Source: Elusimicrobiota bacterium
GTDB lineage: Bacteria > Elusimicrobiota > Elusimicrobia > UBA1565 > UBA9628
Assembly: GCA_016194705.1 (NCBI GenBank)
Contig: JACQAZ010000015.1
Location: 4,771-68,770, forward strand
Reading direction: 5' to 3'
Length of the DNA stretch: 64,000 bases
Part shown: piece by piece, positions 1 through 64,000 of the stretch
Layout of the letters: every line of letters begins with the position of its first letter
How positions within the stretch are numbered: position 1 is the first letter of the stretch
Notes under the pieces: model-generated
What the model was told of the DNA's origin: nothing
What the model saw: only the letters and a program-made list of their open reading frames with translations
The model's database searches: none
Program-made: the position numbers and the translations under genes

Positions 1-1862
1 TGCCACTGGTCGTAGCGCTTCATGCGCTCGCGCGCGGCGCGCTCGGACTCGGGGTTCATGTAGGCCACGAAGCCGCGGTAGAGCAGCTGCGCTCCGTAGT
101 CGGTCTCTTTCATGACCCGCGGCACGGCCCGGCGCTCGGATTGCGACATCCCTCGGCCGATCTCCTGCAGGGCCCAGGCGGTCTCCTTGAGGCGCGTCAT
201 CTCGGACTCGGTCAGCACGCTGTAGGAGAGAGCCGCGAAGAGCAGGTCCGCGTGTTCCGCCGGCACGAAGAGGAAGATCCGGAACAGGGGATCCTGCTGC
301 GCCATGAGCAGCAGGCGTCCGGGACCGAAACAATTGCGCACGTCCTGCTGGGAGACCCCCCAGGTCTTCTGGACCTTGTCGATCACGGCTTGATCGTCGA
401 CCATGTCGGAGAGCAGGTAGAGCGGCACGCCCGCCTGGTGGTTGCGGCGGACGAACTCGGAGAACAGCCCGAGGGCTCGGAGCCGCGGGTAGCGGTCGAG
501 ATAATACTCGAGGACCTCGCGCGTGCGGTGGGCGAAGTAGGGCAGATAGACCTTCGCGTTCGGAAAGCCCAAGCCCGAGAGGATGATCCAGCTCGAGGCG
601 ACGGTGTGGTCCCGCACGAACAGGCTGCGCTGGTAGCCCACGTTGTTTTCGAGTTTGCTCTGCGGGAGGATCCCTTCGCCGAAATTCCAAGCTCCCAGGC
701 AGGCGACGGCGAGGGCGCCGGCGCAGAGAGTCGGGGGCCTCAGGCCCGGGCCCGATTCGAACGCCTCGCGGGCCGCCAGGGCCAGCACCGCGATTCCCGC
801 GGCGCACGGCACGGTCCAAAAATAGACGCCTCCATGCCAGAAGGCGTCGAGAACGACGAAGAGGCCTCCCCAGAGGGCGAGGATCACGAGTTGGGCGCGC
901 CTGGCGGGCCGCCGTCTCCAGAGCCAGACCGACGCGCCGAGCAGAGAGGCCGCCAGAGCCCCCCCGCCCGCCACGGCCGGAAGGCGCGCGGCCCAAGGAC
1001 AGGCCGCGACGGCGAGCAGGGAGGCGGCGAGCACATCGGCGACCGGAAGCCCGCGCCCCGCGAAGAAGCCCAGCAGATGCGACCAGCCGCCGCCGGAGGT
1101 CGCGTGGACGTCGGCCGCCTCGGAGAAGAACGCGAACAGGCTGCGCGCGTCGCCCAGCCGAAAGGCGAGCGCGTAGGGCGCGGCGACGCCCAAAGCGAGC
1201 GCCGGCGCCAGCCACCAGGCCGGGCGCCCTCGTCGGCCGCGCCAGGCCGCCCAGACCGCCGCCGCCGCCATGGGCACCAGAGCCGCGTCGGCGGCGTGGA
1301 ACAGCACGCCGGTCACGAGGCTGCCGCCGAGCAGGCCGGCCGCCGTCGGCGTGCCCTCCTCGGCCAGGCTCAGAGCGCAAGCCCCCGCGGCCAGGGCCCA
1401 AAAGGTCATCATCATGTAGACCTGGCCCTCGGTCGCCCGGCTCCAATAGCTGAACGAGACCGCCAGCGCCGCGGCGCCCAAGGCCGCCAGCGCGCGATCG
1501 CGCGTGAGCCGAAAGAGGAGACGGAAATAGACCGCCGCGCCGAAGAGCCCGAATACGGCGTTGATCCTCTGGATCAGGACATAGGCGCGCGTCGGCAGCC
1601 CGACGAGGGCCAAAGCGTCGCGCAGGCCCATCACGAAGGGGTTGAAGAGCAGATGGCGTCTGTTGAAGACCTCCCGGCGCCATTCGTCGACGGCGCGCTC
1701 GATGACGCCGGAGAACATGATGCCGTCGAAGACGTACACCTTGTCGGGAAATCCGAGGTAGAGAGCCAGAAGGACGAACACGGCCGCTCCCGCGGCGCGC
1801 AGGAGCCACGCGTCCGGGGCTGCCGCGGGAGCCTGCCGTGCGTTGGGCGCAGCGACCTTCAC
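1..1862 (-). CDS. Polytopic membrane protein, GT-C fold glycosyltransferase-like (ArnT/PMT-like); partial, C-terminus beyond the window start
   Basis: Minus-strand reading frame open from a GTG at 1860-1862 to the window edge, so the ORF track did not report it. My hand translation gives many hydrophobic helices (for example AGLLGGSLVTGVLF, LAVSFSYWSRATEGQVYMMMTFWALAAG) and a C-terminal soluble region. The nearest in-frame upstream stop is at 1941-1943. The plus-strand 1530-aa ORF covering this region is its antisense artefact. Confidence 0.6.
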   Translation of the reverse strand, partial: MKVAAPNARQAPAAAPDAWLLRAAGAAVFVLLALYLGFPDKVYVFDGIMFSGVIERAVDEWRREVFNRRHLLFNPFVMGLRDALALVGLPTRAYVLIQRINAVFGLFGAAVYFRLLFRLTRDRALAALGAAALAVSFSYWSRATEGQVYMMMTFWALAAGACALSLAEEGTPTAAGLLGGSLVTGVLFHAADAALVPMAAAAVWAAWRGRRGRPAWWLAPALALGVAAPYALAFRLGDARSLFAFFSEAADVHATSGGGWSHLLGFFAGRGLPVADVLAASLLAVAACPWAARLPAVAGGGALAASLLGASVWLWRRRPARRAQLVILALWGGLFVVLDAFWHGGVYFWTVPCAAGIAVLALAAREAFESGPGLRPPTLCAGALAVACLGAWNFGEGILPQSKLENNVGYQRSLFVRDHTVASSWIILSGLGFPNAKVYLPYFAHRTREVLEYYLDRYPRLRALGLFSEFVRRNHQAGVPLYLLSDMVDDQAVIDKVQKTWGVSQQDVRNCFGPGRLLLMAQQDPLFRIFLFVPAEHADLLFAALSYSVLTESEMTRLKETAWALQEIGRGMSQSERRAVPRVMKETDYGAQLLYRGFVAYMNPESERAARERMKRYDQW

Positions 1863-2174
1863 CCTATCGTGATAGCAATTCGAGCAGGGTCTTCGCCAGG
1901 CGGCGCCGCTCGACCTCGTCGCGCAGGCGCACCTCCGCGCTCACGAAGCCGTCGCCGTCGCTCTCGACCCAGACCACCTCGGCGGGCAGATCCCGGAAGC
2001 GCTCGTCGGCCAGCACGAAGCTCAGCAAGACCCGCTCGTGGCGCGAGAGCCGGGTCTGCGTCGAGACGACCGCGCTCGCGGCGCAAAGCTCCTCGAGCCG
2101 CCCCCAGCCCTCGACGCGCCCCGACTCGGGCGGGAAGCGCAGCAGGACGGGCGCCTGGGCGCCGCGCGCGCGCC

Positions 2175-3329
2175 TCATTTGAGCCCGAGAATCGAGTGGC
2201 GGTAGACGCGCGCCGGTCCGGACTCCTTCGGGATGGTCTCGCCCACGCTCCAGAAGCGCTCTCCGTCCCAGGCCAGGCCGACGGGACGGTGACGGCCATC
2301 CTGGTATTCGGCCAAAGATATCTTTTCGACGGCCTCGTCGGGCCGCTCGAGGTTGTGGCGCACCAGCTCGCGGTTGCCCGCGTCGAGCGACCACAGGGAG
2401 CGCCCGTCCCAGACCAAAGCGGCTGGAGAGCTTCCCGGATACTTGTAGGAGGCCACGGTGGAGAGATCGGCATCCAGGAGATGCTTGTGGATCTTGTGCT
2501 GGCGCGAGTCGCAGGTCCAAACGTAGAGACCGTCGAAGGCCATGCCCAAAGTGTTGGGAGCGGCATCCAGATAGGTCTGAACGGGGGTGAGCTTGTCGTC
2601 CTTCATGCGGCGGTCGATGCGGCCCGAGGCCGAGACCGTCCAGACCGCGTCGGCCCCGAAGGCGAGCGCGACGGGCGTCTCGTCGGTGAAATGGACGATC
2701 CGGTCGAGGACCAAAGTGGCGGGGTCGTGCGAGTAGAGCGACTGGGTGTACCAGTCCGCGACCCACAGCCGTCCCGCGTCGAAGGCCATCCCCGCGGGAT
2801 GTCTTGTCGGCAGGTCCCAATGGTCCTTGCGCGCGAGCGCCTCCTGGCGCTGCCGCTGCTGGCGCTGCAGCGACAGCGTCCCGAAGGCCGCCGCGAAAAA
2901 GGCCAGCACCGCGAAGAAGTAGACGGCCGCGCTCGGCCGGCGCGGCATCCGCGCGACCGAGTACGCCGTCCCCGGCAGACGCGAGGCCTTCGCAAGGCAG
3001 GCCGAGAGCGCCTCCCGCGTCCACGGCGGCGCGACCACCTCGGCGGCGCCCGTGCGCATCAGGCGCACCGCGCGCGTCGCGTCGCGCTCGGTCAGCGCGA
3101 CGACGACCGGCATGAGCGGGGCGACCCTCAGGATCTCGCGCAGGAGGGCCTCGGCGTCGCTCTGCGGGGAATCGACGATCAGCATGAGCCGCGGCCGGCT
3201 TTCCCGCAGCAGCTCGACGGCCTCGGGCAGCCGGGCGACCCCGCGGACCTGGTGGCCGGCCTCTCCCGAGATGAGGGCGAGCGTCTCGCGGTCCGAGGCG
3301 TCGCCGCAGAGCAAGCCGATGGCGGCCAT
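2175..3329 (-). CDS. Response-regulator receiver-like domain + TM segment + β-propeller (glutamine-cyclotransferase-like repeats) protein
   Basis: 384 aa. N-terminal REC-like segment, a hydrophobic stretch (AAVYFFAVLAFFAAAFGTL), then a C-terminal region with repeated G.A.DG..LW blade-like motifs. Three nt separate it from the next minus-strand gene. Confidence 0.6.
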   Translation of the reverse strand: MAAIGLLCGDASDRETLALISGEAGHQVRGVARLPEAVELLRESRPRLMLIVDSPQSDAEALLREILRVAPLMPVVVALTERDATRAVRLMRTGAAEVVAPPWTREALSACLAKASRLPGTAYSVARMPRRPSAAVYFFAVLAFFAAAFGTLSLQRQQRQRQEALARKDHWDLPTRHPAGMAFDAGRLWVADWYTQSLYSHDPATLVLDRIVHFTDETPVALAFGADAVWTVSASGRIDRRMKDDKLTPVQTYLDAAPNTLGMAFDGLYVWTCDSRQHKIHKHLLDADLSTVASYKYPGSSPAALVWDGRSLWSLDAGNRELVRHNLERPDEAVEKISLAEYQDGRHRPVGLAWDGERFWSVGETIPKESGPARVYRHSILGLK

Positions 3330-3332
3330 GGC

Positions 3333-4709
3333 CTAGGGCTTCGGGGGCTTCGGGATCACGAACTCCGAGCCCTCCTGGGGGAGTCCGCGCTCGACCTTGT
3401 CGCGGTTGGCGTCATAGATGAGCTCCCAGAGGTTGCCGTCGCCGTAGAAGGTCTTGGCCATCGAGCGCAGTGTCTCTCCGGGCTTGACCACGTGGCGCTG
3501 CGGCCACGACGGCTTCTTGGGCGGCGGAGGAGGGCGGATGATCGGCGGCGCGCGCTTGGGCGCCTTGCGCGCCGCTTCGTCGAGCTCGGACTCCTTGAGG
3601 CCGAACTCCGCCTCCTCCTTCTTTCTCTGCAGCCCGCGGTATTCCTCGCCGACCTCTTTGACCCTTTGCTCGAGCACGCCGAGCTCGGCCTCCGAAATCT
3701 GGCGGTGGGTCTCCGCGGTCGCGGCCTCCTCGTCGGCCGCCTTCTTGCGCTCGGCGAGCTTCTCGATCTCGGACTGCAGCGACTGGGCCGAGCTCGCCGC
3801 CGAGCCCACGAAGTTGCCCGTAAACGACGGCGCTCCGAAGCGCCAGCTGGCGCTCATCTGGAAGCCGCCCCCGGGCCGGTGGATTCCTCCCGAAGGCAAG
3901 GTCATCGCGAAATCCAGGACCAAGGGGGAGAGGTTGAAGCCGAGCCCCCAGGCGAACTGGCTGACCCCGTCGAGCTGGAAGCCGCGCCCGGCGCGGACCT
4001 TGAGCATGCCCTCGTAGAACGACGCCTCGACGCCCGGGTAGAAATCCGTCAAGTTCTGGCGGATCTTGGTGTCGGCCGCGATGGTGAGCCACTTGTGCCA
4101 GACATAGGCGAGGCCGAAATTGAACTTGGGGCGCGGCTGCCCGACGTTGGTGACGAGGTCGCTCATGACGGCCGAGCCGCTCAGCCCGAAATTGCTGCGC
4201 GCCAGCACGCCGAAGTCGAGCCCCATGCCGAACAGGCTCGAGCTCCCCGGATGGCCTTCGTTGATGTTGAGGAATTTCCAGTCTCCGCCGACCTTGAGCG
4301 GCTTGGTCAGCAGGAGCTGGGGGACCTTGATCTCCTGAGAATAGTTGAACCTCAGCTCGTCCTTGTCGCCCCCGTTGAGCTGGCGGATCGACATGTAGGC
4401 GCCGCCGACCGTGGCCGTGTTGATCAGCTCGAAGGGGCGCATGTAGGCCATCGCGGCGTAGGACATCGTCCCGACCGGCGAGAGCTGCCGCCCGACGCTG
4501 GCGCTGGCCTGCGCGTAAGGGGTGTTGGCGGGCCCCCCCGGGTTGAAGAACAAGGCGTAGGCGTCGTCGGCCACGGCCGAATAGGCCATGCCCATGCCCA
4601 TGGCCTTGGCGCCCGGCGCGAAGTCGTCGAAATCGGCGGCCGAACAGGGCCAAGCCGCGGCCAGCGGCAGGAAAGCGGCAAGCAGGCGCGCGAATCCTCT
4701 GAGGGTCAT
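3333..4709 (-). CDS. Outer-membrane β-barrel-like protein with a coiled-coil segment and C-terminal LysM domain
   Basis: Signal peptide MTLRGFARLLAAFLPLAAAWPCSAA (start chosen at the internal Met; the ORF track start is 4757). Gly/aromatic-rich β-strand region, then a charged coiled coil (EIEKLAERKKAADEEA...), then a C-terminal LysM-like segment VVKPGETLRSMAKTFYGDGNLWELIYDANRDKV. Confidence 0.6.
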   Translation of the reverse strand: MTLRGFARLLAAFLPLAAAWPCSAADFDDFAPGAKAMGMGMAYSAVADDAYALFFNPGGPANTPYAQASASVGRQLSPVGTMSYAAMAYMRPFELINTATVGGAYMSIRQLNGGDKDELRFNYSQEIKVPQLLLTKPLKVGGDWKFLNINEGHPGSSSLFGMGLDFGVLARSNFGLSGSAVMSDLVTNVGQPRPKFNFGLAYVWHKWLTIAADTKIRQNLTDFYPGVEASFYEGMLKVRAGRGFQLDGVSQFAWGLGFNLSPLVLDFAMTLPSGGIHRPGGGFQMSASWRFGAPSFTGNFVGSAASSAQSLQSEIEKLAERKKAADEEAATAETHRQISEAELGVLEQRVKEVGEEYRGLQRKKEEAEFGLKESELDEAARKAPKRAPPIIRPPPPPKKPSWPQRHVVKPGETLRSMAKTFYGDGNLWELIYDANRDKVERGLPQEGSEFVIPKPPKP

Positions 4710-4760
4710 TCCGTGCGGATTATAGCTAAATAACATTACGCGAATATTACCAAGCAATAC

Positions 4761-4789
4761 TTGACTTATCCAACATCTCCTGCAATAAT
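4761..4789 (+). promoter_or_regulatory. Candidate σ70 promoter, probable leaderless transcript for the gene starting at 4796
   Basis: TTGACT (4761-4766), a 17-nt spacer, AATAAT (4784-4789), and the ATG at 4796 only 6 nt downstream. No Shine-Dalgarno sequence is present. The region is AT-rich and intergenic, between divergent genes. Confidence 0.45.
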
Positions 4790-4795
4790 CAAAGT

Positions 4796-5680
4796 ATGGA
4801 CGAGGCGCAGCCCCCCCCGCAGCGACGCAGCTGGCTCGCAGCCCTCCTGGTGGTCCTGGCGATCGGAGGCTCCGCGGTCGGGGTCTTCATCTATCAGCTC
4901 CTGCAGGGCAACCGCAAGTCGAGCCTCGACGCCTCGGGGTTCGACATCGCCCAAACGACCGACAATACGCCTCGCCCGACCTCGACGCCGGTCGCGCAGC
5001 CCCAGTCCAGCCTGGGAGTCATCAGCACCGGACTTTCGGGCATCCACTTCGGCAGGACCGCGGGCCCCGGAGGCACCCCGGCGCAGCAGGCCGAAGACGC
5101 GGCCTCGAAGGCCGCCGAGACCTTCTCGCAGCTCTGCGTCAGGAACGAGGCCAAGGTTCGGTCCTTCGCTGAGAAATACACCAAGCAAAGCCCGACTCTC
5201 CAGAAGTACGGAAGAGAGTGGATGAGCTACCCGGACCTCAAGAAGCTCAACGACGACTACATGCGCAACCACGACCCCATCGCCTTCCTGCGCGGCTTGA
5301 CCCAATCCGCGAACTTCCCGAAGCTGGTCAAGAAGTACGCGGGAGATTCCTCGATGCAGGGGTTCGTCCGCGACGGGATGAAGCAGACCCCTCCCGAGCT
5401 TCTGAACTCGGGGATCAGCTACATGAACAAGGACAACGTCGTCAAGCAGCTCGTCACCAAGGTCATGGAAAGTCTCGGGATCCCCGCGATGGCGCTGGGC
5501 GCGGCCCCGGGAGCGGGGCAGCTCGACCCGGCCAAGATCATGGGCTCCGTCCTGGGGAACAATCCCCAGCTCCAAAAGGCGATGGAGAGCAACCCCGAGA
5601 TCCAGAAGAAGCTGCAGAACAACCCGGGACTCAAGCAAAACCTTCAGGAAGCCAACCAACTGCAGCAGCAGAGCCGCTGA
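4796..5680 (+). CDS. Membrane-anchored hypothetical protein (N-terminal TM, Gln/Asn-rich C-terminal tail)
   Basis: 294 aa, with a TM anchor WLAALLVVLAIGGSAVGVFIY. No recognisable catalytic motifs. Followed by a hairpin at 5698-5719. Confidence 0.55.
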   Translation: MDEAQPPPQRRSWLAALLVVLAIGGSAVGVFIYQLLQGNRKSSLDASGFDIAQTTDNTPRPTSTPVAQPQSSLGVISTGLSGIHFGRTAGPGGTPAQQAEDAASKAAETFSQLCVRNEAKVRSFAEKYTKQSPTLQKYGREWMSYPDLKKLNDDYMRNHDPIAFLRGLTQSANFPKLVKKYAGDSSMQGFVRDGMKQTPPELLNSGISYMNKDNVVKQLVTKVMESLGIPAMALGAAPGAGQLDPAKIMGSVLGNNPQLQKAMESNPEIQKKLQNNPGLKQNLQEANQLQQQSR

Positions 5681-5697
5681 GCCGCCGGAAAAGCCAG

Positions 5698-5719
5698 AGC
5701 CCCGCCGCTTGGCGGGGCT
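5698..5719. terminator. Candidate bidirectional intrinsic terminator hairpin
   Basis: AGCCCCGCC-GCTT-GGCGGGGCT perfect 9-bp stem between convergent genes (4796..5680 + and 5759..6025 -). The T-tract is weak. Confidence 0.4.
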
Positions 5720-5758
5720 CTCCTCTCGAGTGAAGAAAGGTCTTTGGCTGTTTGCGGC

Positions 5759-6025
5759 CTATTTCGAGATGCTCAACGGCGGAGCCTGGCTGGTCGAGGC
5801 CGTCCCTGAACCGCCGCCCCCGCCGCCCCCCGTATTCGAGTTGGCGACGCACGTGTTGCCCACCTGGTGCGTGCCTTGTCCGCAAGTCAAGGTCGAAGTG
5901 TTCGTGCCGGGAGCAGGCTGGCTTCCGCCGCCGCAGCCGCCGCCGCTGCCGCCCCCGCAAGCCAACGTCCCCGCCAGGGCGAACGCGAACCACACGGCCG
6001 TCGCCTTAAGAATATTCTTTTTCAT
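5759..6025 (-). CDS. Small secreted Gly/Cys-rich protein, paralog A (C-x9-C GTHQ motif)
   Basis: Start taken at MKKNILK, preceded by a strong SD (AGGAGGAGG). Signal/lipoprotein-like N-terminus ending LAGTLAC. Contains the motif CGQGTHQVGNTCVAN. Its upstream region is homologous to that of paralog B. Confidence 0.6.
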   Translation of the reverse strand: MKKNILKATAVWFAFALAGTLACGGGSGGGCGGGSQPAPGTNTSTLTCGQGTHQVGNTCVANSNTGGGGGGGSGTASTSQAPPLSISK

Positions 6026-6146
6026 TGCCTCCTCCTCACTCGACATAGTTTACGGCCGTGGACCCATCCTGTCAATAGGAAACTCTGAATTTTATTGAAG
6101 TTTTACCAAAAGCGGCAAATCCACGAATTCCCCAGTAAAATACTTG

Positions 6147-6386
6147 CTATTTCGGCGCCGCGGCCTTTCCCGGCTTCGCTGGGTTGCTGACGCAGCGCTG
6201 TCCCTCTTGGTGAGTCCCCGGCTCGCACTGCATCAGGTCCTTCTCGGTGTACTCCTGCTGGGGCGCGCCGAGACTGGTCAGACGATCCCAGTTCATGCTG
6301 ACGACGCCCGCGTAGCCGAGGCCGGCCAGTATCGTCGCGGCCAGCATGCGCCACCAGAACGCCGCGGCCGATCGTTTTCTCGCCAT
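6147..6386 (-). CDS. Small membrane-anchored protein, paralog B (C-x9-C GTHQ motif)
   Basis: 79 aa with a TM anchor FWWRMLAATILAGLGYAGVV. Contains the motif CEPGTHQEGQRCVSN, which matches paralog A. SD GAGGAG. Its 5'UTR carries the GGNCCGTAAACTA..GTCGAG..GAGGAG element shared with paralog A. Confidence 0.6.
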   Translation of the reverse strand: MARKRSAAAFWWRMLAATILAGLGYAGVVSMNWDRLTSLGAPQQEYTEKDLMQCEPGTHQEGQRCVSNPAKPGKAAAPK

Positions 6387-6431
6387 GTCTCACTCTCCTC
6401 GACCGTAGTTTAGGTCCAGAACGCGCGGCTG

Positions 6432-7280
6432 TCAAGCCTCAGCGGCGCACAGCCGGCGATGCGTCGCCTCCGCGGCGAGCAGGCTCGCGGCGCACAGCAG
6501 CGCGCTGGCGGCGATGTCGACGAGGAAGTGCCAGCCCAGCAGCAGGGTCGACAACACGACGAGTCCGTTGAGCAGCGCGACGGGAACGAAGAGCCGCCGG
6601 TCGGCCGCGGCGGCGTAGGTCAACAGGATGGCCCATACGGCGTGGAATGAGGGCAGCGCCACCATCCCCCCCATGAGAGTCGTGACCTCCTGGAAGTGGT
6701 GGACCTGATGGAATTTCAAGGACGTCAACCGCTGCTCGGGTGAGAAGAGTTCGCCGGGGAGTATGCTCGCCGGCCCCGAACTCGGGAAAAGATAGTAGAA
6801 CAACCCTCCCACGATGTAGGAATACGCGACGGCGTAGAGGAACACCCGCGTGCGGCGGCGATCGAGGAAGAGATCGGCCGCCAGCGGCACGAGGAAGAGC
6901 TCGAGGTTCAAGGCCGGATAGCTGGCGCGCATCAGCGACCACAGCCAGGGGCGCGCGAAGCTCCAGGACATCGCGCCCGTGACGGAGACGCCAAGGCGCG
7001 AGTCCCACGCCGCGATGCGCGCGTCGATCGGCGAAAACGGCGTGAACTGGATCGCGCTCGTCATGACCGACACGGCCGAGGCGAGCAGCAGGAAGCCTGA
7101 GTAGTTGCGCAAGACGAAGGCCGCGCGGGCGTCGAGCCCGCGCGCGTACGCGGCGAACGCGGCCACCTCGAGCAGCGGCGCGATCAGGGCGATCGCGGGC
7201 CGCGGAAAATAGGAGATCCCCGTGAAGTGGAACCACAGCGCGTTGATCCCGATGAGCGCCGCCGAGACCGCGAGCATCAT
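6432..7280 (-). CDS. PAP2-superfamily integral membrane phosphatase-like protein
   Basis: 282 aa, polytopic. PAP2-like motifs LPSFHAVWA and GWHFLVDI. Confidence 0.7.
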   Translation of the reverse strand: MMLAVSAALIGINALWFHFTGISYFPRPAIALIAPLLEVAAFAAYARGLDARAAFVLRNYSGFLLLASAVSVMTSAIQFTPFSPIDARIAAWDSRLGVSVTGAMSWSFARPWLWSLMRASYPALNLELFLVPLAADLFLDRRRTRVFLYAVAYSYIVGGLFYYLFPSSGPASILPGELFSPEQRLTSLKFHQVHHFQEVTTLMGGMVALPSFHAVWAILLTYAAAADRRLFVPVALLNGLVVLSTLLLGWHFLVDIAASALLCAASLLAAEATHRRLCAAEA

Positions 7281-7316
7281 CAGCAGCAGGGCCCCCCAGC
7301 CAGCGGTCTTCGGGCT

Positions 7317-8225
7317 TCACAGGTGCGCTTGGAAGTCCCGGGAGATCATTCCCGGGACCCAGAATAGGTGCAGGATCGCCGTGTAGTGGCCCAACGGCAG
7401 CCAGACCTGGCGGCTGAGCGGAAAGGCCGCCTTGAGCTTCAGGGCGTTGGCCCTGGGCACGACGGTGTCCCAGCGCACGTTGACGAGCAGCGCCGGCTTG
7501 CCCGCGTTGGCCGCCGCGTAATCCGTCGGGTCGAGCCCCGCCATGGCGGGCCGAAGCGCTGCGGGATCGATGCGGGACCTGCGCAGGAACGGCTCGGTCA
7601 TCGAGCTGTGGCCGATGAGATCGGGAAAATCCGCGCCGCCGAGCATGAAGACGGCGTACTTCGGAGCCGGGTCGACCGAGTAGGCGGCGGCCGCGACCAT
7701 CGCCCCGAGGCTCACGCCGAAGAGCCCGATGCGGCCGCGGTCGACCTCGGGGCGGCTCGAGAGCCATGCCAGGGCGCGCCTGGCGTCGAGCGCCGATTGG
7801 CGGAAGTTGAAGGCGAGCCTCTTGGCCGTGCGCGCGAGGAAGACTTGGCCGCTCGGCTGGGAGGAATCGGGACGGCGGTGGAACTGGTAGGGCATCTCGA
7901 GCCAAAGGACCCCGAAGCCGTCGCGCCGGAAGCGCTTCATGAAGCGCTCCTCGATCCAGATGTTGGGCGCGGCCATGACCGGCAGCACGAGAATGCACGG
8001 ATGGACGCCGGAGGAGTCAGGTACAGAGTAATGGGCCCAGACGGTATCGTTGGCCGCAAAAGGGCTCTTGAGAGGGGATGGGAACTTGACCTCGTACTCG
8101 ACGCGTCCATCGCGGCGAGAGACCTCGCGCAGCTCGGCCCGGACCGGGGCCTTGGCGTCGTAGTCGAGCGGCGAGGACGGCGCCGCGCCGGCGGCCGTCG
8201 CGAGCAGGAGCGCCGCCGCGAGCAT
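7317..8225 (-). CDS. α/β-hydrolase (dienelactone-hydrolase-like), secreted
   Basis: Signal peptide. Nucleophile elbow GVSLGA (G-x-S-x-G). Abuts the upstream OMP gene (8225/8226). Confidence 0.75.
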   Translation of the reverse strand: MLAAALLLATAAGAAPSSPLDYDAKAPVRAELREVSRRDGRVEYEVKFPSPLKSPFAANDTVWAHYSVPDSSGVHPCILVLPVMAAPNIWIEERFMKRFRRDGFGVLWLEMPYQFHRRPDSSQPSGQVFLARTAKRLAFNFRQSALDARRALAWLSSRPEVDRGRIGLFGVSLGAMVAAAAYSVDPAPKYAVFMLGGADFPDLIGHSSMTEPFLRRSRIDPAALRPAMAGLDPTDYAAANAGKPALLVNVRWDTVVPRANALKLKAAFPLSRQVWLPLGHYTAILHLFWVPGMISRDFQAHL

Positions 8226-9662
8226 CTAGAAGCCCATGGCCATCGCAAACGCGATCTGGTAGATGTCGACCAAGCCGATCGAGGTCAGCGAACGCGTGGA
8301 GGCGTCTCCCATGGTCCAATAGGAATATTCGGTCTTGAAGTTGAAATGGTCGGTCAGCTGGTAGTTGAGGGCCGCCGTGAACTTGTTGATGTGCGTGCTC
8401 CCGCGGTACGCGCCCGCCCCTTCCGCCTGGATCGAGGGGAAGGTCGTGCCGGAGATGACCTGATTGAGGAACAGGTCCAGCAGCGGGCCGCGCCGGAACA
8501 TCTGGTTGAACACGAGGACCCCCGTGACGCGCTCCCCCCAGGGCGGCTTGCGGATCAGCGGGAAGGAGGTCTGGATGAAGTAGCCTTGGTTGGTCTCGAA
8601 GTCCTTGACCATGCTGACCGGCAGGGCGATGGCGCCGAAATTTTCGAGCGGGGAGAGGAACTGGTTGAAGCCGTAGACGTACTCGGCGGAGACGTTGAAG
8701 CCGCGGTAATCGAAGGTCAGGTCCGCCGCGTAGGTCTGGTAATTGAGATGGCCTTCCAGATCGTACTGTCCCCCCATCCCCGCGAGGCCCAAATTCATGC
8801 CGGTGACGTCGAGGATGCCCTCGGGCACCGGCCAGGGGAACCGCACGTCCCCGAGCGAGAACACGGCGCGCCCGCCGAAGGACTTGTAGTTGTTGTTGTC
8901 GGCGAGGTTGTTGTTCTGGTGGCCGAAATCGATGTTGGAGCCGTTGCCCGGCACGCCCGGGATGCCGAGGAAGTCCGTGTTCGGGAAGGTGCGCTGGCGG
9001 TTGTTGTTCTCTCCGAGGCCGTTGACCACGAAAAACGTGATTTCGGAGGGAAGGTAGGGATTCTTGCTCGGGGGATACCAGGTGGCGCGCGCGCCGAGGT
9101 CCGTGTAGCCCACGCTGACCGGCGGGCGCGGCGAGTTGACGCGCACGACGAGGTCGAGGCTGTCTGGCGAGGCGTACAGAAGCGGGCGCGTCACGGTCAA
9201 GAAATCGTTGGCGCGGTAGAGCTCGTTGTAGCGGCTGAAGGGGACGAGGAACTGCCCGAACTGAAACGTGAAATCCTCGATGCGGTTGTAGGAGAAGTTG
9301 AGCTGATAGAGCTGCAGCGAGCCCTGTCCCGCGGTCGGCATGTGCCATTCGACTTGGAGCGGGACCCCGTCGATGAACGGTCCTTCGAGCCCGAAATACA
9401 TGTCCGCGAGGTAGATCTCGTTCTGGATCTGGGTCTCGAAGCCGGGCCGGCGCGGGCCCACGTTGCGCCAGTTGAGCGAGAGGCTGCCCCGCACGTGCAT
9501 CCGTGAGAGCCTTTGCAGGAACTCGTTGGTGTAGACGGCCGCCGGAGACGGCGCCGCGAGGTGCTCGGCCGAGCCCGGAGAAGCCAGCGCGGCCAAAGTC
9601 CAGAGGGCAAGCGCCGCGCGTTGACAGCATTTCGCAAATGAGTTATGATGACGGTGGCGCAA
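8226..9662 (-). CDS. Outer-membrane β-barrel (porin-like) protein
   Basis: 478 aa with a signal-like N-terminus (TTG start in the ORF track, so the exact start is uncertain). Aromatic/Gly-rich alternating pattern and a terminal Phe (…AMAMGF) typical of an OMP C-terminus. Confidence 0.6.
   Translation of the reverse strand: MRHRHHNSFAKCCQRAALALWTLAALASPGSAEHLAAPSPAAVYTNEFLQRLSRMHVRGSLSLNWRNVGPRRPGFETQIQNEIYLADMYFGLEGPFIDGVPLQVEWHMPTAGQGSLQLYQLNFSYNRIEDFTFQFGQFLVPFSRYNELYRANDFLTVTRPLLYASPDSLDLVVRVNSPRPPVSVGYTDLGARATWYPPSKNPYLPSEITFFVVNGLGENNNRQRTFPNTDFLGIPGVPGNGSNIDFGHQNNNLADNNNYKSFGGRAVFSLGDVRFPWPVPEGILDVTGMNLGLAGMGGQYDLEGHLNYQTYAADLTFDYRGFNVSAEYVYGFNQFLSPLENFGAIALPVSMVKDFETNQGYFIQTSFPLIRKPPWGERVTGVLVFNQMFRRGPLLDLFLNQVISGTTFPSIQAEGAGAYRGSTHINKFTAALNYQLTDHFNFKTEYSYWTMGDASTRSLTSIGLVDIYQIAFAMAMGF
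9621..9649 (+). promoter_or_regulatory. Canonical σ70 promoter upstream of the ferredoxin gene
   Basis: TTGACA (9621-9626), a 17-nt spacer, TATGAT (9644-9649). Implies a ~55-nt leader with an RBS GAAGGGGGAA before the ATG at 9711. Lies inside the 5' end of the minus-strand OMP ORF. Confidence 0.5.
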
Positions 9663-9710
9663 GATTTCGCAGTATAGTATTTTTCATCCTGAAGGGGGAA
9701 TTCCAACACA

Positions 9711-10025
9711 ATGGCTCACGTGATCGGCGAAGCGTGTCTCGGCGAGGTCTACGCGGCCTGCGTCGACGTCTGCCCGGTGGAGTGCATCCATCCCGGCGAC
9801 TATCAGAATGCAAAGATGATGATCATCGATCCGGAGGTGTGCATCGATTGCGGCGTGTGCCTGCCGGAATGCCCGATCGGAGCCATCGTGGGCTCGGTCG
9901 ACGAGAACCCCGAGTGGGCCAAGATCAACGCGGAGCTGACCCCGACTTTCAAGGGCAACCCGAAGCTCACGCCCCGGCCGCCGAACGATCCTCCGCACAA
10001 GCCGACCAACAAGCTCGTCAAGTAA
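9711..10025 (+). CDS. fdxA: 7Fe-type ferredoxin (two Cys clusters)
   Basis: 104 aa with CxxxxxxCxxxCP and CIDCGVCLPECP cluster motifs. Promoter, RBS and terminator are all present. Confidence 0.85.
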   Translation: MAHVIGEACLGEVYAACVDVCPVECIHPGDYQNAKMMIIDPEVCIDCGVCLPECPIGAIVGSVDENPEWAKINAELTPTFKGNPKLTPRPPNDPPHKPTNKLVK

Positions 10026-10043
10026 TTGGCTGTTGCGCGGCCT

Positions 10044-10095
10044 GAAGAAGCCGGTCCCGCGCGCTGTACGCGCGGGGCCGGCTTCTTTCTTGCTA
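10044..10095 (+). terminator. Rho-independent terminator after the ferredoxin gene
   Basis: 20-bp stem GAAGAAGCCGGTCCCGCGCG / CGCGCGGGGCCGGCTTCTTT with a 5-nt loop, followed by a T-rich tract (TTCTTTCTT). Confidence 0.75.
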
Positions 10096-10097
10096 TC

Positions 10098-12005
10098 ATG
10101 GCCTTGTCCCCCCCCGTGCGCGCGATGAGCTACACCGTGGTCCACCGCACCCGCCTCGACACCGCCTCCTGCGAGACGCAGGGGCTCGTGCGCGTGCCCT
10201 TCGAGCAGGGCCTCTTCAAGACCACGGCGGCCTCGGCGACGCTCCAGTCGGGCGTCATCGAGACGCCGGCCCCGTTCGACGACCTCGTCGGCTCGTGGAA
10301 CGCGAAGATCCCCCCGCTGGCCGGGCTCAAGATGCAGGCCCGCGTGCTCGTGGGCTCCGAATGGTCGGGATGGTTCGACTTGGCCGCGGTGGGCAAGGAC
10401 GGCTTCGAGTCGGTCGAGAAGCAGGAGAACGATTTCGGCTTCGTCGACGTCGACACCCTCAAGCTCAAGAAGCCCGCCAAGGCCTTCCGCTATCGCTTCC
10501 TGCTCTCGGCGCCCTCCCGGGCCGTCGTGCTCCGCCTGGCCGCCATGACGGTCTCCAACGCCGAGGTCCCGGACTTGGCCCCTTTCCAGCCGGGGCCGTG
10601 GGTGACCGAGCTCAAGGCGCGCCCGCGCTCGCAGACTGTCGAGCAGGAGAAATACAAGCACGACATCTGCAGCCCGACCTCGCTGTCGATGGTCCTCGAG
10701 TTCTGGGGCGACCGCCTGCCGACCGTCGAGGTCGCGGAAAGAGTCCGCGATCAGAAGACCGCCATCTTCGGGCATTGGCCCTTCAACGCGGCCGTCGCGG
10801 GCGACCTCGGCCTCGAGTCCTACGTCGCCCGGCTCGACGGCATGGAGGACCTTCAGGAAGAAATCGCCCAAGGCCGCCCCGTCGTGGTGAGCCTGACCTA
10901 CGGCGAGGGCGAACTCAAGGGCTCGCCGATCAAGAAGACCAAGGGCCATCTCCTCGTGGTCGCCGGCTTCGACTTCAAGGGCGACGTCATCGCGCTCGAC
11001 CCGGCCGCGCCGCCCGACTCCGTGCGCCGCGTCTACGACCGCAAGGAGTTCTGGAGCGCCTGGCGTCTCAAGAAGCGGGGCCTGGCTTATCTGGTCGGCC
11101 CCTTGAAGGGGCGCAAGCTGACCGTCGGCGTGCCGGTCATGGACTTGATGGCCAAGGCCCGCCAGCGCAAGAAGGTCGAGCTCGACGACCCGGAGCACCT
11201 CTCGCAGCTGCTCTACGGCGAACGCGTGACCGTGACCGCGGTCAAGGCCGGCTGGGTCCACGTTCTCGCCGACGAGCAGCTCGACTTCTTCGAGGACGAC
11301 AAGTGGGAGGGCTACCCCGGCTGGATCGACGCCGACTCCTTGATGTTCGATCCCCCGCCCAAGCCCAACGTGCTCGTGCGCACCAAGCAGGCCCTCGTCC
11401 AGCGCGGCAGCGACATGATGCTGCTCTCGGTCGGCACCCGCCTGCTGCGCGTCTCGCAGGACAAGGACGTCTCCACCCTGCGCCTCCTCGACGGCACGAC
11501 CGCCGAGATCGCCTCCGACGCGCTCACGAGCCCGCCCGAGCAGGTCAGCGACGAGAGCCGCGCGATGATCATCAAGACCTCCGAGCTCTTCCTGGGGACC
11601 TCGTACTACTGGGGCGGACGCTCGGGCGTCGAGCCCGACCTCTCGGTGGGCGTCGACTGCTCGGGCCTGGTCAGCCTCTCCTACCGCATGCACGGCATGG
11701 ACATCCCGCGCGACTCGCACGAGCAGAAGCTCAAGGCCAAGCCCATCGACAGCAAGGACATGAAGCCCGCCGACCTCGTGTTCCTGACGGAGCCCGGCGA
11801 CAACAAGCGCATCACGCATGTGATGATCTTCACGGGCGGCGACGGCGTCATCGAGAGCCGCAAGTCCTCGGGGCGCGTGCTGCGCTCGTCCTTCAAGGAA
11901 CGCTTCGGCAAGACGCTCCTCGAGATCAAGTCCGGCGACGAGGTTACCGACCTCTCCTTCTCCCGCCCCAAGAAGCGGCTGATCTACTTCGGCAGCTACT
12001 TCTAA
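10098..12005 (+). CDS. Multidomain peptidoglycan hydrolase: peptidase C39-like + SH3-like + C-terminal NlpC/P60
   Basis: C39-like segment KHDICSPTSLSMVLEFWGD. C-terminal NlpC/P60 signature GVDCSGLVSLSYRMHGMDIPRDSHEQ…ITHVMIF (Cys and His). Start taken at the ATG at 10098, after the upstream terminator. Confidence 0.8.
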   Translation: MALSPPVRAMSYTVVHRTRLDTASCETQGLVRVPFEQGLFKTTAASATLQSGVIETPAPFDDLVGSWNAKIPPLAGLKMQARVLVGSEWSGWFDLAAVGKDGFESVEKQENDFGFVDVDTLKLKKPAKAFRYRFLLSAPSRAVVLRLAAMTVSNAEVPDLAPFQPGPWVTELKARPRSQTVEQEKYKHDICSPTSLSMVLEFWGDRLPTVEVAERVRDQKTAIFGHWPFNAAVAGDLGLESYVARLDGMEDLQEEIAQGRPVVVSLTYGEGELKGSPIKKTKGHLLVVAGFDFKGDVIALDPAAPPDSVRRVYDRKEFWSAWRLKKRGLAYLVGPLKGRKLTVGVPVMDLMAKARQRKKVELDDPEHLSQLLYGERVTVTAVKAGWVHVLADEQLDFFEDDKWEGYPGWIDADSLMFDPPPKPNVLVRTKQALVQRGSDMMLLSVGTRLLRVSQDKDVSTLRLLDGTTAEIASDALTSPPEQVSDESRAMIIKTSELFLGTSYYWGGRSGVEPDLSVGVDCSGLVSLSYRMHGMDIPRDSHEQKLKAKPIDSKDMKPADLVFLTEPGDNKRITHVMIFTGGDGVIESRKSSGRVLRSSFKERFGKTLLEIKSGDEVTDLSFSRPKKRLIYFGSYF

Positions 12006-12667
12006 AGCGCCGAGCCGCGTCCAGCCGGGAGAGGTTTGCCGAATCCTCGGAATATCCAGCCTCGCGCCAACATCTTGGCTCCCGCGTTCTCCCGCGTGAC
12101 ATACCATTCGTCGCGCGAGGCTTCCACGACATCGTAGCTCCCATCCACGGCGACGGCACTGACGAGAGCGATGTGCGTGACCCAGCCGTTCTGGCTGTGG
12201 CTCATGAAGACGACATCCCCCGGCTCCGGCGGGCCTTTCATGTCGAGGCAGCCGTTGAACTTGCAATATGAGTAGAGATTGCGCGCGCGCCGATCAAAGA
12301 ACGGATCCCCGGGCCGGCCATCGCGCTTCCCATAGTGTTCGGGGTGCTTCTTGTAGTCAGCCTCCAGCAGACGTCTGATGGATGTTCCCGAATTGCGATA
12401 GGCAATGGTCGGTACATCCATGCAAACGATTAAGCCCATCCGACCGCCGATGTTGTTCAAGTAACCCTGAAAAGGGTCGTACCATAGGCCGATGAGCTTC
12501 CGCGCTTCGACCACGACGCGGCCGCGGTCCACGGAGCCGTCCCAGCTCGCTGGCTCCTCTGTGGGGCCATGGTAGGAATGAGCCCGCGCGGTCAGGACAA
12601 GTGCAAACCCAGTGCCGACGAGGATCAGCGATAGGACCGCGATCGAAATGGCGATGAATCGTTTCAT
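12002..12667 (-). CDS. DUF1287-family (NlpC/P60-like) secreted protein
   Basis: Signal peptide MKRFIAISIAVLSLILVGTGFALVLTARA. Conserved CMDVP…AYRN and HIALV segments. GC content is lower than in neighbouring genes. Confidence 0.6.
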   Translation of the reverse strand: MKRFIAISIAVLSLILVGTGFALVLTARAHSYHGPTEEPASWDGSVDRGRVVVEARKLIGLWYDPFQGYLNNIGGRMGLIVCMDVPTIAYRNSGTSIRRLLEADYKKHPEHYGKRDGRPGDPFFDRRARNLYSYCKFNGCLDMKGPPEPGDVVFMSHSQNGWVTHIALVSAVAVDGSYDVVEASRDEWYVTRENAGAKMLARGWIFRGFGKPLPAGRGSAL

Positions 12668-12690
12668 TCTATGTCTCTATCTTGATCGCC

Positions 12691-13035
12691 TCAAGTTCTT
12701 ACTTCCTTGACGGCCCTTTGAATCCGAGGCAGCTGGCTCTTGCGCGCGAGAATTGGAACGAACTCGAGCTTCAGGGCGTATGCGATCTTCACGAGCGTCT
12801 CGACCGTCAGGTTTTGGTTGGCCGTCTCGATGCGCGAGATGACGGTCTGCGTCGTCCCAATTCTTCGAGCGAGCTGGCCCTGGGTCAGACGCGCGCGCGC
12901 GCGCGCACGATTTATCTGCAATGAAAGGTTGATCGCCACGTCGGCCTCTGCGGCCAACAGTTTCCCCCGTGCGGTCTTGGGCGGCGGGAAGACCACATCG
13001 AGAGGGACTCCACCCTTGATCCATTTCATGCTCAT
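12691..13035 (-). CDS. XRE-family HTH antitoxin (HigA-like)
   Basis: HTH segment LTQGQLARRIGTTQTVISRIE. Start MSMKW overlaps the toxin stop by 4 nt (ATGA). Confidence 0.8.
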   Translation of the reverse strand: MSMKWIKGGVPLDVVFPPPKTARGKLLAAEADVAINLSLQINRARARARLTQGQLARRIGTTQTVISRIETANQNLTVETLVKIAYALKLEFVPILARKSQLPRIQRAVKEVRT

Positions 13036-13364
13036 ATTTCCTCCCACCCCTGTCGACGGATGAACTCGGCCATATTCTTGCGCGACCGTTCGATCTCTTG
13101 ATCCGGGACCTCTCGCGATTTCTTCAAGAACGAGAACAGGAAGCGGTGCTGGTGATGCTCTATCGCCACTCGAAGCTCCCACACCCCGTCACGCAGATAC
13201 TTCCCATAATTCACCGGCAGTCTCGGTCCCATTCGGGCCAGAAGCCGGAACCAGTCTCCCGCTTTGTCGCGATGATCCTGCTTCATCGCTTTGGAATAAT
13301 CACATGGCTGGCATCTCCCGTGAGCCGTGCGGTAGAAATGGATCCTGAACCTATAGCCGCTCAT
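13032..13364 (-). CDS. Gp49-like (DUF891) RelE/HigB-superfamily toxin
   Basis: 110 aa. N-terminal YRFRIHFY and the DGVWELRV…HQHRFLFSF core are typical of Gp49-like toxins, which usually pair with an XRE antitoxin. A palindromic operator lies immediately upstream. Confidence 0.7.
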   Translation of the reverse strand: MSGYRFRIHFYRTAHGRCQPCDYSKAMKQDHRDKAGDWFRLLARMGPRLPVNYGKYLRDGVWELRVAIEHHQHRFLFSFLKKSREVPDQEIERSRKNMAEFIRRQGWEEI

Positions 13365-13392
13365 AGTATAGCCTATACGCTATGTTTGTCAA
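13362..13392 (-). promoter_or_regulatory. Toxin-antitoxin operator/promoter
   Basis: Imperfect palindrome CATAGTATAGCCTATACGCTATG (13362-13384) overlapping a -10-like TATACT. TTGACA sits 16 nt upstream on the minus strand. The exact TSS and start-codon relationship is unclear. Confidence 0.5.
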
Positions 13393-13501
13393 GACCCCTC
13401 CGTGAAACCCCATAAAGAGTATACGAGCGAGCCCCCCAAAAAGTTCCCTTTCCCCAATACGGCTGTAACCAGGCGCGGGCAAAATAAGTAGAATAAGGCC
13501 G

Positions 13502-15373
13502 ATGCTCACCGCTCTTCTGGTCATCGCGCTCTCACCCGCCCACGCGGCCTTCCCGGCCGTGGAGCGCTCGACGGCGGCCATCGCGGTCGTCTACCCGACC
13601 GAAGGCGAGGTCCTGCCGATGATGGAGGGCGAGTTCGTCCTGGGCTCGGTCTCCGACCCGAAGGCCCCCTTCAGCATCAACGGCGCCAGCGTGACGGTGC
13701 ACCCGGACGGAGCTTATCTCGCCTGGCTCGCCCTCAAGCCCGGGACCTTCACGATCCACTGCGAGCTGGCCCTGAAGGAAGGCGCGGTCGGCTACACCCG
13801 CACGATCGTCATCACCCCGCCGCCGGCGCCGCTGCCCGACAAGCCGCTGGCCATCGACAAGGACTCCATTTTTCCCAAAGCCGACCTGGAGCTGCGCGCC
13901 GGCGACTGGCTCATCGCGAAGCTCAAGTCCTCGCCGGGCGCCAAGGTCAAATACCGCCTCCCGAAGAAATCTTGGCAGCCCATGGCCGAGGTCAATCCGG
14001 CGCTGGGGCTCTACGAGGGCGTCTACCAGGTCCAGCCCGGCGACGAGATGTCTCCAGCGCAGATCGAGTTCCAAGCGGGATCCGGCTGGTCGGCCATCTC
14101 GGCCAAGAGCCAGGGCAAGGCCGCCTTTCTCTCGGGAGCCCCTCCGATCGCTGTGGTCAAGGGCAACGGCGCAGCCCGCCTCAAGACCGGTCCGGGGGAG
14201 GGCGAGCTCTTCCCCGGCGCCAACGGCATGCGCTTCATCGTCGCCGGCCGCTTGGGCTCGGAGGTCAAGCTCCAGCTCCCTAACGGCGAGGCCGCCTGGC
14301 TCGAGGCGAAATACCTCGAGTTCCAGCCTCAGGGGACGGCGCCGCCGCGGGCGGCCACCGACGTCATCTCCGTCAAGGCGGGCGACAACTCGACCGTCGT
14401 GCACATCGGGCTGACCGATCGCGTGCCCTTCCGCGTCGACGAGGCCGAGGACGGCCGCTCGCTGACGGTGAGGATCTACTACGCCTGGGCGCACACCAAC
14501 TGGGTCGTCTACGCCGACGAGGACCCGCTCGTGCAGGAGGTGCGCTTCAAGCAGGAGAACGCCGACACCGTGGCGGTCACGGTCCGCCTGAAGCCCGACC
14601 AGAATCTCTGGGGCTACCACGCCTCTTATGAAGGAAGCGCCGTCCGCCTCGAGCTGCGCCGCGCCCCGCGCCTGGCTCCGGCCCCGGCGTCCGCGCTCGA
14701 GGGCGTCGCGATCTTCGTCGACCCCGGCCACATGCCCTCCGCTCCGGGCGCGATCGGACCGCTGGGCACTCGCGAGATGGACGTCAATTACGCCATCGCC
14801 AAGGCGCTCGAGGAGAAGCTGACCAAGCAGGGCGCCAAGGTCTTCATGAGCCGCAAGAACCCCGAGGACGAGGTCGGCCTGCCGGAGAGGCCGCGACAAG
14901 CCTGGGAGAAGCGAGCGGACCTCTTCATCAGCGTGCACAACAACTTCATGGGCGACGGCTCCAATCCCTTCAAGGGACCGCCCCACGGCTCTTCGGTCTT
15001 CTACTATCATCCGCACAGCCTCGCTTTGGCCCGCGCTGTCTACCAGGCCTACGACGGCCGCGTGCCCCTGCCCGGCGAGGCCCTGCGCTTCGGCGACCTC
15101 TTGGTAGCGCGCATGACCGAGATGCCCGCGATCCTCACCGAGTCGGCTTATCTGCTCTTCCCGGAGCAGGAGGCCCTGCTGCTCGACGCCCGGTTCCGCG
15201 ACAAGATCGCCTCTGCGATCGCCGTCGGAACGAGGAGATTCCTCGAGACCGAACGCCAGCACCAGGGAGTCAAGCCCGCCAAGAGGGCGGCGCCCCCGGC
15301 GGCGACGGCGCCCGCTCCGGCGCCGCCCAAGCCGCGCAAGGGCAAACGCAGGAAGAAGGAAATCCCGGCGTGA
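13502..15373 (+). CDS. N-acetylmuramoyl-L-alanine amidase (Amidase_3, AmiC-like) with N-terminal accessory domains
   Basis: Signal peptide. Catalytic-domain motifs IFVDPGHMPSAPGA, DLFISVHNN and AILTESAYL. Confidence 0.85.
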   Translation: MLTALLVIALSPAHAAFPAVERSTAAIAVVYPTEGEVLPMMEGEFVLGSVSDPKAPFSINGASVTVHPDGAYLAWLALKPGTFTIHCELALKEGAVGYTRTIVITPPPAPLPDKPLAIDKDSIFPKADLELRAGDWLIAKLKSSPGAKVKYRLPKKSWQPMAEVNPALGLYEGVYQVQPGDEMSPAQIEFQAGSGWSAISAKSQGKAAFLSGAPPIAVVKGNGAARLKTGPGEGELFPGANGMRFIVAGRLGSEVKLQLPNGEAAWLEAKYLEFQPQGTAPPRAATDVISVKAGDNSTVVHIGLTDRVPFRVDEAEDGRSLTVRIYYAWAHTNWVVYADEDPLVQEVRFKQENADTVAVTVRLKPDQNLWGYHASYEGSAVRLELRRAPRLAPAPASALEGVAIFVDPGHMPSAPGAIGPLGTREMDVNYAIAKALEEKLTKQGAKVFMSRKNPEDEVGLPERPRQAWEKRADLFISVHNNFMGDGSNPFKGPPHGSSVFYYHPHSLALARAVYQAYDGRVPLPGEALRFGDLLVARMTEMPAILTESAYLLFPEQEALLLDARFRDKIASAIAVGTRRFLETERQHQGVKPAKRAAPPAATAPAPAPPKPRKGKRRKKEIPA

Positions 15374-16248
15374 AGAGCCACGCCGACGTCTACCTCGCCT
15401 CCCTCTACGACGTCATCGAGCTGCACGCGCAGGCCAAGGAGCCCGACGAGGACAAGGTCTGGAGCCGCGTGACCGACAAGCTCAGCGCCGCTCTGGGGGC
15501 CGAGGCGGCGACCTACTACGTCTATCTGGCCAGCAAGCGCCAGCTCCTCCCGACCTACGCGATGGGTCCGCGCGCCGCGGACCTCAAGGGGACCCCCGTC
15601 GACATCCGCACCGGGCTGTGCGGCTGGGTGGCGAGCTACCGCGAGCCGCTGCTCGTCGACGACGCCTATCAGGACGAGCGCTTTCTCCAGGAAGTCGACA
15701 AGGTCACGGGGTTCCACACCAAGACCGTGCTGGCCATCCCGCTCTTCGACCGCCTCGAGCTGACCGGGGTCATCCAGCTCATCAACAAGCGCTCGGGAGT
15801 CTTCACGCGCGATGATCTGCGCTTCGTGAGCTCGGTCAGCACGCTCACCGCCGTCGCCCTGCGCGCCCTCGCGCTCGAGACCACGGTCGACAAGGTCACG
15901 GCCCGCAACGCCTCGATCCTCGAGAACCTCGGCGGCGGCTTCATGGCCATCGACGCGCACGGCCGCGTCATGCTCTGCAACCCGGCGGCCAAGCGCATCT
16001 TGTCGCTGGCCGTCGAGGTGCCCCACAACATCCCGGTCGACCAGGCTCTGGCGCACATCCCCCGCCTGTCCGACATCCTTCTCGACACGCTGTCCACGCA
16101 CAAGATCGCCAAGCGCCAGGAGCTGACCTGGACTCATCAGGGCGAGACCAAGATCATCGGCTACGGGACCCTGCTGATCCAAGACACGCAAGGCTCGGTC
16201 ACGGGCGCCGGGATCACTTTCCAAGACATCACTCACGTCAAGAAGTAG
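15370..16248 (+). CDS. GAF + PAS domain sensor protein
   Basis: 292 aa. 4-nt overlap (GTGA) with the amidase stop. GAF-like N-terminal half and PAS-like C-terminal half. Confidence 0.7.
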   Translation: MKSHADVYLASLYDVIELHAQAKEPDEDKVWSRVTDKLSAALGAEAATYYVYLASKRQLLPTYAMGPRAADLKGTPVDIRTGLCGWVASYREPLLVDDAYQDERFLQEVDKVTGFHTKTVLAIPLFDRLELTGVIQLINKRSGVFTRDDLRFVSSVSTLTAVALRALALETTVDKVTARNASILENLGGGFMAIDAHGRVMLCNPAAKRILSLAVEVPHNIPVDQALAHIPRLSDILLDTLSTHKIAKRQELTWTHQGETKIIGYGTLLIQDTQGSVTGAGITFQDITHVKK

Positions 16249-16263
16249 CCCCAGGAGGCCCCC

Positions 16264-16791
16264 ATGGAACTCAACACACCGGCTCCCGACTTCTCGCTCA
16301 AGGCGACCGACGGCAAGACCTACGCCCTCAAGGATTTCTCGCCGGCCAAGGCCCTGGTCGTGATCTTCTCCTGCAACCACTGCCCCTACGTGGTCGCTTA
16401 CGAGGACCGCATGATCGCGATCCAGAAGGACTACGCGGCCAAGGGCGCGCGCTTTGCCGTCATCAACTCGAACGACGCCGTCAATTACCCCGACGATTCA
16501 TTCCCGGAGATGGTCAAACGCGCAAAAGCGAAGGGCTTCAATTTCCCCTACTTGTTCGACGAATCCCAGTCCGTCGCAAAGGCCTACGGCGCGACGAACA
16601 CGCCGCACCTGTTCGTCTTCGATGCGCAAAGGAAGCTCGCCTACACGGGCAAGATCGACGACAACTGGGAAAACGCCAACGCTGCGAAGCAGCAGTATCT
16701 GCGCGACGCCCTCGACGACCTGTCTGCCGGCAAGGCGCCGCGAGTCGCGCAAACGCACGCGATCGGCTGCACGATCAAGTGGAAGAAATAG
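16264..16791 (+). CDS. Thioredoxin-fold thiol-disulfide oxidoreductase (AhpC/TSA-like)
   Basis: CxxC motif CNHCPYV in the context of a thioredoxin-like fold. Confidence 0.8.
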
Positions 16792-16792
16792 A

Positions 16793-17203
16793 ATGCGGTC
16801 TCTGACCGAATACCTCTGGTTCGAGACGCCGAAACGCGAGGAGCTCGTCAACATCACCGGGAAGATCTCCGAGCTCGTGGCCAAGAGCAAGGTTCAGGAG
16901 GGCTTCTGCCTGGTCTCGGCTATGCACATTACAGCCGGGATCTGGGTCAACGACGAGGAGCAGGGCTTGAAGGCCGACGTCATGGAGCTGCTCGAGCGCC
17001 TGGCCCCAGTCGCCGACTACCGGCACCACCGAACCGGCGAGGACAACGGCGACGCGCATCTCAAGCGCACCTTGACCGGCTACCAGGCGATGCTGCCGGT
17101 CACGAAGGGCCAGCTCGACCTCGGGCCGTGGGAACAGGTTTTCTACGCGGAATTCGACGGCCGGCGCAAGAAGCGCGTGATCGTCAAGATCATCGGAGAA
17201 TGA
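16793..17203 (+). CDS. yjbQ: YjbQ/UPF0047 family protein
   Basis: Start MRSLTEYLW at the ATG at 16793, directly after the preceding stop. [11 protein letters not shown] motif. The ORF-track N-terminal extension is an off-frame artefact overlapping the thioredoxin-like gene. Confidence 0.75.
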
Positions 17204-18021
17204 GCGCTTCCCCGGGGGCTCACCCTCATCCCGTCGTCTACTGGCTGGCTGGTTTTTTCCTTTTGCTCATCGGCCTGCGCTGGTTCGAGCGCGTTAATCT
17301 TTACATCCCCGACCGGGTCCTGACGGCCCATCCCGGCTCGTTCGGGCTCAAATATGAGGAGCTTCATCTGCGCGCCGTCGATGGGCCGCTGATCCACGGC
17401 TGGTTCGTCGAGAACGAGCCGGGAAGCCCGGTCATCCTCATGTGCCACGGCAACGCCGGCAACATCAGCTACCGCCTCGACAAGCTGAGGATCTTCCGCC
17501 GGCTCGGCGCCTCTGTGCTCCTGTTCGACTACCGGGGCTACGGACGAAGCACCGGCAGCCCGACGGAGGCCGGCACCTACCGCGACGCCGAAGCCGCCTA
17601 CGACTGGCTCGCTTCCGTCAAGAAGGTGCCGCCGGGCCGGATCATCCTGTGCGGCGAATCGCTGGGCAACGCGGTCGCCATCGAAATGGCGCTGCGCCAC
17701 AAGCCCCGCGGGCTCATCGTGGAGAGCGCGTTTACCTCGACGGTCGACATGGGAAAGCTCGTCTTCCCCTGGCTGCCGGTGGAGTGGATGGTCAAGTACC
17801 GCTACGACAACCTCGCCAAGCTCCCGCGCGTCGGCTGTCCCGTGCTGGTCATGCACAGCCGCCAGGACGACATCATCCCCTTCACGATGGGGCGGCGGCT
17901 CTTCGAGGCGGCAAGGGAGCCGAAGACCTTTTTCGAGATGCGGGGCAACCACAATGAAGGCTTTCTGGAGACCGGCGCGGCCTACGTCGAAGCCCTGAGG
18001 GATTTCCTGCACGGACTCTGA
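17200..18021 (+). CDS. α/β-hydrolase (S9/BAAT-like) with N-terminal TM anchor
   Basis: ATGA overlap with the yjbQ stop. Nucleophile elbow GESLGNA. Confidence 0.75.
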
Positions 18022-18083
18022 GGCGCGACGCTGCCGCCCGCGCCTTGACAAAACAGATTCCCGGCATTATCCTTGAAATAGCC

Positions 18084-27842: not shown

Positions 27843-28504
27843 ATGACCGAAGGGAAATGCGCCTCCAAGTGCCGTCTGACCTCCTTCATGACCTCGTCGC
27901 TCGGCAAGAAATTCACGGTCGGAGCGGCCGGCTTCCTTCTCGGAGGCTTCCTAGTCGTGCACCTGGCCGGAAACCTCTTCCTCTTCGTCGGCGAGGGCGC
28001 CTTCAACCATTACGCGGAGACCCTCTCGAACAATCCGCTTCTGCCCGCCGCCGAGATCGCCTTGGCCGCGCTCTTCCTGGCGCACATCGTCTTCGCGCTG
28101 AAGGTCCGCTTCGAGAACGCCAAGGCCCGCCCCGTCGCTTACGAGGTCTACGAGGCGAAGGGCGGCCGAACGATCGGCTCCAAGAGCATGGCCGTCTCGG
28201 GAGTCCTCGTGCTTGCGTTCCTGATCATCCATCTCAAGACCTTCCGTTTCGGCGACGACAAGGACGGACTCTACAAGCTCGTAATGGAATGGTTCAAGAA
28301 TCCCTTCTATTCGGGGTTCTACGTCCTGGCCCTGGCCGGCCTCGGCCTCCATCTCTCCCACGGCTTTCAGAGCGGCTTCCAGACCTTCGGGCTCAACCAC
28401 CCGAGGTACACGCCGCTGATCAAGAAGGCCGGCCTGGTCTTCGCGGCCCTGATCTTCCTCGGCTTCGCGAGCATGCCGATCTACTTCGGCTTCCTGAGGG
28501 CTCC

Positions 28505-28508
<4 letters not shown>
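27843..28508 (+). CDS. sdhC: Succinate dehydrogenase/fumarate reductase cytochrome b subunit
   Basis: 221 aa with 5 TM helices and conserved His residues (b558 type, as in Bacillus SdhC). 4-nt overlap with sdhA. Confidence 0.8.
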
Positions 28509-30414
<1,906 letters not shown>

Positions 30415-30418
<4 letters not shown>

Positions 30419-31164
30419 ACCTGACTCTGAAGGTCTGGCGGCAGAAAGGCCCCAACGACGCGGGCAAGCTCGTCGAGTACTCCGCCCAGGGCGTCTCTCC
30501 GGACATGTCCTTTCTCGAGATGCTCGACGTGGTCAACGAGGGGCTCATCAAGAAAGGCGAGGATGCGATCGCCTTCGACTCCGACTGCCGCGAGGGCATC
30601 TGCGGCATGTGCTCCTTGGTCATCAACGGACAGCCCCACGGCCCGGAACTCGGCACCGCGACCTGCCAGCTCCACATGCGCACCTTTTCGGACGGCGACA
30701 CGATCGTCGTCGAGCCCTTCCGCGCGCGCGCCTTCCCCCCCGTCAAGGACTTGGCCGTCGACCGCTCGGCCTTCGACCGCATCATGCAGGCCGGAGGCTA
30801 CGTCTCGGTCAATACGGGCAACGCGCCGGAGGCCAACGCGAACCTCATCTCGCACCACGTCGCCGAGAAGGCGATGGACGCCGCGGCCTGCATCGGCTGC
30901 GGGGCCTGCGTCGCGGCCTGCCCCAACGCGTCTGCGATGCTCTTCGTCGCGGCCAAGGTCTCGCAGTATGCGCTGCTGCCGCAGGGCCAGCCCGAGCGCA
31001 CGCGCCGCGCTCTCAAGATGCGCGAAGCGATGGACGACGAGGGCTTCGGGAACTGCTCGAATGAGTACGCCTGCGAGGCCGCCTGCCCCAAGGAAATCAA
31101 GGTCTCGAACATCGCGCGCTTCAACCGGGAGCACCTCAAAGCCAGCGTCTGCTCCGAAGAATGA
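30415..31164 (+). CDS. sdhB: Succinate dehydrogenase iron-sulfur subunit
   Basis: 2Fe-2S motif [10 protein letters not shown], and 4Fe-4S/3Fe-4S motifs [12 protein letters not shown] and CEAACP. Confidence 0.9.
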
Positions 31165-32468
31165 CTCGGTTCCTCGCGGGCTTGCTCGCCGTCGCCTTCG
31201 CGGGCTTGATCGGCTGCGCGACGCCCCTTCAGCGCGCGGCCCAAAGGGGCGACCAGAACCGGGTCAGAGCTCTGCTCGCCGCGGGAGCCCGCAGCGACGG
31301 CGTCGCCACGAGCTCGGATTTGACCCCGCTCATGCTCGCGGCCATGCGCGGCCATATCGAGCCCATTCGCCTGCTGCTCGACAATGAAGCCAATGTCAAC
31401 GCGCAAAGCCCCGCCGGGCATACGGCGCTCTACTTTGCCGCGGTGACGGGCAGGACCGAGGTCGTCAAACTGCTGCTCGAGCGCGGCGCCGACGCGCGGG
31501 CCGTCGACCGCCGCGGCAAAGACGCCGAAGCCGCGGCGCTGAGCCGGCGTCATACCGACACGGCCGAGGTCCTCCGCAAATGGAAGGCCGAGCGCGGCGG
31601 TTCGATGAGCCCTCCCCCGGCGCGAGACTTGGCGACGGGAAGACGGACTTTCGCGGAGTCCGCGTCCTCCACGCAACGGCTCGAATCGGACATCGATTCT
31701 CCACGGCACGTCTCGCCCGAAAACCCGGACGACTTCGCCGTTGTCGTCGGCGTCGAGTCTTACGCTCATGAGCTGCCCAAGGCCGATTTCGCGGAGCGCG
31801 ACGCCGAGGCGGTCCGCCGCAACCTGATCTCCCTTGGGTATCCGTCGCGCCACGTCAAGGTGCTTACAAACGCGCTGGCCTCAAAAAGCGCGCTCCAGGC
31901 CGTCCTTGAGGATTGGCTCAAGCGCAACGTCAAGGAGGACAGCCGGGTCTTCTTTTATTTCTCCGGCCATGGCGCTCCGGACCCGACCAGCGGCAAGGCT
32001 TATCTGGTCCCGTTCGACGGCGATCCCGAATACCTCACCCGCACGGCTCTGCCTCTGGCCGAGCTTTACGCGGACCTGGACAAGCTTCCCGCCAAGCAGG
32101 TCGTCGTCGCCCTGGACTCGTGCTTCTCGGGAGCGGGCGGGCGCTCCGTTCTCGCGCACGGGGCTCGTCCTCTCGTCAACAAGATCGATGCGGCTCCGGC
32201 GGAAGCCCGAAATACCGTCGTGTTCTCGGCGGCCTCCGGCGACGAGATCACCGGCACGCTGGACGACCAGGGCCACGGCCTTTTCACCTACTATTTCCTC
32301 AAGGGCCTCGCGGGAGCGGCCGCCGACAAATCCGGACAAGTCACGGCCTCCGGGCTCAACGACTACCTCAAGCCGAAAGTGCGCGACGAAGCCAGCCTGC
32401 ACAACCGCGACCAGACGCCCCAGCTCTTCGGCGCGGCCGAAGGCCAAGTCCTTTCTACGGCCAAATGA
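31161..32468 (+). CDS. Lipoprotein with N-terminal ankyrin repeats and C-terminal caspase-like (peptidase C14) domain
   Basis: Lipobox LIGC. Ankyrin-repeat segments ([39 protein letters not shown]). Caspase His/Cys dyad contexts [10 protein letters not shown] and [13 protein letters not shown]. 4-nt overlap with sdhB. Confidence 0.75.
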
Positions 32469-32833
32469 ACCTCAACGAGCGCTTCGACGTCAGTCCCGGC
32501 AAGGTCGAAGCGCTTCTGGAACGGATCAAAAGGCTCAAGATCGACCCTGCCGTCATCGAAGAAGGCTTCACGCGCGGCTCAGGGCACGGCGGCCAGAAGA
32601 TCAACAAGACCTCCAACTGCGTCCAGCTCCATTACCCTCCGCTCGACATCTCGGTGCGCTGCCAGCGCGAGCGCAAACGCACGATCAACCGCTTCTTGGC
32701 CCTGCGCGAGCTCGTCGACAGGATCGAGATGGCGGTCTCGCCGGACACCTCCCAGCGTCTCAAGGAGATCGAGCGGCTGCGCAAGAGAAAGTCCCGCCGG
32801 CATGAGCGTTCCGTGGTAAAATACGCCCAGTGA
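32465..32833 (+). CDS. arfB: ArfB-like GGQ peptidyl-tRNA hydrolase (RF-1 domain protein)
   Basis: 122 aa. GSGHGGQKINKTSNCVQL (GGQ motif) and a basic C-terminal tail RLRKRKSRRHERSVVKYAQ. ATGA overlap with the upstream gene. Confidence 0.75.
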   Translation: MNLNERFDVSPGKVEALLERIKRLKIDPAVIEEGFTRGSGHGGQKINKTSNCVQLHYPPLDISVRCQRERKRTINRFLALRELVDRIEMAVSPDTSQRLKEIERLRKRKSRRHERSVVKYAQ

Positions 32834-33231
32834 AATATTTTTCCGTCGCGGAAGCCGAAGCCTTGATCCCCGAGCTCGAGAAGGTCTTCGACGCCATCAT
32901 GGAGCTCGCGGCCAAGGCCGAGGCGCGGGCCGAGGATATCCGGCGCCTCTCTCAGGACGAGCAGCGCAACATCTCCGAACTCGCCATCGAAAAATCCCAG
33001 CTCCAGTTCCTCGCCAACGGCATGAACGAGCGGTTCCAGAAGATCGCGGACCTGGGCGCCTTCCCCAAGGGTCTCGACCCCGCTTTGGTGGACTTCCCCC
33101 ACCGCTTGGAGGGCAAGGACGTGGTGCTCTGCTGGAAGCTCGGGGAGAGGAAGATCACGCACTACCACGGCGCCGACGAGGGCTTCTCCGGCCGCAAGGC
33201 CCTGCCGCGCAGCCAGCGCTCGGCCTCCTGA
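32830..33231 (+). CDS. DUF2203-like small protein
   Basis: 133 aa. N-terminal MKYFSVAEAEALIPELE resembles DUF2203 proteins. GTGA overlap with arfB. Confidence 0.5.
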   Translation: MKYFSVAEAEALIPELEKVFDAIMELAAKAEARAEDIRRLSQDEQRNISELAIEKSQLQFLANGMNERFQKIADLGAFPKGLDPALVDFPHRLEGKDVVLCWKLGERKITHYHGADEGFSGRKALPRSQRSAS

Positions 33232-33241
33232 GAGCGGAGCT

Positions 33242-33315
33242 TCGGGGCGCCCGGGCTTGAACCGGGAACCTCCTGGTCCCAAACCAGGCGCTCTAGCCAA
33301 TTGAGCTACGCCCCG
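33242..33315 (-). tRNA. tRNA-Pro (anticodon TGG)
   Basis: Reverse complement folds as a cloverleaf: acceptor CGGGGCG/CGCCCCG, D-arm GCTCAATTGGCTAGAGC, anticodon arm CCTGG-TTTGGGA-CCAGG (anticodon TGG), T-arm CCCGG-TTCAAGC-CCGGG. CCA is not encoded. Confidence 0.85.
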
Positions 33316-33371
33316 ACCGAGGCTCCGTCGAGGATTATACCATTCGCGGGCGGAAATGATATCGTGAGCGC

Positions 33372-34046
33372 ATGTGCGGACGCTATACGCAGGCCCAGAG
33401 CGTTCAAGAGCTCGCCAAGCGCTTCGGGCTGAAGCTTCCCTCTCTCGCGCTTGCGCCGCGCTACAACATAGCGCCGAACCAGGAGGCCCCGGTCGTGCTC
33501 CGGGCCGGAGCGGGCAAGGAGCTCGCCCTGCTGCGGTGGGGCCTTGTGCCCTCTTGGGCCGCGGACGCATCCATCGGAGCCAAGCTCATCAACGCTCGCG
33601 CCGAGTCCGTCATGGAGAAACCCAGCTTCAAGGGTTCCTTCAAGAGCCGCCGCTGCCTGGTGCCGGCGGACGGCTTTTACGAGTGGGCCAAGGACAAGAC
33701 TCCCTACCGGTTCTGTCTCGACTCGCAGGAGCTTTTCTCCTTCGCCGGACTCTGGGACTCCTGGGAGGCTCCCGACGGCAAGCAGCGGCGGACCTTCACG
33801 ATCATCACGACCGACGCCAGCGCCGTCGTCAAGCCCGTGCACGGGCGCATGCCCGTCATCCTCCCGACGGAAAAGGAGGATTGCTGGCTCGAGCCGAAGA
33901 CCGAGGCCGAGGTCCTCAAGGACCTTCTCGTCCCTTTCACCGCGCTCAAAGCCTTCCCCGTCTCGACGCTCGTCAATTCCGCCGCCGCGGAGGGACCCGA
34001 CTGCGCCAAGCCGGTCCCCCTTGCGCAGCCGGACTTTTGGGGATAA
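33372..34046 (+). CDS. yedK: SOS-response-associated peptidase (SRAP/YedK, DUF159)
   Basis: N-terminal MCGRY (catalytic Cys2) and conserved LVPADGFYEW. Confidence 0.85.
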   Translation: MCGRYTQAQSVQELAKRFGLKLPSLALAPRYNIAPNQEAPVVLRAGAGKELALLRWGLVPSWAADASIGAKLINARAESVMEKPSFKGSFKSRRCLVPADGFYEWAKDKTPYRFCLDSQELFSFAGLWDSWEAPDGKQRRTFTIITTDASAVVKPVHGRMPVILPTEKEDCWLEPKTEAEVLKDLLVPFTALKAFPVSTLVNSAAAEGPDCAKPVPLAQPDFWG

Positions 34047-34056
34047 CCTCTCCGCG

Positions 34057-34566
34057 ATGAGCCTAGGCCGAGCCCTCCCCGTCCTCTTGCTTCTTTCGGC
34101 CTGCGCCGAGCGCAAGGAAGACCCGATCGATTACAAGCATCCGGCGCCGCTGGCGGTCGGCCTCAGGGATCCCCAGGAGGAGGTCGACGCCGTCGTCAAA
34201 AAGGTCGAGCGCGGCGAGCTGCCCAAGATCCAGTTCGACTTCGACTCCGACGCCATCCGCATGAACTCATCCCCCACCTTGGACGCCGTCGTCGACATAC
34301 TGCTCGCCAATCCCAAGATCAAGGTCATGGTCCTCGCCCACACCTGCACGATGGGGACCGAGGTCTACAACCTCGACCTCTCGCGCCGGCGCGCCCGCTC
34401 GGTCAAGGAGTACCTCGTCAAACACGGCGTCCCGCCCCCGTCGATTCGGTACCACGGGATGGGCTACTCGGTCCCGATCGCCGACAATTCGACCAAGGAG
34501 GGCCGCGAGAAGAACCGCCGCGTCGAGTTCCGGGTGACCTTCCGCGAGTGGCCGTCGGTCTGGTAA
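34057..34566 (+). CDS. OmpA-family lipoprotein (OmpA_C-like peptidoglycan-binding domain)
   Basis: Lipobox LLLSAC. OmpA_C motifs NLDLSRRRARSVKEYL and NRRVEF. The ORF-track N-terminal extension is off-frame over yedK. Confidence 0.8.
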   Translation: MSLGRALPVLLLLSACAERKEDPIDYKHPAPLAVGLRDPQEEVDAVVKKVERGELPKIQFDFDSDAIRMNSSPTLDAVVDILLANPKIKVMVLAHTCTMGTEVYNLDLSRRRARSVKEYLVKHGVPPPSIRYHGMGYSVPIADNSTKEGREKNRRVEFRVTFREWPSVW

Positions 34567-34573
34567 AAGGAAA

Positions 34574-34600
34574 GGCCCCGGCAGGGGGGCTGCCGGGGCC
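34574..34600. terminator. Bidirectional intrinsic terminator hairpin
   Basis: GGCCCCGGCAG-GGGG-CTGCCGGGGCC perfect 11-bp stem between convergent genes (OmpA-like + and Lon-like -). Confidence 0.6.
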
Positions 34601-34618
34601 TGTGGTTACGGCAATCTT

Positions 34619-37600
34619 TTAGTTCTTCGGCGCCAAAGCCGCGGTCCTGTAGGCCTCGCCTTCCGCCTTCATCTGAGCGCGCCACTGCTGGTCGGCTTGG
34701 TCGAGCTTCTCGAGCTCGCCCAAGAGCTTCTCCGTGTCGCCGGCGTATTTCTTCTCGAGGGCTTCCTTGGCGAGCTCGACGCCGCGCTCATGCCGGGCGT
34801 AGGCCTTGACCCTCCGATTGATCTCGGCGTAGGGAACGTAGCTGAAGATCTCCTGGGCCTGGCGGACGTTGTCGACCGCGAAGATCACGAAGCGCTTCTC
34901 TCGGATCGCCTGGATGATCTCGGGCTTGAGGGTCAGCTGCGAGACGTTCGAACGCGGAATGATGACGAAGGCGCGCTCGCGGATGTTCTCCTTGACCACG
35001 AGCTGCCCGTTGTGGTTGAGCAGGTCGAAAAGGCCCTCGATCTTGTAGTTGACGCCGCCGATGGCCTGGACGTTCTCGCCGAGCTGGTCGTCGGAGCCCG
35101 TCATGGCGCCGTCCTGGCGCAGGGCCAGGCCCGCCATGCTGAGTTCGCCCAGCGAGATCTTGACGCCCGTGGCCGAATCCCCGTCGAGCCCGCCGTAGGT
35201 CTGCTCGAAGGAGTACCGCTTGAGGATGTTCTCCACGAGCTTGCCGTAGGTCTTCTCGAAGTAGCCCTGGACGTTGGCGAAGGCCTTGTCCATGCTGTGG
35301 CCGGTCGATTTCGCCGCCTGATCGTTGGAGACGACGCCGCCGCCTTTCGAGGACTGCGATTCGACGAAGGTCACGCGCGCGGGAGCCCCGAAATCGCCCA
35401 TGACGACGAGGCCGTTGACCTCGTTGTACTTCATCCCCTTCGTGTTGATCACGAAGGTCCTCTTCTCGAGAAGCTCCATGTAGCGCTTTTGGCGCTGGCT
35501 CGTGCTGTCCTTGCGGTCGTCGAGCGCGGTCTGGACGTCCTCGCGCCTGACGTCCTTGCGGCCCGCGTTCTTGGCGACGCGGCTGGCCTCGCGCATGAGG
35601 TTGTAGATGCTGCCGAATTGGGCCGTGAACTTCTCGTTGCTCTCGGCCTCCGATGAGGCGTACTCGAGCACGGCGCCCATGGCGTCGCGGTTGAAGTCCA
35701 TCACCAGGCCCGCGCCCTTGACCGCCATCTTCTTCATGAACTGGACGTAGGCGGAGACGGTGTCGGGGTTGATGTCGAGCTCGTGGACGAACTCGGCCGC
35801 GGCGTTGAAGCCGCGCTGGAAGTCCTCTTCGTAGTGCAAGAGGAGCATCTTGATGTAGGGCGAGCCGATCAGCACGATCTTGGGCCGGTGAGCGACATGA
35901 TAGTTGCCGGTCATCGCGGCGAAGCCGAACATCCCCTGCACCTCGGGAATCTCGGCCTGGCCGGTGCGCACGAGCTCCATGACGGCGTGCCAGGCTCCGG
36001 GCTGGCGCAGGAGATCCATGACGTTCATCACGATCACGTCGGCCTCGAGGATCGAGCCGGTCTTGATCGTGGGACCCCCGGGACTCAGGGTCTTGAGCGC
36101 CACGCCGTTGATGATGCGCGTGTCGCGATTGGGCTCGACGAGACCGAAGAGCTTCTCCAAGGTCGGCTTGTCCTCGAAGACGACGCGCCAGCCCTTCGCG
36201 CCGTTGCTGGCGCGCAGGAGGTTGATGCGGTAGTGATCCAGCGGATCCTGCCTGCCGATCGTGCCCTCGTCGCGGGCTCCGGGCAGGAAAGACTCGAAGT
36301 CGGCGACCGCGTGCTTGAGCAGAGCCTGGGCGTAGCCCATGGCCTTCTTCTCTTCGTCGGTCGGGGCCGGGTCGTTGGCGTGCAGGGCCTTGTGCTCCTT
36401 GTCGAGCTCTTGAGACAAGACGCCGAATTTCTTGATCAACGGGGTGGCGGCCTTGATGACGTCCTTGATGAGGTCCTGCGAGAGCGCGCCCGACTGCTGC
36501 GCGGCCGCGAGTTCCTCGGGGGTCATGGGGACCATTTTGCCGTCGACTTCGTGCGAGATGCCGATGCTGCCGGTCTGCAGCGATCTCTCGTCGATCAGGA
36601 TGCCGTAGCCCCGGACCTTGACCGCCGCGATCTCGGCGAGGACGGCCTGTTGGCGCTGAGCCGCGCTCTTCTCCCAGGCCCTGTGCTCCAGGGTGTCGTG
36701 GCGGTTGGGCATCACGGAGGCGGCGACCTTGCGGCCGATTTGGGAGACCAGCATGCCTGCGATCTCCTGGTACATCTTCTGGTAGGCCACCATCTTCTCG
36801 GCGCGGTTCTCCGAGACCATCGCGCGGAAATCGTCCATGTAGGGCTCGGCCGCGGCCTTCGCCGCGCCCAGCGCCGCGTTCCACTCCTCCATCGTGAAGA
36901 CGCCCTTCTTGACGAGCTCCGCGAGTTCTTCCTCGGAGGCGGCCGTCTTCATAACGAGCTCTTTGCGGATCGCGCCGAATTTCTGGGCCAAGGGGGTGGC
37001 GGCCTTGACGAGCTCGGTGAGGACCTCCTCGGTCAGCTCGCCGGCCGCCTGCTTCTCGGCCATGACCTCCGGGGTCATCGGCACCGCCTTCCCGTCGACC
37101 TCGTGGGTCAGGGCGACGTTGCCCGCCTCATCGATCGAGATGCCGAAGCCTTTGACTTTGACGGCGGCGATCTCGGCGCGGACGGCGTCCAGCCGCGCTT
37201 TGAGCTCGGGGGACGCCTCCGAATAGGTCAAGGCCACTCCGAAATTGAAGTGCTCTCCGTCGCCGGCGTCCTCGGGACGAATCTTGATCCCGAACTTGCC
37301 GACGCGCTGCTGCGAGACCTCCGCCTCGAACTTGGCCTGGCGTTCCGCCGCCGATTTGGCGAGCTCCGCGTTGACGCCGCGCTTGAGCTCCTTGGCTTGG
37401 TCCGAATTGAGGGCCTGGGGGAACGCGGCCTGGTAGGTGCGCACGAATTCCTTGACCGCGCCGGCAAGCCTCGCCGCCGAGCCCGGGTTGAGCTTGAGGA
37501 AGATCGTCTTCTCCGGATCGTTGAAGTTGGTCGCCGCGACGAGGTCGGGCGACGACGGCATCTTCGGGGCGATTTCCGCGAGGATGGCCCTCAGCGCGGT

Positions 37601-38458
37601 CTCGCGCCCGGAGCCGTCCGCTCCCGAAATGTAAAGGTTGTAGTAGGGTCCCGCCATCTCGAGGCCCGCGCGGATCGACTTGAGGGCCTTGTCCTGGCCC
37701 ACGATGTCGACTCCTGAGAGTTCGACCTTGCGCGTGCTGTCGGGCAGCTGGTTGAGGTCGGGGGTGTAGCGGGCCTTGTCCACCGGCACGGCCAAGGACT
37801 CGACGTCCATCAGGGTTGTCTTGGACGCGGGCGGCGAGGCCTTGCCGTTGAGCCGCTTGCGCAGGAAATTGGGGATCAACTTGGAGCCCGAGAGCCGTTC
37901 CCAGACCGTCGCCGCCGCCGCCGGACCGGCGGCGTCGCCGCCGTCGTAGGTCTTTTCGAGAGCCGGTCCCATGCCGTTTCCGGCGGGTCCAGCGGCGACC
38001 GCGGCCGCCATGTTGAGGATGTTTTGCTTGGCCGTACCTTCCGGCAGCACCTCAGCCGCCGCGATCCACTGGGCGGCGTCCTGCTGTCCCGAGAGGGTCG
38101 TGGGCATGGTGATGCCCTTGGCCTGCATTTGGTTGAGGATCTCGATGACGGGGCGGGAGACCAGAGCCTGGCGTCCGGGTGCGTCGGCGCCCTGCGCGGG
38201 AACGGCCTGCGCGGCGGGATCGATCTGGACCAGCGTTCCGGCGTTGTTGAAGGCCGACGGGGCCGGCTCCATCGGGATGGTGATCGTGCCGAGATGCATG
38301 ACTCCCGGTTGGGCGATGTTGAAGACCGGCTGGGCTATCTTGATCCCCGCGGAGGTCTCGTTGAGGTTCGCCGCTAGCGCGGGACTCGGAAGGAAAATCG
38401 AAAGGGAGACGGCGGCGGCGAGAAATCGAGTTGCGGCGGCGCGCATGGAGGGGGTCAT
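34619..38458 (-). CDS. Secreted Lon-like S16-family peptidase (LonC-like, degenerate Walker A) with an internal tandem-duplicated ~85-aa module
   Basis: Start at MTPSM, preceded by AAGGAG with an 8-nt spacer. Signal peptide AATRFLAAAVSLSIFLPSPALA. Degenerate P-loop YISGADGSGRET. Lon protease-domain entry NEVNGLVVMGDFGAPARVTFVE, catalytic-Ser context DGDSATG and Lys context YKIEG. Duplicated segment AEIAAVKV(K/R)G(F/Y)GI…HEVDGK.VPMTPE…KAATPL..KFG. Confidence 0.75.
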   Translation of the reverse strand: MTPSMRAAATRFLAAAVSLSIFLPSPALAANLNETSAGIKIAQPVFNIAQPGVMHLGTITIPMEPAPSAFNNAGTLVQIDPAAQAVPAQGADAPGRQALVSRPVIEILNQMQAKGITMPTTLSGQQDAAQWIAAAEVLPEGTAKQNILNMAAAVAAGPAGNGMGPALEKTYDGGDAAGPAAAATVWERLSGSKLIPNFLRKRLNGKASPPASKTTLMDVESLAVPVDKARYTPDLNQLPDSTRKVELSGVDIVGQDKALKSIRAGLEMAGPYYNLYISGADGSGRETALRAILAEIAPKMPSSPDLVAATNFNDPEKTIFLKLNPGSAARLAGAVKEFVRTYQAAFPQALNSDQAKELKRGVNAELAKSAAERQAKFEAEVSQQRVGKFGIKIRPEDAGDGEHFNFGVALTYSEASPELKARLDAVRAEIAAVKVKGFGISIDEAGNVALTHEVDGKAVPMTPEVMAEKQAAGELTEEVLTELVKAATPLAQKFGAIRKELVMKTAASEEELAELVKKGVFTMEEWNAALGAAKAAAEPYMDDFRAMVSENRAEKMVAYQKMYQEIAGMLVSQIGRKVAASVMPNRHDTLEHRAWEKSAAQRQQAVLAEIAAVKVRGYGILIDERSLQTGSIGISHEVDGKMVPMTPEELAAAQQSGALSQDLIKDVIKAATPLIKKFGVLSQELDKEHKALHANDPAPTDEEKKAMGYAQALLKHAVADFESFLPGARDEGTIGRQDPLDHYRINLLRASNGAKGWRVVFEDKPTLEKLFGLVEPNRDTRIINGVALKTLSPGGPTIKTGSILEADVIVMNVMDLLRQPGAWHAVMELVRTGQAEIPEVQGMFGFAAMTGNYHVAHRPKIVLIGSPYIKMLLLHYEEDFQRGFNAAAEFVHELDINPDTVSAYVQFMKKMAVKGAGLVMDFNRDAMGAVLEYASSEAESNEKFTAQFGSIYNLMREASRVAKNAGRKDVRREDVQTALDDRKDSTSQRQKRYMELLEKRTFVINTKGMKYNEVNGLVVMGDFGAPARVTFVESQSSKGGGVVSNDQAAKSTGHSMDKAFANVQGYFEKTYGKLVENILKRYSFEQTYGGLDGDSATGVKISLGELSMAGLALRQDGAMTGSDDQLGENVQAIGGVNYKIEGLFDLLNHNGQLVVKENIRERAFVIIPRSNVSQLTLKPEIIQAIREKRFVIFAVDNVRQAQEIFSYVPYAEINRRVKAYARHERGVELAKEALEKKYAGDTEKLLGELEKLDQADQQWRAQMKAEGEAYRTAALAPKN
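36421..37200. repeat. Intragenic tandem duplication (two ~230-bp copies at 36421-36650 and 36973-37192)
   Basis: Copy alignment: cgccgaatttct.gg…ggtggcggccttga.gagct… / …ccgtcgac.tcgtg…atgccg.agcc…ttgac.gc.gcgatctcggcg.ggacggc. Encodes the repeated protein module of the Lon-like gene. Confidence 0.6.
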
Positions 38459-38619
38459 GCTCTGTCTCCTTAGATATCGATCGATGTCGTACAAGCTGAG
38501 GGTCCCATTATAAAGGAATGGGGCCTAGCACAAGAGGGCCATATGGGACCGCGATAGGAAGTAAAACGCCCTAGGTCCGGTTAGGACCTAGGGCCTATGA
38601 AAGGGCTGGGAAGTCCGGT

Positions 38620-39192
38620 TTAGTTGCTGCGGAAGACCACGGCAAGAGCGGTCGGATCCTCGTTGTTTGCGGCGTAAGCGTTGAGCTCGGAGGACTCGAT
38701 CTGGCCGCCGGGGATGAAGTAGAGCCCCCGCTGCGCGCCGACCTTGACCTCGCCGTCCTGGATCATCGCCTGGAACACGAGGCTGGGAAGCCCCACGTCC
38801 TGCGGGTCCAGGCCGACGGCCTTGGCGAAATCCTTCTCGGGGATGCGGCACTCGGCGACGACCGAGATGCCCTTGTTGTAGAGGAAGTTGACGTTGGCCA
38901 TCAGGGGCTGGCTGCCCTTGGCCTTGCAGGTGTAGCTCCAAGTCTTGCCGTCGCGCTTGACGATGTGCACGGTGAGCTTGGATTCCCGGGAGAGGGTCCG
39001 CCCGCCCTGGTCGAGGCCGAAATCGAAGTCGACCGAGTAGTTTCGCCAACCGTACTTATCGGCGAACTCGATGCGGTTCTGGGAGCCCAAAGGGGGCATG
39101 AAGTCCCCCGCGTCCTTGAGCTCGTACTTCTCCGCGAAGCTCGAGGCCGGCAGGAGCAAAAGCATGGCAAGCATGGACAGTCTCATGATCAT
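38620..39192 (-). CDS. Secreted hypothetical protein
   Basis: Start at MIMRLSMLAMLLLLPASSFA (signal peptide). 191 aa with no recognised domain. Confidence 0.55.
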   Translation of the reverse strand: MIMRLSMLAMLLLLPASSFAEKYELKDAGDFMPPLGSQNRIEFADKYGWRNYSVDFDFGLDQGGRTLSRESKLTVHIVKRDGKTWSYTCKAKGSQPLMANVNFLYNKGISVVAECRIPEKDFAKAVGLDPQDVGLPSLVFQAMIQDGEVKVGAQRGLYFIPGGQIESSELNAYAANNEDPTALAVVFRSN

Positions 39193-39316
39193 ACCCTCCA
39201 GACTCACATTGTACGCCGAATCCGGCTGCGCCGCAGGGGTCGTTGGGGTCCAGCGAAGCTGGGTCATAAGGCCTATGTCTCTCACACCCCCAGTTTAACC
39301 GGAGCGTGTTACAGGG

Positions 39317-39784
39317 TTATTGCAGGCTGCGCAGGGCCGCGTAGAGTGCTATCCCGGCGGCGGTCGAGAGGTTCAATGAACGCGCCTGCGCCTCCATCGG
39401 GATGCGGTACAAACGGTCCTGATGGCGGCTCAGCAGGGCCTCGGGCAGACCCCCGGATTCCTTGCCGAAAACCAGGTAGCTGTTCTGGCGGTACGGGGCG
39501 TCCCAGAAGCACTTCTTCGCCGCGCCGGAAAAGAACAGCAGCGAGGCGCGCGGGGGGAGGCCCCTCTCGAAGGCCGCGAAGTCCTCGTGCCGGACGAGCT
39601 TGAGCTGCGGCCAATAATCCAGCCCCGAGCGCTTGAGCCGACGCTCGCTCAAAGAGAAGCCGAGCCGGCCGACCAGGTGTAGAGCGGCTCCCGCCGCGAC
39701 GCAGGTCCGGCCGATGTTGCCCGTGTTCCACGGGATCTCCGGCTCGACCAGCACGACGCTTAAGGGCACGCCTCTGTTTACCAT
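39317..39784 (-). CDS. trmL: tRNA (cytidine/uridine-2'-O)-methyltransferase, SpoU family
   Basis: 155 aa. SPOUT motifs EPEIPWNTGNIGRTC and LVFGKESGGLP. Confidence 0.85.
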   Translation of the reverse strand: MVNRGVPLSVVLVEPEIPWNTGNIGRTCVAAGAALHLVGRLGFSLSERRLKRSGLDYWPQLKLVRHEDFAAFERGLPPRASLLFFSGAAKKCFWDAPYRQNSYLVFGKESGGLPEALLSRHQDRLYRIPMEAQARSLNLSTAAGIALYAALRSLQ

Positions 39785-39815
39785 AAATCGGGGAAACTGT
39801 TAAACTTTCCCTGCC

Positions 39816-41285
39816 GTGACAGACAAGAGACAACGCCAGCTCGAGGCCGACGCCAAGGACCTGCACCAGTTCGGCTACGCCCAGCAGCTCCTGCGCGACA
39901 TGGGAGGCTTCGCCAACTTCGCGGTCTCCTTCACGATCATCTCGATCCTCACGGGCGCGATCACGCTCTACGGCACGGGCCTCACCATGGGCGGGCCCTT
40001 GGTCAACGGACTGGGCTGGCCGCTCGTGACGGTCTTCACGATGCTCGTGGCCGCGTCTATGGCCGAGATCGCCTCGAAGATCCCGACGGCCGGCGCGATG
40101 TACCACTGGTCCTCTTTGCTCGGCGGGCCCGGCTGGGGCTGGTTCACGGCCTGGTTCAACCTCGTCGGCCAGGTCGCGACGACCGCCGGCATCGACTACG
40201 CGATCGCGCTCTTCATGGCCGACCTGGTGGGCCTGCAGGGCCAGACCGCGCTGCTGACGATCTACGCCTTGCTGCTGGTCAGCCACGGTCTGATCAACCA
40301 CTTCGGCGTCCGCCTCGTGGCCGCCTTCAACGATTTGAGCGTCTGGTACCACATCGCCGTCACCTTGGCTGTGGCTGTCGCCTTCTGGTTCTTCGCGCCG
40401 CGCCGGCCCTTGTCCTTCGCGTTCAAATCCGGCTTCACGACCACGCCGTATCCATACCCCTGGGCGTTTCTGCTGGGCCTTCTCCAGGCGCAATGGACTC
40501 TGACCGGCTACGACGCCTCGGCCCATATCACCGAGGAGACCATGGACCCGCGGCGCAACGCCTCGTGGGGCATGTTCAACGCCGTCTGGATCTCGGGCGT
40601 CTTCGGCTACCTCCTGGTCCTGGCCGTGACCTTGGCCATCCAGGACCTACCGGCCGCGGCCGCCGCGCCCAACCCCTTCATCTTTATCGCGCAGACGGCC
40701 CTGGGTCCCGCCTTCGGCAAGGGCCTGACCTGGGCCATCCTGCCCGCGATGTGGTTCTGCGGCCTGTCCTCGGTCACGACCAACGCGCGGATGATCTTCG
40801 CCTTCTCGCGCGACAAGGGCCTGCCCGGGCACGCGCGATGGGCGACCGTGGACCCGAAGCACCGCTCTCCGGTGGCGGCGGTGTGGCTCGCCGTGGCGCT
40901 GGCCTTCGGCGTCGCCGTCTACGCCAAGGGCTTCACCGTGATCACCTCGCTCTCGGTGATCGGGCTCTACGTCTCCTACGCGATCCCGATCGGGCTCGTC
41001 CTGCGCGCGCGCGCGCGCAAGGGCTGGAGAGACCTCGGGCCCTGGAACCTCGGCTCGTGGGGCGGCCTCGTCAACGGCGTTGCGGTGGCCTGGATCGCCT
41101 TCATCACCGTGCTCTTCGTCGCCCCGCCCAACGAGCTCACGGGCTACACCTTCGCCGGGCTTCTCGTCTTCCTGGCGGTCTATTACTTCGCCCGCGTACG
41201 CGGCAAGTTCAAGGGACCAAAGAAGATCGGCACCGAGGAAGAGCTCATGCGCATGGAGAAGGCCCTCGATAAGTCGTCCGCCTGA
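39816..41285 (+). CDS. Amino-acid/polyamine/organocation (APC) family permease
   Basis: 489 aa with ~12 TM helices and an APC-like layout. Confidence 0.8.
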   Translation: MTDKRQRQLEADAKDLHQFGYAQQLLRDMGGFANFAVSFTIISILTGAITLYGTGLTMGGPLVNGLGWPLVTVFTMLVAASMAEIASKIPTAGAMYHWSSLLGGPGWGWFTAWFNLVGQVATTAGIDYAIALFMADLVGLQGQTALLTIYALLLVSHGLINHFGVRLVAAFNDLSVWYHIAVTLAVAVAFWFFAPRRPLSFAFKSGFTTTPYPYPWAFLLGLLQAQWTLTGYDASAHITEETMDPRRNASWGMFNAVWISGVFGYLLVLAVTLAIQDLPAAAAAPNPFIFIAQTALGPAFGKGLTWAILPAMWFCGLSSVTTNARMIFAFSRDKGLPGHARWATVDPKHRSPVAAVWLAVALAFGVAVYAKGFTVITSLSVIGLYVSYAIPIGLVLRARARKGWRDLGPWNLGSWGGLVNGVAVAWIAFITVLFVAPPNELTGYTFAGLLVFLAVYYFARVRGKFKGPKKIGTEEELMRMEKALDKSSA

Positions 41286-41286
41286 C

Positions 41287-42063
41287 ATGAGCCTCGAACC
41301 GACGTTTCCGGAGCGGCGCGTCCTGCTGCGCTGCGCCCTTTCGTTTGTCGGCAAGTCCAGCCGCCTGATCCGCAGCAAGCTCGCCGCGGGCCCGCGCGTG
41401 CGCCTCAAGGACGACGGCAGCCCGGTCACCGACGCGGACTTGGCCGCGGAGCGCCTCCTGCGCCGTCTGATCGTTAGGCGCTTCCCTGATCACGGCATCC
41501 AGGGCGAGGAATTCCCCCCGGTCAGACCCCGGGCCGAATTCCAATGGTTCGTCGACCCGATCGACGGGACAATGAGCTTCACGCGCGAGATCCCGCTCTT
41601 CGGCACGATCGTCGCCCTGCATCATCTGGGAAGACCGCTCCTCGGCGTCATCGACCATCCCGCTCTGCAAGAGACAACGAGCGCGGCCGCGGGCCTGGGG
41701 GCCTTCCGCAACGGACGCAGGATCACCGTCTCCTCGGGTAACGCCTTGAAGAACGAGCTCGTCGCCGTCTGCTATCGCGACCAATTCCTGCGCTGCCGCA
41801 GGCAGGCCGCTTTCGACCGCCTGATGAGGTCGCACCCGAACGTGCGGACCTACGGAGACTGCTTCGGCCACATTTTGGCCGCCCGAGGCGCGGTCGGCGC
41901 GATGGTCGACGTCGACATCAATCCCTGGGACCTCGCCGCGACTCAAGTGATCATCGAAGAGGCCGGCGGCAAGTACGTAGTCCTCGCGCGGCGCGGCAAG
42001 CGCCGCGACATCCTCTTCGGCAAGCCCAAGGTCGTCGATCGGCTGCTGCCGATCCTCAAATGA
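41287..42063 (+). CDS. Inositol-monophosphatase-family phosphatase
   Basis: IMPase motif WFVDPIDGT plus downstream Asp motifs. Start MSLEPT is 2 nt after the permease stop. Confidence 0.75.
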   Translation: MSLEPTFPERRVLLRCALSFVGKSSRLIRSKLAAGPRVRLKDDGSPVTDADLAAERLLRRLIVRRFPDHGIQGEEFPPVRPRAEFQWFVDPIDGTMSFTREIPLFGTIVALHHLGRPLLGVIDHPALQETTSAAAGLGAFRNGRRITVSSGNALKNELVAVCYRDQFLRCRRQAAFDRLMRSHPNVRTYGDCFGHILAARGAVGAMVDVDINPWDLAATQVIIEEAGGKYVVLARRGKRRDILFGKPKVVDRLLPILK

Positions 42064-42959
42064 GGAACCCTCGGCTCGACGCCGCCATCGCCGATGTGCC
42101 CGGCTGGAGCAAGGAGCGGCTGAGGATCAACGTTCTCAAGGGCGGGCTCACGAACCGTAATTTCAAGATCGAGGCCGAGGACGGCGCATTCGTCCTCAAG
42201 CTGGACGGCAAGGAGACCGCGGTGCTGGGCATCGATCGGAAGAACGAGAACACCTGCGCCTCGATCGCCGCCGGCCTCGGCGTGGGTCCCCAGGTCTACC
42301 ATTACTTGCCGGCGGAACGCTCATTCGTCACCCGCTTCATCGAGGGCGAGCCCGTCTCGCCCCAGGCGGCCTCTCAGCCGGCCATGCTCAAGCGGATCGT
42401 GGCGTCTATCAAACGCGTGCACGAGGGCCCGGCCTTCCCGGGCCGGTTTTCGCCCTTCGAGACGGTCCGGCACTACCGCCGCGCCGCGTGGCTAAGGCGT
42501 GCGACTCCTCCCGAGGCGATCGACCTTGGGCTCATCGCGATGGGACGCATCGAGCAGATCCTGGGGCGGCGTCAAAACCCCAAGCCCTGCCACAACGACC
42601 TATTGGCGAGCAACTTCATCGACGACGGAAAGACCATCCGCATCGTCGACTGGGAGTACGCGGCGATGGGCGACCCCCTCTTCGATCTTGGGAATTTCGC
42701 CGTCAACCAGCAGCTCTCGGAGGACCGCTGCCGCCTGCTGCTGAAAGCCTATTTCGCCGAAGTCCGACCCGATGCCTTGGCGCGCCTTCAGCTTTATCGT
42801 CTCATGTCGGACCTGCGCGAAGCCCTCTGGGGTTTTCTCCAGTCGAGACTCTCCGACATAAAGTTCGATTTCGAGGACTACGGGATCAATCACCTCGACC
42901 GGTTCCTGCGCGGAGCGTCCGGCCCGCGCTTCGAGCGCTGGCTCAAGGAGGCGGCGTGA
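42060..42959 (+). CDS. Choline/ethanolamine-kinase / APH-family phosphotransferase
   Basis: Brenner-like motif HNDLLASNFI and the D-x-E motif IVDWEYA. 4-nt overlaps on both sides. Confidence 0.75.
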   Translation: MRNPRLDAAIADVPGWSKERLRINVLKGGLTNRNFKIEAEDGAFVLKLDGKETAVLGIDRKNENTCASIAAGLGVGPQVYHYLPAERSFVTRFIEGEPVSPQAASQPAMLKRIVASIKRVHEGPAFPGRFSPFETVRHYRRAAWLRRATPPEAIDLGLIAMGRIEQILGRRQNPKPCHNDLLASNFIDDGKTIRIVDWEYAAMGDPLFDLGNFAVNQQLSEDRCRLLLKAYFAEVRPDALARLQLYRLMSDLREALWGFLQSRLSDIKFDFEDYGINHLDRFLRGASGPRFERWLKEAA

Positions 42960-45394
42960 GCCGCAAGGCCCGCGTCGTCATCATCGGCTCCGGCATCGCG
43001 GGCTCGTCCATCGCCTATCACCTGGCCGAGCTCGGCTGGAAGGACATACTCGTGCTCGAGCAGGGCGAGCCGGTCTCGGGCACGACCTCGCACGCGCCGG
43101 GCCTGGTCGGGCAGCTGCGCTCATCCGCGTCGCTGACCAAGATGCTCATGTACAGCGTCGCGCTCTACAAGAAGCTGCGCTACAGAAGCGAGCCCGGCTT
43201 CTTCCCGGTCGGCAGCCTGAGGCTCGCCTCCTCGCACGAGCGCCTCTTGGAGCTCAAGCGCCAGGAGAGCTTCGCCAAGACCGTCGGTCTCGAGGCGCGG
43301 CTGCTGAGCGCCGCGGAGGCGGCGAAGATGTTCCCGTTGATGGAATCCGAAGGCGTTCACGGGGCGCTCTACCTGCCCGGCGACGGCTCGGCGCGCGCGG
43401 TCATACTCGCCCAAGCGCTCGCGCAGGCGGCCAAGGACAAGGGCGTCGAGTTCCTCCCCTACGCCAAAGTCGTTTCGTTCGATATTCGCGACGGCCGCGT
43501 CGTGGGACTCAGCACGCCGCAGGAGGACATCCTCTGCGACCTGGTCGTCGCGGCCTCGGGGATCTGGTCCGCGCAGCTCGGCCGCCTGGCGGGCGTGCGC
43601 ATTCCCTTGATCCCGATGCAGCACCAGTACGCCGCCACGGCCCCCCTGCCCGAGCTCAAGGCCTTGGGCGCCCACACCCTGCCGAACCTCCGCGATCCCG
43701 ACAACTTGGTCTATTTCCGCCAGGACGGCGAGGGCCTGGTGCTCGGCGGCTACGAGCGGGACCCCGCCCCGTTCTATCACGAACGCGTCCCGGAAGGAGC
43801 CAACCCCACGGTCCTCGACTATACGCCCGCGCGCTTCGAGAGCCTCTGGGAGGGCTGCCTCAAGAGAGTGCCGCTGCTCAAGGGCGCCTCGCTCGTCAAA
43901 AAGGTCAACGGTCTCGAGTCCTTCACGCCCGACGGGGAGTTCATCCTCGGCCCGGCGCCGGAGCTCAAGGGCTTCTGGGCCGCCTGCGGGTTCTGCGCCC
44001 ACGGCGTCTCGGGCTCCGGCGGGGTGGGCAAGATGCTCGCCGAATGGATCGTCGAGGGCGAGCCGACTCTCGATCTGTGGCATATGGACATCAGACGCTT
44101 CGGAGGCTACGTCTCCAAGACGGGCTACATCGCCGCCCGCGCCTGCGAGGTCTACGCGACGTATTACGACATCGCCTATCCCAACCGCGAGAAAGAGAGC
44201 CAGCGCAAGCTGCGCTTGAGCCCCATGTACGGCCAGCTGTCCGCGCTGGACTGCGTCTTCGGCGAGAAGTCGGGCTGGGAGCGGCCCAACTGGTTCGCCT
44301 CGAACGAGGCGCGCGCCGACGAGGGGACCTCTCCGGTGCCGCGCGGCTGGGCGGCGAAGAACTGGTCGCCCGCCATCGGCGCGGAGCACAAGGCCTGCCG
44401 CGAGGCCGTCGCCCTGTTCGACGAGTCCTCGTTCTCGAAGCTCGAGGTCTCCGGAGCGGGCGCGCTGGCCTTCCTCCAGCGCCTGACCGACAACCAGATG
44501 GACAAGCCCGAGGGCTCGGTCACCTACACCCAGATGCTCAACGAGCGCGGCGGCATCGAGTGCGACCTGACCGTGACGAGGCTGGGGAAGAATCGGTTCC
44601 GGCTGATTACGGGCACGGCCTTCGGCGTGCACGACACGGCGTGGCTGCTCAAGCACAAGCCGGCCGACGGCTCGGTCGGCGTCAAGGACCTGACCGACGA
44701 GCTCTGCTGCCTTGGGGTCTGGGGACCGCGGGCGCGGGAACTCCTCCAAGGGGTGAGCCCCGACGACGTCTCGAACGAGGGCTTCCCTTATCTGAGCGCT
44801 CGCGAGATCAAGGCCGCGGGGCTCGCGGTGTTCGCCGTGCGCGTGACCTACGTCGGCGAGCTCGGCTGGGAGCTCTACGCGCCGGCCAAGGAAGGCGGAA
44901 AGCTCTGGCAAGCGCTTTGGGAGGCGGGCAATCCTTTGGGCGCCGCCGCGGCGGGCTACCGCGCGATCGATTCCCTGCGCCTCGAGAAAGGCTACCGCTA
45001 CTGGAGCGCCGACATCCACTCGGAGTATAACCCGTACGAGGCCGGTCTGGGCTTCTGCGTAAAGCTCGACAAGGGCGACTTCATCGGCAAGCCCGCATTG
45101 GAGACATTCAAGGCGCGGGGCCTGACGCGCAAGCTGTGCTGCCTGACCCTAGACGACCCCGCCGCCGTGGCCTTGGGCGGGGAGGCGATCGCGCATGCGG
45201 GCCGCGTCGTCGGGCGCGTGACGAGCGCCGGCTACGGCTACACGCTGGGCAAGAGCATCGCTTACGGCTATCTGCCGATCGCGCACACCGAGCCCGGAAC
45301 CAAGCTCGAAGTCGAGCTCTTCGGCGAGAGGATTCCGGCCGTCGTGTGCAAAGAGCCGCTTTACGACCCGCGCAACGCGCGCATCAAGTCCTGA
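42956..45394 (+). CDS. Dimethylglycine oxidase/dehydrogenase-like FAD oxidoreductase fused to a GcvT (aminomethyltransferase) folate-binding domain
   Basis: GTG start. FAD motif VVIIGSGIAGSSIAYHL. C-terminal GcvT-like region (…VTYVGELGWELY…). 813 aa. Confidence 0.8.
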   Translation: MSRKARVVIIGSGIAGSSIAYHLAELGWKDILVLEQGEPVSGTTSHAPGLVGQLRSSASLTKMLMYSVALYKKLRYRSEPGFFPVGSLRLASSHERLLELKRQESFAKTVGLEARLLSAAEAAKMFPLMESEGVHGALYLPGDGSARAVILAQALAQAAKDKGVEFLPYAKVVSFDIRDGRVVGLSTPQEDILCDLVVAASGIWSAQLGRLAGVRIPLIPMQHQYAATAPLPELKALGAHTLPNLRDPDNLVYFRQDGEGLVLGGYERDPAPFYHERVPEGANPTVLDYTPARFESLWEGCLKRVPLLKGASLVKKVNGLESFTPDGEFILGPAPELKGFWAACGFCAHGVSGSGGVGKMLAEWIVEGEPTLDLWHMDIRRFGGYVSKTGYIAARACEVYATYYDIAYPNREKESQRKLRLSPMYGQLSALDCVFGEKSGWERPNWFASNEARADEGTSPVPRGWAAKNWSPAIGAEHKACREAVALFDESSFSKLEVSGAGALAFLQRLTDNQMDKPEGSVTYTQMLNERGGIECDLTVTRLGKNRFRLITGTAFGVHDTAWLLKHKPADGSVGVKDLTDELCCLGVWGPRARELLQGVSPDDVSNEGFPYLSAREIKAAGLAVFAVRVTYVGELGWELYAPAKEGGKLWQALWEAGNPLGAAAAGYRAIDSLRLEKGYRYWSADIHSEYNPYEAGLGFCVKLDKGDFIGKPALETFKARGLTRKLCCLTLDDPAAVALGGEAIAHAGRVVGRVTSAGYGYTLGKSIAYGYLPIAHTEPGTKLEVELFGERIPAVVCKEPLYDPRNARIKS

Positions 45395-45695
45395 GAACCG
45401 TCCGTCCCTTGAGCACCGCCGCGGTCCCCTTCTCGATCGTCTTGAGCCGCTTCTCCAGCTCCTGAAGCCGTTTCCCCTTTCCCCTATTTGCCTCAAACGC
45501 GAGGAGGATGTCCGCCGTCGCTTCCAGAGCGTCCTGCATGGCCGAGAATCGCCCTGGCTCGACGAGGACGGCCACCGGTCTTCCGTGCTTCTCGAGGTTG
45601 ACCGGGGTCTCGCGCAGCTGCGCGATGATCTGGTCCATGCGCGTGCGCAGCTCCGAGACGGCGGCGAAGGCCGCGGGGTGACGGACGATCTTCAT
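45384..45695 (-). CDS. Phd/YefM-family antitoxin (no cognate toxin adjacent)
   Basis: 103 aa. N-terminus MKIVRH…VSELRTRMDQIIAQL…HGRPVAVLVEP is typical of YefM/Phd. The 3' end overlaps the convergent oxidase gene by 11 nt. Confidence 0.65.
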   Translation of the reverse strand: MKIVRHPAAFAAVSELRTRMDQIIAQLRETPVNLEKHGRPVAVLVEPGRFSAMQDALEATADILLAFEANRGKGKRLQELEKRLKTIEKGTAAVLKGRTVLRT

Positions 45696-45723
45696 GCCGA
45701 GAGTGTAGCAGGTCCGGCTTATT

Positions 45724-45754
45724 TTGTCAATAATTTAGTCAATATAATTGACAA
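45724..45754. promoter_or_regulatory. Inverted-repeat operator TTGTCAAT-N14-ATTGACAA upstream of the Phd/YefM gene
   Basis: Perfect 8-bp arms, with an additional direct copy TAGTCAAT in the spacer. AT-rich, 29 nt upstream of the antitoxin start. Confidence 0.5.
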
Positions 45755-46117
45755 ATTATATCCCCACGAGACGGTCCCTCAAGATGAGAGGTAAAATAGA
45801 GGAAAATGAGACCAAAAAAAGACCATCGCAAGGCGGAGAGGAGAAATGGAAAAGGACCGGAGAATCCCGGTCCGTATTCCGCCGGAAAAAAGACCCAGTC
45901 CGGCTTCCGGAACGGCCGGCCGGGATTCAGCGGACGAAGAGATCGAAACTCCGGCCGCGCTGGAGACGAAAGCCGGATCAAACAAGGGATCGGCAAAAAG
46001 ACCATGAAAGAGCCCCCGCGCGCCGGAAGGCCCGGCTGCGCCCGGGACGGGACCGCTGTCAGGGCTGCGAGGCCCTGAATTCATCCGGAGCAGCCCGCTT
46101 TCCGGGTCTCCGCGAGG

Positions 46118-48346
46118 CTAGCGCCGCTTCTTGCCGCCGGAGCCGATCTTCAACTTGAAGGTGAAGGTCGAGCCCATCGGCTGGGCCGTGGCCAGCGAAT
46201 GCAGGAGGTCCAGCGCGACGCCTTGGCCGATCCAGGCCAGGAACAGGTAAAAATCCGGGCTGATGCCCGCGAAGGCCCCGTAGAAATGGTAAGCCGTCAT
46301 GGTCAGCGCCGCGGAGAGTCCCGCTCCGATGGTCTGCAGCCAATACCCCGTCTTGCCGTTGGAATTCATCCCGCGGAAGAAGTTGAAATGGTGCGCCAGG
46401 AAGAAGAAGGTCGCCACCGGAAAGTTCAGCGCGAATCCCGCGTAGGCGATGCCCGCTCCGACGAGACCCGGCACGAAATACGCCGTCGAGGCCGCCGTGC
46501 CCCCGGCCGTGTCCGCGAAGTAGGCGGCCATCAAGAGCCCAGCGAAGATCATCGCGACCGGGTGCGCCGTGAGCAGGCCCGCGGCGATCACGGCCGCGAT
46601 CGAACCTAGAGCCGCGAGCATTCCCAACGGACTGATCCCGCGCGCCTTCTTGGTCTTGAGGAACAGCCCCGCGACCCAGCCCACGCCGTAGAGCGCCGAG
46701 GCCAAAATGAAAGAACCTGTCAAGACTGCCAAGACAGGATGCGCCTGGGCATAAGGCGTCGCCTGGTCGACGAAGGACGCCAGGGACGCAGTCGAGGGCA
46801 GCGCAAACACGGCCAATGCAGGAGCCCTCGACCTCGCCGCAGACGGCGTCCTTCCCTCGAGCCGCTTGAGCGAGTCGATCGCGGCCGCGTTGGGGCCCTT
46901 GAGCCCCGCGAGCAGGTCCGCCGCGAACTTGTTGTGCATCCAGACGCTCAACTGGTCGAGGTGGGTGTCCATGCCGTGGAAGTCCGCGCCGTTGCCGACG
47001 AGGAGGTTGTACTTCTCTGCCCAGACCAGATACTTGGCCGCCCGCTCGTCGGCGGCCCGCTTGCCGTTGCCGGAGGTCGCGTGGCTCGGGCGGTAGACCT
47101 CGATGCCGTCCATGCCCGATTCAAGCATGGCCTCTACATTCTCGTCCTTCTGCGCGTCGGTCTTACCGCGCACGGTGTACGGGTGGTTGAGGAAGGCCTT
47201 GCCGCCGGCCGCGTGGATGGCCTCGACGACTTCGTCGGGCGTCGGGTCGGAGGGCACGCCGGGCGTGTTGAGGATGTCGCCTTGCAGGTAAGTCTTGAAG
47301 GCCTCGTCGACCTCGCTGATCAGGCCGCGTTTGAGCAAGGCGCGGGCGATGTGGGGAATCTCGATGGTCCCCCCCGCATCATGCTGGGAGAAGGCCTTGA
47401 CCTCGTCGATGGTCATCGAGATGCCCTTCTCTTTGAACTCGTCGAGCGCGTTGAGGTTGTCGATGATGCCTTGAGCCTTCTGGTGGCGCATGATGCGCAC
47501 GCGCTCCAAGAGGGCGACGAGCTTGGCGTTGGTGACGTCGACGTCGATGGCGTTGATGTGCGCGCCGCCCTTGGCGGTCATCTCGACGCCGGTGTGGAAC
47601 TCGATGGGGTCGGCCGGGTTGGCCGCGTTGAGCTCTTGAACCTTCTTCCAGGCGCGCAGGACGCCGGCGGAGGTGTCGTGGTCGGTCAGAGCGATCACGC
47701 GCGCGCCCTTCTTGTAGGCCGCCTCGATGACTGCCTCCGGGGTCATCGTCCCGTCGGAGTAGATGCTGTGCAGATGCAAAGTGATCCGCTCGGTCCAATC
47801 CCGTGGATTGCCTTCCCGCGCGGAGGGCACGTACTGCGCCAGCCGTCCCGGGATGCGGAAGGGAGCCAGGGCCAGCGGGGCCGGGATGCCGTCATGATGG
47901 TAGCTCTCGAAATGGGCGTAGGCCTGGTCCTCGTCGTCGTGATGGATGTGGACCACCGAGAGCTTCGGCGTCCCGTCGTAGATCTCGCTGACGGCCTCGC
48001 TGCCCAGGATGGAATCCTCGATCCCGATCGCGGGCAGGTTCAGCTCATCGGCCTGCTCGAGCCCCGCGCGCGCCTGAGGGCCTTGCCGACGCGGCGCTGG
48101 AGGCGCGAGGGCGCCTTCCCCCGGCGTCAAAGACGCTTCGGGCGCGGCGGGAACGGCTGGGATCGCGGCTTCAACGAGAGGGCTCAGCCCGGGCTGGACG
48201 GGGACCTGGGGCAGACCCTTGCCGGCTTCGACGGGCGCGACGAGAGGCTTGACTTCGCCCAGAGGCTTGACGACGTCTCCGCCGAGGGCGGGAACGCTCA
48301 GGAGGATCGAAAGCCAGAGGAAGGGGAGGCCAGATCTGTTTATCAT
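46118..48346 (-). CDS. PHP-domain phosphoesterase with signal peptide and C-terminal polytopic membrane domain
   Basis: Signal peptide MINRSGLPFLWLSILLSVPALG. PHP motifs HLHSIYSDG and ALTDHDTSAG. The C-terminal ~260 aa contains multiple TM helices. Confidence 0.7.
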   Translation of the reverse strand: MINRSGLPFLWLSILLSVPALGGDVVKPLGEVKPLVAPVEAGKGLPQVPVQPGLSPLVEAAIPAVPAAPEASLTPGEGALAPPAPRRQGPQARAGLEQADELNLPAIGIEDSILGSEAVSEIYDGTPKLSVVHIHHDDEDQAYAHFESYHHDGIPAPLALAPFRIPGRLAQYVPSAREGNPRDWTERITLHLHSIYSDGTMTPEAVIEAAYKKGARVIALTDHDTSAGVLRAWKKVQELNAANPADPIEFHTGVEMTAKGGAHINAIDVDVTNAKLVALLERVRIMRHQKAQGIIDNLNALDEFKEKGISMTIDEVKAFSQHDAGGTIEIPHIARALLKRGLISEVDEAFKTYLQGDILNTPGVPSDPTPDEVVEAIHAAGGKAFLNHPYTVRGKTDAQKDENVEAMLESGMDGIEVYRPSHATSGNGKRAADERAAKYLVWAEKYNLLVGNGADFHGMDTHLDQLSVWMHNKFAADLLAGLKGPNAAAIDSLKRLEGRTPSAARSRAPALAVFALPSTASLASFVDQATPYAQAHPVLAVLTGSFILASALYGVGWVAGLFLKTKKARGISPLGMLAALGSIAAVIAAGLLTAHPVAMIFAGLLMAAYFADTAGGTAASTAYFVPGLVGAGIAYAGFALNFPVATFFFLAHHFNFFRGMNSNGKTGYWLQTIGAGLSAALTMTAYHFYGAFAGISPDFYLFLAWIGQGVALDLLHSLATAQPMGSTFTFKLKIGSGGKKRR

Positions 48347-48711
48347 TGCAGAGATCGTACTCCCATTCGGAACGGCGACATAGGGTCAAAGGGCGCAATC
48401 GGGCGCGAGCATGAGGCCCATCGTTTTTGGGCCCTTCGGTTCCGCCGCTGACGCGCGCTGACAGAGGCGGGCTTGCCCGCACGGCTCCCGCGCGCCATCA
48501 TAGTAATGACTCCCGCCGAGGAGTCGGAGGTCCTGTGCACCATCACATCTTCTGGCGGCTGGTGATCGCGGTCTTCCTCGCCCTCAACGCGATCCTCGCG
48601 TTGCGCTCGCACGACTCGAGCAAGCCGGGCACGATCCTTGCCGGCGCGGTCTCGTTCTCTTCGAGCCGTTGAAAGCGGCCGGCGCCGCTATGGTATACTC
48701 GCATCAGTTCC

Positions 48712-50385
48712 ATGCCCGCGCTCCTCTGCTCCCTGCTGGCCGCCTCGCTCCTCGCGGCTGAACCCGAACTCATCCTCGCTCACGGTCGCGTCTTCATCGC
48801 CCCGGGACGCTACGCCCAGGCCGTGGCGGTCGTCTCCAATCGCATCGAGTCGGTCGGCAGCGACGCGGCGGTGCTGGCGCTCAAAGGGCCGGCGACCCGC
48901 GTCGTCGATCTCAGGGGCCGCGCCGTGACGCCGGGTTTTCACGACAGCCACACCCATTTCCTCCGAGGCGCGCTCTCACTGACCCAGGTCGACCTCACCG
49001 GCGCCTCGGACATCCAGGAGATTCAGCGCAGGCTCGCCGATTACGCCGTCAAGAATGCGACGGCCGTCTGGATCATCGGGCGCGGCTGGGACCAGACCTC
49101 GTGGGCGCCTGGCGCCTATCCGACCCGCGCCGACATCGACGCCGTGGTTTCGACGAGGCCGGTCGCGCTGGCCGACGCGGACGGGCGCGCGCTGTGGCTC
49201 AATACCGAGGGGCTCAAGCGCGCAAGAATCACCTCGCGCACGCCCAGGTTCAACAGCGGGCAGTTCATCAAGGACGACAAGGGCGAACTCACGGGCCTCC
49301 TGCTGGACGAGGCCACCTCCCCGGCCATCGCCGCCATACCGGCCCCGTCGCGCGCCCAAAAGCTCGACGCCCTGCGCAGGGCACTGGCCTTGGCGCGAGA
49401 ATCCGGCGTAACGGCCGTCGAGTCTCTGCAGGGCCCGTTCGACGCTTTGCCATCCGAGCAGCTCGACCTGTGGAAAGAGCTCTACAAGAACGGCGACGCC
49501 ACGCTGCGCTATTTCCTCTACGGACGCCTCGAGGATCCCGGCGGGTTCTCCAAGCTCAGGAAAACGGTGCGCGACATCCCGAGGGATCGGCTCGATCTCA
49601 TCGGGGTCAAGGGCCTCGTCGACGGGACCTTCAAAGACCGCACGGCGGCGCTGCTGCAGCCCTACTTCGACGCCAATGCCAGCGGCGCGCTCAAGCACCA
49701 GACCTTCTCGCTCAACTCGATGATCCGCCGCGCCCACCAGGACGGCCTCCAAGTGGCGCTGCACTGCGTCGGCGACCGCGCGGTGCGGGCCGCGCTCGAC
49801 GCCTGCCAGAAATCTCAGGAGAGGGCGCGCCAGGAGGAACTGGTCCTGCCGCCCTACCCGTGCAAGCTCGAGCACGTCGAAGACGTCGACGCGAAGGACC
49901 TGCCGCGTTTCGCCGGCCTCCACGCTGTCGCCTCGATGCAGCCGAGCCGCATGATCTTCGATGATGAAGAACGAAACTACTACCCCAATAGGCTCGGCTC
50001 CCGCGTGCAGCGCAGCTTCGCCTGGAAGAGCCTGGAGGACGCCGGGGCGCTGGTGAGCTTCGGCACGGACTGGCCCGCGCTGCCGCTGGCGCCGCGCGTC
50101 GGGCTGTTCGCCGCCGCGACGAGGCGGCACCGCAACGGCAAGCCGGAGGGCGGCTGGATTCCCGCGGAAAAAATCTCGCTCGAGTCGGCCGTCGCGCACT
50201 ACACGGCCGACCCGGCCCGGGCCATCGGCCGAGACGATGCGATGGGCCGGGTCAAGCCGGGACAGCTTGCCGATCTCGTCGTCTTCGACCGGGATCTCTT
50301 CTCGACCGCGGGCTTGGATTTGCTCAAGGTGCAGGTCGACATGACGATCTTCGACGGCAAGATCGTCTACGAGCGAAAGCCCTAA
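48712..50385 (+). CDS. Amidohydrolase-family metal-dependent hydrolase (Amidohydro_3-like)
   Basis: Signal peptide. Metal-binding motifs GFHDSHTHF and …ALHCVGD…. Confidence 0.75.
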   Translation: MPALLCSLLAASLLAAEPELILAHGRVFIAPGRYAQAVAVVSNRIESVGSDAAVLALKGPATRVVDLRGRAVTPGFHDSHTHFLRGALSLTQVDLTGASDIQEIQRRLADYAVKNATAVWIIGRGWDQTSWAPGAYPTRADIDAVVSTRPVALADADGRALWLNTEGLKRARITSRTPRFNSGQFIKDDKGELTGLLLDEATSPAIAAIPAPSRAQKLDALRRALALARESGVTAVESLQGPFDALPSEQLDLWKELYKNGDATLRYFLYGRLEDPGGFSKLRKTVRDIPRDRLDLIGVKGLVDGTFKDRTAALLQPYFDANASGALKHQTFSLNSMIRRAHQDGLQVALHCVGDRAVRAALDACQKSQERARQEELVLPPYPCKLEHVEDVDAKDLPRFAGLHAVASMQPSRMIFDDEERNYYPNRLGSRVQRSFAWKSLEDAGALVSFGTDWPALPLAPRVGLFAAATRRHRNGKPEGGWIPAEKISLESAVAHYTADPARAIGRDDAMGRVKPGQLADLVVFDRDLFSTAGLDLLKVQVDMTIFDGKIVYERKP

Positions 50386-51449
50386 CGGCGTCTCTGGCGC
50401 CGTTCGTCTCTCGGCTGCTGACGCTGCTGCTGCTGTTGGCGCCGCTGTCCTTGCTGCTCCTCTCGCTGACGCTGTCTCTCCCGCCCAAATTCTTCGCGCC
50501 GCTTCGCTTTCTCCTGTTGACGCTGCTGACGCCCCTCGCTCTCACCTTGCTCCTGCGGGGGCCGCAGATGCTGGCGGCGCTTCGGGGCCGGGCCCCCCTC
50601 TTGGTTCTGAAGGCGCTTTTGGCGGCCGCGCCGCAGGAGGTTTTGCCTCGCCCGCAAATGCCCGTATTTTCTGCCCTGCATCTGCCGCCTCACGCCCTTG
50701 AGGTGGCCGCCTCGCACCGTCTGTTTGCTCCGCAAGCGCTGCCGCCATTCTCGGCGCAGCTTCGCGTCGCGCCGAGTCCAGTTCTTCGAGACCTCGCCCG
50801 CCCGATGCCGGACGAACTCGAACCTCCGCCGGCTTCCCGCGAAATGGCGCAGAGTCGCGGGCTGCCCCAGCGCCTTGTCCTTGTGCACCTCGAGCTCCTG
50901 GCCTGGCCCCAGCTGCGCGGACTCCTTTCCCCCGACGGCCGTGACGGCGACCTGGCCCTCGTCGAAGACGCCGACGCGGGCCGGCTGGTCGTCGCCCTCC
51001 TGGGAGACCGCCAGTTCCGTGCCGCGCACGGCGGCCACGGCTGTGGGGGTGTGGAACTCCATGCTCTGTCCGTCGAGCAAATGCTTGATCTTGGCCAGGA
51101 TCGAGCCGATGCCCACATGAAACTCGGTATGCTCCGGGGCCAGCGAATTGACGATGAAATCCGAGTTGGGCGAGATCGAGATCACGGATTCGCCGTCGAG
51201 CGTGAACTCCGCCGTGCCGTCCTCGCCGGTGCGGATCATGTCGCCGTCCTCGATGGTCGCGTCCGCCTCGGCCGGGATGAACTCGCCCTCCTGATGGTCG
51301 TGCAGGTGCAGGTAGACCGTACCCTCGACCGAGGTGAGGCGCGCCTCGCGGTCCGCGTCTTCGGGCTGGTCCTGCGTAGAGGCCGACAGAGAACCCGCCG
51401 CGATGAGCGCGGACACGGCGGCGGCCGTCCAACGGCGTTTGGTTCCCAT
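50382..51449 (-). CDS. FecR-domain protein with extreme Arg/Gln-rich C-terminal tail
   Basis: Start at MGTKRRWTAAAVSALIAAGSL (signal anchor). FecR-like β-rich region. The last ~150 aa are R/Q/E low complexity encoded by CAG/CGS repeats. Confidence 0.6.
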   Translation of the reverse strand: MGTKRRWTAAAVSALIAAGSLSASTQDQPEDADREARLTSVEGTVYLHLHDHQEGEFIPAEADATIEDGDMIRTGEDGTAEFTLDGESVISISPNSDFIVNSLAPEHTEFHVGIGSILAKIKHLLDGQSMEFHTPTAVAAVRGTELAVSQEGDDQPARVGVFDEGQVAVTAVGGKESAQLGPGQELEVHKDKALGQPATLRHFAGSRRRFEFVRHRAGEVSKNWTRRDAKLRREWRQRLRSKQTVRGGHLKGVRRQMQGRKYGHLRARQNLLRRGRQKRLQNQEGGPAPKRRQHLRPPQEQGESEGRQQRQQEKAKRREEFGRERQRQREEQQGQRRQQQQQRQQPRDERRQRRR

Positions 51450-51603
51450 GGCGAGCTTCCCGGAGTATAACAAGTCTTTGTTACATTCACAAGTAGGCGG
51501 CCGTCGGTCCCATGGTCCCACTGCGGAGTAGTCCCAATGTGTCCCCCTTGTGGCCCTATGGACCTATAGGGTCTAGACCCAGCGGACGCTATAATGGAAC
51601 GCA

Positions 51604-53316
51604 ATGGAAAATATCACGCGCGACATCAGAAGCATCGCCGCTGTCTTGTTCTTCTTTTCACCGGCCGTCCCGTCCCGGGCCGTGGATTTCAACGCCGCAC
51701 CCAAGGGAGAGACCCGCGCGCTGCCGGCGCCCGCGCCGATCCCCCGCACGCTCGCCGGTTCGCTGGAGCTCAAGACCCAGGACCTCGCCGCGGGACTGCC
51801 GGCCGGGATCACTCTCGAGGACGGACAAAGGCTCGTGTCCCCCGGGACCGTGCCCCAAGCCGCGCCGGGCTCTGCGTCCGCGAGTCCGAGCGTGCCGCAA
51901 GCGCCCTCTCTCGGTGAGCCGATCGCGCCCGCACAAGCCGGCGCTCCCATCGCCGACGCCGACGTGCGCGGCAAGACGCTCCTGCTCGTCGGCACGCGCG
52001 GCTCGCGTCCCTTCATCATCGAGGAGGCCGTGCGCGTGGCCAACGAGCTCGGCTTGAACCTCGTGCTGCTCGACAAGGAGGAGAACCGGAAGAACTCCGA
52101 GTCCCTGGTCCCCGAGACCGATTTCTTCTCCGCGCCCATCGACCGCCGCGACGACAGGTCGATGAAGTCGATCGTCGCGCAGGTCCAGCAGCTCGCCTCC
52201 GAGCGCAAGATCGACTACGTCATGGCCTTCCGCAGCCACCACGCCAAGCTCGTCGGCAAGATCGTCGACGCGACCGGCATCTCGGGAGTCCCAGGGAAGG
52301 TGGCGCTCACCGCCGAGGACAAGGCCCGCACGCGCAAGGCCCTCAACGCCGCGCCCGACCAGTTCGTCCCCTACCGGGAGGTCAAGACCGCCGACGAGGT
52401 CCGCGAGTTCTACAGGCAATACGGCGGCTCGGGCAAGTTCGTCATGAAGTCCAAGCTCGGCGAGAACAGCCGCTTCGTGGAGCTCGACATCGATTCTGAG
52501 GAGAAGCTCGTTTCCGCATTCACCAAGATGGACGCGGCCCTGCGCGCCGAGGCGCGCAAGAAGGAGTCGAGCGACACGATCTTCAACCGCTTCCCCGGGA
52601 TCATGGTCGAGAAGATGCTGCAGAAGGCGCCGGGCACCGTCGAGGCCTCGGTCGAGATGGTCGTCCAGAACGGCAAGGTCAAGTTCGCCATGGTCTCCGA
52701 CACGCACGGCATCGGCCCCAAGGGCGAGCTCGCGGGCGGCAGCATGACCTTCCCCTCTCAGATGAGCGAGCCCGTCAGCCAGGCCCTGATCGCGGCCTCG
52801 GCCCGGGCCCTGGAGATCATCGGGCTGCGCAACGGCAACGCGCGCATCGACATCATGATGACGCCCGACGGCCCCAAAGTCATCGAGATCAACCCGTTCC
52901 TCGGGGGCGCGGCCATCTACACCGCGATCAAGCTCGTGACCGGGATCAGCCTCGTGGAATGGGGGATTCGCGCGACGCTCGGCCTGTCCCTGCCCGGCGG
53001 TCCCGCGCACAAGACGGTCGTCGACTACCGCTTCGCGGCCTCGCAGCACACGGGCTCCATCATCGCGCTCGAGGGCGTCGAGCAGGCCAAGGCCCTGCCG
53101 GGCGTGGCGCACGTCCAGCTGCTCGCCGGACGCGGCGATTCGGTCGCCGCCCCCATCGAGAACGGCTTCGAGGAGTGGGCCGAGGTCATGGGCACCGGAC
53201 CGACCTTCGAGGCGGCCCGGCGCGCGAGCATCGCGGCGCTGGCGAAGATCAAGGCGGTGGTCGTCGTCGACCAGACCGCCGATTACCTGCAGCCCAAGCC
53301 CGAGGAAAGGAAGTAG
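51604..53316 (+). CDS. ATP-grasp-fold enzyme with predicted signal peptide and Pro/Ala-rich linker
   Basis: Signal-like N-terminus MENITRDIRSIAAVLFFFSPAVPSRA. Pre-ATP-grasp plus ATP-grasp core (…IEINPFLGGA…). Confidence 0.7.
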   Translation: MENITRDIRSIAAVLFFFSPAVPSRAVDFNAAPKGETRALPAPAPIPRTLAGSLELKTQDLAAGLPAGITLEDGQRLVSPGTVPQAAPGSASASPSVPQAPSLGEPIAPAQAGAPIADADVRGKTLLLVGTRGSRPFIIEEAVRVANELGLNLVLLDKEENRKNSESLVPETDFFSAPIDRRDDRSMKSIVAQVQQLASERKIDYVMAFRSHHAKLVGKIVDATGISGVPGKVALTAEDKARTRKALNAAPDQFVPYREVKTADEVREFYRQYGGSGKFVMKSKLGENSRFVELDIDSEEKLVSAFTKMDAALRAEARKKESSDTIFNRFPGIMVEKMLQKAPGTVEASVEMVVQNGKVKFAMVSDTHGIGPKGELAGGSMTFPSQMSEPVSQALIAASARALEIIGLRNGNARIDIMMTPDGPKVIEINPFLGGAAIYTAIKLVTGISLVEWGIRATLGLSLPGGPAHKTVVDYRFAASQHTGSIIALEGVEQAKALPGVAHVQLLAGRGDSVAAPIENGFEEWAEVMGTGPTFEAARRASIAALAKIKAVVVVDQTADYLQPKPEERK

Positions 53317-53336
53317 GCTAACCGGCCCCATCGTCC

Positions 53337-54665
53337 GTGGCCTCCATGCTGCCCTTTCTCCTCTGCGCCGCCGCAGCGCTCGCGGGCCCTGTCGTCGAAC
53401 GACCCGAGGACCCTCGGCCCGTCGCGGAGCTTCGGGCCGCGCCGACCCTACCCGCGAACTTTGAGGCGGGCAGGACTCTCACGCCGGATTCCGCGTTTCT
53501 CAAACTGGGGCTCATCGTTCCCGTCATCGTCGAGACCGGCCCGCTTCCCGCACCCTCGACGCTCCCCGGCGGGACCCCTCAGGCGAAGGGCCATGACGCG
53601 GATCCCGCCGTTCCCGCTTCGCGCCGCGAGGCCGCGTTGGCTCTTGAGGAGCCCGCGGTCTCGTTCGACGGCGCGCGGCATATCGCCGCCCGCGCGGCTC
53701 TGCTGACGCAGCGCGCCGCGACCTTGCCGGCGCACCTGTGGCCCTTCTCGAATTTGGCCAAGAAGCTCTCGCACGGCGAGGGGCTCGCGGGCCTGACCCC
53801 CTCCGGCGCGGTCGCGGCCGCGCGAAAAATCCGATCCGATCATCGCGCCCCCGCCGTGATCGGCCGGCTGTCCTGGGAACTGCACGACGTCTGGTCGGTG
53901 CGCGGCGCCGTGAGATCGTACGCGAGGCTCATCGACGCCGTGGCCGAGGCGAAGTCCAAGGATCCGAAGGTCGACGTCTCCATCTCGCTCGACGTCGAGT
54001 CCCTGGGGGCCCAGCTCGACGGGCTGAGCTTCCCTGAGAAGACCCGCATCGCCATCGCCAACGCCACCGCGCTAGCGCGTCGGGCCCGCGACCGCGGCAT
54101 TGCCATCGAGTTCGACATGGGGGCCTCGGCTGTGATGCCTCTGCTGCTCGACGTCGCGCGTTCCGTGGTCCGGAAGCTGGGCACGCCCGCGCGCCTGGCC
54201 CTCTCGGCGCGTTATTTGGCCTCCGAGGAAGCGCTTCGGAATTGGTCCGCGCTGGCGCGCGAGACGGGGCTCAGGCTCGGCGTGCGGCTGGTCAAGGGCT
54301 CGTTCATCGAAGGCGATAAGCCCGGAACCCTCTATTTTCGGCGTGCGCTCCTGGAGCAATACAAGAAGCTGATCACGCAGGCGCTGGAACAGGGCGACGC
54401 GCTCGACGTCGCGGTCGCCACCCACAACGAGGAGATCTGGGAACACGCTGAGGCCCAATCAAGACGGCTCGGCGCGCCTTATTCTCTCCAGGTCATCCGC
54501 GGGGTCAATCGCAAGCTGCAAAGGAGGATGCGCGCTTCCGGGAACATCCCCCGGGAGTACGTCTCGTACGGCGTCGACACTCCCGTGATGGCGCTGATGG
54601 AATGGTGGACCAACTGGCGGCAAAAGCGCGCTCTGCGAAGACGCGTCGACGGCGAACTCGACTAG
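53337..54665 (+). CDS. Proline-dehydrogenase-family (PRODH-like) protein with predicted signal peptide
   Basis: Motifs RLGVRLVKGSFIEGD, VATHNEE and EYVSYGVD resemble the PRODH β8α8 domain. Signal-like N-terminus MASMLPFLLCAAAALAGP. Confidence 0.6.
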   Translation: MASMLPFLLCAAAALAGPVVERPEDPRPVAELRAAPTLPANFEAGRTLTPDSAFLKLGLIVPVIVETGPLPAPSTLPGGTPQAKGHDADPAVPASRREAALALEEPAVSFDGARHIAARAALLTQRAATLPAHLWPFSNLAKKLSHGEGLAGLTPSGAVAAARKIRSDHRAPAVIGRLSWELHDVWSVRGAVRSYARLIDAVAEAKSKDPKVDVSISLDVESLGAQLDGLSFPEKTRIAIANATALARRARDRGIAIEFDMGASAVMPLLLDVARSVVRKLGTPARLALSARYLASEEALRNWSALARETGLRLGVRLVKGSFIEGDKPGTLYFRRALLEQYKKLITQALEQGDALDVAVATHNEEIWEHAEAQSRRLGAPYSLQVIRGVNRKLQRRMRASGNIPREYVSYGVDTPVMALMEWWTNWRQKRALRRRVDGELD

Positions 54666-54704
54666 GCTTGCGCGGGGGCGGCCGGGCTGTTATAATCACG
54701 GCTG

Positions 54705-55526
54705 ATGAAGGCCGCCAAGCTCACCCAAGAGAACCTCGATGACATCGACCAGCACACCCGCGACAGGATCGGGATCAGCACGCTCGAGCGCTACACGGGC
54801 AGTTCGGCTTCCGAGTTCCAGCCGTACGTCCTGCTGACCAATTTCAAGCTCTACGTCCGAGCCTTCGCCGAAATCCAGAAAACGCCCGTCCACAAAGGCT
54901 CCGTCATGCGGGCATGCCATTCCCCCAAGGACGGCATCTCCATCATCGATTTCAGCGTCGGGTCTCCGACCGCGGCGCTGGTCGTCGACCTGCTGTCCTT
55001 CATCAAGCCCAAGGCCGTGATCATGCTCGGCCTTTGCGGAGGCTTGCGGGAGGAGTACGAGGTCGGCGACTTCTTCAATCCGGTGGCGGCCATCCGCAAC
55101 GAGGGAACTTCGGCGAGCTACATGCCGCCGCAATGCCCCGCGCTGAGCTCGTTCGTGCTCCAGCGCATAGCCTGCGAGGAGCTCGAGAAGCGCAGACTCA
55201 AGTACCATACCGGGGTCATCCACACCACCAACGTCCGCTTCTGGGAGTTCAACGAGGAGTTCAAGGCCAGCCTGGCCGCCGAGCGCGCTCAAGCCATCGA
55301 CATGGAATGCGCCACTCTCTTCATCGTCGGCTACGCGCGGCGCGTGCCGATGGGGGCCTTGATGCTGATCTCGGACGTGCCCCTAAAGAAAGGCGGCATC
55401 AAGACGGCCGACTCGGCGAAGAAGCTATTCGAGAAATACACCGGACTGCACATCGACATCGGCATCGCCGCGCTCAAGACCGCCCAGGCCCGGGAGAAGG
55501 CCGGGGGCCTCGACTTCCGCTTCTAG
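54705..55526 (+). CDS. Nucleoside phosphorylase/nucleosidase, PNP_UDP_1 family
   Basis: Conserved AIDMECATLF and phosphate-binding loop region (GLCGG). Confidence 0.7.
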   Translation: MKAAKLTQENLDDIDQHTRDRIGISTLERYTGSSASEFQPYVLLTNFKLYVRAFAEIQKTPVHKGSVMRACHSPKDGISIIDFSVGSPTAALVVDLLSFIKPKAVIMLGLCGGLREEYEVGDFFNPVAAIRNEGTSASYMPPQCPALSSFVLQRIACEELEKRRLKYHTGVIHTTNVRFWEFNEEFKASLAAERAQAIDMECATLFIVGYARRVPMGALMLISDVPLKKGGIKTADSAKKLFEKYTGLHIDIGIAALKTAQAREKAGGLDFRF

Positions 55527-55527
55527 G

Positions 55528-56655
55528 TCACCTCTCGAGGTCGACCGGCGCGGCGGGGTCCTTGCGGTCGGGCTGGCCCACCACCCAATAGGGGAGGACC
55601 GGATCGTAGTAGGTGCAGCGGCGGCAGACGTCGGGATGGTCTCCCCGCGCCTGACGGTCCAAGAGTTCCCGCAAGGCCGGACCGCTCAGGATTTCGCTCA
55701 AGCTCTGCTTGCCGAGGTCTCCGATGATCAAAGTCGCCTCGACGTCGCGCGCCGCGCAGGCGTTGACGCGCCCGTCGGCCAGGACCACGGGGCCCGTCAG
55801 GGGCCAATGGCAGGGGCCCTTCTTGACGGGCATGGGCCGGGCCACGAGGCCCGCGTCGGTGAGCTCGCGTTCCTTAATATGCCCCGCCCAAGAGTCGAAG
55901 GCCCCCATCCAGGTCATCTCGATGACTCCGTCCTTCTTGGCCGCCAAGAAATAGTCCCAGAGCTCGCCCTTGTTGTTGTCGCGGGGCGTGCGCAGGTTGA
56001 TCTGCAGCCCGAGCGTCGAGCCCGAAGCGCGCTTGGCCTCGATGGCGGCCTTGATGTTGGGCGCCGCGGCGTCGAATTTGTCGACCCCGAAGACCTTGAG
56101 GTAGGTCTGCCGGTCGAAGCCGCCGAAGGAGATGTAGACGCGCAGCTTGGCGCCGTACTTGAGCAGCTTCTGCGAGAGCTCGGGCTTCATGCCGATGGCG
56201 TTCGTGAAAAAGTGAAAGCGCCGAAGCTCGGGTTTGGAAGCCAGGTAGTCCAACCTCTCGAAGATCTTGCCGTCGACGAACGGATCGCCGACGATCGGCG
56301 TGAGGTCGACCTCGGTGCCGCCCATCGCCGCGTACTGGTCGATGACCGACTTGAAGAGCTCCATGGGCATGACTTTCTTGGGCCGCTGCATCTCCGGGTA
56401 GGCGCAGAACACGCACTCGGCGTTGCAGATGTTGGTGCCCTCGATGTAGAGGGAATGCGGCCAGGCGCCGATCCTCACGATGCGGTCCAGGCCCGGCACC
56501 CTCATGAGGGCGTAATTGAGCAAGGTCGTCCCCCACGAATATTTGGCCGCGACCCATGAATAGGCTCGGGGCCCGGCGACCGCGCGGACGGTTTTCTTAG
56601 CCGCGTCGCGGATCGGGTGCCACCAGGAGGCGCTCGGGATGGTGCGGGTCGGCAT
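55528..56655 (-). CDS. Radical SAM protein with C-terminal Cys-rich (SPASM-like) region
   Basis: rSAM motif TNICNAECVFC (CxxxCxxC) and C-terminal Cys residues (CHWP…C…CRRC). Confidence 0.75.
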   Translation of the reverse strand: MPTRTIPSASWWHPIRDAAKKTVRAVAGPRAYSWVAAKYSWGTTLLNYALMRVPGLDRIVRIGAWPHSLYIEGTNICNAECVFCAYPEMQRPKKVMPMELFKSVIDQYAAMGGTEVDLTPIVGDPFVDGKIFERLDYLASKPELRRFHFFTNAIGMKPELSQKLLKYGAKLRVYISFGGFDRQTYLKVFGVDKFDAAAPNIKAAIEAKRASGSTLGLQINLRTPRDNNKGELWDYFLAAKKDGVIEMTWMGAFDSWAGHIKERELTDAGLVARPMPVKKGPCHWPLTGPVVLADGRVNACAARDVEATLIIGDLGKQSLSEILSGPALRELLDRQARGDHPDVCRRCTYYDPVLPYWVVGQPDRKDPAAPVDLER

Positions 56656-56694
56656 GAGGTCTCGCGTGTAGGATACCAGCGGCGGCGGGGCCTG

Positions 56695-57705
56695 TCAAGT
56701 ATCGGGAAGGATGCGCCCGCGCAGCGAGACGAGCCAGCGCTTGGTACGGTAGAGCTCGTGGCTCCGGATGTAGACCGCGGGAGAGACCAGCGCCAAGAGC
56801 AAGGTCGAGCAGCGGAAAAAGCCGAGGCTCGTGAGGCCGTGCCGCCTGAAGAGCTGCCGCCAGAGCGCGAAGGCCTCGCCGCGGCGCCCTTCGTGCATCG
56901 CGACCAGAATCTCGCGGCGGTTGACGTCGAGATCCTCCAGAAACTTGTACATGGGCGAGAACTCGAGCCCCCGAGCCTTCAATTTGGGAACGAGATAGCC
57001 GTCGAAAGTCCTTTGCAGCTCCAGGCCCATGCGCAGCTTCTTGGGGCTCAGGTAGCCCTCGGCCCAATTGTTCTGGCCGTGAATGCGGTGATAGCCCTTC
57101 GCGACGGAAAGATTCACGGCATCGCTGACAAATAGCCCGTGGACGGTCACGTAGATGTCGGCGGTGTAGAAGACGTCGAGCGGCAGAGGACCGACCTCGG
57201 CGAGCACCGAGCGCCGCAGGGCCACGCCGCTGGCCGCCGCCAGGGCCGCGCCGCCGGCCAGGAAGTCCTTGAGCGTGTAGCGGGGCGGCCAGCCCGGAAG
57301 GACGGTGTCCAGCGCCCGCCCCTGGGCGTCGACGTCGATGAGCGGGTGCTGGACGATGCCGACGGAAGGATCTTCGAAGCAGGCCGCCGCGACCTTCATC
57401 TTGTCGCGGTCCCAATAATCGTCGGAGTCGAGAAACATCACGATCTCGCCCCGGGCCGCCTGTATGCCCGCGTTGAAGGCCCCGGCTTGGCCCGTGTTTT
57501 TCTGGGCGATGAGCTTGATGCGGTCCCCGAATCCCTGCGCGACCTTGAGCGAGTCGTCGGTCGAGCCGTCGTCGACCAGGATGACCTCCTTCTTTGAGTC
57601 CGGGTAGTCCTGGCCGAGCGCGCTGTCGAGGCACTGCTTGAGAAAGCGGCCGTAGTTGTAGTTGTCGATGACGACCGAGACCAGCGGCAAGAACGCCTCG
57701 TTCAC
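56695..57705 (-). CDS. Family-2 glycosyltransferase
   Basis: VSVVIDNYNYGRFL and the DxD context FLDSDD. Confidence 0.8.
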   Translation of the reverse strand: MNEAFLPLVSVVIDNYNYGRFLKQCLDSALGQDYPDSKKEVILVDDGSTDDSLKVAQGFGDRIKLIAQKNTGQAGAFNAGIQAARGEIVMFLDSDDYWDRDKMKVAAACFEDPSVGIVQHPLIDVDAQGRALDTVLPGWPPRYTLKDFLAGGAALAAASGVALRRSVLAEVGPLPLDVFYTADIYVTVHGLFVSDAVNLSVAKGYHRIHGQNNWAEGYLSPKKLRMGLELQRTFDGYLVPKLKARGLEFSPMYKFLEDLDVNRREILVAMHEGRRGEAFALWRQLFRRHGLTSLGFFRCSTLLLALVSPAVYIRSHELYRTKRWLVSLRGRILPDT

Positions 57706-57732
57706 GAATCCATTCTATAACATCGGCCCCGG

Positions 57733-58233
57733 CTAGGGCGCCGGCGCGTAGCCGTAGCGCAGCCAGTGCAGACGGGCGCTCGCGCTGGCGAGGTCGACGA
57801 CGAAGAGGTTGTCGTACTCCCGGTCCCCGAGTTCCTCTTTCGGACCGTCCGAGACGCCCAACGACTTCAGAAGATCGGGGATCGTGTCCGAGTGCGCCAC
57901 CACGAGCACGTCGTCGCCCGCGTGGTCGGCTCGCAGAGTCTTGGCCAGCGCCGCCGTTTCCTCGGCTTTGACCTGGATCGGCTTTAGCTTGTGCCCCGCG
58001 GCGGCGGGCTCGGCGGTCTGGCGGGTGCGCTGGAACTGCGTCACATAGACCGACTGCAAGGGGACCCGGCTCAAATATCTGGCCAAATCCGCCGCTCGTT
58101 TGCGGCCCGCGGCGGTCAGCGGCGGGTCGTCGGTCTTCTTCGTCGCGACTTTCTCCGCGTGGCGCACGACATAGATCGCGGCATCCGACGGCAGCGAAGA
58201 CAATGCCGCGGCCAGAACCAGGATCAGTCTCAT
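57733..58233 (-). CDS. Histidine-phosphatase-superfamily (SixA/PGAM-like) secreted protein
   Basis: Signal peptide. Catalytic RHAEK motif and VAHSD. Confidence 0.7.
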   Translation of the reverse strand: MRLILVLAAALSSLPSDAAIYVVRHAEKVATKKTDDPPLTAAGRKRAADLARYLSRVPLQSVYVTQFQRTRQTAEPAAAGHKLKPIQVKAEETAALAKTLRADHAGDDVLVVAHSDTIPDLLKSLGVSDGPKEELGDREYDNLFVVDLASASARLHWLRYGYAPAP

Positions 58234-58234
58234 G

Positions 58235-60337
58235 CTATTTGTTCTGTGGAGGAGCGACGCGGCGCGAGAGCAGGAAATACCCGGCCGCGGTCAAGGTGCA
58301 GTAGATCCCGAGGCCGATAAAGGCCGCGGAGCCGAAGAGCTGGAACAGGATGCCCCAGACCATGAAGTTGACGACATAGGAAAGGTTGGTCAAGGTCCGG
58401 TCGGCGCCCACGACATAGGCCTTGGTCCTCTTGGGCATGCGGTCGAGCAGCAAGGTGTCGAGCTGGGTCAGCGCGACCTGGCCCGTGTAGCCGATCAGGA
58501 TCAAAGCAGGGGACACCGCGAAAAGCGGCCAGATCAGCCACGAGGCGACATGGGCCTTGGCGAGCAGCACTCCCCCGCCGATGGCGGCCAGCGCGATCCA
58601 TTTCAGCGACTTCAGAAGAGTCGTCTTGGACGCGAACTGGCCCTTGCGCCAAGCCCATATCCCGAGGGCGGCCAGTCCGACGAGTCCCGCGATGCCGATG
58701 AAGGGCGCGGCCGCCATGACGGGCCCGGCCACCGTGCCGATCGAGACCTGCGAGACGAACAGCCAGCCGCTCAGCATGGTGAGCGCCGCCCAGCGCAGGG
58801 CCTTGGCGGCGCTGGCCGACATGAGCTTGGACTGCGCCGCGGGCCGCTCCTTCTCGGGCAGGCTCTCGGTGCTCTCCTCGATGCTGCGCGAGACCGCCGC
58901 GTTGGTCAGCGCCGCCCCGTTGGCGCCCATCCCCAGCAAGCCGATCAATGCCGAGGCCGCGGCGGCCGCCATCCCCATGTTCCCGTGCGCGAAGAAGACG
59001 CCGAAGGCCGTGCCCGTGACGTAATAAAGCAGATAGACGAAGTTGTTGATCAGCAGGCGCGCGAGGAACAGAGGCCTCATCTCCGGCCGGAACAAGCGCT
59101 TGAAGCCGGCGAACAACGGAACCTTGCGCATGCGCCCCGAAAGCATCTGCGGCAGGCTGCGCAGGGCGAACGCGAGAGCCGCGGCCCCGGCGAACAAGAA
59201 GGGTGCGGCGTAGATCACGGCGCCGAAGCCCTTGGTCGCGATGAGCAGGCCCGTGATCATCGTCGTGAACACGGTGCCGTACTCGACGAAGTCGCGCAGC
59301 GTGCCGAAGCGGTTCGAGGCGACCGGGGAATCCTTGAACCACTCTCCCTGCAAAGTCCGTTCGGCCACGCGGCCCATCGAATGCACGAAATAGTCGAGGC
59401 TGAAAAGCGCGATCAGGGGCGCGATCGGCATCACGCCGTGGTGGGAGTGGAAGATGTAAGCGACGCCGGCCCAGATGAACGCGCGAGAGGCCAGCACGGT
59501 CCGGTAGACCCGGGCCAGCCCGACGCGCTGCACGAGCCGCCCGCCGAGGAAGCTGCCGATCGCGTAGGCGAGGTAGCTCGTCGAGGCCAGGCCCGCCAGC
59601 GCGATGAAGCCGTTCTTGAGCGGGTCCGTCATTTGAGGGACCGCAAGGGCCAGCGATTCGACGGCGAGTTGGATCAACAGGAAGGTCGAGAAGAAGCCCA
59701 AGACCTTGCCGGACAGGACCGAGAGCTGCTCTTTCTTCGAGGGAGCGGGAGGCCCCTTCGGGTCCTCGGCTGGAGCCCGGCTTGCCTTCTCAAGCGACGG
59801 CGCCGCGGCGACGCCGCCGGTAATCTCGGCCGGCCCGGATTTGCGCACGAACCCGCGCTCTTCGGCGTGCTCCCAGACGCGCTCCTCGAGTCCGCCCTTG
59901 TTCTCGCGTCCCAACCCGCCGAATTCGCCTTTCCCGGCGGGTAGAGCCTCTGTCAGGCCCGCGGCTCCGGGAGTCTCAAGGCCCGGAGCGATGCCCTCCG
60001 GAGAGGCTCCCGGGACGACGGGGGCTCCGATCTGGACCCCCGCGGGATTGACGAGCGCGGTCGGAAGGGGCGTCTGCTGCGACGCTGGACCGCTCGTCGG
60101 CGCTTCGCTCCCGGGCACCGCGAGGGTCCCGCCGACCCCGGCCGTCGCGAGAGGATCGAGGTTCGTCGCGCCGAGCTCGACGCGCGGGAGCCCTCCGGCG
60201 GGATTGGCGGGCGCGGGGCGTGGCGCCGCCGAAGGGGCTGGGGCCGGCTTCTCGACGAGGCCCCCGCCGGCGAGCGCGGGCTCAGCGGCCAAAGCCAGGC
60301 TCAGCAGAGCTGCCAGCGCGCGGCTAAGAATCCTCAC
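58235..60337 (-). CDS. MFS transporter with ~230-aa Pro/Ala-rich N-terminal extension
   Basis: Twelve TM helices in the C-terminal 470 aa. N-terminus carries a signal-like segment and a PA-rich low-complexity region. Confidence 0.7.
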   Translation of the reverse strand: MRILSRALAALLSLALAAEPALAGGGLVEKPAPAPSAAPRPAPANPAGGLPRVELGATNLDPLATAGVGGTLAVPGSEAPTSGPASQQTPLPTALVNPAGVQIGAPVVPGASPEGIAPGLETPGAAGLTEALPAGKGEFGGLGRENKGGLEERVWEHAEERGFVRKSGPAEITGGVAAAPSLEKASRAPAEDPKGPPAPSKKEQLSVLSGKVLGFFSTFLLIQLAVESLALAVPQMTDPLKNGFIALAGLASTSYLAYAIGSFLGGRLVQRVGLARVYRTVLASRAFIWAGVAYIFHSHHGVMPIAPLIALFSLDYFVHSMGRVAERTLQGEWFKDSPVASNRFGTLRDFVEYGTVFTTMITGLLIATKGFGAVIYAAPFLFAGAAALAFALRSLPQMLSGRMRKVPLFAGFKRLFRPEMRPLFLARLLINNFVYLLYYVTGTAFGVFFAHGNMGMAAAAASALIGLLGMGANGAALTNAAVSRSIEESTESLPEKERPAAQSKLMSASAAKALRWAALTMLSGWLFVSQVSIGTVAGPVMAAAPFIGIAGLVGLAALGIWAWRKGQFASKTTLLKSLKWIALAAIGGGVLLAKAHVASWLIWPLFAVSPALILIGYTGQVALTQLDTLLLDRMPKRTKAYVVGADRTLTNLSYVVNFMVWGILFQLFGSAAFIGLGIYCTLTAAGYFLLSRRVAPPQNK

Positions 60338-60434
60338 GAATAGATTCTATCGCACCGGGAGACGGCCGAAGTGGGTCCTTCGACTGCACAGGAGGGAGTC
60401 AATGGGCCCGCGCCGACGGTCCCCTTCGTCCTAC

Positions 60435-61373
60435 CTAGCGCCGGCCGATCTTGGCGCCCGGATTGACGGCCTTGCCGTCCTTATTGCGGACCTCGAAATG
60501 CAGGTGCGGGCCCGTCGAGAGGCCCGTCGAGCCGACCTTCCCGATCAAGGTCCCGCGGTTGACCTTCTGGCCGGGCTTGACGAGGATCTTCGAGAGGTGG
60601 CCGTAGCGCGTGGTCCAGCCGTCGACGTGGCGGATTGTGATGAGCTGCCCGTAGCCCTCGACCCAGCCGGCGTCGACGACCACGCCGCTCTTGGCCGCGT
60701 AGACCGGGCTGCCGTAGGGCTTGGCCATGTCGTAGCCGTCGTGCATCCTCTTGCGCTTGAGGATGGGGTGGTAGCGCGAGCCGAAGCCGGAGCTGATGCG
60801 GTACGAGCCCGTGATCGGAAGATGGTAGGTGTCGAAGTTCGGCACGGCGAACTTCGTGATCAGGATGCGGCTGCCTCGGGGAAACTCGTACTCGTTGACC
60901 AGAAGGCTGCCGGGCAGCCGGTTGGCGAGCACGATGCCCTCCTCGCAGGCCTGGCGGCGCCTCTTGTCGCCCTCCCGGCAGAATCGGGCGGCGACGCGCT
61001 CGAAGGTCTCGCTGTCCTTCTTGACTTCGTAGAGCTGGCCGACCCGGTTATAGACCGTCAGCTTGCGGCCGACGCCGAGGATGTAGAGCTCGTCGTTGTT
61101 GGTCGCCTGCAGGCTGGCCGTCGTCGTGCCGTATTTCTTGGCGATGGTGAACGCGCTCTGTTCCCCGCGGACGATCTTGTGCTCGGTCCAGACCACGCGG
61201 TGCAGGGTGCGAAAGACCTCGGGAGAGGGCTCGTCGGGACCCGCCGGCGTCATCACGGAGTAGCGCGACCAATCGTACGGGGCCACCGCGGGAGAGGCCC
61301 GTGTGGCCACGGCGAGCACGAAGGCACCGAGTGCCAGCTCGACGGCGACGGCCGCTTTCTTGCCCCCCCTCAT
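60435..61373 (-). CDS. M23-family (LytM-like) peptidase with LysM domain
   Basis: Start MRGGKK directly after the rho stop. LysM-like segment [19 protein letters not shown]23 motifs [15 protein letters not shown] and HLHFE. Confidence 0.8.
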
Positions 61374-62731
61374 CCGTTGGCGAGGTTGGAGACTTCCATC
61401 GACCTGAGGAAGTCCTTGTTGGACTTGGTGGAGAGCAGCTTGTCGCGCATGAGCTCCATCGACTCGATGGACGGCAGGGGTGCGAGCACTTTGCGCAGAA
61501 TCCACATCTTGTTGATCTCGTCCTCGGAGAGAAGCAATTCCTCCTTGCGGGTGCCGGAGCGGTTGATCTCGTAGGACGGGAACATGCGGCGGTCGGCGAG
61601 CTTGCGGTCGAGGTATATCTCCATGTTGCCCGTGCCCTTGAACTCCTCGAAGATGACCTCGTCCATGCGGCTGCCGGTGTCGACGAGCGCGGTGCCGATG
61701 ATGGTCAACGACCCGCCTTCTTCGATGTTGCGCGCGGCCCCCAAGAAGCGCTTGGGGCGCTGCAGGGAGGTCGCCTCGAGGCCGCCGGAAAGAACGCGGC
61801 CCGATGACGGGGTGCAGGTGTTGTAGGCGCGCGCCAGACGCGTGATCGAGTCGAGCAGGATCACGACGTCCTTGCCGAGCTCGACTTGGCGCTTGGCCTT
61901 CTCGAGGACCATCTCGGCCACCTGGACGTGACGTTCGGCGGGCTCGTCGAAAGTCGAGGCCACGACCTCGCCTTTGACGCCGCGCTGCATCTCGGTGACC
62001 TCTTCGGGGCGCTCGTCGATCAGGAGCACCATGACGACCACGCCCGGATGGTTGGCGATGATCGCGTTGGCGATCTTCTGCAAGATCACGGTCTTGCCGG
62101 TCTTGGGAGCGGCGACGATCAGGCCGCGCTGGCCCTTGCCGATGGGCGCGATGAGGTCCAGCAGCCTTGTGGTCAGCTCGGTGCGGTCGGTCTCGAGGGT
62201 GAAGCGCTTCTCGGGATGTAAAGGCGTGAGGTTGTCGAAGAAGGGACGGTCCTTCATCGTGTCGGCCTCGATGCCGTTGACCTTCTTGACCTGCAGCAGC
62301 GCGAAGAAGCGTTCTCCCTCCTTCGGAGGGCGAACGAAGCCGGCGACCAGGTCGCCCTTGCGCAGGCCGAACTTCTTGATCTGGGACGGCGAGATGTAGA
62401 TGTCGTCGGGACCCGGCAGGTAGTTGTAGTCCTGCGAGCGCAGGAAGCCGAAGCCGTCGGGCAGGATCTCGAGCACGCCCTCGTCGTAGATCATCCCGTT
62501 GGCCTTGAGCTGGCCCTCGAGGATCTTGGCGATGAGCTCCTGCTTGCGCAGTCCCGAAAGGGCCTCGAGCTTGAGGTCCTTGGCGATGTCGCCGAGCTGC
62601 GCCATCGTCAGCTTCGAGAGCTGAGTGACGTCGAGCGATTTCACGGGCGTCGCGGGCGCGGGAGCGGGCGCGGCCGCCTGCGGGGGCTGCGGGGTCTTGG
62701 TCGTGCTTTCCATTCGGCGTTCCTCCGTCAT
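61370..62731 (-). CDS. rho: Transcription termination factor Rho
   Basis: Walker [13 protein letters not shown], plus the RNA-binding OB-fold and Q/R loops. N-terminal Pro/Ala-rich extension. Confidence 0.95.
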
Positions 62732-63345
62732 GTCGGGCTCTGCTGCAAAAGCGTCAAGGCTGCGTGGTACTGGCCGACTCGGCGCAAAAATTCGGTCTTG
62801 GACCCGGCGTTGGGGACCACGACGTCCGCTCTCCTGGCTTTCACGGCGTCGCTCAGCTGCGCCTTCATGCGGCGCAGCGCCTCGGCGGCGGCCAAGCCGC
62901 GCCGCTTGAGGCGCGCAAGGCGCGCCGCGCGCGGGGCCGTCACGAGAATGGTGAAATCGAATTCGTTCGCGAGCCGCTTCTCGAACAGCAGCGGGACGTC
63001 CGCCACCACGACGCCTCGCGCCCGGCCGATAAGGCGGCGCAGCTCGCGCATGATGATCGGATGGGTCGCGGCCTCCAAGCGGCGCCGGGCCGCGGGCTTC
63101 ACGAACACCTCGGCCGAGAGCTTGGCCCTGTCGAGGCGTCCATCGGAGTCGAGCACGCGCCCACCGAATGCCCGCACGATCGCGCGGTAGCCCGAAGCGC
63201 GGGTACGGGCCTGTTCATGCGCGATCTCGTCCGATGATATCGTAGTCGCGCCCCGCCGCCGGAAGGCGGACAACGCCAAGCTCTTGCCTGAACCGATCCC
63301 TCCGGTCAAGCCTACGAGAAGCCGTCTGCGATCTCTTATCTTCAT
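62728..63345 (-). CDS. coaE: Dephospho-CoA kinase
   Basis: P-loop [11 protein letters not shown]. Confidence 0.85.
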
Positions 63346-63385
63346 CGTCTTCGCAAAGAGTGAAAAGGGTGAAGGCCTGGCACCA

Positions 63386-64000
63386 TTAGTGTTTCATCCT
63401 GTCGGAGTAGCGCCGCATGATGGCGCGCTCCTCCTCCGTCAGAGAATCGAGCCCGCTGACCAGGATCTTGTCCAGGATGCGGTCGATCTCGGCCATGGAG
63501 GACTCGGGCTCGGCGTCCTGCGCGCGGGCGCGCACCGCCGTCGGCCGCCGAGAGACGCGCGGAGCTTGGGGCTGGCCCGCGATGCGAGCCCAGAGCCCCT
63601 TGGCTTGAATCTTCGCGATCCACCACCAGCGGATGTAGAGGTAGCCCGTCACCATGCCGCCGAGATGGGCGAAGCGGGCGATGCCCGGCGTCGAGCCCGA
63701 AGTGCCGGCGAAGAGCTCCATGAGCCCGTACAGGATCGCGAAATGCGAGGCCTTCAAGGGGATGACGAACCAGAAGAGCACCACGGCGTCGGGGAAGAGC
63801 ATCGCGTACGCGGTCAGCAGGCCGAAGATCGCGCCCGAAGCTCCGATGACGGCCATCGAGGAATGCGGCAGCAGCGCGACCTGCGCGATGGCCCCGCCGA
63901 GACCGCAGAGAAAATAATACTTGAGGAAATCCCACTGGCCCCATTGCCCCTCGACCGGCATTCCGAACATCCACAGGCCGAAGAGGTTGAAGAGCAGGTG
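63386..64000 (-). CDS. Rhomboid-family intramembrane serine protease (N-terminus beyond window end)
   Basis: Catalytic GASGAIFGL (GxSG) and His in AHLGGMVTGY. The N-terminal TM helices are missing, so the gene continues past position 64000. Confidence 0.7.
   Translation of the reverse strand, partial: HLLFNLFGLWMFGMPVEGQWGQWDFLKYYFLCGLGGAIAQVALLPHSSMAVIGASGAIFGLLTAYAMLFPDAVVLFWFVIPLKASHFAILYGLMELFAGTSGSTPGIARFAHLGGMVTGYLYIRWWWIAKIQAKGLWARIAGQPQAPRVSRRPTAVRARAQDAEPESSMAEIDRILDKILVSGLDSLTEEERAIMRRYSDRMKH

Follow-up and report, generated by a model that had tools for sequence, protein, structure and literature searches.

How the outer membrane is fastened to the cell wall in diderm bacteria outside the Proteobacteria is an open question, and to our knowledge only four tether types are usually counted (Lpp, Pal, OmpA and OmpM). 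Two minus-strand genes of an Elusimicrobia MAG, here called A and B, lie 3 nt apart and raise this question at a new locus: what does a predicted outer-membrane barrel ending in a LysM domain do beside a predicted inner-membrane protein carrying a propeller? The initial annotation of this DNA proposed an ‘envelope-spanning signalling or anchoring module’, which we also infer from the architecture of the two proteins and their gene context. We put at about one half the probability that A, B and a third gene, C, form a conserved envelope module, in which a wall-pinned outer-membrane anchor has an inner-membrane partner and an ancestral inside-out control has degenerated in the present lineage; the function assigned to it here is a putative one.

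The locus

The window, i.e. the whole 64,000-nt stretch of DNA analysed, contains the following features around the pair.

1-1862, minus strand: gene D, >620 aa, continuing past the window edge; multi-TM, GT-C-like protein
1864-2178, minus strand: gene C, 104 aa; degenerate PilZ-fold protein, its ATG overlapping the TGA of B (ATGA)
2175-3329, minus strand: gene B, 384 aa; predicted bitopic inner-membrane protein with pseudo-receiver, TM helix and five-bladed beta-propeller
3333-4709, minus strand: gene A, 458 aa; signal peptide, predicted 14-stranded barrel, helical stalk, Pro-rich linker and LysM domain
4710-4795: AT-rich intergenic region between A and a divergent 294-aa gene
7317-8225, minus strand: gene for a secreted alpha/beta hydrolase, 302 aa; upstream and co-oriented, weak Pfam and NCBIfam matches
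8226-9662, minus strand: gene for a porin-like OMP, 478 aa; upstream and co-oriented, weak Pfam and NCBIfam matches

The open reading frames (3333-4757 for A and 2175-3329 for B, both on the minus strand), the junction, at which the TAG of A (3335-3333) is followed by gcc and then by the ATG of B at 3329, and exact matches to annotated NCBI proteins (HY077_06680 for A and HY077_06675 for B) confirm the gene arrangement given in the initial annotation. The ATG at 4709 is the most likely start of A and agrees with the N-termini of its homologues, and both frames have a GC3 of 0.86-0.90, the coding signature of a 67% GC genome. The tight coupling of the pair also stands, but the unit is really a triad with the PilZ-like gene C, which the earlier reading of the pair had missed, and it belongs to a wider cassette (kinase, giant protein) in relatives. 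A perfect TATAAT on the minus strand at 4724-4719, 9 nt ahead of the ATG of A, is a candidate promoter element. A consensus promoter scan found only one promoter-like site in this intergenic region, on the plus strand at 4761-4789, with nothing called on the minus strand ahead of A, and terminators were not in excess.

Gene D has the same orientation as C and starts 1 nt after it. Its GT-C-like label is supported solely by a TMEM260-like Pfam match under the cut-off (E 0.015), and an NCBIfam search of D returned no match. The hydrolase has a weak match to RcgR lactone-hydrolase, also under the cut-off (E 6e-14). No paralogues of A, B or C were found elsewhere within the window.

Gene A encodes a predicted barrel-stalk-LysM protein

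All single-protein matches of A, B and C to PorV_fam, LysM, Response_reg and PilZ lie under the curated cut-offs, whereas the family profiles give good support. The domains of A are as follows.

4638-4709, minus strand: signal peptide, aa 1-24, MTLRGFARLLAAFLPLAAAWPCSA, probable cleavage after CSA
3825-4637, minus strand: barrel domain, aa 25-295, from DSSP on the AF2 model and conservation
3564-3824, minus strand: periplasmic stalk, predicted by AF2 as a single helix of 87 residues, aa 296-382
3504-3563, minus strand: linker, aa 383-402, Pro-rich, low-confidence, PKRAPPIIRPPPPPKKP
3336-3503, minus strand: C-terminal LysM domain, aa 403-458, of YgaU/Kbp type

The signal peptide, read by eye, has a basic N-region, a hydrophobic core and a small-x-small site. 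In the AF2 model (pLDDT 86.3), fourteen strands (aa 66-291) are followed by a helix (296-382) and a beta-alpha-alpha-beta LysM domain (403-455), while the N-terminal segment of the barrel domain (aa 25-65) carries a GA+AMGMG..DD..NPAG motif conserved among 117 homologues. The best Foldseek matches of A are PorV (8gl6_F and 6h3i_F, E 3-4e-8, target-normalised TM-score 0.52-0.58), OmpG and FadL, bearing out at the fold level the earlier guess of a PorV/FadL-like barrel. The 14-stranded FadL-like fold is thus present, but A misses the cut-offs of the PorV/PorQ/PorP family models (NF033709 and TIGR03519); the match to PorV_fam (NF033709; E 1.1e-11) covers the N-terminal half only and scores 44.9 bits against a cut-off of 90. 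In the model, A belongs with the PorV/PorP/FadL class of 14-stranded outer-membrane barrels and is extended by a helix, a linker and a LysM domain.

The LysM fold is complete in the model (strands 404-407 and 449-452, helices 414-422 and 425-434). NCBIfam PRK11198 matches it with E 1.7e-5 and Pfam LysM (PF01476) under the cut-off with E 0.056, and the A family profile matches the Kbp LysM with E 2.1e-5 and other LysM proteins with E 0.002-0.005. Wall binding is not universal among LysM domains of the YgaU/Kbp type. The predicted stalk would be ~13 nm long if straight and has a heptad-like hydrophobic register, and the model loses confidence behind it (pLDDT <50 at 382-395). The barrel-to-LysM spacing is 101-112 residues, with a mode of 103-104, in 113/113 measurable homologues (117 aligned), and this conserved length suggests a ruler role similar to that of Lpp; profile matches of the stalk to Lpp itself are faint and non-significant (E 0.25-1). 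Through its LysM tip, the barrel may be attached to peptidoglycan by non-covalent binding, the helix serving as spacer; A would then be an outer-membrane-to-wall tether built like an inverted OmpM. In the literature searched, we found no direct precedent for a tether built of an outer-membrane barrel, a coiled coil and LysM.

Gene B combines a pseudo-receiver with a propeller

2979-3329, minus strand: receiver-fold domain, aa 1-117; D53 kept, Thr position L79, Lys position P101
2832-2930, minus strand: TM helix, aa 134-166, hydrophobic core ~133-153, from the AF2 helix and AAVYFFAVLAFFAAAFGTLSL
2196-2822, minus strand: five-bladed beta-propeller, aa 170-378, with an LW..DW/W..D blade motif

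The domains first proposed for the two proteins (barrel, helical spacer and LysM in A; REC-like domain, TM helix and propeller in B) thus hold at the fold level by AF2 and Foldseek. The (beta-alpha)5 fold of PF00072 is intact in B, and the family profile matches the NtrX REC domain with E 1.5e-8, so the REC assignment has the profile support on which the initial annotation had made it depend. Whether the phospho-acceptor Asp is retained, a point also raised there, has a divided answer. D53 lies at the C-terminal end of strand 48-54, aligns with the acceptor Asp of 3jte and is Asp in 111/118 homologues (Glu in 5), but the Thr/Ser switch position is Leu in 110/118, the conserved-Lys position is Pro in 108/118, and the acidic pair after beta1 that forms the Mg2+ site reads A/S/K/G followed by D/E, leaving only one acidic residue, at position 10. 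The canonical Thr, Lys and acidic pair are present in two distant relatives (L085 and L089). With the acceptor Asp kept but Thr, Lys and one acidic residue lost, canonical phospho-signalling is unlikely here, and judged by its sequence the domain is a pseudo-receiver.

Because the receiver is cytoplasmic and a signal peptide is absent, B would be oriented N-in with its propeller in the periplasm, where it sits directly on the membrane; whether the tip of A reaches it depends on the width of the periplasm. The best structural matches of the propeller are glutaminyl cyclases, which are enzymes, and YjiK, and not TolB. The guess of a Glu_cyclase_2 domain holds in part: the five-bladed fold of type-I glutaminyl cyclases (PF05096) is there, but the sequence relation is not. 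Global and local hhalign of the propeller family against four PDB cyclase sequences gave probabilities of 0.06-0.5%, aligning only one blade, out of register, and leaving the catalytic FGEG motif without a counterpart, and the propeller has no Pfam match to PF05096. We therefore rejected a cyclase function and retain only a fold-level statement.

Gene C is a degenerate PilZ-like third member

C matches Pfam PilZ (PF07238) under the cut-off (E 0.007, 17.1 bits against 22.5), and its homology to PilZ comes from the C-family HMM, which matches Pfam-positive PilZ neighbours of distant B-like genes with E 1.5e-20, 3e-13 and 6e-12. The c-di-GMP-binding motifs have decayed. RxxxR occurs in only 5/72 proteins, and the first position of the second motif, (D/N)xSxxG, is E/K/R/S, the window protein reading EELCAAS. 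Both motifs are present in the PilZ proteins of the distant loci L087, L075 and L077.

A-B-C is syntenic in 74 species

Synteny of A-B-C extends over 74 Elusimicrobia species representatives. In 74/74 of these close loci A immediately precedes B, the two being separated by -4 to +36 nt (median 1), and C lies downstream of B in 68/72, with a B-C overlap of -4 in 58/72. Together with 9/10 distant loci (below), this establishes A and B as conserved neighbours, the second point on which the initial annotation had made its proposal depend. Around the triad, the gene after C is usually gcvT/gcvH (38/59 loci), the 294-aa upstream gene is kept in 41/61, and the upstream porin-like OMP and hydrolase are found in 26/49 and 29/49, respectively. 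A homologue search of the 74 close loci found no kinase gene within the operon or close to it, and no type-B-CTD-like protein or motif was found in the window or in ~1.2 Mb of close loci.

The adjacent GT-C glycosyltransferase had also been pointed out. Gene D does adjoin the module here, with its sub-threshold TMEM260-like match, but by tblastn over the 74 loci such a gene lies near A-B-C in 2/57 loci with room for it (5 if partial matches are counted). It is thus not a conserved neighbour, and we rejected it as a functional partner; D is lineage-specific context only.

Distant relatives carry a wider cassette

Distant A-like proteins were collected by a HMMER search over 1.84 billion proteins. 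Of 30 clusters looked up, five carry an organism name (four Elusimicrobia, one Firestonebacteria), and two others are titled ‘LysM repeat protein’. The distant A-likes match PorV_fam over their full length at 50-70 bits, under the cut-off, and one matches PorP/SprF with E 1.5e-6, also under it. From a small sample of 10 loci, mostly without taxonomy, 9 (L081-L083, L085-L089 and the P0274 locus) have an A-like barrel gene followed by a B-type propeller gene; the latter matches the B HMM with E 4e-10 to 2e-45. At the remaining locus, from Firestonebacteria, no B-type gene was seen beside the A-like barrel, and three distant B+PilZ loci are without an adjacent A. The cytoplasmic part of the distant B-types varies (receiver, coiled coil, TPR or none), and in L082 the propeller protein has a lipoprotein-type signal, which supports a periplasmic propeller.

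Several of these loci carry components in canonical form. L085 and L089 have canonical kinase-receiver pairs (Response_reg 104 bits; HisKA + HATPase_c), and L087, L075 and L077 have canonical PilZ. L087, from a sister lineage, retains the kinase gene with Gln in place of the phospho-His, suggesting that decay of the relay preceded loss of the kinase gene. In some distant loci a giant neighbour protein ends in FTPNGDG..., resembling a T9SS type-B CTD (CHU_C 35.7 bits against a cut-off of 27; TIGR04131 E 1e-7 to 9e-6). A motif search of the window and all loci found such ends only in L084-L086, and the end of the L089 giant was recognised by eye.

Proposed function and alternatives

From these data, A and B probably form an uncharacterised envelope-spanning anchor. 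The periplasmic propeller of B may be the partner of A, by analogy with the PorE propeller/TPR protein and the PorP barrel, so that A and B together would connect both membranes with the wall, and the cytoplasmic receiver of B may dock C. The cassette of the relatives (kinase, canonical receiver, canonical PilZ and often a giant type-B-CTD-like protein) implies that the ancestral module probably held or handled a surface protein at the outer membrane, with phosphorylation and c-di-GMP exerting control from the inside out. The lineage of the window has lost both the kinase and the cargo gene beside the module, its phospho-switch and c-di-GMP motifs have decayed, and the module is most likely a constitutive structural anchor or scaffold here.

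An uptake-and-processing pair, which we think unlikely, would make A a wall-anchored FadL-type channel for a hydrophobic compound and the propeller of B a periplasmic enzyme (glutaminyl-cyclase-like or lactonase-like) acting on the import, together with the syntenic hydrolase and porin-like OMP. The resemblance of the A barrel to FadL and OmpG fits such a channel, and about half of the close loci retain the two upstream genes in synteny; in L083 both share a single operon with A-like and B-like genes, and in L082 the hydrolase does likewise. However, the propeller's hhalign probability against the cyclases is below 1% with no counterpart of FGEG, and an enzyme role accounts neither for the varying cytoplasmic part of B and the kinase or PilZ genes next to it nor for the conserved stalk and LysM.

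It is distinctly unlikely that B is a working response regulator, in which an unlinked histidine kinase would phosphorylate D53 and the signal would cross the membrane to the propeller and alter A, as true inside-out two-component signalling. The conserved D53, the acidic residue at position 10, the intact fold and the canonical receivers beside kinases in relatives agree with it, whereas the Leu and Pro at the switch and Lys positions, the single Mg-binding acidic residue, the lack of a linked kinase in all 74 close loci and the Gln-bearing L087 kinase, as a sign that the relay decayed first, argue against it.

We regard as very unlikely a Tol-Pal-like role in outer-membrane constriction or stabilisation at division sites, with the B propeller acting as TolB and the A LysM as Pal. 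A periplasmic propeller beside a wall-binding outer-membrane component does parallel the domain logic of TolB-Pal, and PorE has been recast as a compact Tol-Pal (PMC12204202), but the B propeller has five blades and its best matches are not TolB, TolQ/R/A-like genes are absent beside the module in close loci (an ExbB/ExbD pair appears at L077, the only distant B locus showing one), and Elusimicrobia already possess Tol-Pal (PMC12204202). That A and B adjoin through inherited gene order without a functional link is scarcely credible and already disfavoured: the close loci all belong to one Elusimicrobia clade in which synteny alone can keep neighbours, as with gcvT/gcvH after C, but A-B-C are coupled at the codon level and the pairing of A with a B-type propeller persists at HMM E 1e-38 to 1e-45 and GC 26 to 70% where all other neighbours have changed.

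Returning to the anchoring module, we tentatively extend it to a broader picture, which is possible but doubtful. Elusimicrobia and Firestonebacteria might anchor surface proteins by an as yet undescribed system, a relative of the PorP/PorE branch of type IX secretion. Its parts would be a giant type-B-CTD-like adhesin, a PorP/PorV-like barrel fitted with a stalk and a LysM wall anchor, and a response regulator that spans the membrane and has a periplasmic propeller as output; the adjacent kinase and a PilZ protein would drive this regulator. Such an inside-out two-component switch, outside the FCB superphylum, would control what stays attached at the outer membrane, and the window triad would be its stripped-down, signalling-dead descendant, now a structural tether between the outer membrane, the wall and the inner membrane.

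A barrel-stalk-LysM protein would add a fifth design to the four tether types, and the ruler hypothesis suggested by the constant length of its stalk can be tested directly. A response regulator with a periplasmic propeller output would reverse the usual direction of two-component signalling, and with type-B-CTD-like giants beside PorV/PorP-like barrels in both Elusimicrobia and Firestonebacteria, T9SS-type cargo anchoring would no longer be confined to Bacteroidota. Together with the canonical and degenerate versions, the set of 74 syntenic species would be a natural series for a signalling device decaying into a scaffold.

Comparison with known systems

The PorP/SprF-PorE-type-B-CTD complexes of the Bacteroidota T9SS (PMC9143113) similarly combine a PorV/PorP-class barrel, a periplasmic propeller (with or without TPR) and a peptidoglycan-binding domain, and PorP-PorE is a precedent for pairing a barrel with a periplasmic propeller (PMC9143113, PMC12204202). 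In both, the barrel gene adjoins the propeller-protein gene, and in relatives of A it also adjoins the gene of a giant type-B-CTD-like protein. The wall binder here, however, is LysM instead of OmpA_C and belongs not to the propeller protein but to the barrel protein, where a long helix joins the two domains; PorE is a lipoprotein of the outer membrane, but B has an inner-membrane anchor and carries a receiver on the cytoplasmic side; and the host is an Elusimicrobia member, with no CTD cargo nearby in the window. In the literature searched, we found no T9SS described for Elusimicrobia.

In the OmpM/SlpA tethers of Negativicutes and Deinococcus (PMC10628300, PMC9388160), a single polypeptide likewise has a beta-barrel in the outer membrane, an extended helical stalk in the periplasm and a wall binder; OmpM has been proposed to act as both tether and channel. 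A lacks the SLH domain, trimeric coiled coil and C-terminal porin barrel of this type: its order is inverted, with the barrel N-terminal and the binder C-terminal, the binder is LysM instead of SLH, and its barrel is a 14-stranded FadL/PorV-type barrel whereas theirs is a trimeric porin, so that the resemblance is functional only. OmpA shares with A a barrel and a non-covalent peptidoglycan-binding domain but has 8 strands, a short linker and OmpA_C, and Lpp shares with the stalk a helical spacer that sets the distance between outer membrane and wall but is a lipoprotein with a covalent wall link.

For B, type-I (plant/bacterial) glutaminyl cyclases and the C-terminal domain of E. coli YjiK show 11-18% identity to the propeller but lack any similarity at the profile level and offer no catalytic motif that can be aligned, and the cyclases are soluble or secreted enzymes without a TM helix or receiver. 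LapD-type signalling, in which a c-di-GMP receptor controls a giant adhesin at the outer membrane, is alike in logic only: a bitopic inner-membrane protein relays a cytoplasmic second-messenger or phospho input to a periplasmic domain, and the gene cluster also encodes a giant surface protein and an outer-membrane barrel (as in L085, L087 and L089). There is no homology, LapD being HAMP-GGDEF-EAL with a periplasmic LapG-binding domain, whereas the present system consists of a receiver, PilZ and a propeller, with the signalling motifs degenerate in the window.

Gene layout of the A-B-C unit

The initial annotation had described a coupled pair of genes, A (an outer-membrane barrel protein with a stalk and LysM, 458 aa) and B (a receiver-TM-β-propeller inner-membrane protein, 384 aa), beside a GT-C glycosyltransferase gene. 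The gene pair is real, as judged by its coordinates, by the identity of the A and B proteins to the NCBI MAG entries HY077_06680 and HY077_06675 (uncultured Elusimicrobia bacterium, 186-kb contig), and by the high GC3 of frames A, B, C and D, which is that of real genes in this genome (GC of the window ~67%). The limit to two genes did not hold, and the unit is larger, with the PilZ-like gene C as a further member. The genes at this site and on its flank are as follows.

4709..3333, minus: gene A, stop TAG
3329..2175, minus: gene B, starting 3 bases after the TAG of A, stop TGA
2178..1864, minus: gene C, 104 aa, its ATG overlapping the TGA of B as ATGA
GTG start one base past the stop of C, minus: gene D, a long multi-TM, GT-C-like gene extending beyond the window edge
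4796-5680, plus: 294-aa protein divergent to A, membrane anchor at the N-terminus, C-terminus helical and Q/N-rich
6432-7280, minus: PAP2_3-family membrane phosphatase or transferase (Pfam E 2.7e-28)
7317-8225, minus: secreted alpha/beta hydrolase, weak RcgR lactone-hydrolase-family match (E 6e-14, below cut-off)
8226-9662, minus: porin-like outer-membrane protein, 478 aa, weak BBP2 match

Within an AT-rich island of this 67% GC genome, a perfect TATAAT hexamer (4719-4724, minus) precedes the ATG of A by 9 nt, and the A mRNA may be near-leaderless. The consensus promoter scan did not call this hexamer because no -35 element fits. The PAP2_3 gene sits between the hydrolase and a small Gly-rich ORF (5759-6046), and has a homologue near the module in one close locus only (L041).

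Elsewhere in the window, a 659-aa secreted protein (10026-12005, plus) carries Peptidase_C39_2 (E 4e-19), SH3 and NlpC/P60 (E 2e-17) domains. It is a likely cell-wall hydrolase, and its gene neighbours that of a small ferredoxin (9711-10025). The 1822-aa ORF at 22275-27740 (minus) has a good coding signature (GC3 0.89) but matches neither Pfam nor NCBIfam at E ≤0.01, and is a large orphan protein. A 1301-aa protein (34622-38524, minus) matches only LonB-type AAA and lid domains, over residues 778-1005, and its long N-terminal region has no match.

Conservation among close relatives

We surveyed one genome per GTDB species, which returned 76 loci, and in 74 of these B has a clear homologue, at 38-69% identity. 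Almost all carry the label Elusimicrobia, and a few are titled just 'bacterium'. A and B are conserved neighbours, as an A homologue stands directly upstream of B in all 74 loci, at a gap of -4 to +36 nt (median 1). C follows B in 68 of the 72 loci with room for it, with a 4-nt overlap between the two in 58 of the 72. The GT-C-like gene D does adjoin C in the window, but it is not a conserved neighbour of the pair, being present in only 2/57 loci, and the usual genes after C are gcvT and then gcvH. On the other side, the divergent 294-aa protein is kept in 41/61 loci and may therefore be part of the module; in the window it has a weak UBQLN1/STI1-like match (E 4e-5, below cut-off) and no NCBIfam match. 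Farther upstream, the alpha/beta hydrolase (29/49) and the porin-like protein (26/49) are frequent, but not constant. One record titled Candidatus Endomicrobium trichonymphae (L034, CALRXP010000109.1) has an A-B-C set of the high-GC clade at 51-53% identity to the window, and its title may be a binning or naming error.

Architecture of proteins A, B and C

The AlphaFold2 models of A (from a 64-sequence alignment, pLDDT 86) and B (pLDDT 92.7) were divided as follows.

A, N-terminal of aa 25: signal peptide
A, aa 25-65: conserved N-terminal segment
A, aa 66-291: 14 beta-strands (model)
A, aa 296-382: single unbroken helix (model)
A, between helix and C-terminal domain: disordered Pro-rich linker
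A, aa 403-455: beta-alpha-alpha-beta domain (model)
B, aa 1-117: (beta-alpha)5 domain (model)
B, aa 134-166: long helix with a hydrophobic core (model)
B, aa 170-378: five blades from 20 strands (model)

The solved structures nearest to the A barrel are those of PorV, a type IX secretion system (T9SS) protein, then OmpG and FadL, all 14-stranded, and A matches the NCBIfam PorV/PorQ model at E 1e-11, below its cut-off. The C-terminal domain is assigned as a YgaU/Kbp-type LysM by its family profile, which finds the Kbp LysM at E 2e-5 and further LysM chains as well. The helix carries a heptad-like hydrophobic stripe, and the distance from barrel end to LysM is 101-112 residues in 113/113 measurable homologues (117 aligned), as expected of a fixed-length spacer. 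The model, the nearest structures and the LysM profile thus bear out, at fold level, the annotated architecture of a PorV/FadL-like barrel, a helical spacer and LysM.

The receiver assignment of B stands because its family profile matches the NtrX receiver (E 1.5e-8), although the single sequence falls below the Pfam cut-off. A check on the phospho-acceptor showed Asp53 retained in 111/118 homologues, while the Thr/Ser switch position is Leu in 110/118, the Lys position is Pro in 108/118, and only one of the two Mg-binding acidic residues is left. The N-terminal domain is a pseudo-receiver with its Asp retained. Invariant residues of B include W189, W193, D266, Y269, W271, D286, W313, D316, Y342 and W360. 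The annotation had also likened the propeller to Glu_cyclase_2, which holds for the fold but not for the family, as the propeller profile showed no similarity to four glutaminyl cyclase sequences (probability <1%).

Protein C alone is weakly PilZ-like (Pfam E 0.007), and its family HMM matches Pfam-positive PilZ proteins encoded after distant B-like genes at E 1.5e-20 to 6e-12. RxxxR occurs in 5 of 72 family members, and where DxSxxG would have its Asp stands E, K, R or S, the window protein reading EELCAAS; judged by these residues, the c-di-GMP motifs of C are lost.

The module in distant relatives

With the A profile as query, exhaustive HMMER searching gave 95 cluster representatives at E ≤1e-30, many matching across the whole barrel-stalk-LysM length; the few clusters that bear an organism name belong to Elusimicrobia, apart from one Candidatus Firestonebacteria. 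In nine of the ten distant A-like loci inspected, a B-type propeller behind a membrane anchor is encoded at most two positions downstream. The B HMM confirms eight of these (E 4e-10 to 2e-45), and in the ninth, P0274, the partner would be the 391-aa gene between a kinase-like gene and a PilZ gene. The cytoplasmic part of the B-type protein varies: L085 and L089 have a canonical receiver there, and L086 has a receiver plus a coiled coil; the receiver of L087 and L088 is degenerate, L083 has a long coiled coil and L081 a TPR, and in L082 a lipoprotein-type signal is all that stands in its place.

In six loci, a gene for a HATPase_c protein is inserted between A and B. The two loci with a canonical receiver have a kinase with a His box or HisKA domain. 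The kinase-like proteins of L087 (7512-8894) and L081 (7423-8538) consist of a coiled coil and HATPase_c, with the phospho-His replaced by Gln (L087) or Glu/Ser (L081), and their paired B-like proteins have a degenerate receiver or none, so kinase and receiver seem to have decayed together. A PilZ gene closes two of the ten loci, L087 (canonical, Pfam-confirmed) and P0274 (a precomputed match only). In one small subfamily of B that is very distant (22% identity), B goes with a canonical PilZ but no A adjoins it.

The A-like gene abuts a 1500-2100-aa protein in four distant loci (L084, L085, L086 and L089), with ...FTPNGDG...WDG...G.Y.Y....G.V.V at the end of each of these giants. This pattern fits the T9SS type-B sorting domain, at 35.7 bits for CHU_C (cut-off 27) and at E 1e-7 to 9e-6 for TIGR04131, slightly short of the cut-off. 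The comparable 1905-aa neighbour in L081 has faint fn3 and FlgD_ig matches only, and the type-B motif was not found in it. In L088, a called gene of 6092 residues starts a few kb downstream of the A-like/kinase/B-like cassette (15252-15374 and beyond); it may encode another giant surface protein, its C-terminus lying outside the locus. In L083, homologues of the hydrolase and the porin-like protein are in the same operon as the A-like and B-like genes, and the hydrolase gene is directly 5' of the A-like gene in L082, which suggests an older four-gene operon.

Proposed function

Across all these lineages, the unvarying feature is the pairing of a barrel-stalk-LysM protein of A type with a B-type propeller that has a membrane anchor and faces the periplasm, and this is our strongest evidence for joint action in the envelope. 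We propose that A would pin the outer-membrane barrel to the wall, with the B propeller as its putative periplasmic partner, and that the cytoplasmic receiver and PilZ protein (with the kinase in relatives) may formerly have given inside-out control of the anchor and a giant surface protein. The window lineage lacks the kinase and the adjacent cargo, and its two signalling motifs have decayed, which points to a module with a constitutive structural role.

The FadL-like and glutaminyl-cyclase-like folds, together with the syntenic hydrolase, suggest an uptake-plus-enzyme pair, but this reading accounts neither for the stalk and LysM nor for the changing cytoplasmic domains and the absence of glutaminyl cyclase motifs from the propeller. 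An analogue of Tol-Pal is possible in logic, though without support from fold or context. A working phospho-relay through B is unlikely in this organism, since Leu and Pro occupy the switch positions and there is no kinase in the vicinity. Inherited synteny alone is contradicted by the persistence of the A/B pairing where all else has changed.

Comparison with known systems

Literature searches found no paper on the barrel-stalk-LysM architecture, on a receiver-TM-propeller protein, or on T9SS-type cargo or PorP-like anchors in Elusimicrobia. The closest described system to the proposed wall anchor is the PorP-PorE-type-B-cargo complex of Bacteroidota. There, the PorP/SprF outer-membrane barrel holds a surface protein bearing a type-B CTD and also binds PorE, which connects to peptidoglycan through its TPR, propeller and OmpA_C domains, and porP-like and porE-like genes frequently stand side by side (PMC9143113). 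PorE has also been interpreted as a compact Tol-Pal-like tether (PMC12204202). The Elusimicrobia module, as predicted, has the same parts list in another distribution: the wall binder is LysM and is joined to the barrel via a ruler-like helix, whereas the propeller is on the inner membrane, wired to cytoplasmic signalling domains. With its wall binder fused to the barrel through a helix, A resembles an inverted OmpM. The parts are of known kinds; their combination and wiring are new.

What the first reader, a model, noticed from the sequence alone, without database searches (positions are those of the whole stretch)
5759..6431. Tandem paralogous small proteins sharing a C-x4-HQ-x-G-x2-C-V-x-N motif and a duplicated 5'UTR
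Two adjacent minus-strand genes (89 and 79 aa) have different N-termini (signal or lipoprotein-like vs TM anchor) but share CGQGTHQVGNTCVAN / CEPGTHQEGQRCVSN near the C-terminus. Their upstream regions are also homologous (GGNCCGTAAACTA(T/C)GGTCGAG…GAGGAG), so the duplication included regulatory sequence. A C-x9-C loop with invariant GTHQ suggests a disulfide-constrained or metal-binding loop of unknown function. Paralog A also has a CGGGSGGGCGGG Gly/Cys tract.
Basis: seen in the sequence. Interest (0 to 1): 0.6.

Follow-up and report, generated by a model that had tools for sequence, protein, structure and literature searches.

The report
Tandem mini-proteins with disulfide hairpin module
Two neighbouring small envelope proteins of an uncultivated Elusimicrobia bacterium each carry one copy of a 12-residue hairpin, probably closed by a disulfide bond, that also forms long tandem arrays in large bacterial surface lipoproteins; the genes are real and conserved, but their function is unknown.

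Summary
Gene A (5759-6025, minus strand, 88 aa) looks like a lipoprotein. Gene B (6147-6386, minus strand, 79 aa) has an N-terminal membrane anchor. Both carry C-x2-GTHQ-x-G-x2-C-V-x-N; the Cys spacing is C-x10-C, not C-x9-C.

Both are real genes. Orthologues keep the motif, dN/dS is 0.16-0.40, and the B-A pair recurs in two other lineages.

An exhaustive profile search found 169 cluster representatives at E<=1e-3. About 88 are small single-motif proteins. 67 are large proteins with 1-18 (mostly 2 or more) tandem copies (period 17-21 aa) placed after the signal peptide and before unrelated domains.

AlphaFold predicts only a beta-hairpin, with the rest disordered. No Pfam, NCBIfam or PDB entry covers the module.

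His is present in only 36% of the array copies, so an obligate metal site is unlikely.

The "duplicated 5'UTR" is mainly a shared promoter, TTGACA-N17-TAAACT, plus a Shine-Dalgarno site. The spacer and the sequence upstream of -35 are unrelated.

My reading: these are strongly expressed, membrane-tethered periplasmic or surface mini-proteins that display one disulfide-closed hairpin. The function is unknown and is probably structural or binding. This is an uncatalogued variant of Cys-hairpin repeat modules, of moderate interest.

The parts
5759..6025 (-). Gene A: an 88-aa lipoprotein-type mini-protein. It has a signal peptide with a lipobox (TLAC, Cys23), a Gly/Ser/Cys tract, a disordered linker, the hairpin motif and a low-complexity tail ending in SISK.
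   Evidence: ORF. Called as an 88-aa gene on the Logan contig L016. Orthologues in L003, L008, L010, L011 and L018. dN/dS 0.35-0.40.
5957..6025 (-). Signal peptide and lipobox of A (residues 1-23, with Cys23 as the putative lipidated +1 residue).
   Evidence: A Prosite-style lipobox pattern is met. The lipobox Cys is at position 23 in 38 of 62 lipoprotein-type relatives.
5924..5959 (-). CGGGSGGGCGGG tract of A. The second Cys (C31) sits in a conserved G-G-C-G-G context.
   Evidence: In lipoprotein-type relatives a second Cys lies 2-14 residues after the lipobox Cys. Its context is GGCGG in 22 cases and SGCGG in 10.
5840..5884 (-). Hairpin module of A: C48-GQGTHQVGNT-C59-VAN.
   Evidence: AlphaFold strands at 52-55 and 58-61 with pLDDT about 81. 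C, G, T, H, C, V and N are invariant in 9 relatives.
6047..6075 (-). Promoter of A: -35 TTGACA, 17-nt spacer, -10 TAAACT.
   Evidence: The same architecture is found upstream of the A orthologues in L003, L008, L011, L010/L015 and L018.
6076..6107 (-). AT-rich element resembling a promoter UP element (GGTAAAACTTCAATAAAATTCAGAGTTTCCTA) directly upstream of the -35 of A.
   Evidence: It lies in the third most AT-rich 60-nt stretch of the window. GGTAAAAsTTCAATwAAA is conserved in L003, palsa_1176 and L018. Its function as an UP element is inferred.
6030..6039 (-). Shine-Dalgarno region of A (GAGGAGGAGG), placed before the second ATG.
   Evidence: Seen in the sequence. AGTGAGGAGG is conserved in the A orthologues.
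5687..5721 (-). Terminator-like hairpin after A: an 11-bp GC-rich stem followed by GGCUUUUCC. It is shared with the convergent gene at 4796-5680(+).
   Evidence: strand folding gives -39.1 kcal/mol, z = -4.6. A similar hairpin follows the orthologue in L003.
6147..6386 (-). Gene B: a 79-aa membrane-anchored mini-protein with only 2 Cys. It is identical to NCBI hypothetical protein HY077_06695.
   Evidence: Orthologues in L015 (65% identity), P0054, P0055, P0068 and P0084. dN/dS 0.16.
6294..6362 (-). N-terminal hydrophobic signal-anchor of B (about residues 9-31, AFWWRMLAATILAGLGYAGVVSM), preceded by the basic stretch RKR.
   Evidence: Sequence and conserved WW...G.GY.G.V pattern in six B-type proteins. 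The topology (N-terminus inside, C-terminus outside) is inferred.
6183..6227 (-). Hairpin module of B: C54-EPGTHQEGQR-C65-VSN.
   Evidence: It is matched by an HMM built from lipoprotein-type sequences only, over B residues 40-74.
6407..6435 (-). Promoter of B: TTGACA-N17-TAAACT. The -35 hexamer overlaps the TGA stop codon of the upstream PAP2_3 gene.
   Evidence: B orthologues have TTGACA-N17-TAAACT (L017), TACACT (L015) or TACAAT (L019).
6389..6400 (-). Purine-rich Shine-Dalgarno region of B (GAGGAGAGTGAG).
   Evidence: Seen in the sequence. GTCGAGGA is also present in L017.

Best explanation
A and B are real, separately promoted genes for small envelope proteins. Each displays one copy of the same roughly 18-residue module, [LV][TS]-C-G-x-G-T-H-[QL]-x-G-x-x-C-V-[AP]-[ND].

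Shown:
- The module is predicted to be a two-stranded beta-hairpin.
- It is the only ordered part of A.
- The same unit occurs 1-18 times (mostly 2 or more), head to tail, directly after the signal peptide or lipobox of large proteins with unrelated C-terminal domains.
- A, B and their promoters are conserved, and the B-A pair recurs in other Elusimicrobia-like lineages.

Inferred:
- The two invariant Cys (C-x10-C) close the hairpin with a disulfide after Sec export.
- A is diacylated at Cys23 and hangs from a membrane by a flexible Gly/Ser linker. Gly at +2 suggests the outer membrane by the E. coli sorting rule.
- B stays in the inner membrane through an uncleaved signal anchor, with its hairpin in the periplasm.
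- Both genes are highly expressed. Each has a consensus -35, a near-consensus -10 and a strong Shine-Dalgarno site. A also has an AT-rich element resembling a promoter UP element.
- In the large proteins the arrays act as a rigid, protease-resistant stalk. In the mini-proteins the single hairpin is a small tethered structural or binding knob, not a catalytic or obligate metal site.

B-A most likely arose by an old tandem duplication followed by a swap of the N-terminal anchor.
For: Real genes:
- Relatives keep the motif.
- Gene callers call both genes.
- dN/dS is 0.35-0.40 for A and 0.16 for B.
- A has its own promoter, Shine-Dalgarno site and terminator.

Family:
- The exhaustive HMM search gave 169 representatives at E<=1e-3 and 23 at E<=1e-10.
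- The 88 small representatives split into 62 lipoprotein-type, 12 with a signal-peptidase-I-type signal and a GCC tract, 5 B-type and 9 other.
- 67 large proteins carry 1-18 copies (65 of them 2 or more) at a period of 17-21 aa, starting at a median of about residue 30. 38 of the 67 have a lipobox-like N-terminus.
- Their C-terminal domains differ: an M23 peptidase in P0016, a weak, sub-threshold BamB/PQQ_2 propeller-like match in P0014, and long repeat arrays in L004.

Fold: a hairpin at A residues 52-61 with pLDDT about 81 and the rest below 50. Every repeat of P0024 is predicted as a hairpin.

Pair conservation: B-A is adjacent in palsa_1176 (L015|L010 are contiguous, 119-nt spacer) and in L017/L018.

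Promoter conservation.

Module homology between A and B, independent of B-type sequences.
Against: - There are no expression, localisation or disulfide data. Everything comes from uncultivated genomes.
- The disulfide, the lipidation and the outer- versus inner-membrane sorting are inferred from sequence rules derived in other phyla.
- GTHQ is much better conserved in the mini-proteins (His 67%, Gln 51%) than in the arrays (36%, 9%). The mini-proteins may therefore use His/Gln for something specific that a 'stalk' model does not explain.
- Lipoprotein-type members have an odd number of free Cys (the conserved GGCGG Cys). The model leaves this unexplained.
- No conserved partner gene was found. 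The only constant neighbour of A is a convergent 294-aa membrane protein, which may just reflect synteny among close relatives.
Confidence: 0.55

Rival explanations
1. Metal-binding or redox-active loop. Cys48, Cys59 and His53, with the free Cys31 in A, would coordinate Cu or Zn, or cycle between thiol and disulfide, making A and B small periplasmic metallochaperones or redox buffers.
For: - His is invariant in the 9 closest relatives and present in 67% of small-protein copies.
- Lipoprotein-type members keep an extra conserved Cys in a GGCGG context, and the signal-peptidase-I-type members keep a CC pair.
- Small exported Cys-containing copper-binding peptides (bufferins, oxazolins) are known (cited in PMC13056109).
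Against: - His is replaced by Y, V, T, K, I or M in many family members, and it is present in only 36% of array copies.
- B-type proteins have only the two loop Cys.
- Both loop Cys are the only residues besides Gly that are 100% conserved. This is typical of a structural disulfide in an exported hairpin.
- No metal-homeostasis genes are adjacent.
Confidence: 0.15
2. An outer-membrane-to-peptidoglycan tether like Braun's lipoprotein (Lpp). A would be an abundant lipoprotein cross-linked to peptidoglycan through its C-terminal Lys, and B would be an inner-membrane counterpart.
For: - A strong consensus promoter with an AT-rich upstream element suggests high abundance.
- A, B and their closest orthologues end in a basic residue (SISK, SIRK, THK, SIRR, SIQR, QSSK, APK, AKK).
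Against: - Across the 88 small representatives, by my own count only about 17 end in Lys, and Gln and Asn are about as common.
- No coiled coil is predicted. AlphaFold predicts disorder plus one hairpin.
- There is no Pfam LPP hit even at E<=10.
- The signal-peptidase-I-type members end right after the motif (...CVANQ).
Confidence: 0.06
3. Precursors of ribosomally made, post-translationally modified lipopeptides (RiPP-lipoprotein hybrids). The Cys motif would be rewritten by a modifying enzyme before export.
For: - A published class (DAG-RiPPs) uses lipoprotein signal peptides on small Cys-motif precursors, and that motif also occurs on large proteins (PMC13056109).
- A has the same general look: a small lipoprotein with a conserved C-terminal Cys motif.
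Against: - The defining motif there is CPxCGxG, next to an MNIO enzyme. Here the motif is different.
- None of the flanking genes in the window or the syntenic loci is an MNIO or radical-SAM enzyme. The neighbours are PAP2_3, an alpha/beta hydrolase and unknown membrane proteins.
- Up to 18 tandem copies in large proteins fits a structural repeat, not a RiPP core.
Confidence: 0.04
4. Chance ORFs or a chance motif match in GC-rich DNA.
For: The window is 66% GC and full of long spurious ORFs. Both proteins are short and partly low-complexity.
Against: - Orthologues have mostly synonymous change inside the motif, and dN/dS is well below 1.
- 169 family representatives were found.
- Promoters, Shine-Dalgarno sites and the terminator are conserved.
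- HMM separation from shuffled controls is 29.7 against 11.2 bits.
Confidence: 0.02

Closest known systems
C-terminal hairpin of EGF-like domains, and the A1 module of TNF-receptor / ephrin-receptor-like cysteine-rich domains (eukaryotic; recalled from my own knowledge of these families)
   Same: Each is a short beta-hairpin closed by one disulfide, with the pattern C-x2-G-[aromatic/His]-...-G-x2-C. They are used in tandem as rigid extracellular spacers or binding surfaces.
   Different: - EGF domains have six Cys and three disulfides. TNFR domains pair A and B modules. This module has only two Cys with C-x10-C spacing.
- No EGF, TNFR_c6 or Ephrin_rec_like Pfam hit appeared at E<=1.
- The only traces were an EB-module hit at E=0.1 and an MSP1 EGF chain at E=5.6 in the PDB. 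Both are non-significant.
Myxococcales cysteine-rich repeats (TIGR04201 in TraA; TIGR02232) and NCBIfam NF041328 'MXAN_6577-like cysteine-rich protein'
   Same: These are bacterial, exported, tandem Cys-rich repeats. In TraA they are proposed to form a rigid stalk that presents a distal domain (PMC3325183). The arrays found here sit in the same position, between a membrane anchor and a variable domain, and several come from delta/myxo-type MAGs.
   Different: - No TIGR04201 or TIGR02232 hit at E<=1 in six array proteins.
- NF041328 hits only P0013, at 27.5 bits against a cutoff of 100.
- The Cys spacing and consensus differ.
- A and B carry a single copy and no other domain.
Small abundant or tethered bacterial lipoproteins (Lpp, LptM/YifL, the entericidin A/B tandem pair; my own knowledge)
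   Same: Size of 40-90 aa, a lipobox, disordered tails and strong promoters. Entericidins are also tandem paralogous small lipoprotein genes.
   Different: - None of them has a Cys hairpin.
- No Pfam hit for A or B at E<=10.
- The only NCBIfam hit at E<=1 was a spurious signal-peptide match of A to the fusolisin model (15.5 bits against a cutoff of 999).
- Lpp is a coiled coil. Entericidins are amphipathic helices.
DAG-RiPPs (ChrA/DybA-like lipidated macrocyclic peptides)
   Same: Small precursors with lipoprotein or signal-peptidase-I signal peptides and a conserved Cys motif that also appears on large proteins (PMC13056109).
   Different: The motif there is CPxCGxG, and a neighbouring MNIO enzyme is required. 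Neither is present here.

Membership tests
Bacterial lipoprotein (signal peptidase II substrate) | N-terminal basic region, hydrophobic region, and a lipobox [LIVMFWSTAG]2-[LIVMFYSTAGCQ]-[AGS]-C within about the first 35 residues | tested here: met
   A reads MKKNILK-ATAVWFAFALAGTLA-C23 and matches a Prosite-style regular expression. 62 of 88 small relatives also match, with the Cys at position 23 in 38 of them. B has no Cys in its N-terminal region, so it does not meet this feature. Lipidation itself was not tested.
EGF-like / TNFR-like cysteine-rich domains | A match to the Pfam models (EGF, hEGF, EGF_2, TNFR_c6, Ephrin_rec_like), and 6 Cys (EGF) or paired A/B modules (TNFR) | tested here: not met
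   No such Pfam hit for A or B at E<=10, or for 8 array proteins at E<=1. Each module has only 2 Cys.
Myxococcales Cys-rich repeats (TIGR04201, TIGR02232) | A match to the TIGRFAM/NCBIfam repeat models | tested here: not met
   The NCBIfam scan of A, B and six array proteins at E<=1 returned neither model.
NF041328 MXAN_6577-like cysteine-rich protein | A score at or above the curated cutoff of 100 bits | tested here: not met
   Only P0013 hits, at 27.5 bits. A and B have no hit.
Braun lipoprotein (Lpp) | A trimeric coiled-coil heptad sequence (Pfam LPP) | tested here: not met
   No Pfam hit. AlphaFold predicts no helix beyond the signal peptide.
Braun lipoprotein (Lpp) | A C-terminal Lys cross-linked to peptidoglycan | not testable with these tools
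   A and B end in Lys, but by my count only about 17 of 88 small relatives do. Cross-linking needs muropeptide analysis.
DAG-RiPP / MNIO-modified precursors | A CPxCGxG (or EGKCG) core motif and an adjacent MNIO (DUF692) gene | tested here: not met
   The motif is absent from A and B. The seven flanking genes have no MNIO hit, and the syntenic loci show none. The definition comes from PMC13056109.
Uncurated 'CGxGTH hairpin' mini-protein family (defined here) | 55-110 aa, an N-terminal export or anchor signal, and a single C-G-x-G-T-x4-G-x-C-V module after a low-complexity linker | tested here: met
   A, together with the 8 relatives it was aligned with, seeded the profile used in the library search (alignment A3). 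That search matches the close A relatives P0003 and P0002 over their full length at E 2e-27 and 2e-25. B is matched at 29.7 bits by a profile built without any B-type sequence.
Rfam RNA families (leader or riboswitch in the shared upstream region) | A covariance-model match | tested here: not met
   No match at E<=1 in 5000-7000. The B-A spacer folds no better than shuffled sequence (z = 0.38).

The most novel reading that the evidence does not exclude
The CGxGTH unit would be a previously uncatalogued, widespread bacterial extracellular repeat and one of the smallest disulfide-closed repeats (about 18 aa). Elusimicrobia-like bacteria would have made it into highly expressed stand-alone mini-proteins that work as a matched pair. 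An inner-membrane-anchored copy (B) and an outer-membrane lipoprotein copy (A) would present the same His/Gln-bearing hairpin to a common periplasmic target such as peptidoglycan, a metal ion or an envelope machine. That would be a new kind of envelope organiser or tether.
Probability: 0.1. Interest if true: 0.65.

Novelty: new variant of a known kind. Interest (0 to 1): 0.4.

Why it matters
Small exported proteins are routinely missed or left as 'hypothetical'. Here a 15-residue match spotted by eye leads to a family of at least 169 sequence clusters that has no Pfam or NCBIfam model and no relative of solved structure. The family includes a modular hairpin repeat placed between the lipid anchor and the working domain of many large surface lipoproteins. 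The same hairpin also occurs after RHS-core-like ends.

Describing the module would improve annotation of envelope proteins in Elusimicrobiota, Myxococcota-like MAGs and others. It would also give a minimal disulfide-closed scaffold of about 12-18 residues of possible use in peptide engineering.

If the conserved, strongly promoted B-A pair turns out to have a specific envelope role, it would add to the sparse knowledge of cell-envelope organisation in an almost uncultivated phylum. As it stands the function is unknown, and the finding is moderately interesting rather than surprising.

Tried and rejected
I replaced it with a back-translated DNA pattern scan of genome contigs and metagenome contigs.
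- Pfam, NCBIfam, Rfam and PDB-sequence searches gave nothing above threshold.
- Cluster look-up gave no organism names or functions, only 'hypothetical protein' on short metagenome contigs.
- Literature searches for MXAN_6577, Elusimicrobia small lipoproteins and Cys-rich hairpin repeats found nothing on this motif. They gave only the analogies of the TraA stalk and the DAG-RiPPs.
- The AlphaFold model of the array protein P0024 was run without an alignment and was poor overall (mean pLDDT 44). It was useful only for showing one hairpin per repeat.
- I did not run fold search. Both models are mostly low-confidence, and a 12-residue hairpin is too small for meaningful structural matches.
- I rejected the idea that the shared upstream sequence is a duplicated leader RNA: there is no structure, no Rfam hit and no similarity outside the promoter hexamers and Shine-Dalgarno site.
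- I looked for functional linkage to the upstream PAP2_3 gene and rejected it. PAP2_3 is absent next to the A orthologues in L008, L011 and L014, and lies 7.5 kb away in palsa_1176.
Full report
**Observation**

On the minus strand there are two short ORFs. A runs 5759-6025 and encodes 88 aa from MKKNIL; a 95-aa version starts at an in-frame ATG that abuts the -10 hexamer. B runs 6147-6386 and encodes 79 aa.
- C..GTHQ occurs nowhere else in the six-frame translation of the 64-kb window.
- BLASTP of A against B gives 32% identity and E=7e-7.
- The CGGGSGGGCGGG tract is present.
- Two details need correction. The Cys spacing is C-x10-C, not C-x9-C. The quoted upstream consensus is not literally present in either gene.

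**The upstream similarity**

Both genes are preceded by an exact TTGACA-N17-TAAACT. There are two exact matches in the window against 0.01 expected, and they score 10/12 on the sigma-70 consensus scan.
- Outside the two hexamers the similarity vanishes. The spacer is 5/17 identical (p 0.78) and the sequence upstream of -35 is unrelated (p 0.92).
- The short 5'UTRs share only a purine-rich Shine-Dalgarno site and GTCGAG (p about 0.03).
- No Rfam family matches, and the B-A spacer has no unusual fold (z 0.38).
- The shared element is therefore a promoter type, not a duplicated leader.
- The promoter is conserved for each gene separately. A orthologues in L003, L008, L011, palsa_1176 and L018 all carry TTGACA-N17/18-TAAACT, mostly preceded by a conserved AT-rich element, GGTAAAAsTTCAATwAAA.
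- That AT-rich element lies in the third most AT-rich 60-nt stretch of the window.
- B orthologues carry TTGACA-N17-TAAACT, TACACT or TACAAT.
- A is followed by an 11-bp GC-rich hairpin plus a U-run (z -4.6). B has no terminator, so read-through from B into A is possible.

**Are they real genes?**

Yes.
- B is identical to NCBI hypothetical protein HY077_06695 from an Elusimicrobia MAG.
- Both genes are called on an independent Logan assembly.
- Word-indexed searches found eight relatives that all keep C-x2-GTH-x2-x-x2-CV-x-N.
- Against orthologues, dN/dS is 0.35-0.40 for A, inflated by its low-complexity tail, and 0.16 for B.
- Inside the motif the differences between the window and L003 are almost all synonymous.

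**What the motif is**

An exhaustive HMMER search of 1.84 billion cluster representatives with the 9-sequence profile gave 169 hits at E<=1e-3 and 23 at E<=1e-10. They fall into two classes.

1. About 88 proteins of 54-109 aa match end to end. They have three architectures.
   - 62 are lipoprotein-type, like A. The lipobox Cys is at residue 23 in 38 of them. A second Cys follows 2-14 residues later in a GGCGG or SGCGG context, then an 8-22-residue linker, then the motif.
   - 12 have a signal-peptidase-I-type signal followed by a G-rich tract ending in GCC.
   - 5 are B-type (6 counting L015). They have a basic N-terminus, a WW...G.GY.G.V hydrophobic anchor, W-D-R, EY[TS][DE]KDL.QC, and only two Cys.
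   - 9 do not fit these classes.
2. 67 proteins longer than 115 aa carry 1-18 copies of profile positions about 44-63, and 65 of them carry two or more.
   - The period is 17-21 aa, and the arrays start at a median of about residue 30.
   - 38 of the 67 have a lipobox-like N-terminus.
   - The arrays are followed by unrelated regions: an M23 peptidase (P0016), a weak, sub-threshold BamB/PQQ_2 propeller-like match (P0014), and long repeat arrays plus Cys-rich ends (L004).

The consensus from 84 plus 439 copies is [LV][TS]-C-G-x-G-T-H-[QL]-x-G-x-x-C-V-[AP]-[ND]. C, G and C are invariant. Thr is at 80-87%. His is at 67% in the mini-proteins but only 36% in the arrays.

A profile built from 52 lipoprotein-type proteins alone scores all six B-type proteins at 28.8-33.8 bits, against 11.2 bits for the best of 2000 shuffles. 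The aligned region is just the module and a few flanking residues. A and B are thus homologous in the module. Their N-terminal halves are different anchors.

**Fold**

AlphaFold2 with the family alignment predicts two strands (52-55 and 58-61) for A, with pLDDT about 81, and disorder elsewhere. A single-sequence model of the array protein P0024 gives one hairpin per repeat at pLDDT 60-74.

With both Cys invariant and the proteins exported, a disulfide-closed beta-hairpin is the natural reading. It is inferred, not shown.

**Known families**

- No Pfam model matches A or B at E<=10.
- Eight array proteins give only sub-threshold noise in the repeat region: ECR1_N, DUF5330 and EB.
- NCBIfam gives no TIGR04201 or TIGR02232. 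It gives only a 27.5-bit hit (cutoff 100) of P0013 to NF041328, 'MXAN_6577-like cysteine-rich protein'.
- No PDB sequence relative exists.
- Literature searches found nothing on the motif.
- The nearest concepts are the single-disulfide hairpin of EGF and TNFR-type modules (my own knowledge), and the Cys-rich tandem repeats of Myxococcus TraA, proposed to be a rigid stalk (PMC3325183).

**Genomic context and history**

A back-translated pattern scan of one genome per GTDB species returned 12 hits.
- Six are in Elusimicrobia/Elusimicrobiota MAGs. All six are small proteins.
- Four are in delta/proteobacterial MAGs. These are arrays, or lipoproteins with the module right after the lipobox.

A is syntenic across loci.
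- It is always convergent with a homologue of the 294-aa membrane protein (4796-5680, plus strand).
- It lies near homologues of the 474-aa and 384-aa genes (L003, L008, L010, L011, L017/18).
- What lies upstream of A varies.

The B-A tandem is present in the window, in palsa_1176 and in L017/L018.
- In palsa_1176, L015 and L010 are contiguous and the spacer is 119 nt.
- The L017/L018 pair is shown.
- A occurs without B in L003, L008, L011 and L014, and B occurs alone in L019.
- In L003 the PAP2_3 gene runs straight into the A promoter. B was therefore either inserted in the pair-bearing lineage or lost in the L003 lineage.
- L014 and L045 carry a different tandem of two lipoprotein-type genes, so tandem duplication of these mini-genes is recurrent.

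A-B divergence is old. dS is about 1.2 and dN 0.83, at or near saturation. Retention of the same promoter hexamers reflects selection.

**Mechanism**

Shown:
- The genes are real and conserved, with export or anchor signals.
- They carry a predicted hairpin module that also occurs as N-terminal arrays.
- They have strong-consensus promoters.

Inferred:
- A is Sec-exported, lipidated at Cys23 and tethered by a Gly/Ser linker. Gly at +2 suggests the outer membrane by the E. coli rule.
- B is a type-II inner-membrane protein with its hairpin in the periplasm.
- The hairpin is closed by a disulfide.
- In the large proteins the arrays act as a stalk or spacer.
- In the mini-proteins the single hairpin is a tethered structural or binding knob.

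Unexplained:
- GTHQ is conserved more strongly in the mini-proteins than in the arrays.
- Lipoprotein-type members carry an odd, conserved Cys in the GGCGG tract.

These two points keep a metal or redox role alive as the main rival (about 0.15). Three other rivals were considered.
- An Lpp-like peptidoglycan tether is suggested only by the basic C-termini of the closest relatives. It lacks family-wide support: by my count about 17 of 88 end in Lys, and there is no coiled coil.
- A RiPP-lipoprotein precursor (PMC13056109) fails on both the motif and the enzyme neighbourhood.
- Chance is excluded.

**Verdict**

The genes are paralogous in a disulfide-type loop. Metal binding is unsupported. The 'duplicated 5'UTR' is a shared promoter.

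The genes belong to an uncurated but sizeable family built on a minimal Cys-hairpin repeat. I rate this a new variant of a known kind of module, with function unknown. Interest is 0.4.

Noticed in passing
window 45702-45761 (with the small minus-strand ORF at about 45390-45696): This is the most AT-rich 60 nt of the window (28% GC). It holds closely spaced TTGTCAA / TAGTCAA / TTGACAA repeats and a near-consensus promoter (TTGACA-N17-TACACT) directly upstream of a roughly 100-aa ORF. It looks like an autoregulated operator of a small, possibly antitoxin-like, gene.
   Followed up: partly
L015 454-1242 (+), palsa_1176 contig PLZD01000032.1: The gene divergently adjacent to the B orthologue is lgt, the prolipoprotein diacylglyceryl transferase (PF01790, E=1.5e-45). 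The enzyme that would lipidate A-type proteins therefore sits next to the B-A pair in that genome. This may be coincidence.
   Followed up: partly
L022 118-1089, L037 55-852, L042 644-1615, L044 746-1705: In four metagenome contigs, one or two copies of the same CG.GTHQ hairpin follow an RHS-core-like end (…YYNARYY[DE]P..G.FLSAD…DPTG…). They therefore sit at the start of what looks like a polymorphic-toxin C-terminal region.
   Followed up: no
L014 about 7560-7883 and L045 1897-2309: Two lipoprotein-type hairpin mini-genes lie in tandem (…VTCGPGT…C[IV]GT… followed by …CG[AP]GTHQ…CVNN). This is a tandem pair of a different composition from B-A, so duplication of these genes is recurrent.
   Followed up: partly
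window 6044-6046 (ATG directly after the -10 TAAACT of A): An in-frame ATG abutting the -10 hexamer creates a 95-aa ORF, and a 98-aa version is called in L017. The conserved GAGGAGG Shine-Dalgarno site precedes the second ATG, so the 88-aa product is the likely one. Gene callers disagree.
   Followed up: yes
window 6430-6435 / 6432-6434: The TGA stop codon of the upstream PAP2_3 gene (6432-7280) lies inside the -35 TTGACA of B. In L003 the same overlap occurs with the -35 of A.
   Followed up: yes
window 3333-4757 (-): This is a 474-aa protein with a signal peptide and no Pfam hit. By eye its C-terminus resembles a LysM domain (HVVKPGETLRSMAKTFYGDGNLWELIYDANRD) after a charged, coiled-coil-like stretch. 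It is conserved next to A in all syntenic loci.
   Followed up: no
window 141-4733 (+): This 1530-aa ORF is an antisense artefact of the 66% GC content. It lies over real minus-strand genes (2175-3329 and 3333-4757) that have orthologues.
   Followed up: partly
L024, L027, L029, L035, L040 (about 216-226-aa lipoproteins): A recurrent soil-metagenome lipoprotein has the hairpin immediately after the lipobox (…GCGGSS…LSCSAGTHQEGNACVPN…), followed by an uncharacterised globular region with no Pfam hit.
   Followed up: partly

What the first reader, a model, noticed from the sequence alone, without database searches (positions are those of the whole stretch)
10098..15373. Cell-wall remodelling neighbourhood with an inserted lower-GC Gp49/XRE toxin-antitoxin pair and DUF1287 gene
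A C39-SH3-NlpC/P60 hydrolase, a DUF1287 (NlpC/P60-like) protein and an AmiC-type amidase flank a Gp49-like toxin / XRE antitoxin pair. The TA genes and the DUF1287 gene are visibly less GC-rich than their surroundings, and the TA pair has a palindromic operator (CATAGTATAGCCTATACGCTATG), pointing to horizontal acquisition into a peptidoglycan-hydrolase locus. The combination of an N-terminal C39-like papain-fold domain with a C-terminal NlpC/P60 in one protein is uncommon.
Basis: partly seen in the sequence, partly recalled or inferred. Interest (0 to 1): 0.55.

Follow-up and report, generated by a model that had tools for sequence, protein, structure and literature searches.

The report
Decaying toxin-antitoxin islet between cell-wall genes
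A 1.4-kb piece of foreign, lower-GC DNA has landed in the short gap between two conserved cell-wall enzyme genes of an Elusimicrobiota bacterium; it carries a toxin-antitoxin pair whose toxin has lost a core strand, plus an exported cell-wall-hydrolase-like gene, and this is ordinary genome flux rather than a new system.

Summary
Pfam confirms all five genes. They are a C39_2/SH3/NlpC-P60 hydrolase, a DUF1287 protein, an XRE regulator, a Gp49 toxin and an Amidase_3 amidase.

The three middle genes are compositional outliers. Their GC3 is 0.68-0.73, against 0.889 ± 0.034 for 12 homology-verified neighbours (z -4.6 to -6.3). They lie in the lowest-GC 1.4-kb stretch of the 64-kb window.

The insertion reading is supported:
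- Eight relatives (46-79% identical hydrolase) keep the same gene order from ferredoxin through hydrolase to amidase.
- None carries the three genes.
- Five have only a 57-160 bp spacer, including the closest relative (57 bp).
- Three carry unrelated genes at the same spot.
- The insert is about 12006-13442.

The palindrome is a conserved operator, ATAGC-N6-GCTAT, inside a TTGACA-16-TATAMT promoter. The block is invariant in five independent copies of the module.

- The toxin has a unique in-frame 11-residue deletion, absent from 46 of 46 homologues. It removes strand β5 of the HigB/RelE sheet, so the toxin is probably dead.
- DUF1287 is not part of the TA module (0 of 32 other loci). It is a common Elusimicrobiota gene with an NlpC/P60 fold.
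- The hydrolase architecture is standard in this phylum, with at least 379 homologue clusters.

Verdict: an ordinary small acquired islet. Low interest.

The parts
10098..12005 (+). Ancestral two-domain cysteine-peptidase hydrolase: an N-terminal region, Peptidase_C39_2, SH3b-like, then YkfC-like NlpC/P60. It forms the left flank of the insertion.
   Evidence: Pfam. PDB 3H41 aligns to residues 369-590. C191/H284 and C521/H574 are invariant in 21 homologues. At least 379 homologue clusters exist, and the 120 best listed are full-length and carry both peptidase domains. Synteny is kept in 8 relatives.
12006..13442 (.). Inserted segment of about 1,437 bp and GC 0.583. It starts directly after the hydrolase stop codon and ends where similarity to the ancestral spacer of relatives resumes.
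   Evidence: The spacer alignment with L016 and L017 places the right boundary. This is the lowest-GC 1.4-kb stretch in the window. It is absent from 8 of 8 relatives. No flanking direct or inverted repeats were found. No integrase is among the three insert genes, and the only tRNA in the window is about 20 kb away.
12002..12667 (-). DUF1287 gene (221 aa). It encodes a membrane-anchored or exported NlpC/P60-fold cysteine hydrolase that appears intact.
12691..13035 (-). XRE/HigA-type helix-turn-helix antitoxin (114 aa). It is intact and has a 16-residue C-terminal extension compared with partner antitoxins.
   Evidence: Pfam HTH_3. Alignment with the four partner antitoxin genes, representing three distinct homologous modules. 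Its start overlaps the toxin stop (ATGA). PDB hits are HipB and HigA antitoxins.
13032..13364 (-). Gp49/HigB-family toxin gene (110 aa) with a 33-bp in-frame deletion. The junction is at about 13130/13131, between codons S78 and F79.
   Evidence: Alignments A1 and of all 47 homologues. The family profile matches HigB 6AF3 at E 2.8e-11. Strand assignment and active residues come from PMC7984235. Homologue DNA has a near-repeat flanking the deleted 33 bp.
13365..13392 (-). Toxin-antitoxin promoter with an embedded operator. The -35 is TTGACA (13392-13387). The inverted repeat is ATAGC (13383-13379), 6 nt, GCTAT (13372-13368). The -10 is TATACT (13370-13365) and abuts the ATG.
   Evidence: The promoter scan gives 11/12 matches. 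The block is invariant in five independent modules.
13443..13501 (+). Retained ancestral hydrolase-amidase spacer (59 bp). It holds a conserved GGCAAAATAAGTAGAATA motif, which is a likely amidase promoter.
   Evidence: Alignment A4 with L016 and L017. The promoter role is an inference.
13502..15373 (+). Ancestral Amidase_3 N-acetylmuramoyl-L-alanine amidase. It forms the right flank of the insertion.
   Evidence: Pfam Amidase_3, 2e-32. It is 45-76% identical in relatives. In the 5 relatives with an empty spacer it lies directly after the hydrolase.

Best explanation
**Ancestral state.** In this Elusimicrobiota lineage the dual cysteine-peptidase hydrolase and an Amidase_3 amidase are adjacent, about 60 bp apart. 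They lie in a conserved block: ferredoxin, hydrolase, amidase, GAF/PAS.

**The insertion.** In the window's lineage about 1.44 kb of lower-GC DNA (12006-13442) entered between the hydrolase stop codon and that spacer. The amidase kept its own upstream sequence.

**What the insert carries.**
- A HigBA-type type II toxin-antitoxin module. The toxin gene comes first and the XRE antitoxin overlaps it by 4 bp. The module is driven by a sigma-70-type promoter. Its operator (ATAGC-N6-GCTAT) is presumably bound by the antitoxin for autorepression.
- A separately originating DUF1287 gene. It encodes an exported NlpC/P60-fold cysteine hydrolase.

**State of the toxin.** The toxin later suffered a 33-bp in-frame deletion between short near-repeats. 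The deletion removed strand β5 of the RelE/HigB sheet, which carries the active site. The toxin is therefore most likely non-toxic. The module is then a decaying remnant in which the repressor and DUF1287 stay intact.

**Shown:** gene identities, atypical composition, absence from relatives, the insert boundaries, operator conservation, the deletion and its uniqueness, and the DUF1287 fold.

**Inferred:** loss of toxicity, antitoxin binding to the operator, the deletion mechanism, and the enzymatic roles.
For: **Composition.** GC3 z-scores are -4.6 to -6.3 and codon usage is atypical. The insert is the GC minimum of the window.

**Empty or different site in 8 of 8 relatives.**
- L016 (79% identical hydrolase): 57-bp spacer.
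- L048 (64%): 62 bp.
- L049 (61%): 146 bp.
- L003 and L004 (46%): about 70 bp and about 160 bp.
- L017: YcxB-like, Lnt and a 200-aa gene.
- L001: a 211-aa protein with a signal-peptide-like N-terminus and no Pfam hit.
- L002: a membrane protein, a methyltransferase and a pyrophosphatase.
- tblastn finds none of the three insert genes in any of the six relative loci searched. L048 and L049 were judged from their called gene lists, which leave no room for the insert.

**Boundary.** Spacer alignment A4.

**TA module.**
- Pfam Gp49 and HTH_3.
- 47 homologues, and every pair examined has the order toxin then XRE with a short start/stop overlap.
- Promoter and operator are invariant in 5 modules.
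- The profile hits HigB 6AF3.
- Distant relatives sit on mobilizable plasmids and phage satellites, annotated RelE/ParE plus HTH.

**Deletion.**. It maps to β5 (residues 84-91), and the active residues lie on this antiparallel sheet; in sequence they flank the deleted segment (R68, R73 before it, F90, K92 just after it).

**DUF1287 is independent of the TA pair.** 0 of 29 metagenome loci and 0 of 3 long contigs have a Gp49, XRE, hydrolase or amidase neighbour.

**Assembly is real.** Two independent contigs are 100% identical across both junctions.
Against: - No integrase, target-site duplication, terminal repeat or nearby tRNA was found, so the insertion mechanism is unknown.
- The closest relative available is only 79% identical. 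The age of the insertion and its polarity among close kin are therefore untested.
- Loss of toxicity is inferred from an alignment to one solved homologue. The AF2 model of the deleted toxin has low confidence (pLDDT 46.8). No intact control could be run, and the alignment had only 13 sequences, so that result is inconclusive.
- F90 and K92 equivalents are retained in the sequence.
- The -10 box abuts the start codon, so it is unclear how the toxin's conserved N-terminus is transcribed from this promoter.
- It cannot be told whether the TA pair and DUF1287 arrived together or in two events.
Confidence: 0.8

Rival explanations
1. The TA module is still a working addiction or defence module. Under this reading the 110-residue toxin is a functional short variant despite the deletion.
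For: The reading frame is kept. The residues equivalent to R68, R73, F90 and K92 of 6AF3 HigB remain in the sequence. The promoter, operator and antitoxin are intact.
Against: The deleted residues include V-T-N-A, which are at least 90% conserved, and they form nearly all of β5. 46 of 46 other homologues keep them. Pfam matches only profile positions 4-61 of 90. The AF2 model has low confidence (weak evidence).
Confidence: 0.17
2. Gp49, XRE and DUF1287 form one functional three-gene unit. This could be a tripartite system, or a TA-derived repressor co-opted to control an exported cell-wall hydrolase.
For: All three genes lie on the same strand. The XRE-DUF1287 gap is 23 bp with no terminator between them. 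Their GC3 values are similar.
Against: The association does not recur. It is absent from all 32 other DUF1287 loci. It is also absent from the 4 other TA modules whose neighbourhoods were read. A weak promoter-like site (9/12) lies just upstream of DUF1287.
Confidence: 0.1
3. The arrangement is ancestral and relatives lost it, or it is an assembly chimera.
For: Only 8 relatives were sampled, and the nearest is 79% identical. The source is a metagenome-assembled genome.
Against: An ancestral arrangement would need at least 5 independent clean losses that leave the same about 60-bp spacer. The strongly atypical composition also argues against it. Two independent assemblies span both junctions at 100% identity.
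Confidence: 0.03

Closest known systems
HigBA type II toxin-antitoxin systems of the Gp49/PF05973 branch of the RelE/ParE superfamily. The nearest solved example is Streptococcus pneumoniae HigBA, PDB 6AF3/6AF4.
   Same: The toxin gene precedes and overlaps an XRE-HTH antitoxin gene. An inverted-repeat operator lies in the promoter. The family profile matches HigB 6AF3 over 111 positions (E 2.8e-11), and the antitoxin weakly matches HigA 6AF3_B.
   Different: This copy lacks the β4-β5 loop and most of β5. It belongs to a distinct environmental subfamily with conserved CQACDY and HHQHRF motifs. That subfamily is 55-66% identical to the window toxin and about 27-35% identical to plasmid and phage copies.
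DUF1287 (PF06940; E. coli YijF), within the NlpC/P60-CHAP-amidase group of papain-like enzymes.
   Different: No biochemical function is known for any member. This copy is compositionally foreign to its genome, whereas homologues in L007 and L009 have near-host GC3 (0.85 and 0.92).
YkfC / dipeptidyl-peptidase VI type γ-D-glutamyl-L-diamino-acid endopeptidases (PDB 3H41, 3NPF, 3PVQ).
   Same: The C-terminal half of the flanking hydrolase aligns to the SH3b + NlpC/P60 part of 3H41 (E 9e-20). Its Cys and His are invariant.
   Different: The window protein also has an N-terminal region of about 170 residues and a second, apparently active papain-like domain (Peptidase_C39_2, C191/H284). This fusion was seen here only in Elusimicrobiota.

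Membership tests
HigBA-type type II TA (Gp49/PF05973 toxin + XRE antitoxin) | Toxin matches the family profile above the curated cutoff | tested here: met
   PF05973 scores 29.6 bits against a cutoff of 23.9, but only profile positions 4-61 of 90 match. The family profile hits HigB 6AF3 at E 2.8e-11.
HigBA-type type II TA (Gp49/PF05973 toxin + XRE antitoxin) | Toxin gene upstream of, and translationally coupled to, an HTH-XRE antitoxin gene | tested here: met
   ATGA overlap at 13032-13035. The same order is seen in every homologous pair examined.
HigBA-type type II TA (Gp49/PF05973 toxin + XRE antitoxin) | Inverted-repeat operator in the promoter | tested here: met
   TTGACA-N3-ATAGC-N6-GCTATAMT is invariant in 5 independent modules. 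Binding by the antitoxin was not testable.
HigBA-type type II TA (Gp49/PF05973 toxin + XRE antitoxin) | Complete RelE/HigB core (β1-β5 sheet that carries the active site) | tested here: not met
   An 11-residue deletion removes the β4-β5 loop and most of β5. It is unique among 47 homologues.
HigBA-type type II TA (Gp49/PF05973 toxin + XRE antitoxin) | Toxicity neutralised by the antitoxin; ribosome-dependent mRNA cleavage | not testable with these tools
   Needs expression assays.
DUF1287 / NlpC-P60-like papain-fold hydrolases | Profile match, papain-like α+β fold, catalytic Cys and His | tested here: met
DUF1287 / NlpC-P60-like papain-fold hydrolases | Peptidoglycan-cleaving activity | not testable with these tools
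   No member has been characterised (PMC10318531).
NlpC/P60 YkfC-like endopeptidase (flanking hydrolase, C-terminal half) | SH3b domain packed on an NlpC/P60 domain with a Cys/His dyad | tested here: met
   NLPC_P60 2.3e-17. 3H41 aligns across both domains. C521 and H574 are invariant. The Pfam SH3 hits alone are below cutoff.
Peptidase_C39_2 (flanking hydrolase, middle domain) | Profile match with conserved catalytic Cys and His | tested here: met
   PF13529 scores 70.2 bits against a cutoff of 24. C191 and H284 are invariant in 21 homologues.
AmiC-type cell-division amidase | Amidase_3 catalytic domain plus an N-terminal AMIN targeting domain; AmiC equivalog score | tested here: inconclusive
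   Amidase_3 is met (113 bits). AMIN scores 17.8 bits, below the 20.5 cutoff. NCBIfam AmiC scores 60 bits against a cutoff of 700. The protein is best called an Amidase_3-family amidase.
Integrative genomic island / mobile element | Integrase or transposase, flanking direct repeats, tRNA or att target | tested here: not met
   No flanking repeats. The nearest tRNA is at 33241. The three insert genes are a DUF1287 protein, an XRE regulator and a Gp49 toxin, so no recombinase gene is present.

The most novel reading that the evidence does not exclude
The hydrolase-amidase spacer may be a recurrent, recombinase-independent landing site in Elusimicrobiota. Four of nine lineages carry different cargo exactly there. 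In this lineage the surviving XRE repressor of a dead TA module may have been co-opted to control the adjacent exported DUF1287 hydrolase. That would link a TA-derived regulator to cell-wall remodelling.
Probability: 0.08. Interest if true: 0.4.

Novelty: new member of a known kind. Interest (0 to 1): 0.2.

Why it matters
The finding matters mainly for annotation. It shows that a pair labelled 'TA' in this metagenome-assembled genome is probably a remnant with a structurally crippled toxin. It also shows that the DUF1287 gene is acquired cargo, not part of the native cell-wall operon.

There are three side benefits:
- A conserved promoter/operator signature (TTGACA-N3-ATAGC-N6-GCTATAMT) for an environmental HigB/Gp49 subfamily.
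- Evidence that the C39_2-SH3-NlpC/P60 hydrolase and its amidase neighbour form a phylum-wide conserved pair in Elusimicrobiota. That pair would be a sensible target for study of peptidoglycan turnover in this poorly known phylum.
- A natural β5-deletion allele that could serve as a negative control in HigB studies.

None of this changes current understanding.

Tried and rejected
- **Greedy longest-ORF background.** In this 66% GC genome it picked long shadow ORFs and gave a meaningless GC3 background (mean 0.80). I replaced it with 12 homology- or Pfam-verified genes.
- **Flanking repeats, tRNA and Rfam.** No insertion signature and no RNA element was found.
- **Viral contigs searched with the toxin family.** No relative was found. 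Curated phage and plasmid sets hold only distant (27-35%) relatives. No vector could be named.
- **PADLOC and PHROGs.** Only generic HTH hits and one phage family of unknown function. There is no link to a defence system.
- **AF2 of the deleted toxin.** pLDDT was 46.8.
- **DUF1287 arriving with its own conserved promoter.** L019 and L020 share an upstream motif, but the alignment to the window is not convincing. I dropped the idea.
- **DUF1287 3' end truncated at the junction.** Its stop overlaps the hydrolase stop. However, C-terminal tails vary naturally by up to about 20 residues, so there is no evidence of truncation.
- **Tripartite TA idea.** Rejected, because the triad was not seen in any of the 32 other DUF1287 loci or the 4 other TA modules examined.


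Full report
**1. What is there**

The interval holds five genes:
- A 635-residue hydrolase at 10098-12005 (+). It has Peptidase_C39_2 (E 3.6e-19) and NLPC_P60 (E 2.3e-17) domains. The SH3 hits between them are below Pfam's cutoff.
- A 221-residue DUF1287 protein at 12667-12002 (-).
- A 114-residue XRE helix-turn-helix protein at 13035-12691 (-).
- A 110-residue Gp49-family protein at 13364-13032 (-). Its stop overlaps the XRE start (ATGA).
- A 623-residue Amidase_3 amidase at 13502-15373 (+).

The C-terminal half of the hydrolase aligns over SH3b plus NlpC/P60 with the YkfC-like structure 3H41 (E 9e-20). In 21 homologues both catalytic dyads are invariant: C191/H284 in the C39_2 domain and C521/H574 in the NlpC/P60 domain. 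'AmiC-type' is only loosely right. The AMIN hit is below cutoff, and the NCBIfam AmiC model scores 60 bits against a cutoff of 700.

**2. Composition**

Twelve neighbouring genes were verified by homologues in relatives or by Pfam. Their mean GC3 is 0.889 (sd 0.034, minimum 0.835).

| Gene | GC3 | z-score | Binomial p |
|---|---|---|---|
| DUF1287 | 0.734 | -4.6 | 2e-12 |
| XRE | 0.730 | -4.7 | 2e-7 |
| Gp49 | 0.676 | -6.3 | 8e-11 |

Their synonymous-codon likelihood under the neighbours' usage is also well outside the neighbours' range. A sliding window the size of the insert shows that 12006-13441 (GC 0.583) is the lowest-GC stretch in all 64 kb. My first attempt at a background set used the longest ORFs. 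It was contaminated by shadow ORFs and I discarded it.

**3. Source and relatives**

The DUF1287 and hydrolase proteins are identical to proteins of an Elusimicrobia metagenome-assembled genome on a 186-kb contig. Two independent Logan assemblies (SRR12113410 and SRR12113409) are 100% identical to window 11858-13753 and 11704-13597. Both span both junctions of the insert. The arrangement is therefore not an assembly chimera.

**4. Is it an insertion?**

Eight relatives with 46-79% identical hydrolases all keep the order ferredoxin, hydrolase, amidase, with the outer-membrane-protein gene upstream wherever the contig reaches that far. Seven of the eight also keep the GAF/PAS gene after the amidase; L049 does not. 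The six relative loci searched by tblastn have no match to DUF1287, XRE or Gp49. L048 and L049 were not searched that way, but their called gene lists leave only 62 and 146 bp between hydrolase and amidase.

| Relative | Hydrolase identity | Between hydrolase and amidase |
|---|---|---|
| L016 | 79% | 57 bp, empty |
| L017 | 78% | YcxB-like gene, Lnt, 200-aa gene |
| L048 | 64% | 62 bp, empty |
| L049 | 61% | 146 bp, empty |
| L001 | 57% | 211-aa protein with a signal-peptide-like N-terminus, no Pfam hit |
| L002 | 56% | membrane protein, methyltransferase, inorganic pyrophosphatase |
| L003 | 46% | about 70 bp, empty |
| L004 | 46% | about 160 bp, empty |

Aligning the sequence upstream of the amidase with L016 and L017 shows that the ancestral spacer survives in the window as 13443-13501. 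It includes a conserved GGCAAAATAAGTAGAATA motif. The insert is therefore about 12006-13442 and starts right after the hydrolase stop codon.

I found no flanking direct or inverted repeats. None of the three insert genes is a recombinase, and the only tRNA in the window is about 20 kb away. The mechanism of entry is unknown.

**5. The toxin-antitoxin module**

The toxin has 47 homologues, mostly 118-121 residues long and 55-66% identical. In four further genomic contexts read here (L010/L011, L012/L013, L014/L015, L050/L051) the toxin gene is always followed by an XRE gene of 97-102 residues. The overlap is 4 bp in most pairs, and a DUF1287 gene is never nearby.

The upstream regions of all five modules share an invariant block: TTGACA, 3 nt, ATAGC, 6 nt, GCTATA(A/C)T. 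Sequence further upstream is not conserved. In the window this is the 11/12 promoter match at 13392-13365.

The family profile matches the solved HigB toxin of Streptococcus pneumoniae (6AF3, E 2.8e-11), and the antitoxin weakly matches its HigA partner. Distant relatives (27-35% identity) lie on mobilizable plasmids of Firmicutes and on streptococcal phage satellites. There they are annotated as RelE/ParE toxin plus HTH regulator. None was found in the viral-contig collection.

**6. The toxin is damaged**

The window toxin lacks 11 residues (FWKDIVVVTNA) that are present in every one of 46 other homologues. Among them V, T, N and A are at least 90% conserved. The only other sequence with the gap is the database copy of this same gene.

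In the HMM alignment to 6AF3 the missing segment corresponds to residues 78/79-89. The paper's numbering (PMC7984235) gives β4 as 72-78 and β5 as 84-91. It names R68, R73, F90 and K92 as the residues shown by mutation to matter, and places the active site on this antiparallel sheet. The deletion therefore removes the β4-β5 loop and almost all of β5.

At the DNA level, homologues carry the near-repeat TTC TGG AAG ... TTT (T/C)TG AAG 33 bp apart. The window has a single TTC TTG AAG. That fits a slippage deletion.

I infer, but have not shown, that the toxin no longer folds or cleaves. An AF2 model of the deleted protein is of low confidence (pLDDT 46.8). With 13 sequences and no intact control, this adds little.

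The antitoxin is intact and carries a 16-residue C-terminal extension.

**7. DUF1287**

- The protein has 91 homologues, most 60-78% identical. All those that carry an organism name come from Elusimicrobia genomes.
- In three long contigs and 29 metagenome loci it sits in unrelated contexts. None has a Gp49, XRE, hydrolase or amidase neighbour. It is therefore not a component of the TA module, and it is not native to the cell-wall locus.
- In two other genomes its GC3 is close to that of its neighbours (0.85 and 0.92). The low value in the window thus reflects recent arrival, not a property of the family. Several of the closest homologues lie on 52-62% GC contigs, which suggests a lower-GC Elusimicrobiota donor.
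- The literature places DUF1287 in the NlpC/P60-CHAP-amidase group with function unknown (PMC10318531).

**8. The 'uncommon' architecture**

The same review describes C39_2 proteins as single-domain, so the fusion is unusual for that family. The search nevertheless returned at least 379 homologue clusters. The 120 best listed are full-length (94-100% query coverage), carry both peptidase domains, and are attributed to Elusimicrobiota wherever they carry an organism name. Together with the conserved synteny, this shows the protein is a standard orthologue of the phylum and not a peculiarity of this locus.

Its constant pairing with an amidase suggests a division of labour. The amidase would free stem peptides and the YkfC-like domain would cut γ-D-Glu-diamino acid bonds. 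This is inferred from what is known of YkfC-type enzymes and was not tested here.

**9. Rivals**

- **A still-active short toxin** is possible (about 0.17). The frame and the flanking catalytic residues are kept.
- **A functional three-gene unit** is unlikely (about 0.1). The triad does not recur, although the three genes share a strand and no terminator separates them.
- **Ancestral presence with repeated loss, or a chimera,** is very unlikely (about 0.03).

**10. Unexplained**

In the window, L010, L014 and L050 the -10 box abuts the ATG. A normal start site would therefore fall inside codons 2-3. Yet the N-terminal 26 residues are conserved as protein. In L012 the ATG is 8 nt downstream of the -10, which would fit a leaderless mRNA. 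I could not resolve this.

**11. Verdict**

This is a small acquired islet. It holds a HigBA-type module in decay plus an NlpC/P60-like gene, and it sits in a spacer between two conserved cell-wall genes that is repeatedly rearranged. It is a new member of known kinds, and interest is low (0.2).

Noticed in passing
window 13365-13392; L010 4970-5003; L014 4785-4817; L050 2970-3003; L012 4965-5003: In four of five homologous TA modules the -10 hexamer directly abuts the toxin ATG, so a normal start site would fall inside the ORF. Yet the N-terminal 26 residues are conserved as protein. In L012 the ATG lies 8 nt after the -10, which fits a leaderless mRNA.
   Followed up: partly
window 13443-13501: The retained ancestral spacer has a GGCAAAATAAGTAGAATA motif conserved with L016 and L017. 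TAGAAT is followed 7 nt later by the amidase ATG. This suggests a leaderless or very short-leader amidase transcript with its own promoter.
   Followed up: partly
protein P0224 (homologue of window 10098-12005): One homologue (1082 aa) is the same hydrolase fused to Mur-ligase domains (PF01225, PF08245, PF02875). This hints at a role in peptidoglycan-peptide recycling. It could also be a merged gene call.
   Followed up: no
window 15370-15373 and 15370-16248: The amidase stop overlaps the start of a GAF-PAS protein gene (ATGA). This amidase then GAF/PAS adjacency is kept in seven of eight relatives and suggests a sensory protein coupled to the amidase.
   Followed up: no
window 5709-6098 (+): A 129-residue ORF has GC3 0.715, well below its neighbours. 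It has no Pfam or NCBIfam hit. It is either a second compositional outlier in the window or not a real gene.
   Followed up: partly
window 12666-12740: The XRE protein has a 16-residue C-terminal tail that partner antitoxins lack. Its TGA stop lies inside a weak promoter-like TTGAGG-17-TAGAAT (9/12) that abuts the DUF1287 ATG. This may mark a junction between two separately acquired pieces.
   Followed up: partly
L012 4333-8964 (JGI 3300037515, 50% GC): This is a dense run of toxin-antitoxin genes within 4.5 kb: PhdYeFM/ParE, the Gp49/XRE homologue, and a HigB-like toxin. It shows that this TA subfamily travels in TA-rich islands elsewhere.
   Followed up: no
L017 6535-8004 and 9925-12766; L001 11991-12626; L002 6147-8100: Relatives carry different cargo at or next to the same spacer. 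L017 has a PBP4-like Peptidase_S13 before the hydrolase, and YcxB-like, Lnt and a 200-aa gene after it. L001 has a 211-aa protein with a signal-peptide-like N-terminus. L002 has a membrane protein, a methyltransferase and a pyrophosphatase. The hydrolase-amidase junction is a recurrent break point in gene order.
   Followed up: partly

Follow-up and report, generated by a model that had tools for sequence, protein, structure and literature searches.

A LonC-type Lon protease with a Sec-type signal peptide and an enlarged helical-hairpin extension in Elusimicrobiota

Where would a Lon-type protease that begins with a Sec signal peptide work, and would it do so with or without ATP? The question is raised by a gene on the minus strand of a 64,000-nucleotide stretch of an Elusimicrobiota contig (the window). 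If the reading favoured here is true, its product is a Lon-type ring protease that works outside the cytoplasm, an unexpected place for this family.

The gene and its LonC core

The translation comprises 1279 aa, not the 1280 aa given in a first-pass annotation, and is identical to NCBI protein P0001 from an Elusimicrobia MAG. The ATG lies at 38458-38456 of the minus strand and the reported ribosome-binding site was found 7 nt ahead of it; the interval originally delimited, 34619-38619, includes a 160-bp spacer 5' of the gene. The following features were identified:

34619..38458, minus: CDS of the LonC-type protease, 1279 aa, stop codon 34619-34621 (ORF list and translation)
38466..38471, minus: ribosome-binding site AAGGAG (direct reading of the sequence)
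38372..38458, minus: Sec/SPase I-type signal peptide, residues 1-29, predicted cleavage ALA/AN (hydrophobicity and clade conservation)
38159..38371, minus: Ala/Pro/Gly-rich linker, residues 30-100, predicted disordered (AF2 pLDDT <50 over 31-100) and poorly conserved
37985..38158, minus: clade-specific small three-helix domain, residues ~101-158 (AF2 helices and clade-conserved motif)
37424..37813, minus: start of the LonC core, N-terminal segment and first part of the AAA-like α/β subdomain (aligns with the N-terminus and P-loop of Meiothermus taiwanensis LonC, MtaLonC, and of ordinary LonC-like proteins)
37598-37624, minus: degenerate P-loop GADGSGRET, residues 279-287 (alignment with MtaLonC and ordinary LonC-like proteins)
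36224..37423, minus: expanded helical-hairpin extension (HHE) within the AAA-like domain, residues 346-745, three helix / β-hairpin hook / helix modules (AF2 and module HMM)
35789..36193, minus: AAA-like α/β subdomain, second part, residues 756-890 (Pfam AAA_32 and Walker B alignment)
35510..35695, minus: AAA lid (α) subdomain, residues 922-983 (Pfam LonB_AAA-LID)
34814..35458, minus: Lon (S16) protease domain, residues 1001-1215, with both LonC-specific insertions (TIGR00764 match and MtaLonC alignment)
34622..34813, minus: C-terminal helical hairpin tail, residues 1216-1279, confined to the window's sub-clade (AF2 helices)
34573..34601, minus: terminator-like hairpin immediately past the stop codon, 12-bp stem followed by a T-rich tail

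The protein is a LonC-type S16 protease, and MtaLonC is its best match in both sequence and predicted fold, in agreement with the earlier LonC-like assignment. The top PDB sequence match was MtaLonC/TTC1975 (E 1e-31), and a Foldseek search with the AF2 model (residues 216-1279, pLDDT 87, pTM 0.68) retrieved full-length MtaLonC first (8k91/8k8v, E ~2e-33, TM 0.74-0.76 on target) and archaeal LonB second. The Pfam domains AAA_32 (E 4.4e-15) and LonB_AAA-LID (E 1.1e-16) were detected, but Lon_C fell below threshold on the window protein and matched the distant members alone among the clade. TIGR00764 matches residues 898-1180, and a weak LonC_helical match covers residues 310-338. The Lon proteolytic domain claimed earlier is borne out by the motifs DGDSAT, with Ser1095 (35174-35176), and GGVNYKIEG, with Lys1139 (35042-35044, minus strand), which align with the catalytic Ser582 and Lys625 of MtaLonC; this dyad is intact and invariant across the clade alignment. 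The residue directly before the catalytic Ser is Asp, a trait of LonB and LonC (PMC9569914). Both of the protease insertions defined as LonC-specific in PMC3391209 are present, the first having lost consensus residues and gained 7 residues in the window's sub-clade.

Long-form relatives were collected by exhaustive search and grouped at 50% identity into ~35 clusters. All named members are Elusimicrobiota, and the clade is apparently confined to this phylum, whereas ordinary LonC-like proteins of ~800 aa are spread over many phyla. The window gene is thus a member of a previously undescribed Elusimicrobiota LonC group and not a one-off. The three-helix domain keeps the motif HPVI..LN.LQ..G..LP...DA..L.AAA.LPEG.A clade-wide; its AF2 helices span residues 103-113, 125-137 and 142-156 (pLDDT 74-90), and searches of Pfam and NCBIfam gave no match to it. 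The C-terminal tail, modelled by AF2 as two helices (model residues 995-1022 and 1027-1060), is missing from two aligned relatives (P0005 and P0006).

The Walker A sequence had been read correctly, with Arg in place of Lys, but its use as a LonC signature does not hold: MtaLonC retains the Lys (GPPSLGKHE; PMC3391209), and ordinary LonC-like proteins present a mix of GTGK, GTGR and GTSR. Judging by these alignments, the replacement is common in LonC-like proteins and is not diagnostic of LonC; stronger evidence is the missing Walker B Asp-Glu together with the LonC-specific protease insertions. The Walker B position reads VIVMNV. The possibility of an intact Walker A/B pair was checked by alignment and the motifs are degenerate at both sites, and on these residues the AAA-like module is almost certainly non-hydrolysing. 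Within the clade the P-loop is nearly invariant (G-x-D/E-G-S/T-G-R-E-T), a degree of conservation that would not be expected where ATP is absent and that counts against a periplasmic location.

Export signal and gene neighbourhood

The N-terminus, MTPSMRAAATRFLAAAVSLSIFLPSPALA, with the predicted cut before AN, has the classical Sec/SPase I anatomy that had been claimed for it: a net-positive n-region, an h-region of 12-13 residues, a Pro-Ser-Pro break and Ala-Leu-Ala at -3 to -1. The call for the window protein was made by heuristics and conservation. This stretch is the sole hydrophobic segment of the protein and is conserved in the relative P0002, and in all 37 full-length clade members the n-region is net-positive, the h-region 10-14 residues long and the site AxA-like. 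The Sec-type signal peptide makes an extracytoplasmic location the best interpretation, as previously suggested, and the enzyme most likely works outside the cytoplasm. Such a location would be unusual for Lon, since LonA and LonC are described in a 2022 paper as soluble enzymes of the cytoplasm (PMC9569914).

Those published accounts favour an ordinary cytoplasmic LonC, possibly associated peripherally with the membrane, whose hydrophobic stretch has no export function, and the conserved P-loop would fit better where nucleotides or phosphate abound. This reading is nevertheless very improbable. The signal-peptide anatomy is found in all clade members and in none of 229 ordinary LonC-like proteins, so that the N-terminal segment splits the two sets perfectly. 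Cysteine is ~17-fold depleted in the clade (0.044% vs 0.746%), with 0-2 residues per protein and none in 21 of the 37, against a median of 6 in ordinary LonC-like proteins; the flanking genes, moreover, encode exported proteins.

An uncleaved type II signal anchor, tethering the protease at the outer face of the cytoplasmic membrane, is unlikely, although the long, poorly conserved, disordered Ala/Pro/Gly linker directly after the hydrophobic segment would fit it. Its ~70 residues would then be a leash, and the enzyme would therefore survey proteins emerging from Sec; since every member has a net-positive n-region, the bulk of the protein would still face outward. However, the h-regions of 10-14 residues are too short for a stable transmembrane helix, and the Pro/Gly break and small residues at -3/-1 (ALA/A, LSA/Q, AFA/Q) in most members are the anatomy of a cleaved signal peptide.

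The neighbouring features are:

38620..39192, minus: small exported protein, 190 aa, 5' neighbour of the Lon gene, possible partner or substrate
38568-38594: terminator-like hairpin belonging to the small exported protein gene
34057..34566, plus: OmpA-family peptidoglycan-binding lipoprotein, 169 aa, downstream of and convergent with the Lon gene (PF00691, E 7.6e-22)

The flanks had been described as an OmpA-like lipoprotein (+) and a secreted hypothetical protein (-), and both descriptions stand, the first by PF00691 and the second as an exported protein without a match in Pfam, NCBIfam or PDB. The lipoprotein carries the lipobox LLSAC and its best NCBIfam matches are OmpA-like peptidoglycan-anchoring lipoproteins, the top two being YiaD and PA1041. 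In 6 of 7 loci a homologue is encoded close to the Lon gene. Terminator-like hairpins flank the Lon gene, which appears to form a transcription unit of its own. An amino-acid permease gene (39816-41285) is situated ~1.4 kb upstream. Export is further supported by the two flanking genes, both for exported envelope proteins, and by the recurrence of this neighbourhood in distant relatives, although the conservation may partly be plain synteny among related Elusimicrobiota.

The small gene is directly upstream and on the same strand in 5 of the 7 loci, in two of which the Lon protein is just ~35% identical to the window protein; at the one of these whose gene content was read, the flanking genes differ. 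This association could point to a protease dedicated to processing the small protein, or regulated by it, instead of general quality control. We regard this as highly doubtful: the small gene is missing at two loci (L003 and L005), the window has a terminator-like hairpin between the two genes, the small protein falls into no known family and therefore no function can be tied to it, and the LonC that has been characterised degrades unfolded proteins in general.

Release from the cell, in outer-membrane vesicles or through an additional secretion step, for the digestion of environmental proteins as nutrition would be in line with the signal peptide, with the nearby permease gene and with the processive degradation of unfolded proteins by ATP-independent LonC (PMC3391209). 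It is improbable, given that the domain search of the window protein found neither a type II or type IX secretion signal nor a C-terminal sorting domain, that a chambered protease restricted to unfolded chains would be a poor nutritional enzyme and that the conserved neighbours are envelope proteins.

The helical-hairpin extension and the proposed function

AF2 models the HHE as long helices, between which β-hairpins occupy residues 389-412, 438-460 and 618-644; the HHE of ordinary LonC proteins can be aligned with it. Its modules are arranged as follows:

37223..37357, minus: module A, first half, residues 368-412 (module HMM positions 2-42, E 5e-07)
36956..37201, minus: module B, residues 420-501, third copy nested in module A (HMM positions 5-91, E 2e-16)
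36794..36943, minus: module A, second half, residues 506-555 (HMM positions 46-95, E 5e-10)
36359..36673, minus: module C, residues 596-700, present in nearly all clade members (HMM positions 1-106, E 5e-30)

The internal tandem repeat of ~85 aa noticed earlier corresponds to modules B and C. Self-alignment of residues 421-503 with 601-687 gave a Smith-Waterman score of 243, against 35 +/- 6 and a maximum of 64 in 300 shuffles, with 54% amino-acid identity. The repeat is also visible in the DNA (69% identity over 249 aligned nucleotides, 82% in a 60-nt stretch), where the copies at 36950-37198 and 36398-36658 enclose the intervals first reported for them. The intragenic duplication is real, but it was called recent and this part falls: the third copy occupies the same nested position in P0002, 72% identical to the window protein overall (73% over the full alignment), and the orthologous copies are only 48% identical. 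The third copy was inserted before the two lineages diverged and is therefore not very recent.

Module B was found in the window protein and P0002 only. By the module HMM, nearly every clade member has two modules and the window protein three; of 228 ordinary LonC proteins, 136 give a single weak match, located at the HHE position. Module A is the one to which the canonical LonC hook aligns. According to the profile and the model, the repeat is the known LonC HHE with its β-hairpin hook, already present in two copies clade-wide, and not an unknown substrate-gating module, for which an AlphaFold check had been proposed. In MtaLonC the hooks and HHE serve substrate recognition and chaperone activity, and the P-loop binds phosphate (PMC13069640).

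We consider it probable that the window gene is an ATP-independent LonC-type Lon protease that gained a Sec signal peptide and acts in periplasmic quality control, most likely as a chambered protease/chaperone. Sec would export the precursor, and signal peptidase I would cleave it after Ala29. The mature subunits of ~1250 aa would form a six- or seven-membered ring in the periplasm through the AAA-like and protease domains, like Meiothermus LonC; such a complex, assembled from exported 1279-aa subunits, would have a size of roughly 0.8 MDa. With the Walker B Asp-Glu lost and Arg in place of the Walker A Lys, ATP would go unused, and the conserved P-loop probably binds only phosphate or another anion. 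The enlarged HHE would form a basket over the ring, with three hook modules per subunit versus one in ordinary LonC, and its hooks may grip exposed hydrophobic stretches of unfolded envelope proteins. Caught substrates would be either held (chaperone mode) or passed to the Ser1095-Lys1139 sites of the chamber (protease mode).

Comparison with known systems

The LonC subfamily (MEROPS S16.007) includes Meiothermus taiwanensis LonC and Thermus thermophilus TTC1975 (PDB 4FW9, 4FWD, 8K8V, 8K91). The window protein shares its core order (AAA-like α/β subdomain with inserted HHE, lid, Lon protease domain), the Ser-Lys dyad with Asp before Ser, the two LonC-specific insertions and the degenerate Walker B. 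To this enzyme type, described as cytoplasmic (PMC9569914), it adds the Sec signal peptide, an almost complete lack of cysteines and an extension of ~185 residues formed by the disordered linker and the three-helix mini-domain. The HHE, doubled clade-wide and tripled in the window gene, is an insertion of ~400 residues versus roughly 120-200 in ordinary LonC. Other differences are the clade Walker A GxDGSGRET (Arg) versus GPPSLGKHE in MtaLonC, the 7 additional residues in the first protease insertion and the extra C-terminal helical hairpin.

The ordinary ~800-aa proteins, named Lon protease family protein or lon-related putative ATP-dependent protease, combine AAA_32, LonB_AAA-LID, Lon_C and LonC_helical. 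They are 28-33% identical to the window protein over the C-terminal 470 residues and share P-loop variants with Arg, the absence of the Walker B Asp-Glu and one homologous HHE hook module, but have no signal peptide, a single HHE module and more cysteines. Archaeal LonB (for example Thermococcus onnurineus, PDB 3K1J) also presents AAA_32 with a lid and a B/C-type protease domain. However, its Walker motifs are intact and it is ATP-dependent, and it is anchored by transmembrane helices within the AAA domain with its catalytic parts in the cytoplasm, whereas the window protein has no internal hydrophobic segment.

SepM/YlbL-type proteases of Firmicutes are extracytoplasmic and combine a membrane anchor, a PDZ domain and Lon_C. 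This PDZ-Lon_C architecture was noted in PMC2605481. They are a precedent for an S16 Lon-type catalytic domain outside the cytoplasm without ATP, but lack the AAA-like ring module and the HHE and use the PDZ domain; the Pfam search detected no PDZ domain in the window protein. DegP/HtrA are ATP-independent, oligomeric, cage-forming periplasmic serine proteases that are also chaperones for unfolded envelope proteins, with a trypsin-like S1 fold, PDZ domains and a Ser-His-Asp triad. Their fold is unrelated and they have no homology to the window protein, to which they would be comparable as functional analogues only, in the envelope quality-control role proposed for it.

The gene and its assignment to LonC

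The interval contains one long minus-strand open reading frame, 34619-38494 when counted from the first TTG. The likely start of the Lon gene is the ATG at 38458, since an AAGGAG is found 7 nt upstream (38471-38466) and both P0001, the identical NCBI protein, and P0002, a homologue of 72% identity, start at the same Met; the product from this codon comprises 1279 aa. Terminator-like hairpins were identified on either side, so the gene is apparently its own transcription unit. No sigma-70-type promoter was found by a promoter scan of 34000-39500, and the G+C content is 60-70% along the whole window, with no compositional break at the Lon gene.

38594..38568, minus strand: terminator-like hairpin after the preceding gene, just upstream of the Lon gene
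34619-38458, minus strand: Lon gene
34601..34573, minus strand: terminator-like hairpin just past the Lon stop codon

On every sequence-level criterion that could be tested, the window protein is of the LonC type. The Pfam matches were AAA_32 (residues 756-890, E 4e-15), LonB_AAA-LID (residues 922-983, E 1e-16) and, below threshold, LonC_helical (residues 310-338). Pfam Lon_C gave no match on the protein even with E up to 1, so the assignment of the protease domain relies on TIGR00764, on matches in PDB and on the comparison of folds. TIGR00764 (LonB) spans residues 898-1180 with a score far under its cut-off. The closest solved structures by sequence are the ATP-independent LonC proteins of Meiothermus taiwanensis (MtaLonC) and Thermus thermophilus (TTC1975) (4FWD and others; E 1e-31, residues 738-1209), followed by Thermococcus LonB. 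A confident AlphaFold2 model of residues 216-1279, from a 75-sequence alignment, had a mean pLDDT of 87 and a pTM of 0.68; its top Foldseek matches were the full-length MtaLonC cryo-EM structures 8K91 and 8K8V (E ~2e-33; TM 0.74-0.76, normalised to the target), then LonB, LonA and, weakly, BrxL (TM 0.13-0.22).

The catalytic Ser582 and Lys625 of MtaLonC align with DGDS(1095)AT and GGVNYK(1139)IEG, and Ser1095 and Lys1139 are invariant in a 37-sequence alignment of the clade, meaning the window protein and its signal-peptide-bearing relatives (the long forms). The residue preceding the catalytic Ser is Asp and not Pro, which is the LonB/LonC state (PMC9569914). LonC is defined by two insertions in the protease domain together with degenerate AAA+ motifs (Liao et al. 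2012, PMC3391209), the first insertion being the α3-β9 loop with the consensus CX3GLX(G/E) and the second helix α5 with φX2Aφ (PMC3391209). Insertion 1 is present and reads AKARGLTG, AKSRGLDG or CKSRGLTG among clade members; in the sub-clade of the window protein the loop has 7 additional residues and no longer shows the consensus (LNHNGQLVVKENIRERA). Insertion 2 is also present, with IIQAI of the window protein aligned to VLEAV of MtaLonC. The helical-hairpin extension (HHE) with its β-hairpin hook, located inside the AAA-like α/β subdomain, is present and multiplied.

The Walker A position reads GADGSGRET (Arg for Lys, Glu for Ser/Thr), as the first-pass annotation had read it, and the Walker B position is VIVMNV, with neither Asp nor Glu where hhhhDE is expected. 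The alignment thus revealed no intact Walker A or B, in agreement with the degenerate ATPase P-loop proposed before, and from these motifs ATP hydrolysis is predicted to be absent. The change of Lys to Arg had also been taken as a mark of LonC, a view that has to be dropped: MtaLonC retains the Lys in GPPSLGKHE (PMC3391209), and GTGK, GTGR and GTSR occur side by side in the ordinary LonC-like proteins, a family of ~800 aa with no signal peptide. The P-loop of the clade is nearly invariant, G-x-[D/E]-G-[S/T]-G-R-E-T (window copy at residues 279-287, 37598-37624, minus strand), with Lys in a single member, P0003, and is conserved more strongly in the exported clade than in the cytoplasmic LonC-like proteins. 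Such strong conservation is unexpected for an ATP-free predicted compartment. In MtaLonC the P-loop has lost nucleotide recognition and still binds phosphate (cryo-EM, PMC13069640); the most economical reading of the clade P-loop would be a phosphate or anion site supporting assembly.

Three other assignments were considered and rejected. For LonB, the Walker motifs are degenerate and there is no internal transmembrane segment, no 19-residue window of mean hydropathy >1.6 being found outside the N-terminus of the protein. For BrxL/BREX, PADLOC gave no BrxL match, only a single sub-threshold Cmr3 match taken as noise, and the neighbours are housekeeping and envelope genes with no defence neighbourhood. 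For a PDZ-Lon_C protease of the SepM/YlbL type, no PDZ domain was found and AAA_32 and the lid are present.

Extent of the clade and its predicted export

HMMER, run exhaustively against 1.84 billion cluster representatives with a 3-sequence profile, gave 5944 matches. The top ~35 representatives (980-1241 aa) were matched end to end at 750-1590 bits, and after these long forms the score drops sharply, the ordinary LonC-like proteins (~800 aa) reaching no more than 505 bits. Word-index searches with the full protein and with a 6-sequence profile gave 6 proteins only, an underestimate of the family, as Ala-rich words probably swamped the candidate list. All the named long-form members belong to Elusimicrobia/Elusimicrobiota. 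Among the best loci listed from one genome per GTDB species, two are long-form (L005 and L006), both from Elusimicrobia MAGs, and the remaining 78 are ordinary LonC-like genes of 2.2-2.4 kb from many bacterial phyla and some archaea. The database names of clade members are "AAA family ATPase", "ATP-binding protein", "predicted ATP-dependent protease" and "hypothetical protein".

The collected set comprises 39 long-form sequences, 37 of them full length, leaving out P0134 (an N-terminally truncated call) and P0165 (a probable gene-call fusion). P0165 (1502 aa), a distant relative, has a membrane/peptidase-like region on the N-terminal side of its LonC core and a multi-pass membrane region on the C-terminal side; it may represent either a genuine fusion or gene calls that were merged.

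The N-terminus of the window protein is MTPSMRAAATRFLAAAVSLSIFLPSPALA/ANLNE (the slash marks the predicted cleavage site). The n-region contains two Arg (Arg6 and Arg11), the h-region is formed by 12-13 residues (FLAAAVSLSIFL), and the c-region presents a Pro-Ser-Pro break with Ala-Leu-Ala at -3 to -1 (PSPALA/A). This is the tripartite anatomy of a Sec/signal peptidase I substrate (positive n-region, h-region of 7-15 residues, small residues at -3/-1), as judged by our own heuristics and by comparison among relatives, and only this segment of the protein attains transmembrane-like hydropathy. A hydrophobic N-terminal segment was identified in all 37 full-length long forms (11-residue Kyte-Doolittle mean 2.0-3.3), in each case with a net positive n-region and in most with an AxA-like site (LSA/Q, AFA/Q, ALA/Q), whereas no segment of this kind was found among 229 ordinary LonC-like proteins. 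The Sec signal peptide noted in the first-pass annotation is thus upheld by its anatomy and by its conservation. Tat export of the clade is unlikely, most members having no twin-arginine and carrying KK, RK or a single Arg/Lys instead.

Clade members contain 0-2 Cys per ~1150 residues (0.044%; none in 21 of the 37), and the ordinary LonC-like proteins a median of 6 per ~800 residues (0.75%). So low a Cys content fits a protein residing in an oxidising compartment. Beside these figures stand three other locations: the protease may be cytoplasmic after all, it may be secreted past the periplasm, or an uncleaved N-terminal segment may tether it to the membrane, although for the last of these the h-regions of the clade are too short to form a stable membrane anchor. 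The location preferred here is the periplasm.

Hook modules and other clade-specific parts

An internal duplication had been reported from the sequence, and it is borne out: the Smith-Waterman score of residues 421-503 with 601-687 is 243 (shuffles, 35 +/- 6), with 54% amino acid and 69% nucleotide identity and a 60-nt stretch at 82%. In ordinary LonC proteins the HHE follows the P-loop, ahead of the remainder of the AAA-like domain, and is tipped by a hydrophobic β-hairpin hook. The HHEs of MtaLonC build a basket above the ring, with a role in substrate recognition and chaperone activity (PMC13069640). The canonical hook, GF-x-strand-G-strand-P..DG....EE, aligns to residues ~385-420 of the window protein, and the helix / β-hairpin / helix pattern is repeated three times in the AlphaFold2 model (pLDDT about 70-90). 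The structural check proposed earlier, for a substrate-gating domain, did return folded modules, but these are the known HHE and not an unknown module. An HMM built from the second repeat (module C) gave the following distribution.

Nearly all clade members: two full modules of ~105 residues, A and C, with module A at E 1e-08 to 1e-27 in most
Window protein and P0002: A, B and C, the two halves of A (368-412 and 506-555) enclosing a nested B (420-501), hence three modules
Ordinary LonC-like proteins: 136 of 228 gave a single weak match, in every case at the HHE position

Module B is far closer to C than to A, so it arose as a copy of C placed in the hook of A. This insertion had been considered recent. 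B occupies the same nested site in P0002, and the orthologous B copies are just 48% identical in proteins that are 72% identical overall; the insertion is thus older than the split of the two lineages. That B and C are more alike inside the window gene could be due to a relaxation of constraint in P0002 or to a degree of gene conversion.

A second AlphaFold2 run (residues 1-345, 34 sequences) gave a helical signal peptide and disorder at 31-100 and 160-177, the latter preceding the LonC core. Between these disordered Ala/Pro/Gly linkers is a further conserved element with the motif HPVI..LN.LQ..G..LP...DA..L.AAA.LPEG.A, which had no family match in Pfam or NCBIfam. The sub-clade of the window protein additionally contains a C-terminal helical hairpin.

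37985-38158, minus strand: three-helix mini-domain, residues ~101-158 (AlphaFold2 helices spanning 103-156, pLDDT 74-90)

Neighbourhood, proposed role and known Lon-type systems

The window was compared with six other Elusimicrobia loci containing the clade Lon gene (L001-L006). The neighbours in the window are the following.

38620-39192, minus strand: small exported protein (190 aa; signal peptide, two conserved Cys), encoded immediately upstream of Lon
Downstream, convergent with the Lon gene: OmpA-family lipoprotein (lipobox LLSAC; PF00691, E 7.6e-22)
33372-34046, plus strand: SRAP (SOS-response-associated peptidase) gene, directly upstream of the OmpA-like gene
31161-32468, plus strand: lipoprotein-type signal (LIGC), then ankyrin repeats, then a caspase (Peptidase_C14) domain
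27794-31164, plus strand: succinate dehydrogenase/fumarate reductase flavoprotein and iron-sulfur subunit genes, adjoining the locus

The last of these is syntenic in L001 and L004, which makes the region an ordinary chromosomal context and not a mobile element. The caspase gene is placed between sdhB and an RF-1-domain gene, with no gene there in the syntenic L001 and L004, and would appear to be an exported caspase-like protease gained by insertion in this lineage. L001 contains an extra 402-aa gene with no Pfam match (10401-11609) between the SRAP and OmpA-like genes.

The small protein had no match in the Pfam, NCBIfam, PADLOC or PDB profile searches. Its gene is directly upstream of the Lon gene in five of the seven loci (the window, L001, L004, L002 and L006), and a dedicated relationship between the two proteins may exist; in L002 and L006 the identity of the Lon protein falls to ~35%, and in L002 the remaining gene calls are different ones. 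The copy in L001 has a lipoprotein-type signal (LAGC). The OmpA-like gene, with peptidoglycan-anchoring lipoproteins as its best NCBIfam matches, is near the Lon gene in six of the seven loci. This recurrence is no more than suggestive of a functional link to the protease, given that the organisms are related and that hairpins lie between the genes.

The clade has a LonC architecture with an intact dyad, inactive ATPase motifs, a signal peptide throughout and a multiplied hook module. From these features we infer a periplasmic quality-control protease-chaperone with a role like that of DegP. The protein would be exported by Sec and cleaved after Ala29, a LonC-like ring would be assembled in the periplasm, and unfolded envelope proteins would be caught by the two or three hooks that each subunit contributes to a taller basket, to be held or degraded without ATP. 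A fuller scenario is offered only tentatively, and we consider it rather doubtful: Elusimicrobiota would have moved an AAA+-derived ring protease to the periplasm, as a LonC cage of six or seven subunits bearing 12-18 hydrophobic hooks or more, serving as the main ATP-free protease-chaperone for envelope proteins and filling or supplementing the DegP role, with the conserved small exported protein acting alongside it (an adaptor, an inhibitor or a substrate) and the cage sited near the peptidoglycan-bound OmpA-like lipoprotein.

Lon and other AAA+-derived ring machines are regarded as cytoplasmic or matrix enzymes because of their need for ATP, and LonC is the proof that the Lon scaffold works without it. 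An exported LonC, if true, would mean that ATP independence let a whole chambered machine move to an ATP-free compartment, and the quality-control proteases listed for the periplasm, few in number, would gain a new class. The presence of one, two or three hook modules provides a natural test of substrate capture by the helical-hairpin basket, and about 35 protein clusters of a poorly studied phylum, so far annotated only under database names such as those given above, would acquire a concrete and testable function.

In the literature searched, no paper was found on an exported Lon that carries an AAA-like module. To our knowledge, a periplasmic LonC cage would be the first AAA-type ring machine shown working outside the cytoplasm, and the only extracytoplasmic Lon-type domains known to us are those of the PDZ-Lon_C proteases (SepM/YlbL type), which have no ring module. 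The first-pass annotation had called an extracytoplasmic location unusual for a Lon-type protease, rightly so, as LonA and LonC are described as soluble cytoplasmic enzymes in a 2022 paper on the Lon subfamilies (PMC9569914). For LonC this location is a description of the known members and not a structural definition, and the clade differs from them by its predicted signal peptide. What appears to be new, as read from the sequences, is a clade of the already known LonC kind with a new predicted location and an expanded substrate-binding basket.

Follow-up and report, generated by a model that had tools for sequence, protein, structure and literature searches.

Promoters of the canonical sigma-70 type combine a TTGACA and a TATAAT hexamer at a distance of 17 nt, and the known holoenzymes of the sigma-70 family work with spacers of about 13-19 nt. 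In class II activator-dependent promoters, a strong -10 without a usable -35 is paired with an activator site at a fixed distance, as in the FNR/CRP sites centred near -41.5 and in the promoters of PhoB, where pho boxes replace the -35. For the phylum Elusimicrobia, which is known almost entirely from metagenomes, a full-text literature search turned up no work that deals with promoters or transcription start sites.

In a 64-kb stretch of an Elusimicrobiota contig (the whole of the DNA analyzed, referred to as the window; G+C content 65.8%), the promoter of a Lon-like gene shares its -10 consensus with the canonical type, but has a C-rich element 22 nt upstream of the -10 and no TTGACA at 16-18 nt. 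It resembles class II promoters in its strong -10, the lack of a usable -35, and a conserved, protein-sized element at a fixed distance, which borders on the -35 position and is predicted to be centred at about -42, and also in that one element is found across a functionally coherent gene set. Unlike class II activator sites, whose repeat period is to our knowledge 10-11 bp, this box has a period of 8-9 bp, and it ends 22 nt from the -10, compared with about 10 nt for the pho box. Its form, CCC-N5-6-CCC[A/T], matches no CRP/FNR, PhoB, OmpR, CpxR, or PhoP site that we know of.

For comparison, we used a total of about 220 kb of DNA from about a dozen related genomes, much of it retrieved through orthologs of the genes of interest. 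Scans of genomes and metagenomes with the Lon-like protein gave one locus each, and most comparative loci came from exact-protein look-ups. Gene calls, as well as the rule for signal peptides, were home-made.

The Lon-like promoter and its C-rich box

The region in question (R1, 38459-38619, 161 bp) is the gap on the minus strand between the stop codon of geneB (TAA, 38620-38622), a small secreted-protein gene without a Pfam match, and the start of the Lon-like gene (34619-38458, minus strand). The latter encodes a protein of 1279 aa with a signal peptide and LonB-type AAA domains, whose only Pfam matches are AAA_32 and LonB_AAA-LID, while its distant homologs also match Lon_C. A signal peptide is unusual for an ATP-dependent protease, and the protein also contains an internal duplication of about 180 aa (DNA 36537-36646 vs. 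37089-37186). The start codon (ATG, 38456-38458) is preceded by a Shine-Dalgarno sequence (GGAG, 38466-38469), and the longer AAGGAG is invariant in the alignment of close orthologs. These close orthologs are loci L001, L002, L003, L004, and L010 (59-73% protein identity) together with an identical copy, L005; two distant homologs, L012 and L013, share 34-38% protein identity.

Read on the minus strand, R1 runs from the TAA of geneB through 25 nt to a stem-loop (GCCCTAGGTCC/TAACC/GGACCTAGGGC), then GTTTTACTTCC, tatcgc, and GGTCCCATATGGCCCT, followed by 22 nt, the -10 hexamer TATAAT, 37 nt, GGAG, 7 nt, and the ATG. An earlier note on this DNA had described a family of short palindromes in R1 and in a second region (R2, 51450-51603), which lies between a divergent FecR-domain gene on the minus strand and an ATP-grasp gene (51604-53316, plus strand) with an L-amino-acid-ligase-like product. 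The strings that it quoted are in place (GGGTCCCATTATAAAGGAATGGGGCC at 38500-38525, GGGCCATATGGGACC at 38536-38550, the hairpin at 38569-38593, and similar units at 51505-51580). Its description of both as intergenic promoter regions carrying the same motif family is borne out by the counts of box clusters and of GGNCC(Y)WW given below, which exceed chance.

The -10 of the Lon-like promoter (TATAAT, 38507-38512) is invariant in all eight orthologs. Upstream of it lies a C-rich dyad, GGTCCCatatGGCCCT (38535-38550), which reads GGTCCC-atat-GGCCCT on the minus strand, with 22 nt between its proximal half, GGCCCT (38535-38540), and the -10. In the element at large, the two CCC runs are 8-9 bp apart, less than one turn of the helix, and the distal half varies. 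Among the six close orthologs (59-100% protein identity), G-CCC-N4-GGCCCT is invariant. The distance from box to -10 is 22 nt in all R1 orthologs, while the sequence of the spacer (38513-38534) is free and the other flanks diverge as well. At the same distance, and again with TATAAT, the distant homologs have GCCCCA (L013) and a degenerate GGCACCA (L012), so that box and spacing are kept in seven orthologous loci, with a degenerate box in the eighth.

Neither a consensus scan nor the alignment revealed a TTGACA-like -35 at 16-18 nt from the -10 of R1. The hexamers there (TCTTGT, TAATGC, and others) show no conservation, and as none of them is like TTGACA, the scan calls no canonical promoter in R1. 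Two of the quoted units, GGCCCCAT within the spacer (38519-38526) and GGGACCC (38500-38506), which flank the -10, are conserved in no ortholog. The 16-mer of R1 is unique, and a fixed-spacing matrix built from the R1 orthologs recovers these orthologs only, with no other strong intergenic site; the wider family becomes visible only as a half-site with its spacing.

Recurrence of the box at other promoters

We measured the distance from GNCCC[A/T] to any TAnnnT in about 13 kb of intergenic DNA from the window and the related loci. At 22 nt there were 16 cases, or 17 after addition of L014, with about 0.5 expected; this count is inflated by purposely retrieved orthologs, as seven of the 16 cases are Lon-like loci, and counted by families the peak is six. 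The distribution is sharp (3/17/1 at 21/22/23 nt). All other distances between 8 and 30 nt have 0-3 cases each, and the six cases at 31 nt probably reflect the distal CCC run. In 1000 Markov simulations, bins averaged 0.52 cases and none held more than 6. No spacing peak was seen with GNGGYW or GNCCRW as control patterns. The full pattern GNCCC[AT]-N22-TAnnnT occurs 17 times in 13.5 kb of intergenic DNA vs. three times in 218 kb of coding DNA, a set 16 times larger. In the window alone, three cases were observed at 22 nt vs. 0.13 expected (P = 0.009 for any bin reaching 3); the pattern search gave five matches in the window vs. 0.79 expected from shuffled sequence, three of the five in promoters and two in coding DNA, the latter at chance level. 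Equal frequency in coding regions, which the earlier note had named as the mark of a compositional artefact, is thus not what we found: the motif is strongly enriched outside coding DNA. The functional unit, however, differs from the GGNCC/CCTAGG-type palindrome that had been proposed, being instead a directional GNCCC[A/T] box located 22 nt upstream of the -10.

Distances from TTGnnn to TAnnnT in intergenic DNA peak at 17 nt with 24 cases (7/24/7 at 16/17/18 nt), indicating that the organism uses ordinary sigma-70-type promoters too; TATAAT, TATACT, and TTGACA are the most enriched words in the intergenic DNA of the window. A second peak of the same measure appears at 24 nt in the intergenic DNA of the window and related loci, because boxes that read TTGACCCT or TTGGCCCT look like a -35 displaced by 7 nt. 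Two further promoter regions of the window may be mentioned here. Ahead of a Phd/YefM antitoxin gene on the minus strand (45384-45695), an AT-rich palindromic stretch at 45720-45770 (TTGTCAATAATTTAGTCAATATAATTGACAAATTATA) has overlapping TTGACA and TATAAT on both strands, an arrangement also seen in L001 and L006; this stretch probably serves as the operator through which a toxin-antitoxin pair regulates itself. The tRNA gene at 33242-33315 (minus strand) has an extended -10, TGGTATAAT (33334-33342), and no obvious -35, as do its counterparts in L001 and L003.

The exact 22-nt architecture is found at six non-homologous gene families, namely the Lon-like, geneB, PHP-domain, and MFS families, a 121-aa protein (L003), and a protein of about 300 aa (L007, L009). 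There are three more near-members, and two near-misses have a spacing of 21 nt. In most members, another CCC run lies 8-9 nt further upstream, so that the box reads CCC-N5-6-CCC[A/T], and the orientation of the box relative to transcription is always the same.

The geneB promoter (39208-39275, minus strand) consists of a distal box, ATAGGCCTTATGACCCAGC (39257-39275), a dyad, GACCCCaacgACCCCT (39235-39250), a 21-nt spacer, and the -10 TACAAT (39208-39213), followed by the probable true ATG at 39186; in L002 and L003, the geneB promoters read ATCCCCaatGCCCCT-N22-TATAAT. The publicly annotated geneB product (215-221 aa) is probably mis-started, since its N-terminal extension (39187-39285, minus strand) contains this promoter and aligns with intergenic DNA of L002, L003, and L010; the signal peptide starts at ATG 39186. 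The promoter of the PHP-domain gene (48354-48396, minus strand) has GCGCCCtttGACCCT (48382-48396), a 22-nt spacer, and the -10 TACGAT (48354-48359), which is separated from the ATG at 48346 by 7 nt, so the transcript would be leaderless. Its orthologs in L006, L010, and L014 keep the box and the 22 nt (four genomes including the window), with unrelated spacer sequences. Similarly, the promoter of the MFS gene (60344-60377, minus strand) consists of GACCCA (60372-60377), a 22-nt spacer, and the -10 TAGAAT (60344-60349), located 6 nt from a GTG at 60337, again apparently leaderless. The corresponding promoter in L014 is a degenerate GGCCttttGCCTCT-N22-TACAAT-6-GTG, and there, too, the gene is likely mis-started, with a TTG called and the GTG 6 nt past TACAAT the likelier start.

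In several members, only 6-8 nt separate the -10 from the ATG or GTG, which likely fixes the transcription start site and would place the box at about -40 to -35 and the dyad at about -50 to -35. More generally, -10-like hexamers located 6-9 nt before a start without a Shine-Dalgarno sequence were seen at 4709 (-), 4796 (+), 13502 (+), 27843 (+), 48346 (-), 51604 (+), and 60337 (-); with so many such starts, leaderless or near-leaderless mRNAs seem common in this lineage.

R2 fits this scheme less closely. The ATP-grasp promoter (51506-51595, plus strand) has three boxes, A (GGTCCCATGGTCCCAC, 51506-51521), B (GGAGTAGTCCCAATG, 51525-51539), and C (GGCCCTATGGACCTA, 51552-51566), followed after 23 nt by a perfect TATAAT (51590-51595), which lies 8 nt before the ATG at 51604, so the gene is effectively leaderless. 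These three boxes, GTAGTCCCttGGTCCCAC, GTAGTCCCAATG, and the proximal GGACCTA, are kept in L006, L010, and L014 and partly in L011 and L012, and they travel with the ATP-grasp gene even without FecR (L010, L014). Instead of GNCCC[A/T], the proximal box reads GACCTA, and among orthologs it lies 21-23 nt from the -10. R2 is a loose member that uses the same vocabulary and has a degenerate version of the element. By spacing, R1 is matched more clearly by the promoters at 48354-48396, 60344-60377, and 39208-39250, none of which the earlier note had listed.

The link between R1 and R2 is supported by clustering: at least four same-strand GNCCC[AT] within 60 nt occur only in R1, R2, and an R2 ortholog (222 kb searched). 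In counts of GGNCC(Y)WW, a pattern defined only after both regions had been seen, R1 ranks first (11) and R2 second (5) among the 160-nt segments of the 64 kb, with a mean of 0.59. Generic k-mer sharing did not single out R2 as the closest relative of R1, the top match being chance scatter in a coding region. A looser pattern, GG-N-C..TATG..CC, was set aside as too degenerate, with many coding matches. Two other ideas were also discarded: a role of GGNCC in methylation or restriction, because GGNCC is neither depleted nor specific, and a G-quadruplex or i-motif, for which the two conserved C-runs are too few.

The products of the box-bearing genes appear to be exported. Signal-peptide-like N-termini were found in all nine box families (six strict and three near, including the ATP-grasp gene), as judged by a crude home-made rule with a background of 33-43%, while genes behind canonical promoters are mixed in this respect. 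This agrees with the guess in the earlier note that the downstream genes encode secreted proteins. Its proposal of a regulon motif holds in part, in that unrelated genes have the element in front of them and orthologs keep it, while R2, one of the two regions on which the proposal was based, fits only loosely.

Gene order also connects these families. In distant relatives, the Lon-like, ATP-grasp, MFS, and PHP genes are joined by conserved adjacency or by fusion. The window has separate ATP-grasp and MFS genes, and in relatives the two are fused into a protein of about 1000 aa (L012 1-2246; L013 88-3258), with the window MFS gene (58235-60337, minus strand) homologous to the MFS half. In distant relatives, the fusion gene adjoins a cluster of SpoU, geneB, Lon-like, and OmpA genes, and the fusion together with this cluster suggests one functional system. 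In L014, the MFS, ATP-grasp, amidohydrolase, and PHP genes lie side by side.

Activator site or core promoter element

In the interpretation that we consider fairly probable, R1 consists of the geneB terminator followed by a promoter with a shared, position-locked element that is likely an activator site and that serves a set of genes for exported proteins. The Lon-like gene would be transcribed from its own promoter, with a perfect -10 and no TTGACA-like -35. The C-rich dyad, whose 3' end lies 22 nt upstream of the -10, would replace the -35 and occupy about -50 to -35 relative to the start. The box, immediately ahead of the usual -35 position, may be bound on one side of the helix by a single activator, which would recruit RNA polymerase to promoters whose only strong element is the -10, as class II activators do. 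The shared box would then define a regulon of exported and envelope proteins. What we observe directly is the layout of R1, its conservation, the exact spacing and its recurrence at other genes, the preference for intergenic DNA, and the association with signal peptides, whereas it is by inference that we speak of where transcription starts and ends, and of a factor that binds the box and its nature.

The main alternative is that the C-rich box is a core promoter element read by the polymerase, through an alternative sigma factor or a lineage-specific contact, with no separate activator. So sharp a spacing and so constant an orientation would be explained just as well by a holoenzyme that contacts the box directly: the canonical TTGnnn peak is no tighter than the distribution of 3/17/1 at 21/22/23 nt, only one orientation of the box is found, and several boxes (TTGACCCT, TTGGCCCT) resemble a displaced TTGACA. 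In addition, 8-9 bp between the CCC runs and a variable distal half would be unusual for a dimeric activator, and envelope regulons are often controlled by sigma factors. On the other hand, the -10 hexamers are housekeeping-like (TATAAT, TAGAAT), a spacing of 22 nt puts the box half a turn further than sigma region 4 extends, the box loci have no linked sigma gene, and the sigma-54 pattern (GG-N10-GC) does not fit by eye. We favour an activator because the -10 is of the housekeeping type and 22 nt exceeds the usual reach of sigma region 4, and recognition by the polymerase itself is in our view possible but rather unlikely. The same tentative standing is given to its more specific form, in which the box marks a second, dedicated promoter class, read by a lineage-specific sigma or a polymerase-bound factor and used mainly for secreted and envelope proteins.

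Known sigma factors were considered individually. For sigma-54 (TGGCAC-N5-TTGC), the gaps from GG to GC are 7, 9, or 11 nt rather than 10, PHP-type boxes have no GG, and the leaderless members imply a start about 35 nt downstream of the box instead of about 12 nt. The heat-shock sigma-32 pattern (CCCTTGAA / CCCCAT) has the wrong spacing, and the GGCCCCAT unit is not conserved. An ECF sigma, suggested by the FecR neighbour, was rejected because of the TATAAT-like -10 and because the boxes go with the ATP-grasp gene rather than with FecR.

A regulator gene consistently adjacent to the box-bearing loci was not found in the window or the related loci. PAS histidine kinases and single-domain response regulators adjoin the ATP-grasp/MFS genes in L008 (5987-9754) and L014 (507-3452) and are absent in the window; none of the response regulators in these two loci has a recognisable DNA-binding domain on record.

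The hairpin downstream of geneB and the remaining alternatives

The perfect palindrome of R1 belongs, in our reading, to the upstream gene. The stem-loop GCCCTAGGTCC-TAACC-GGACCTAGGGC (38568-38594, minus strand; in plus-strand letters CCCTAGGTCC/GGTTA/GGACCTAGGG, 38569-38593) begins about 25 nt past the geneB TAA. It has a loop of 5 nt and a stem of 11 pairs, with 38568/38594 included, of which eight are G-C. It passes a consensus terminator scan, and in the window sequence it folds at -24 kcal/mol with z = -5.2. Directly 3' of it is a T-rich tail, GTTTTACTTC (38558-38567), which meets the threshold of the scan (at least five T in eight), although the tract itself is short (GTTTTAC). Similar hairpins occur at other gene ends in the window, e.g., 10026-10097 and 34567-34618. 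Like rho-independent terminators, R1 thus has a GC-rich 11-bp stem with a 5-nt loop after a stop codon and then a T-rich tail; it differs from them in the shortness of its T tract and in that the arms are conserved more than the pairing in several orthologs. Judged from these features, the hairpin with its GTTTTAC tail looks like the intrinsic terminator of geneB, at which the geneB transcript would end. This palindrome, which had been put forward as one of a motif family shared with R2, is on the grounds of scan and fold best read in this way.

The unusual conservation of the arms bears on another explanation, namely that the hairpin and the TAGGNCCTA sites are DNA operators of a dimeric regulator of the Lon-like gene rather than an RNA terminator. 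In the alignment of close orthologs, the hairpin region is among the conserved blocks of R1 (TAGG-CC-T and GCGTTTTAC), with GCGTTTTAC or CCGTTTTAC kept in five of the six, and arms of the TAGGNCC/GGNCCTA type can be recognized by eye in most orthologs, including L012 and L013, with varying stem strength. The TAGG-N-CC(TA) arms are kept even where the RNA hairpin is weak (z 0 to -1.9 in L001-L004): the predicted fold is stable in the window and in L010, whereas L001 is intermediate and L002-L004 have weak folds (z 0 to -0.9). The arm sequence TAGGNCC is conserved beyond the need of a pure terminator. TAGGNCCTA occurs twice in the window, both times in R1 (0.09 expected), and similar TAGGNCC units are found in other intergenic regions (L006 11792-11860, L011 9658-9767). 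Across about 200 kb (window and related loci), 53% of TAGGNCC sites are intergenic vs. 5.5% expected, more than for TAGG alone (18%) or TA alone (16%). Once the R1 and R2 orthologs are removed, however, the intergenic enrichment falls to about 4-fold, close to that of TAGG alone. An operator is also at odds with the position of the element directly past a stop codon and before a T-rich tail, with its passing the terminator scan, with a compensatory G-C to C-G swap in the stem between the window and L010, and with a loop whose length differs among the orthologs (2 to at least 8 nt by eye), unusually for an operator. RNAalifold on the orthologs gave nine pairs and no double-sided change. Taken together, we regard operators at this position as improbable, and retain the terminator as the preferred reading of the hairpin.

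Much weaker is the explanation that the resemblance between the regions is a by-product of base composition, with GC-rich filler and AT-rich promoter pieces picked by eye. It would agree with the commonness of GGNCC (591 in the window, only a 1.5-fold intergenic enrichment), with k-mer sharing that shows no link between R1 and R2, with the several quoted units that are not conserved, and with most other intergenic regions of the window, which are without the units. Against it, the exact 22-nt peak is absent from shuffles, coding DNA, and control patterns, homologs with as little as 34% protein identity keep box and spacing, and the 22 nt recurs at six non-homologous families, with all nine strict and near families exported, so that we give composition very little credence.

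Just as implausible is a small mobile repeat such as a REP/REPIN or MITE element, which the earlier note had offered as its second possibility: R1 does have a short GC-rich intergenic palindrome just downstream of a stop codon, as REP/REPIN elements do, and its TAGGCC-like strings resemble the GTAG heads that REP elements have in E. coli, but it lacks a multi-copy family (no repeat of at least 16 nt in the 64-kb window joins R1 and R2 or includes either, and other TAGGNCC sites share no longer element), the hairpin keeps its orthologous position across genomes of deep divergence, and the box-to-(-10) spacing would be left without explanation. Rfam gave no match in or near R1 or R2 even at E-values up to 1, and window-wide only a tRNA.

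With the activator reading as the preferred one, the element common to this lineage can be written as CCC-N5-6-CCC[A/T]-N22-TAnnnT and looks like an undescribed regulatory signal. A position-locked element of this kind, tied to exported proteins, would make it easier to predict a regulon, along with the start sites of its genes, and would also give better gene starts, as geneB and one MFS gene appear to be mis-started because their promoters were read as coding sequence. It would further establish a functional link between the Lon-like protease, a small secreted protein, a PHP-domain protein, and the ATP-grasp/MFS pair, whose genes are conserved neighbours as well. If it is the polymerase itself that reads the box at 22 nt, this would widen the known range of bacterial promoter geometries; a dedicated promoter class, if true, would have a geometry not described for the sigma-70 family, and its users would include a signal-peptide-bearing Lon-like protease and a split ATP-grasp ligase/MFS system.
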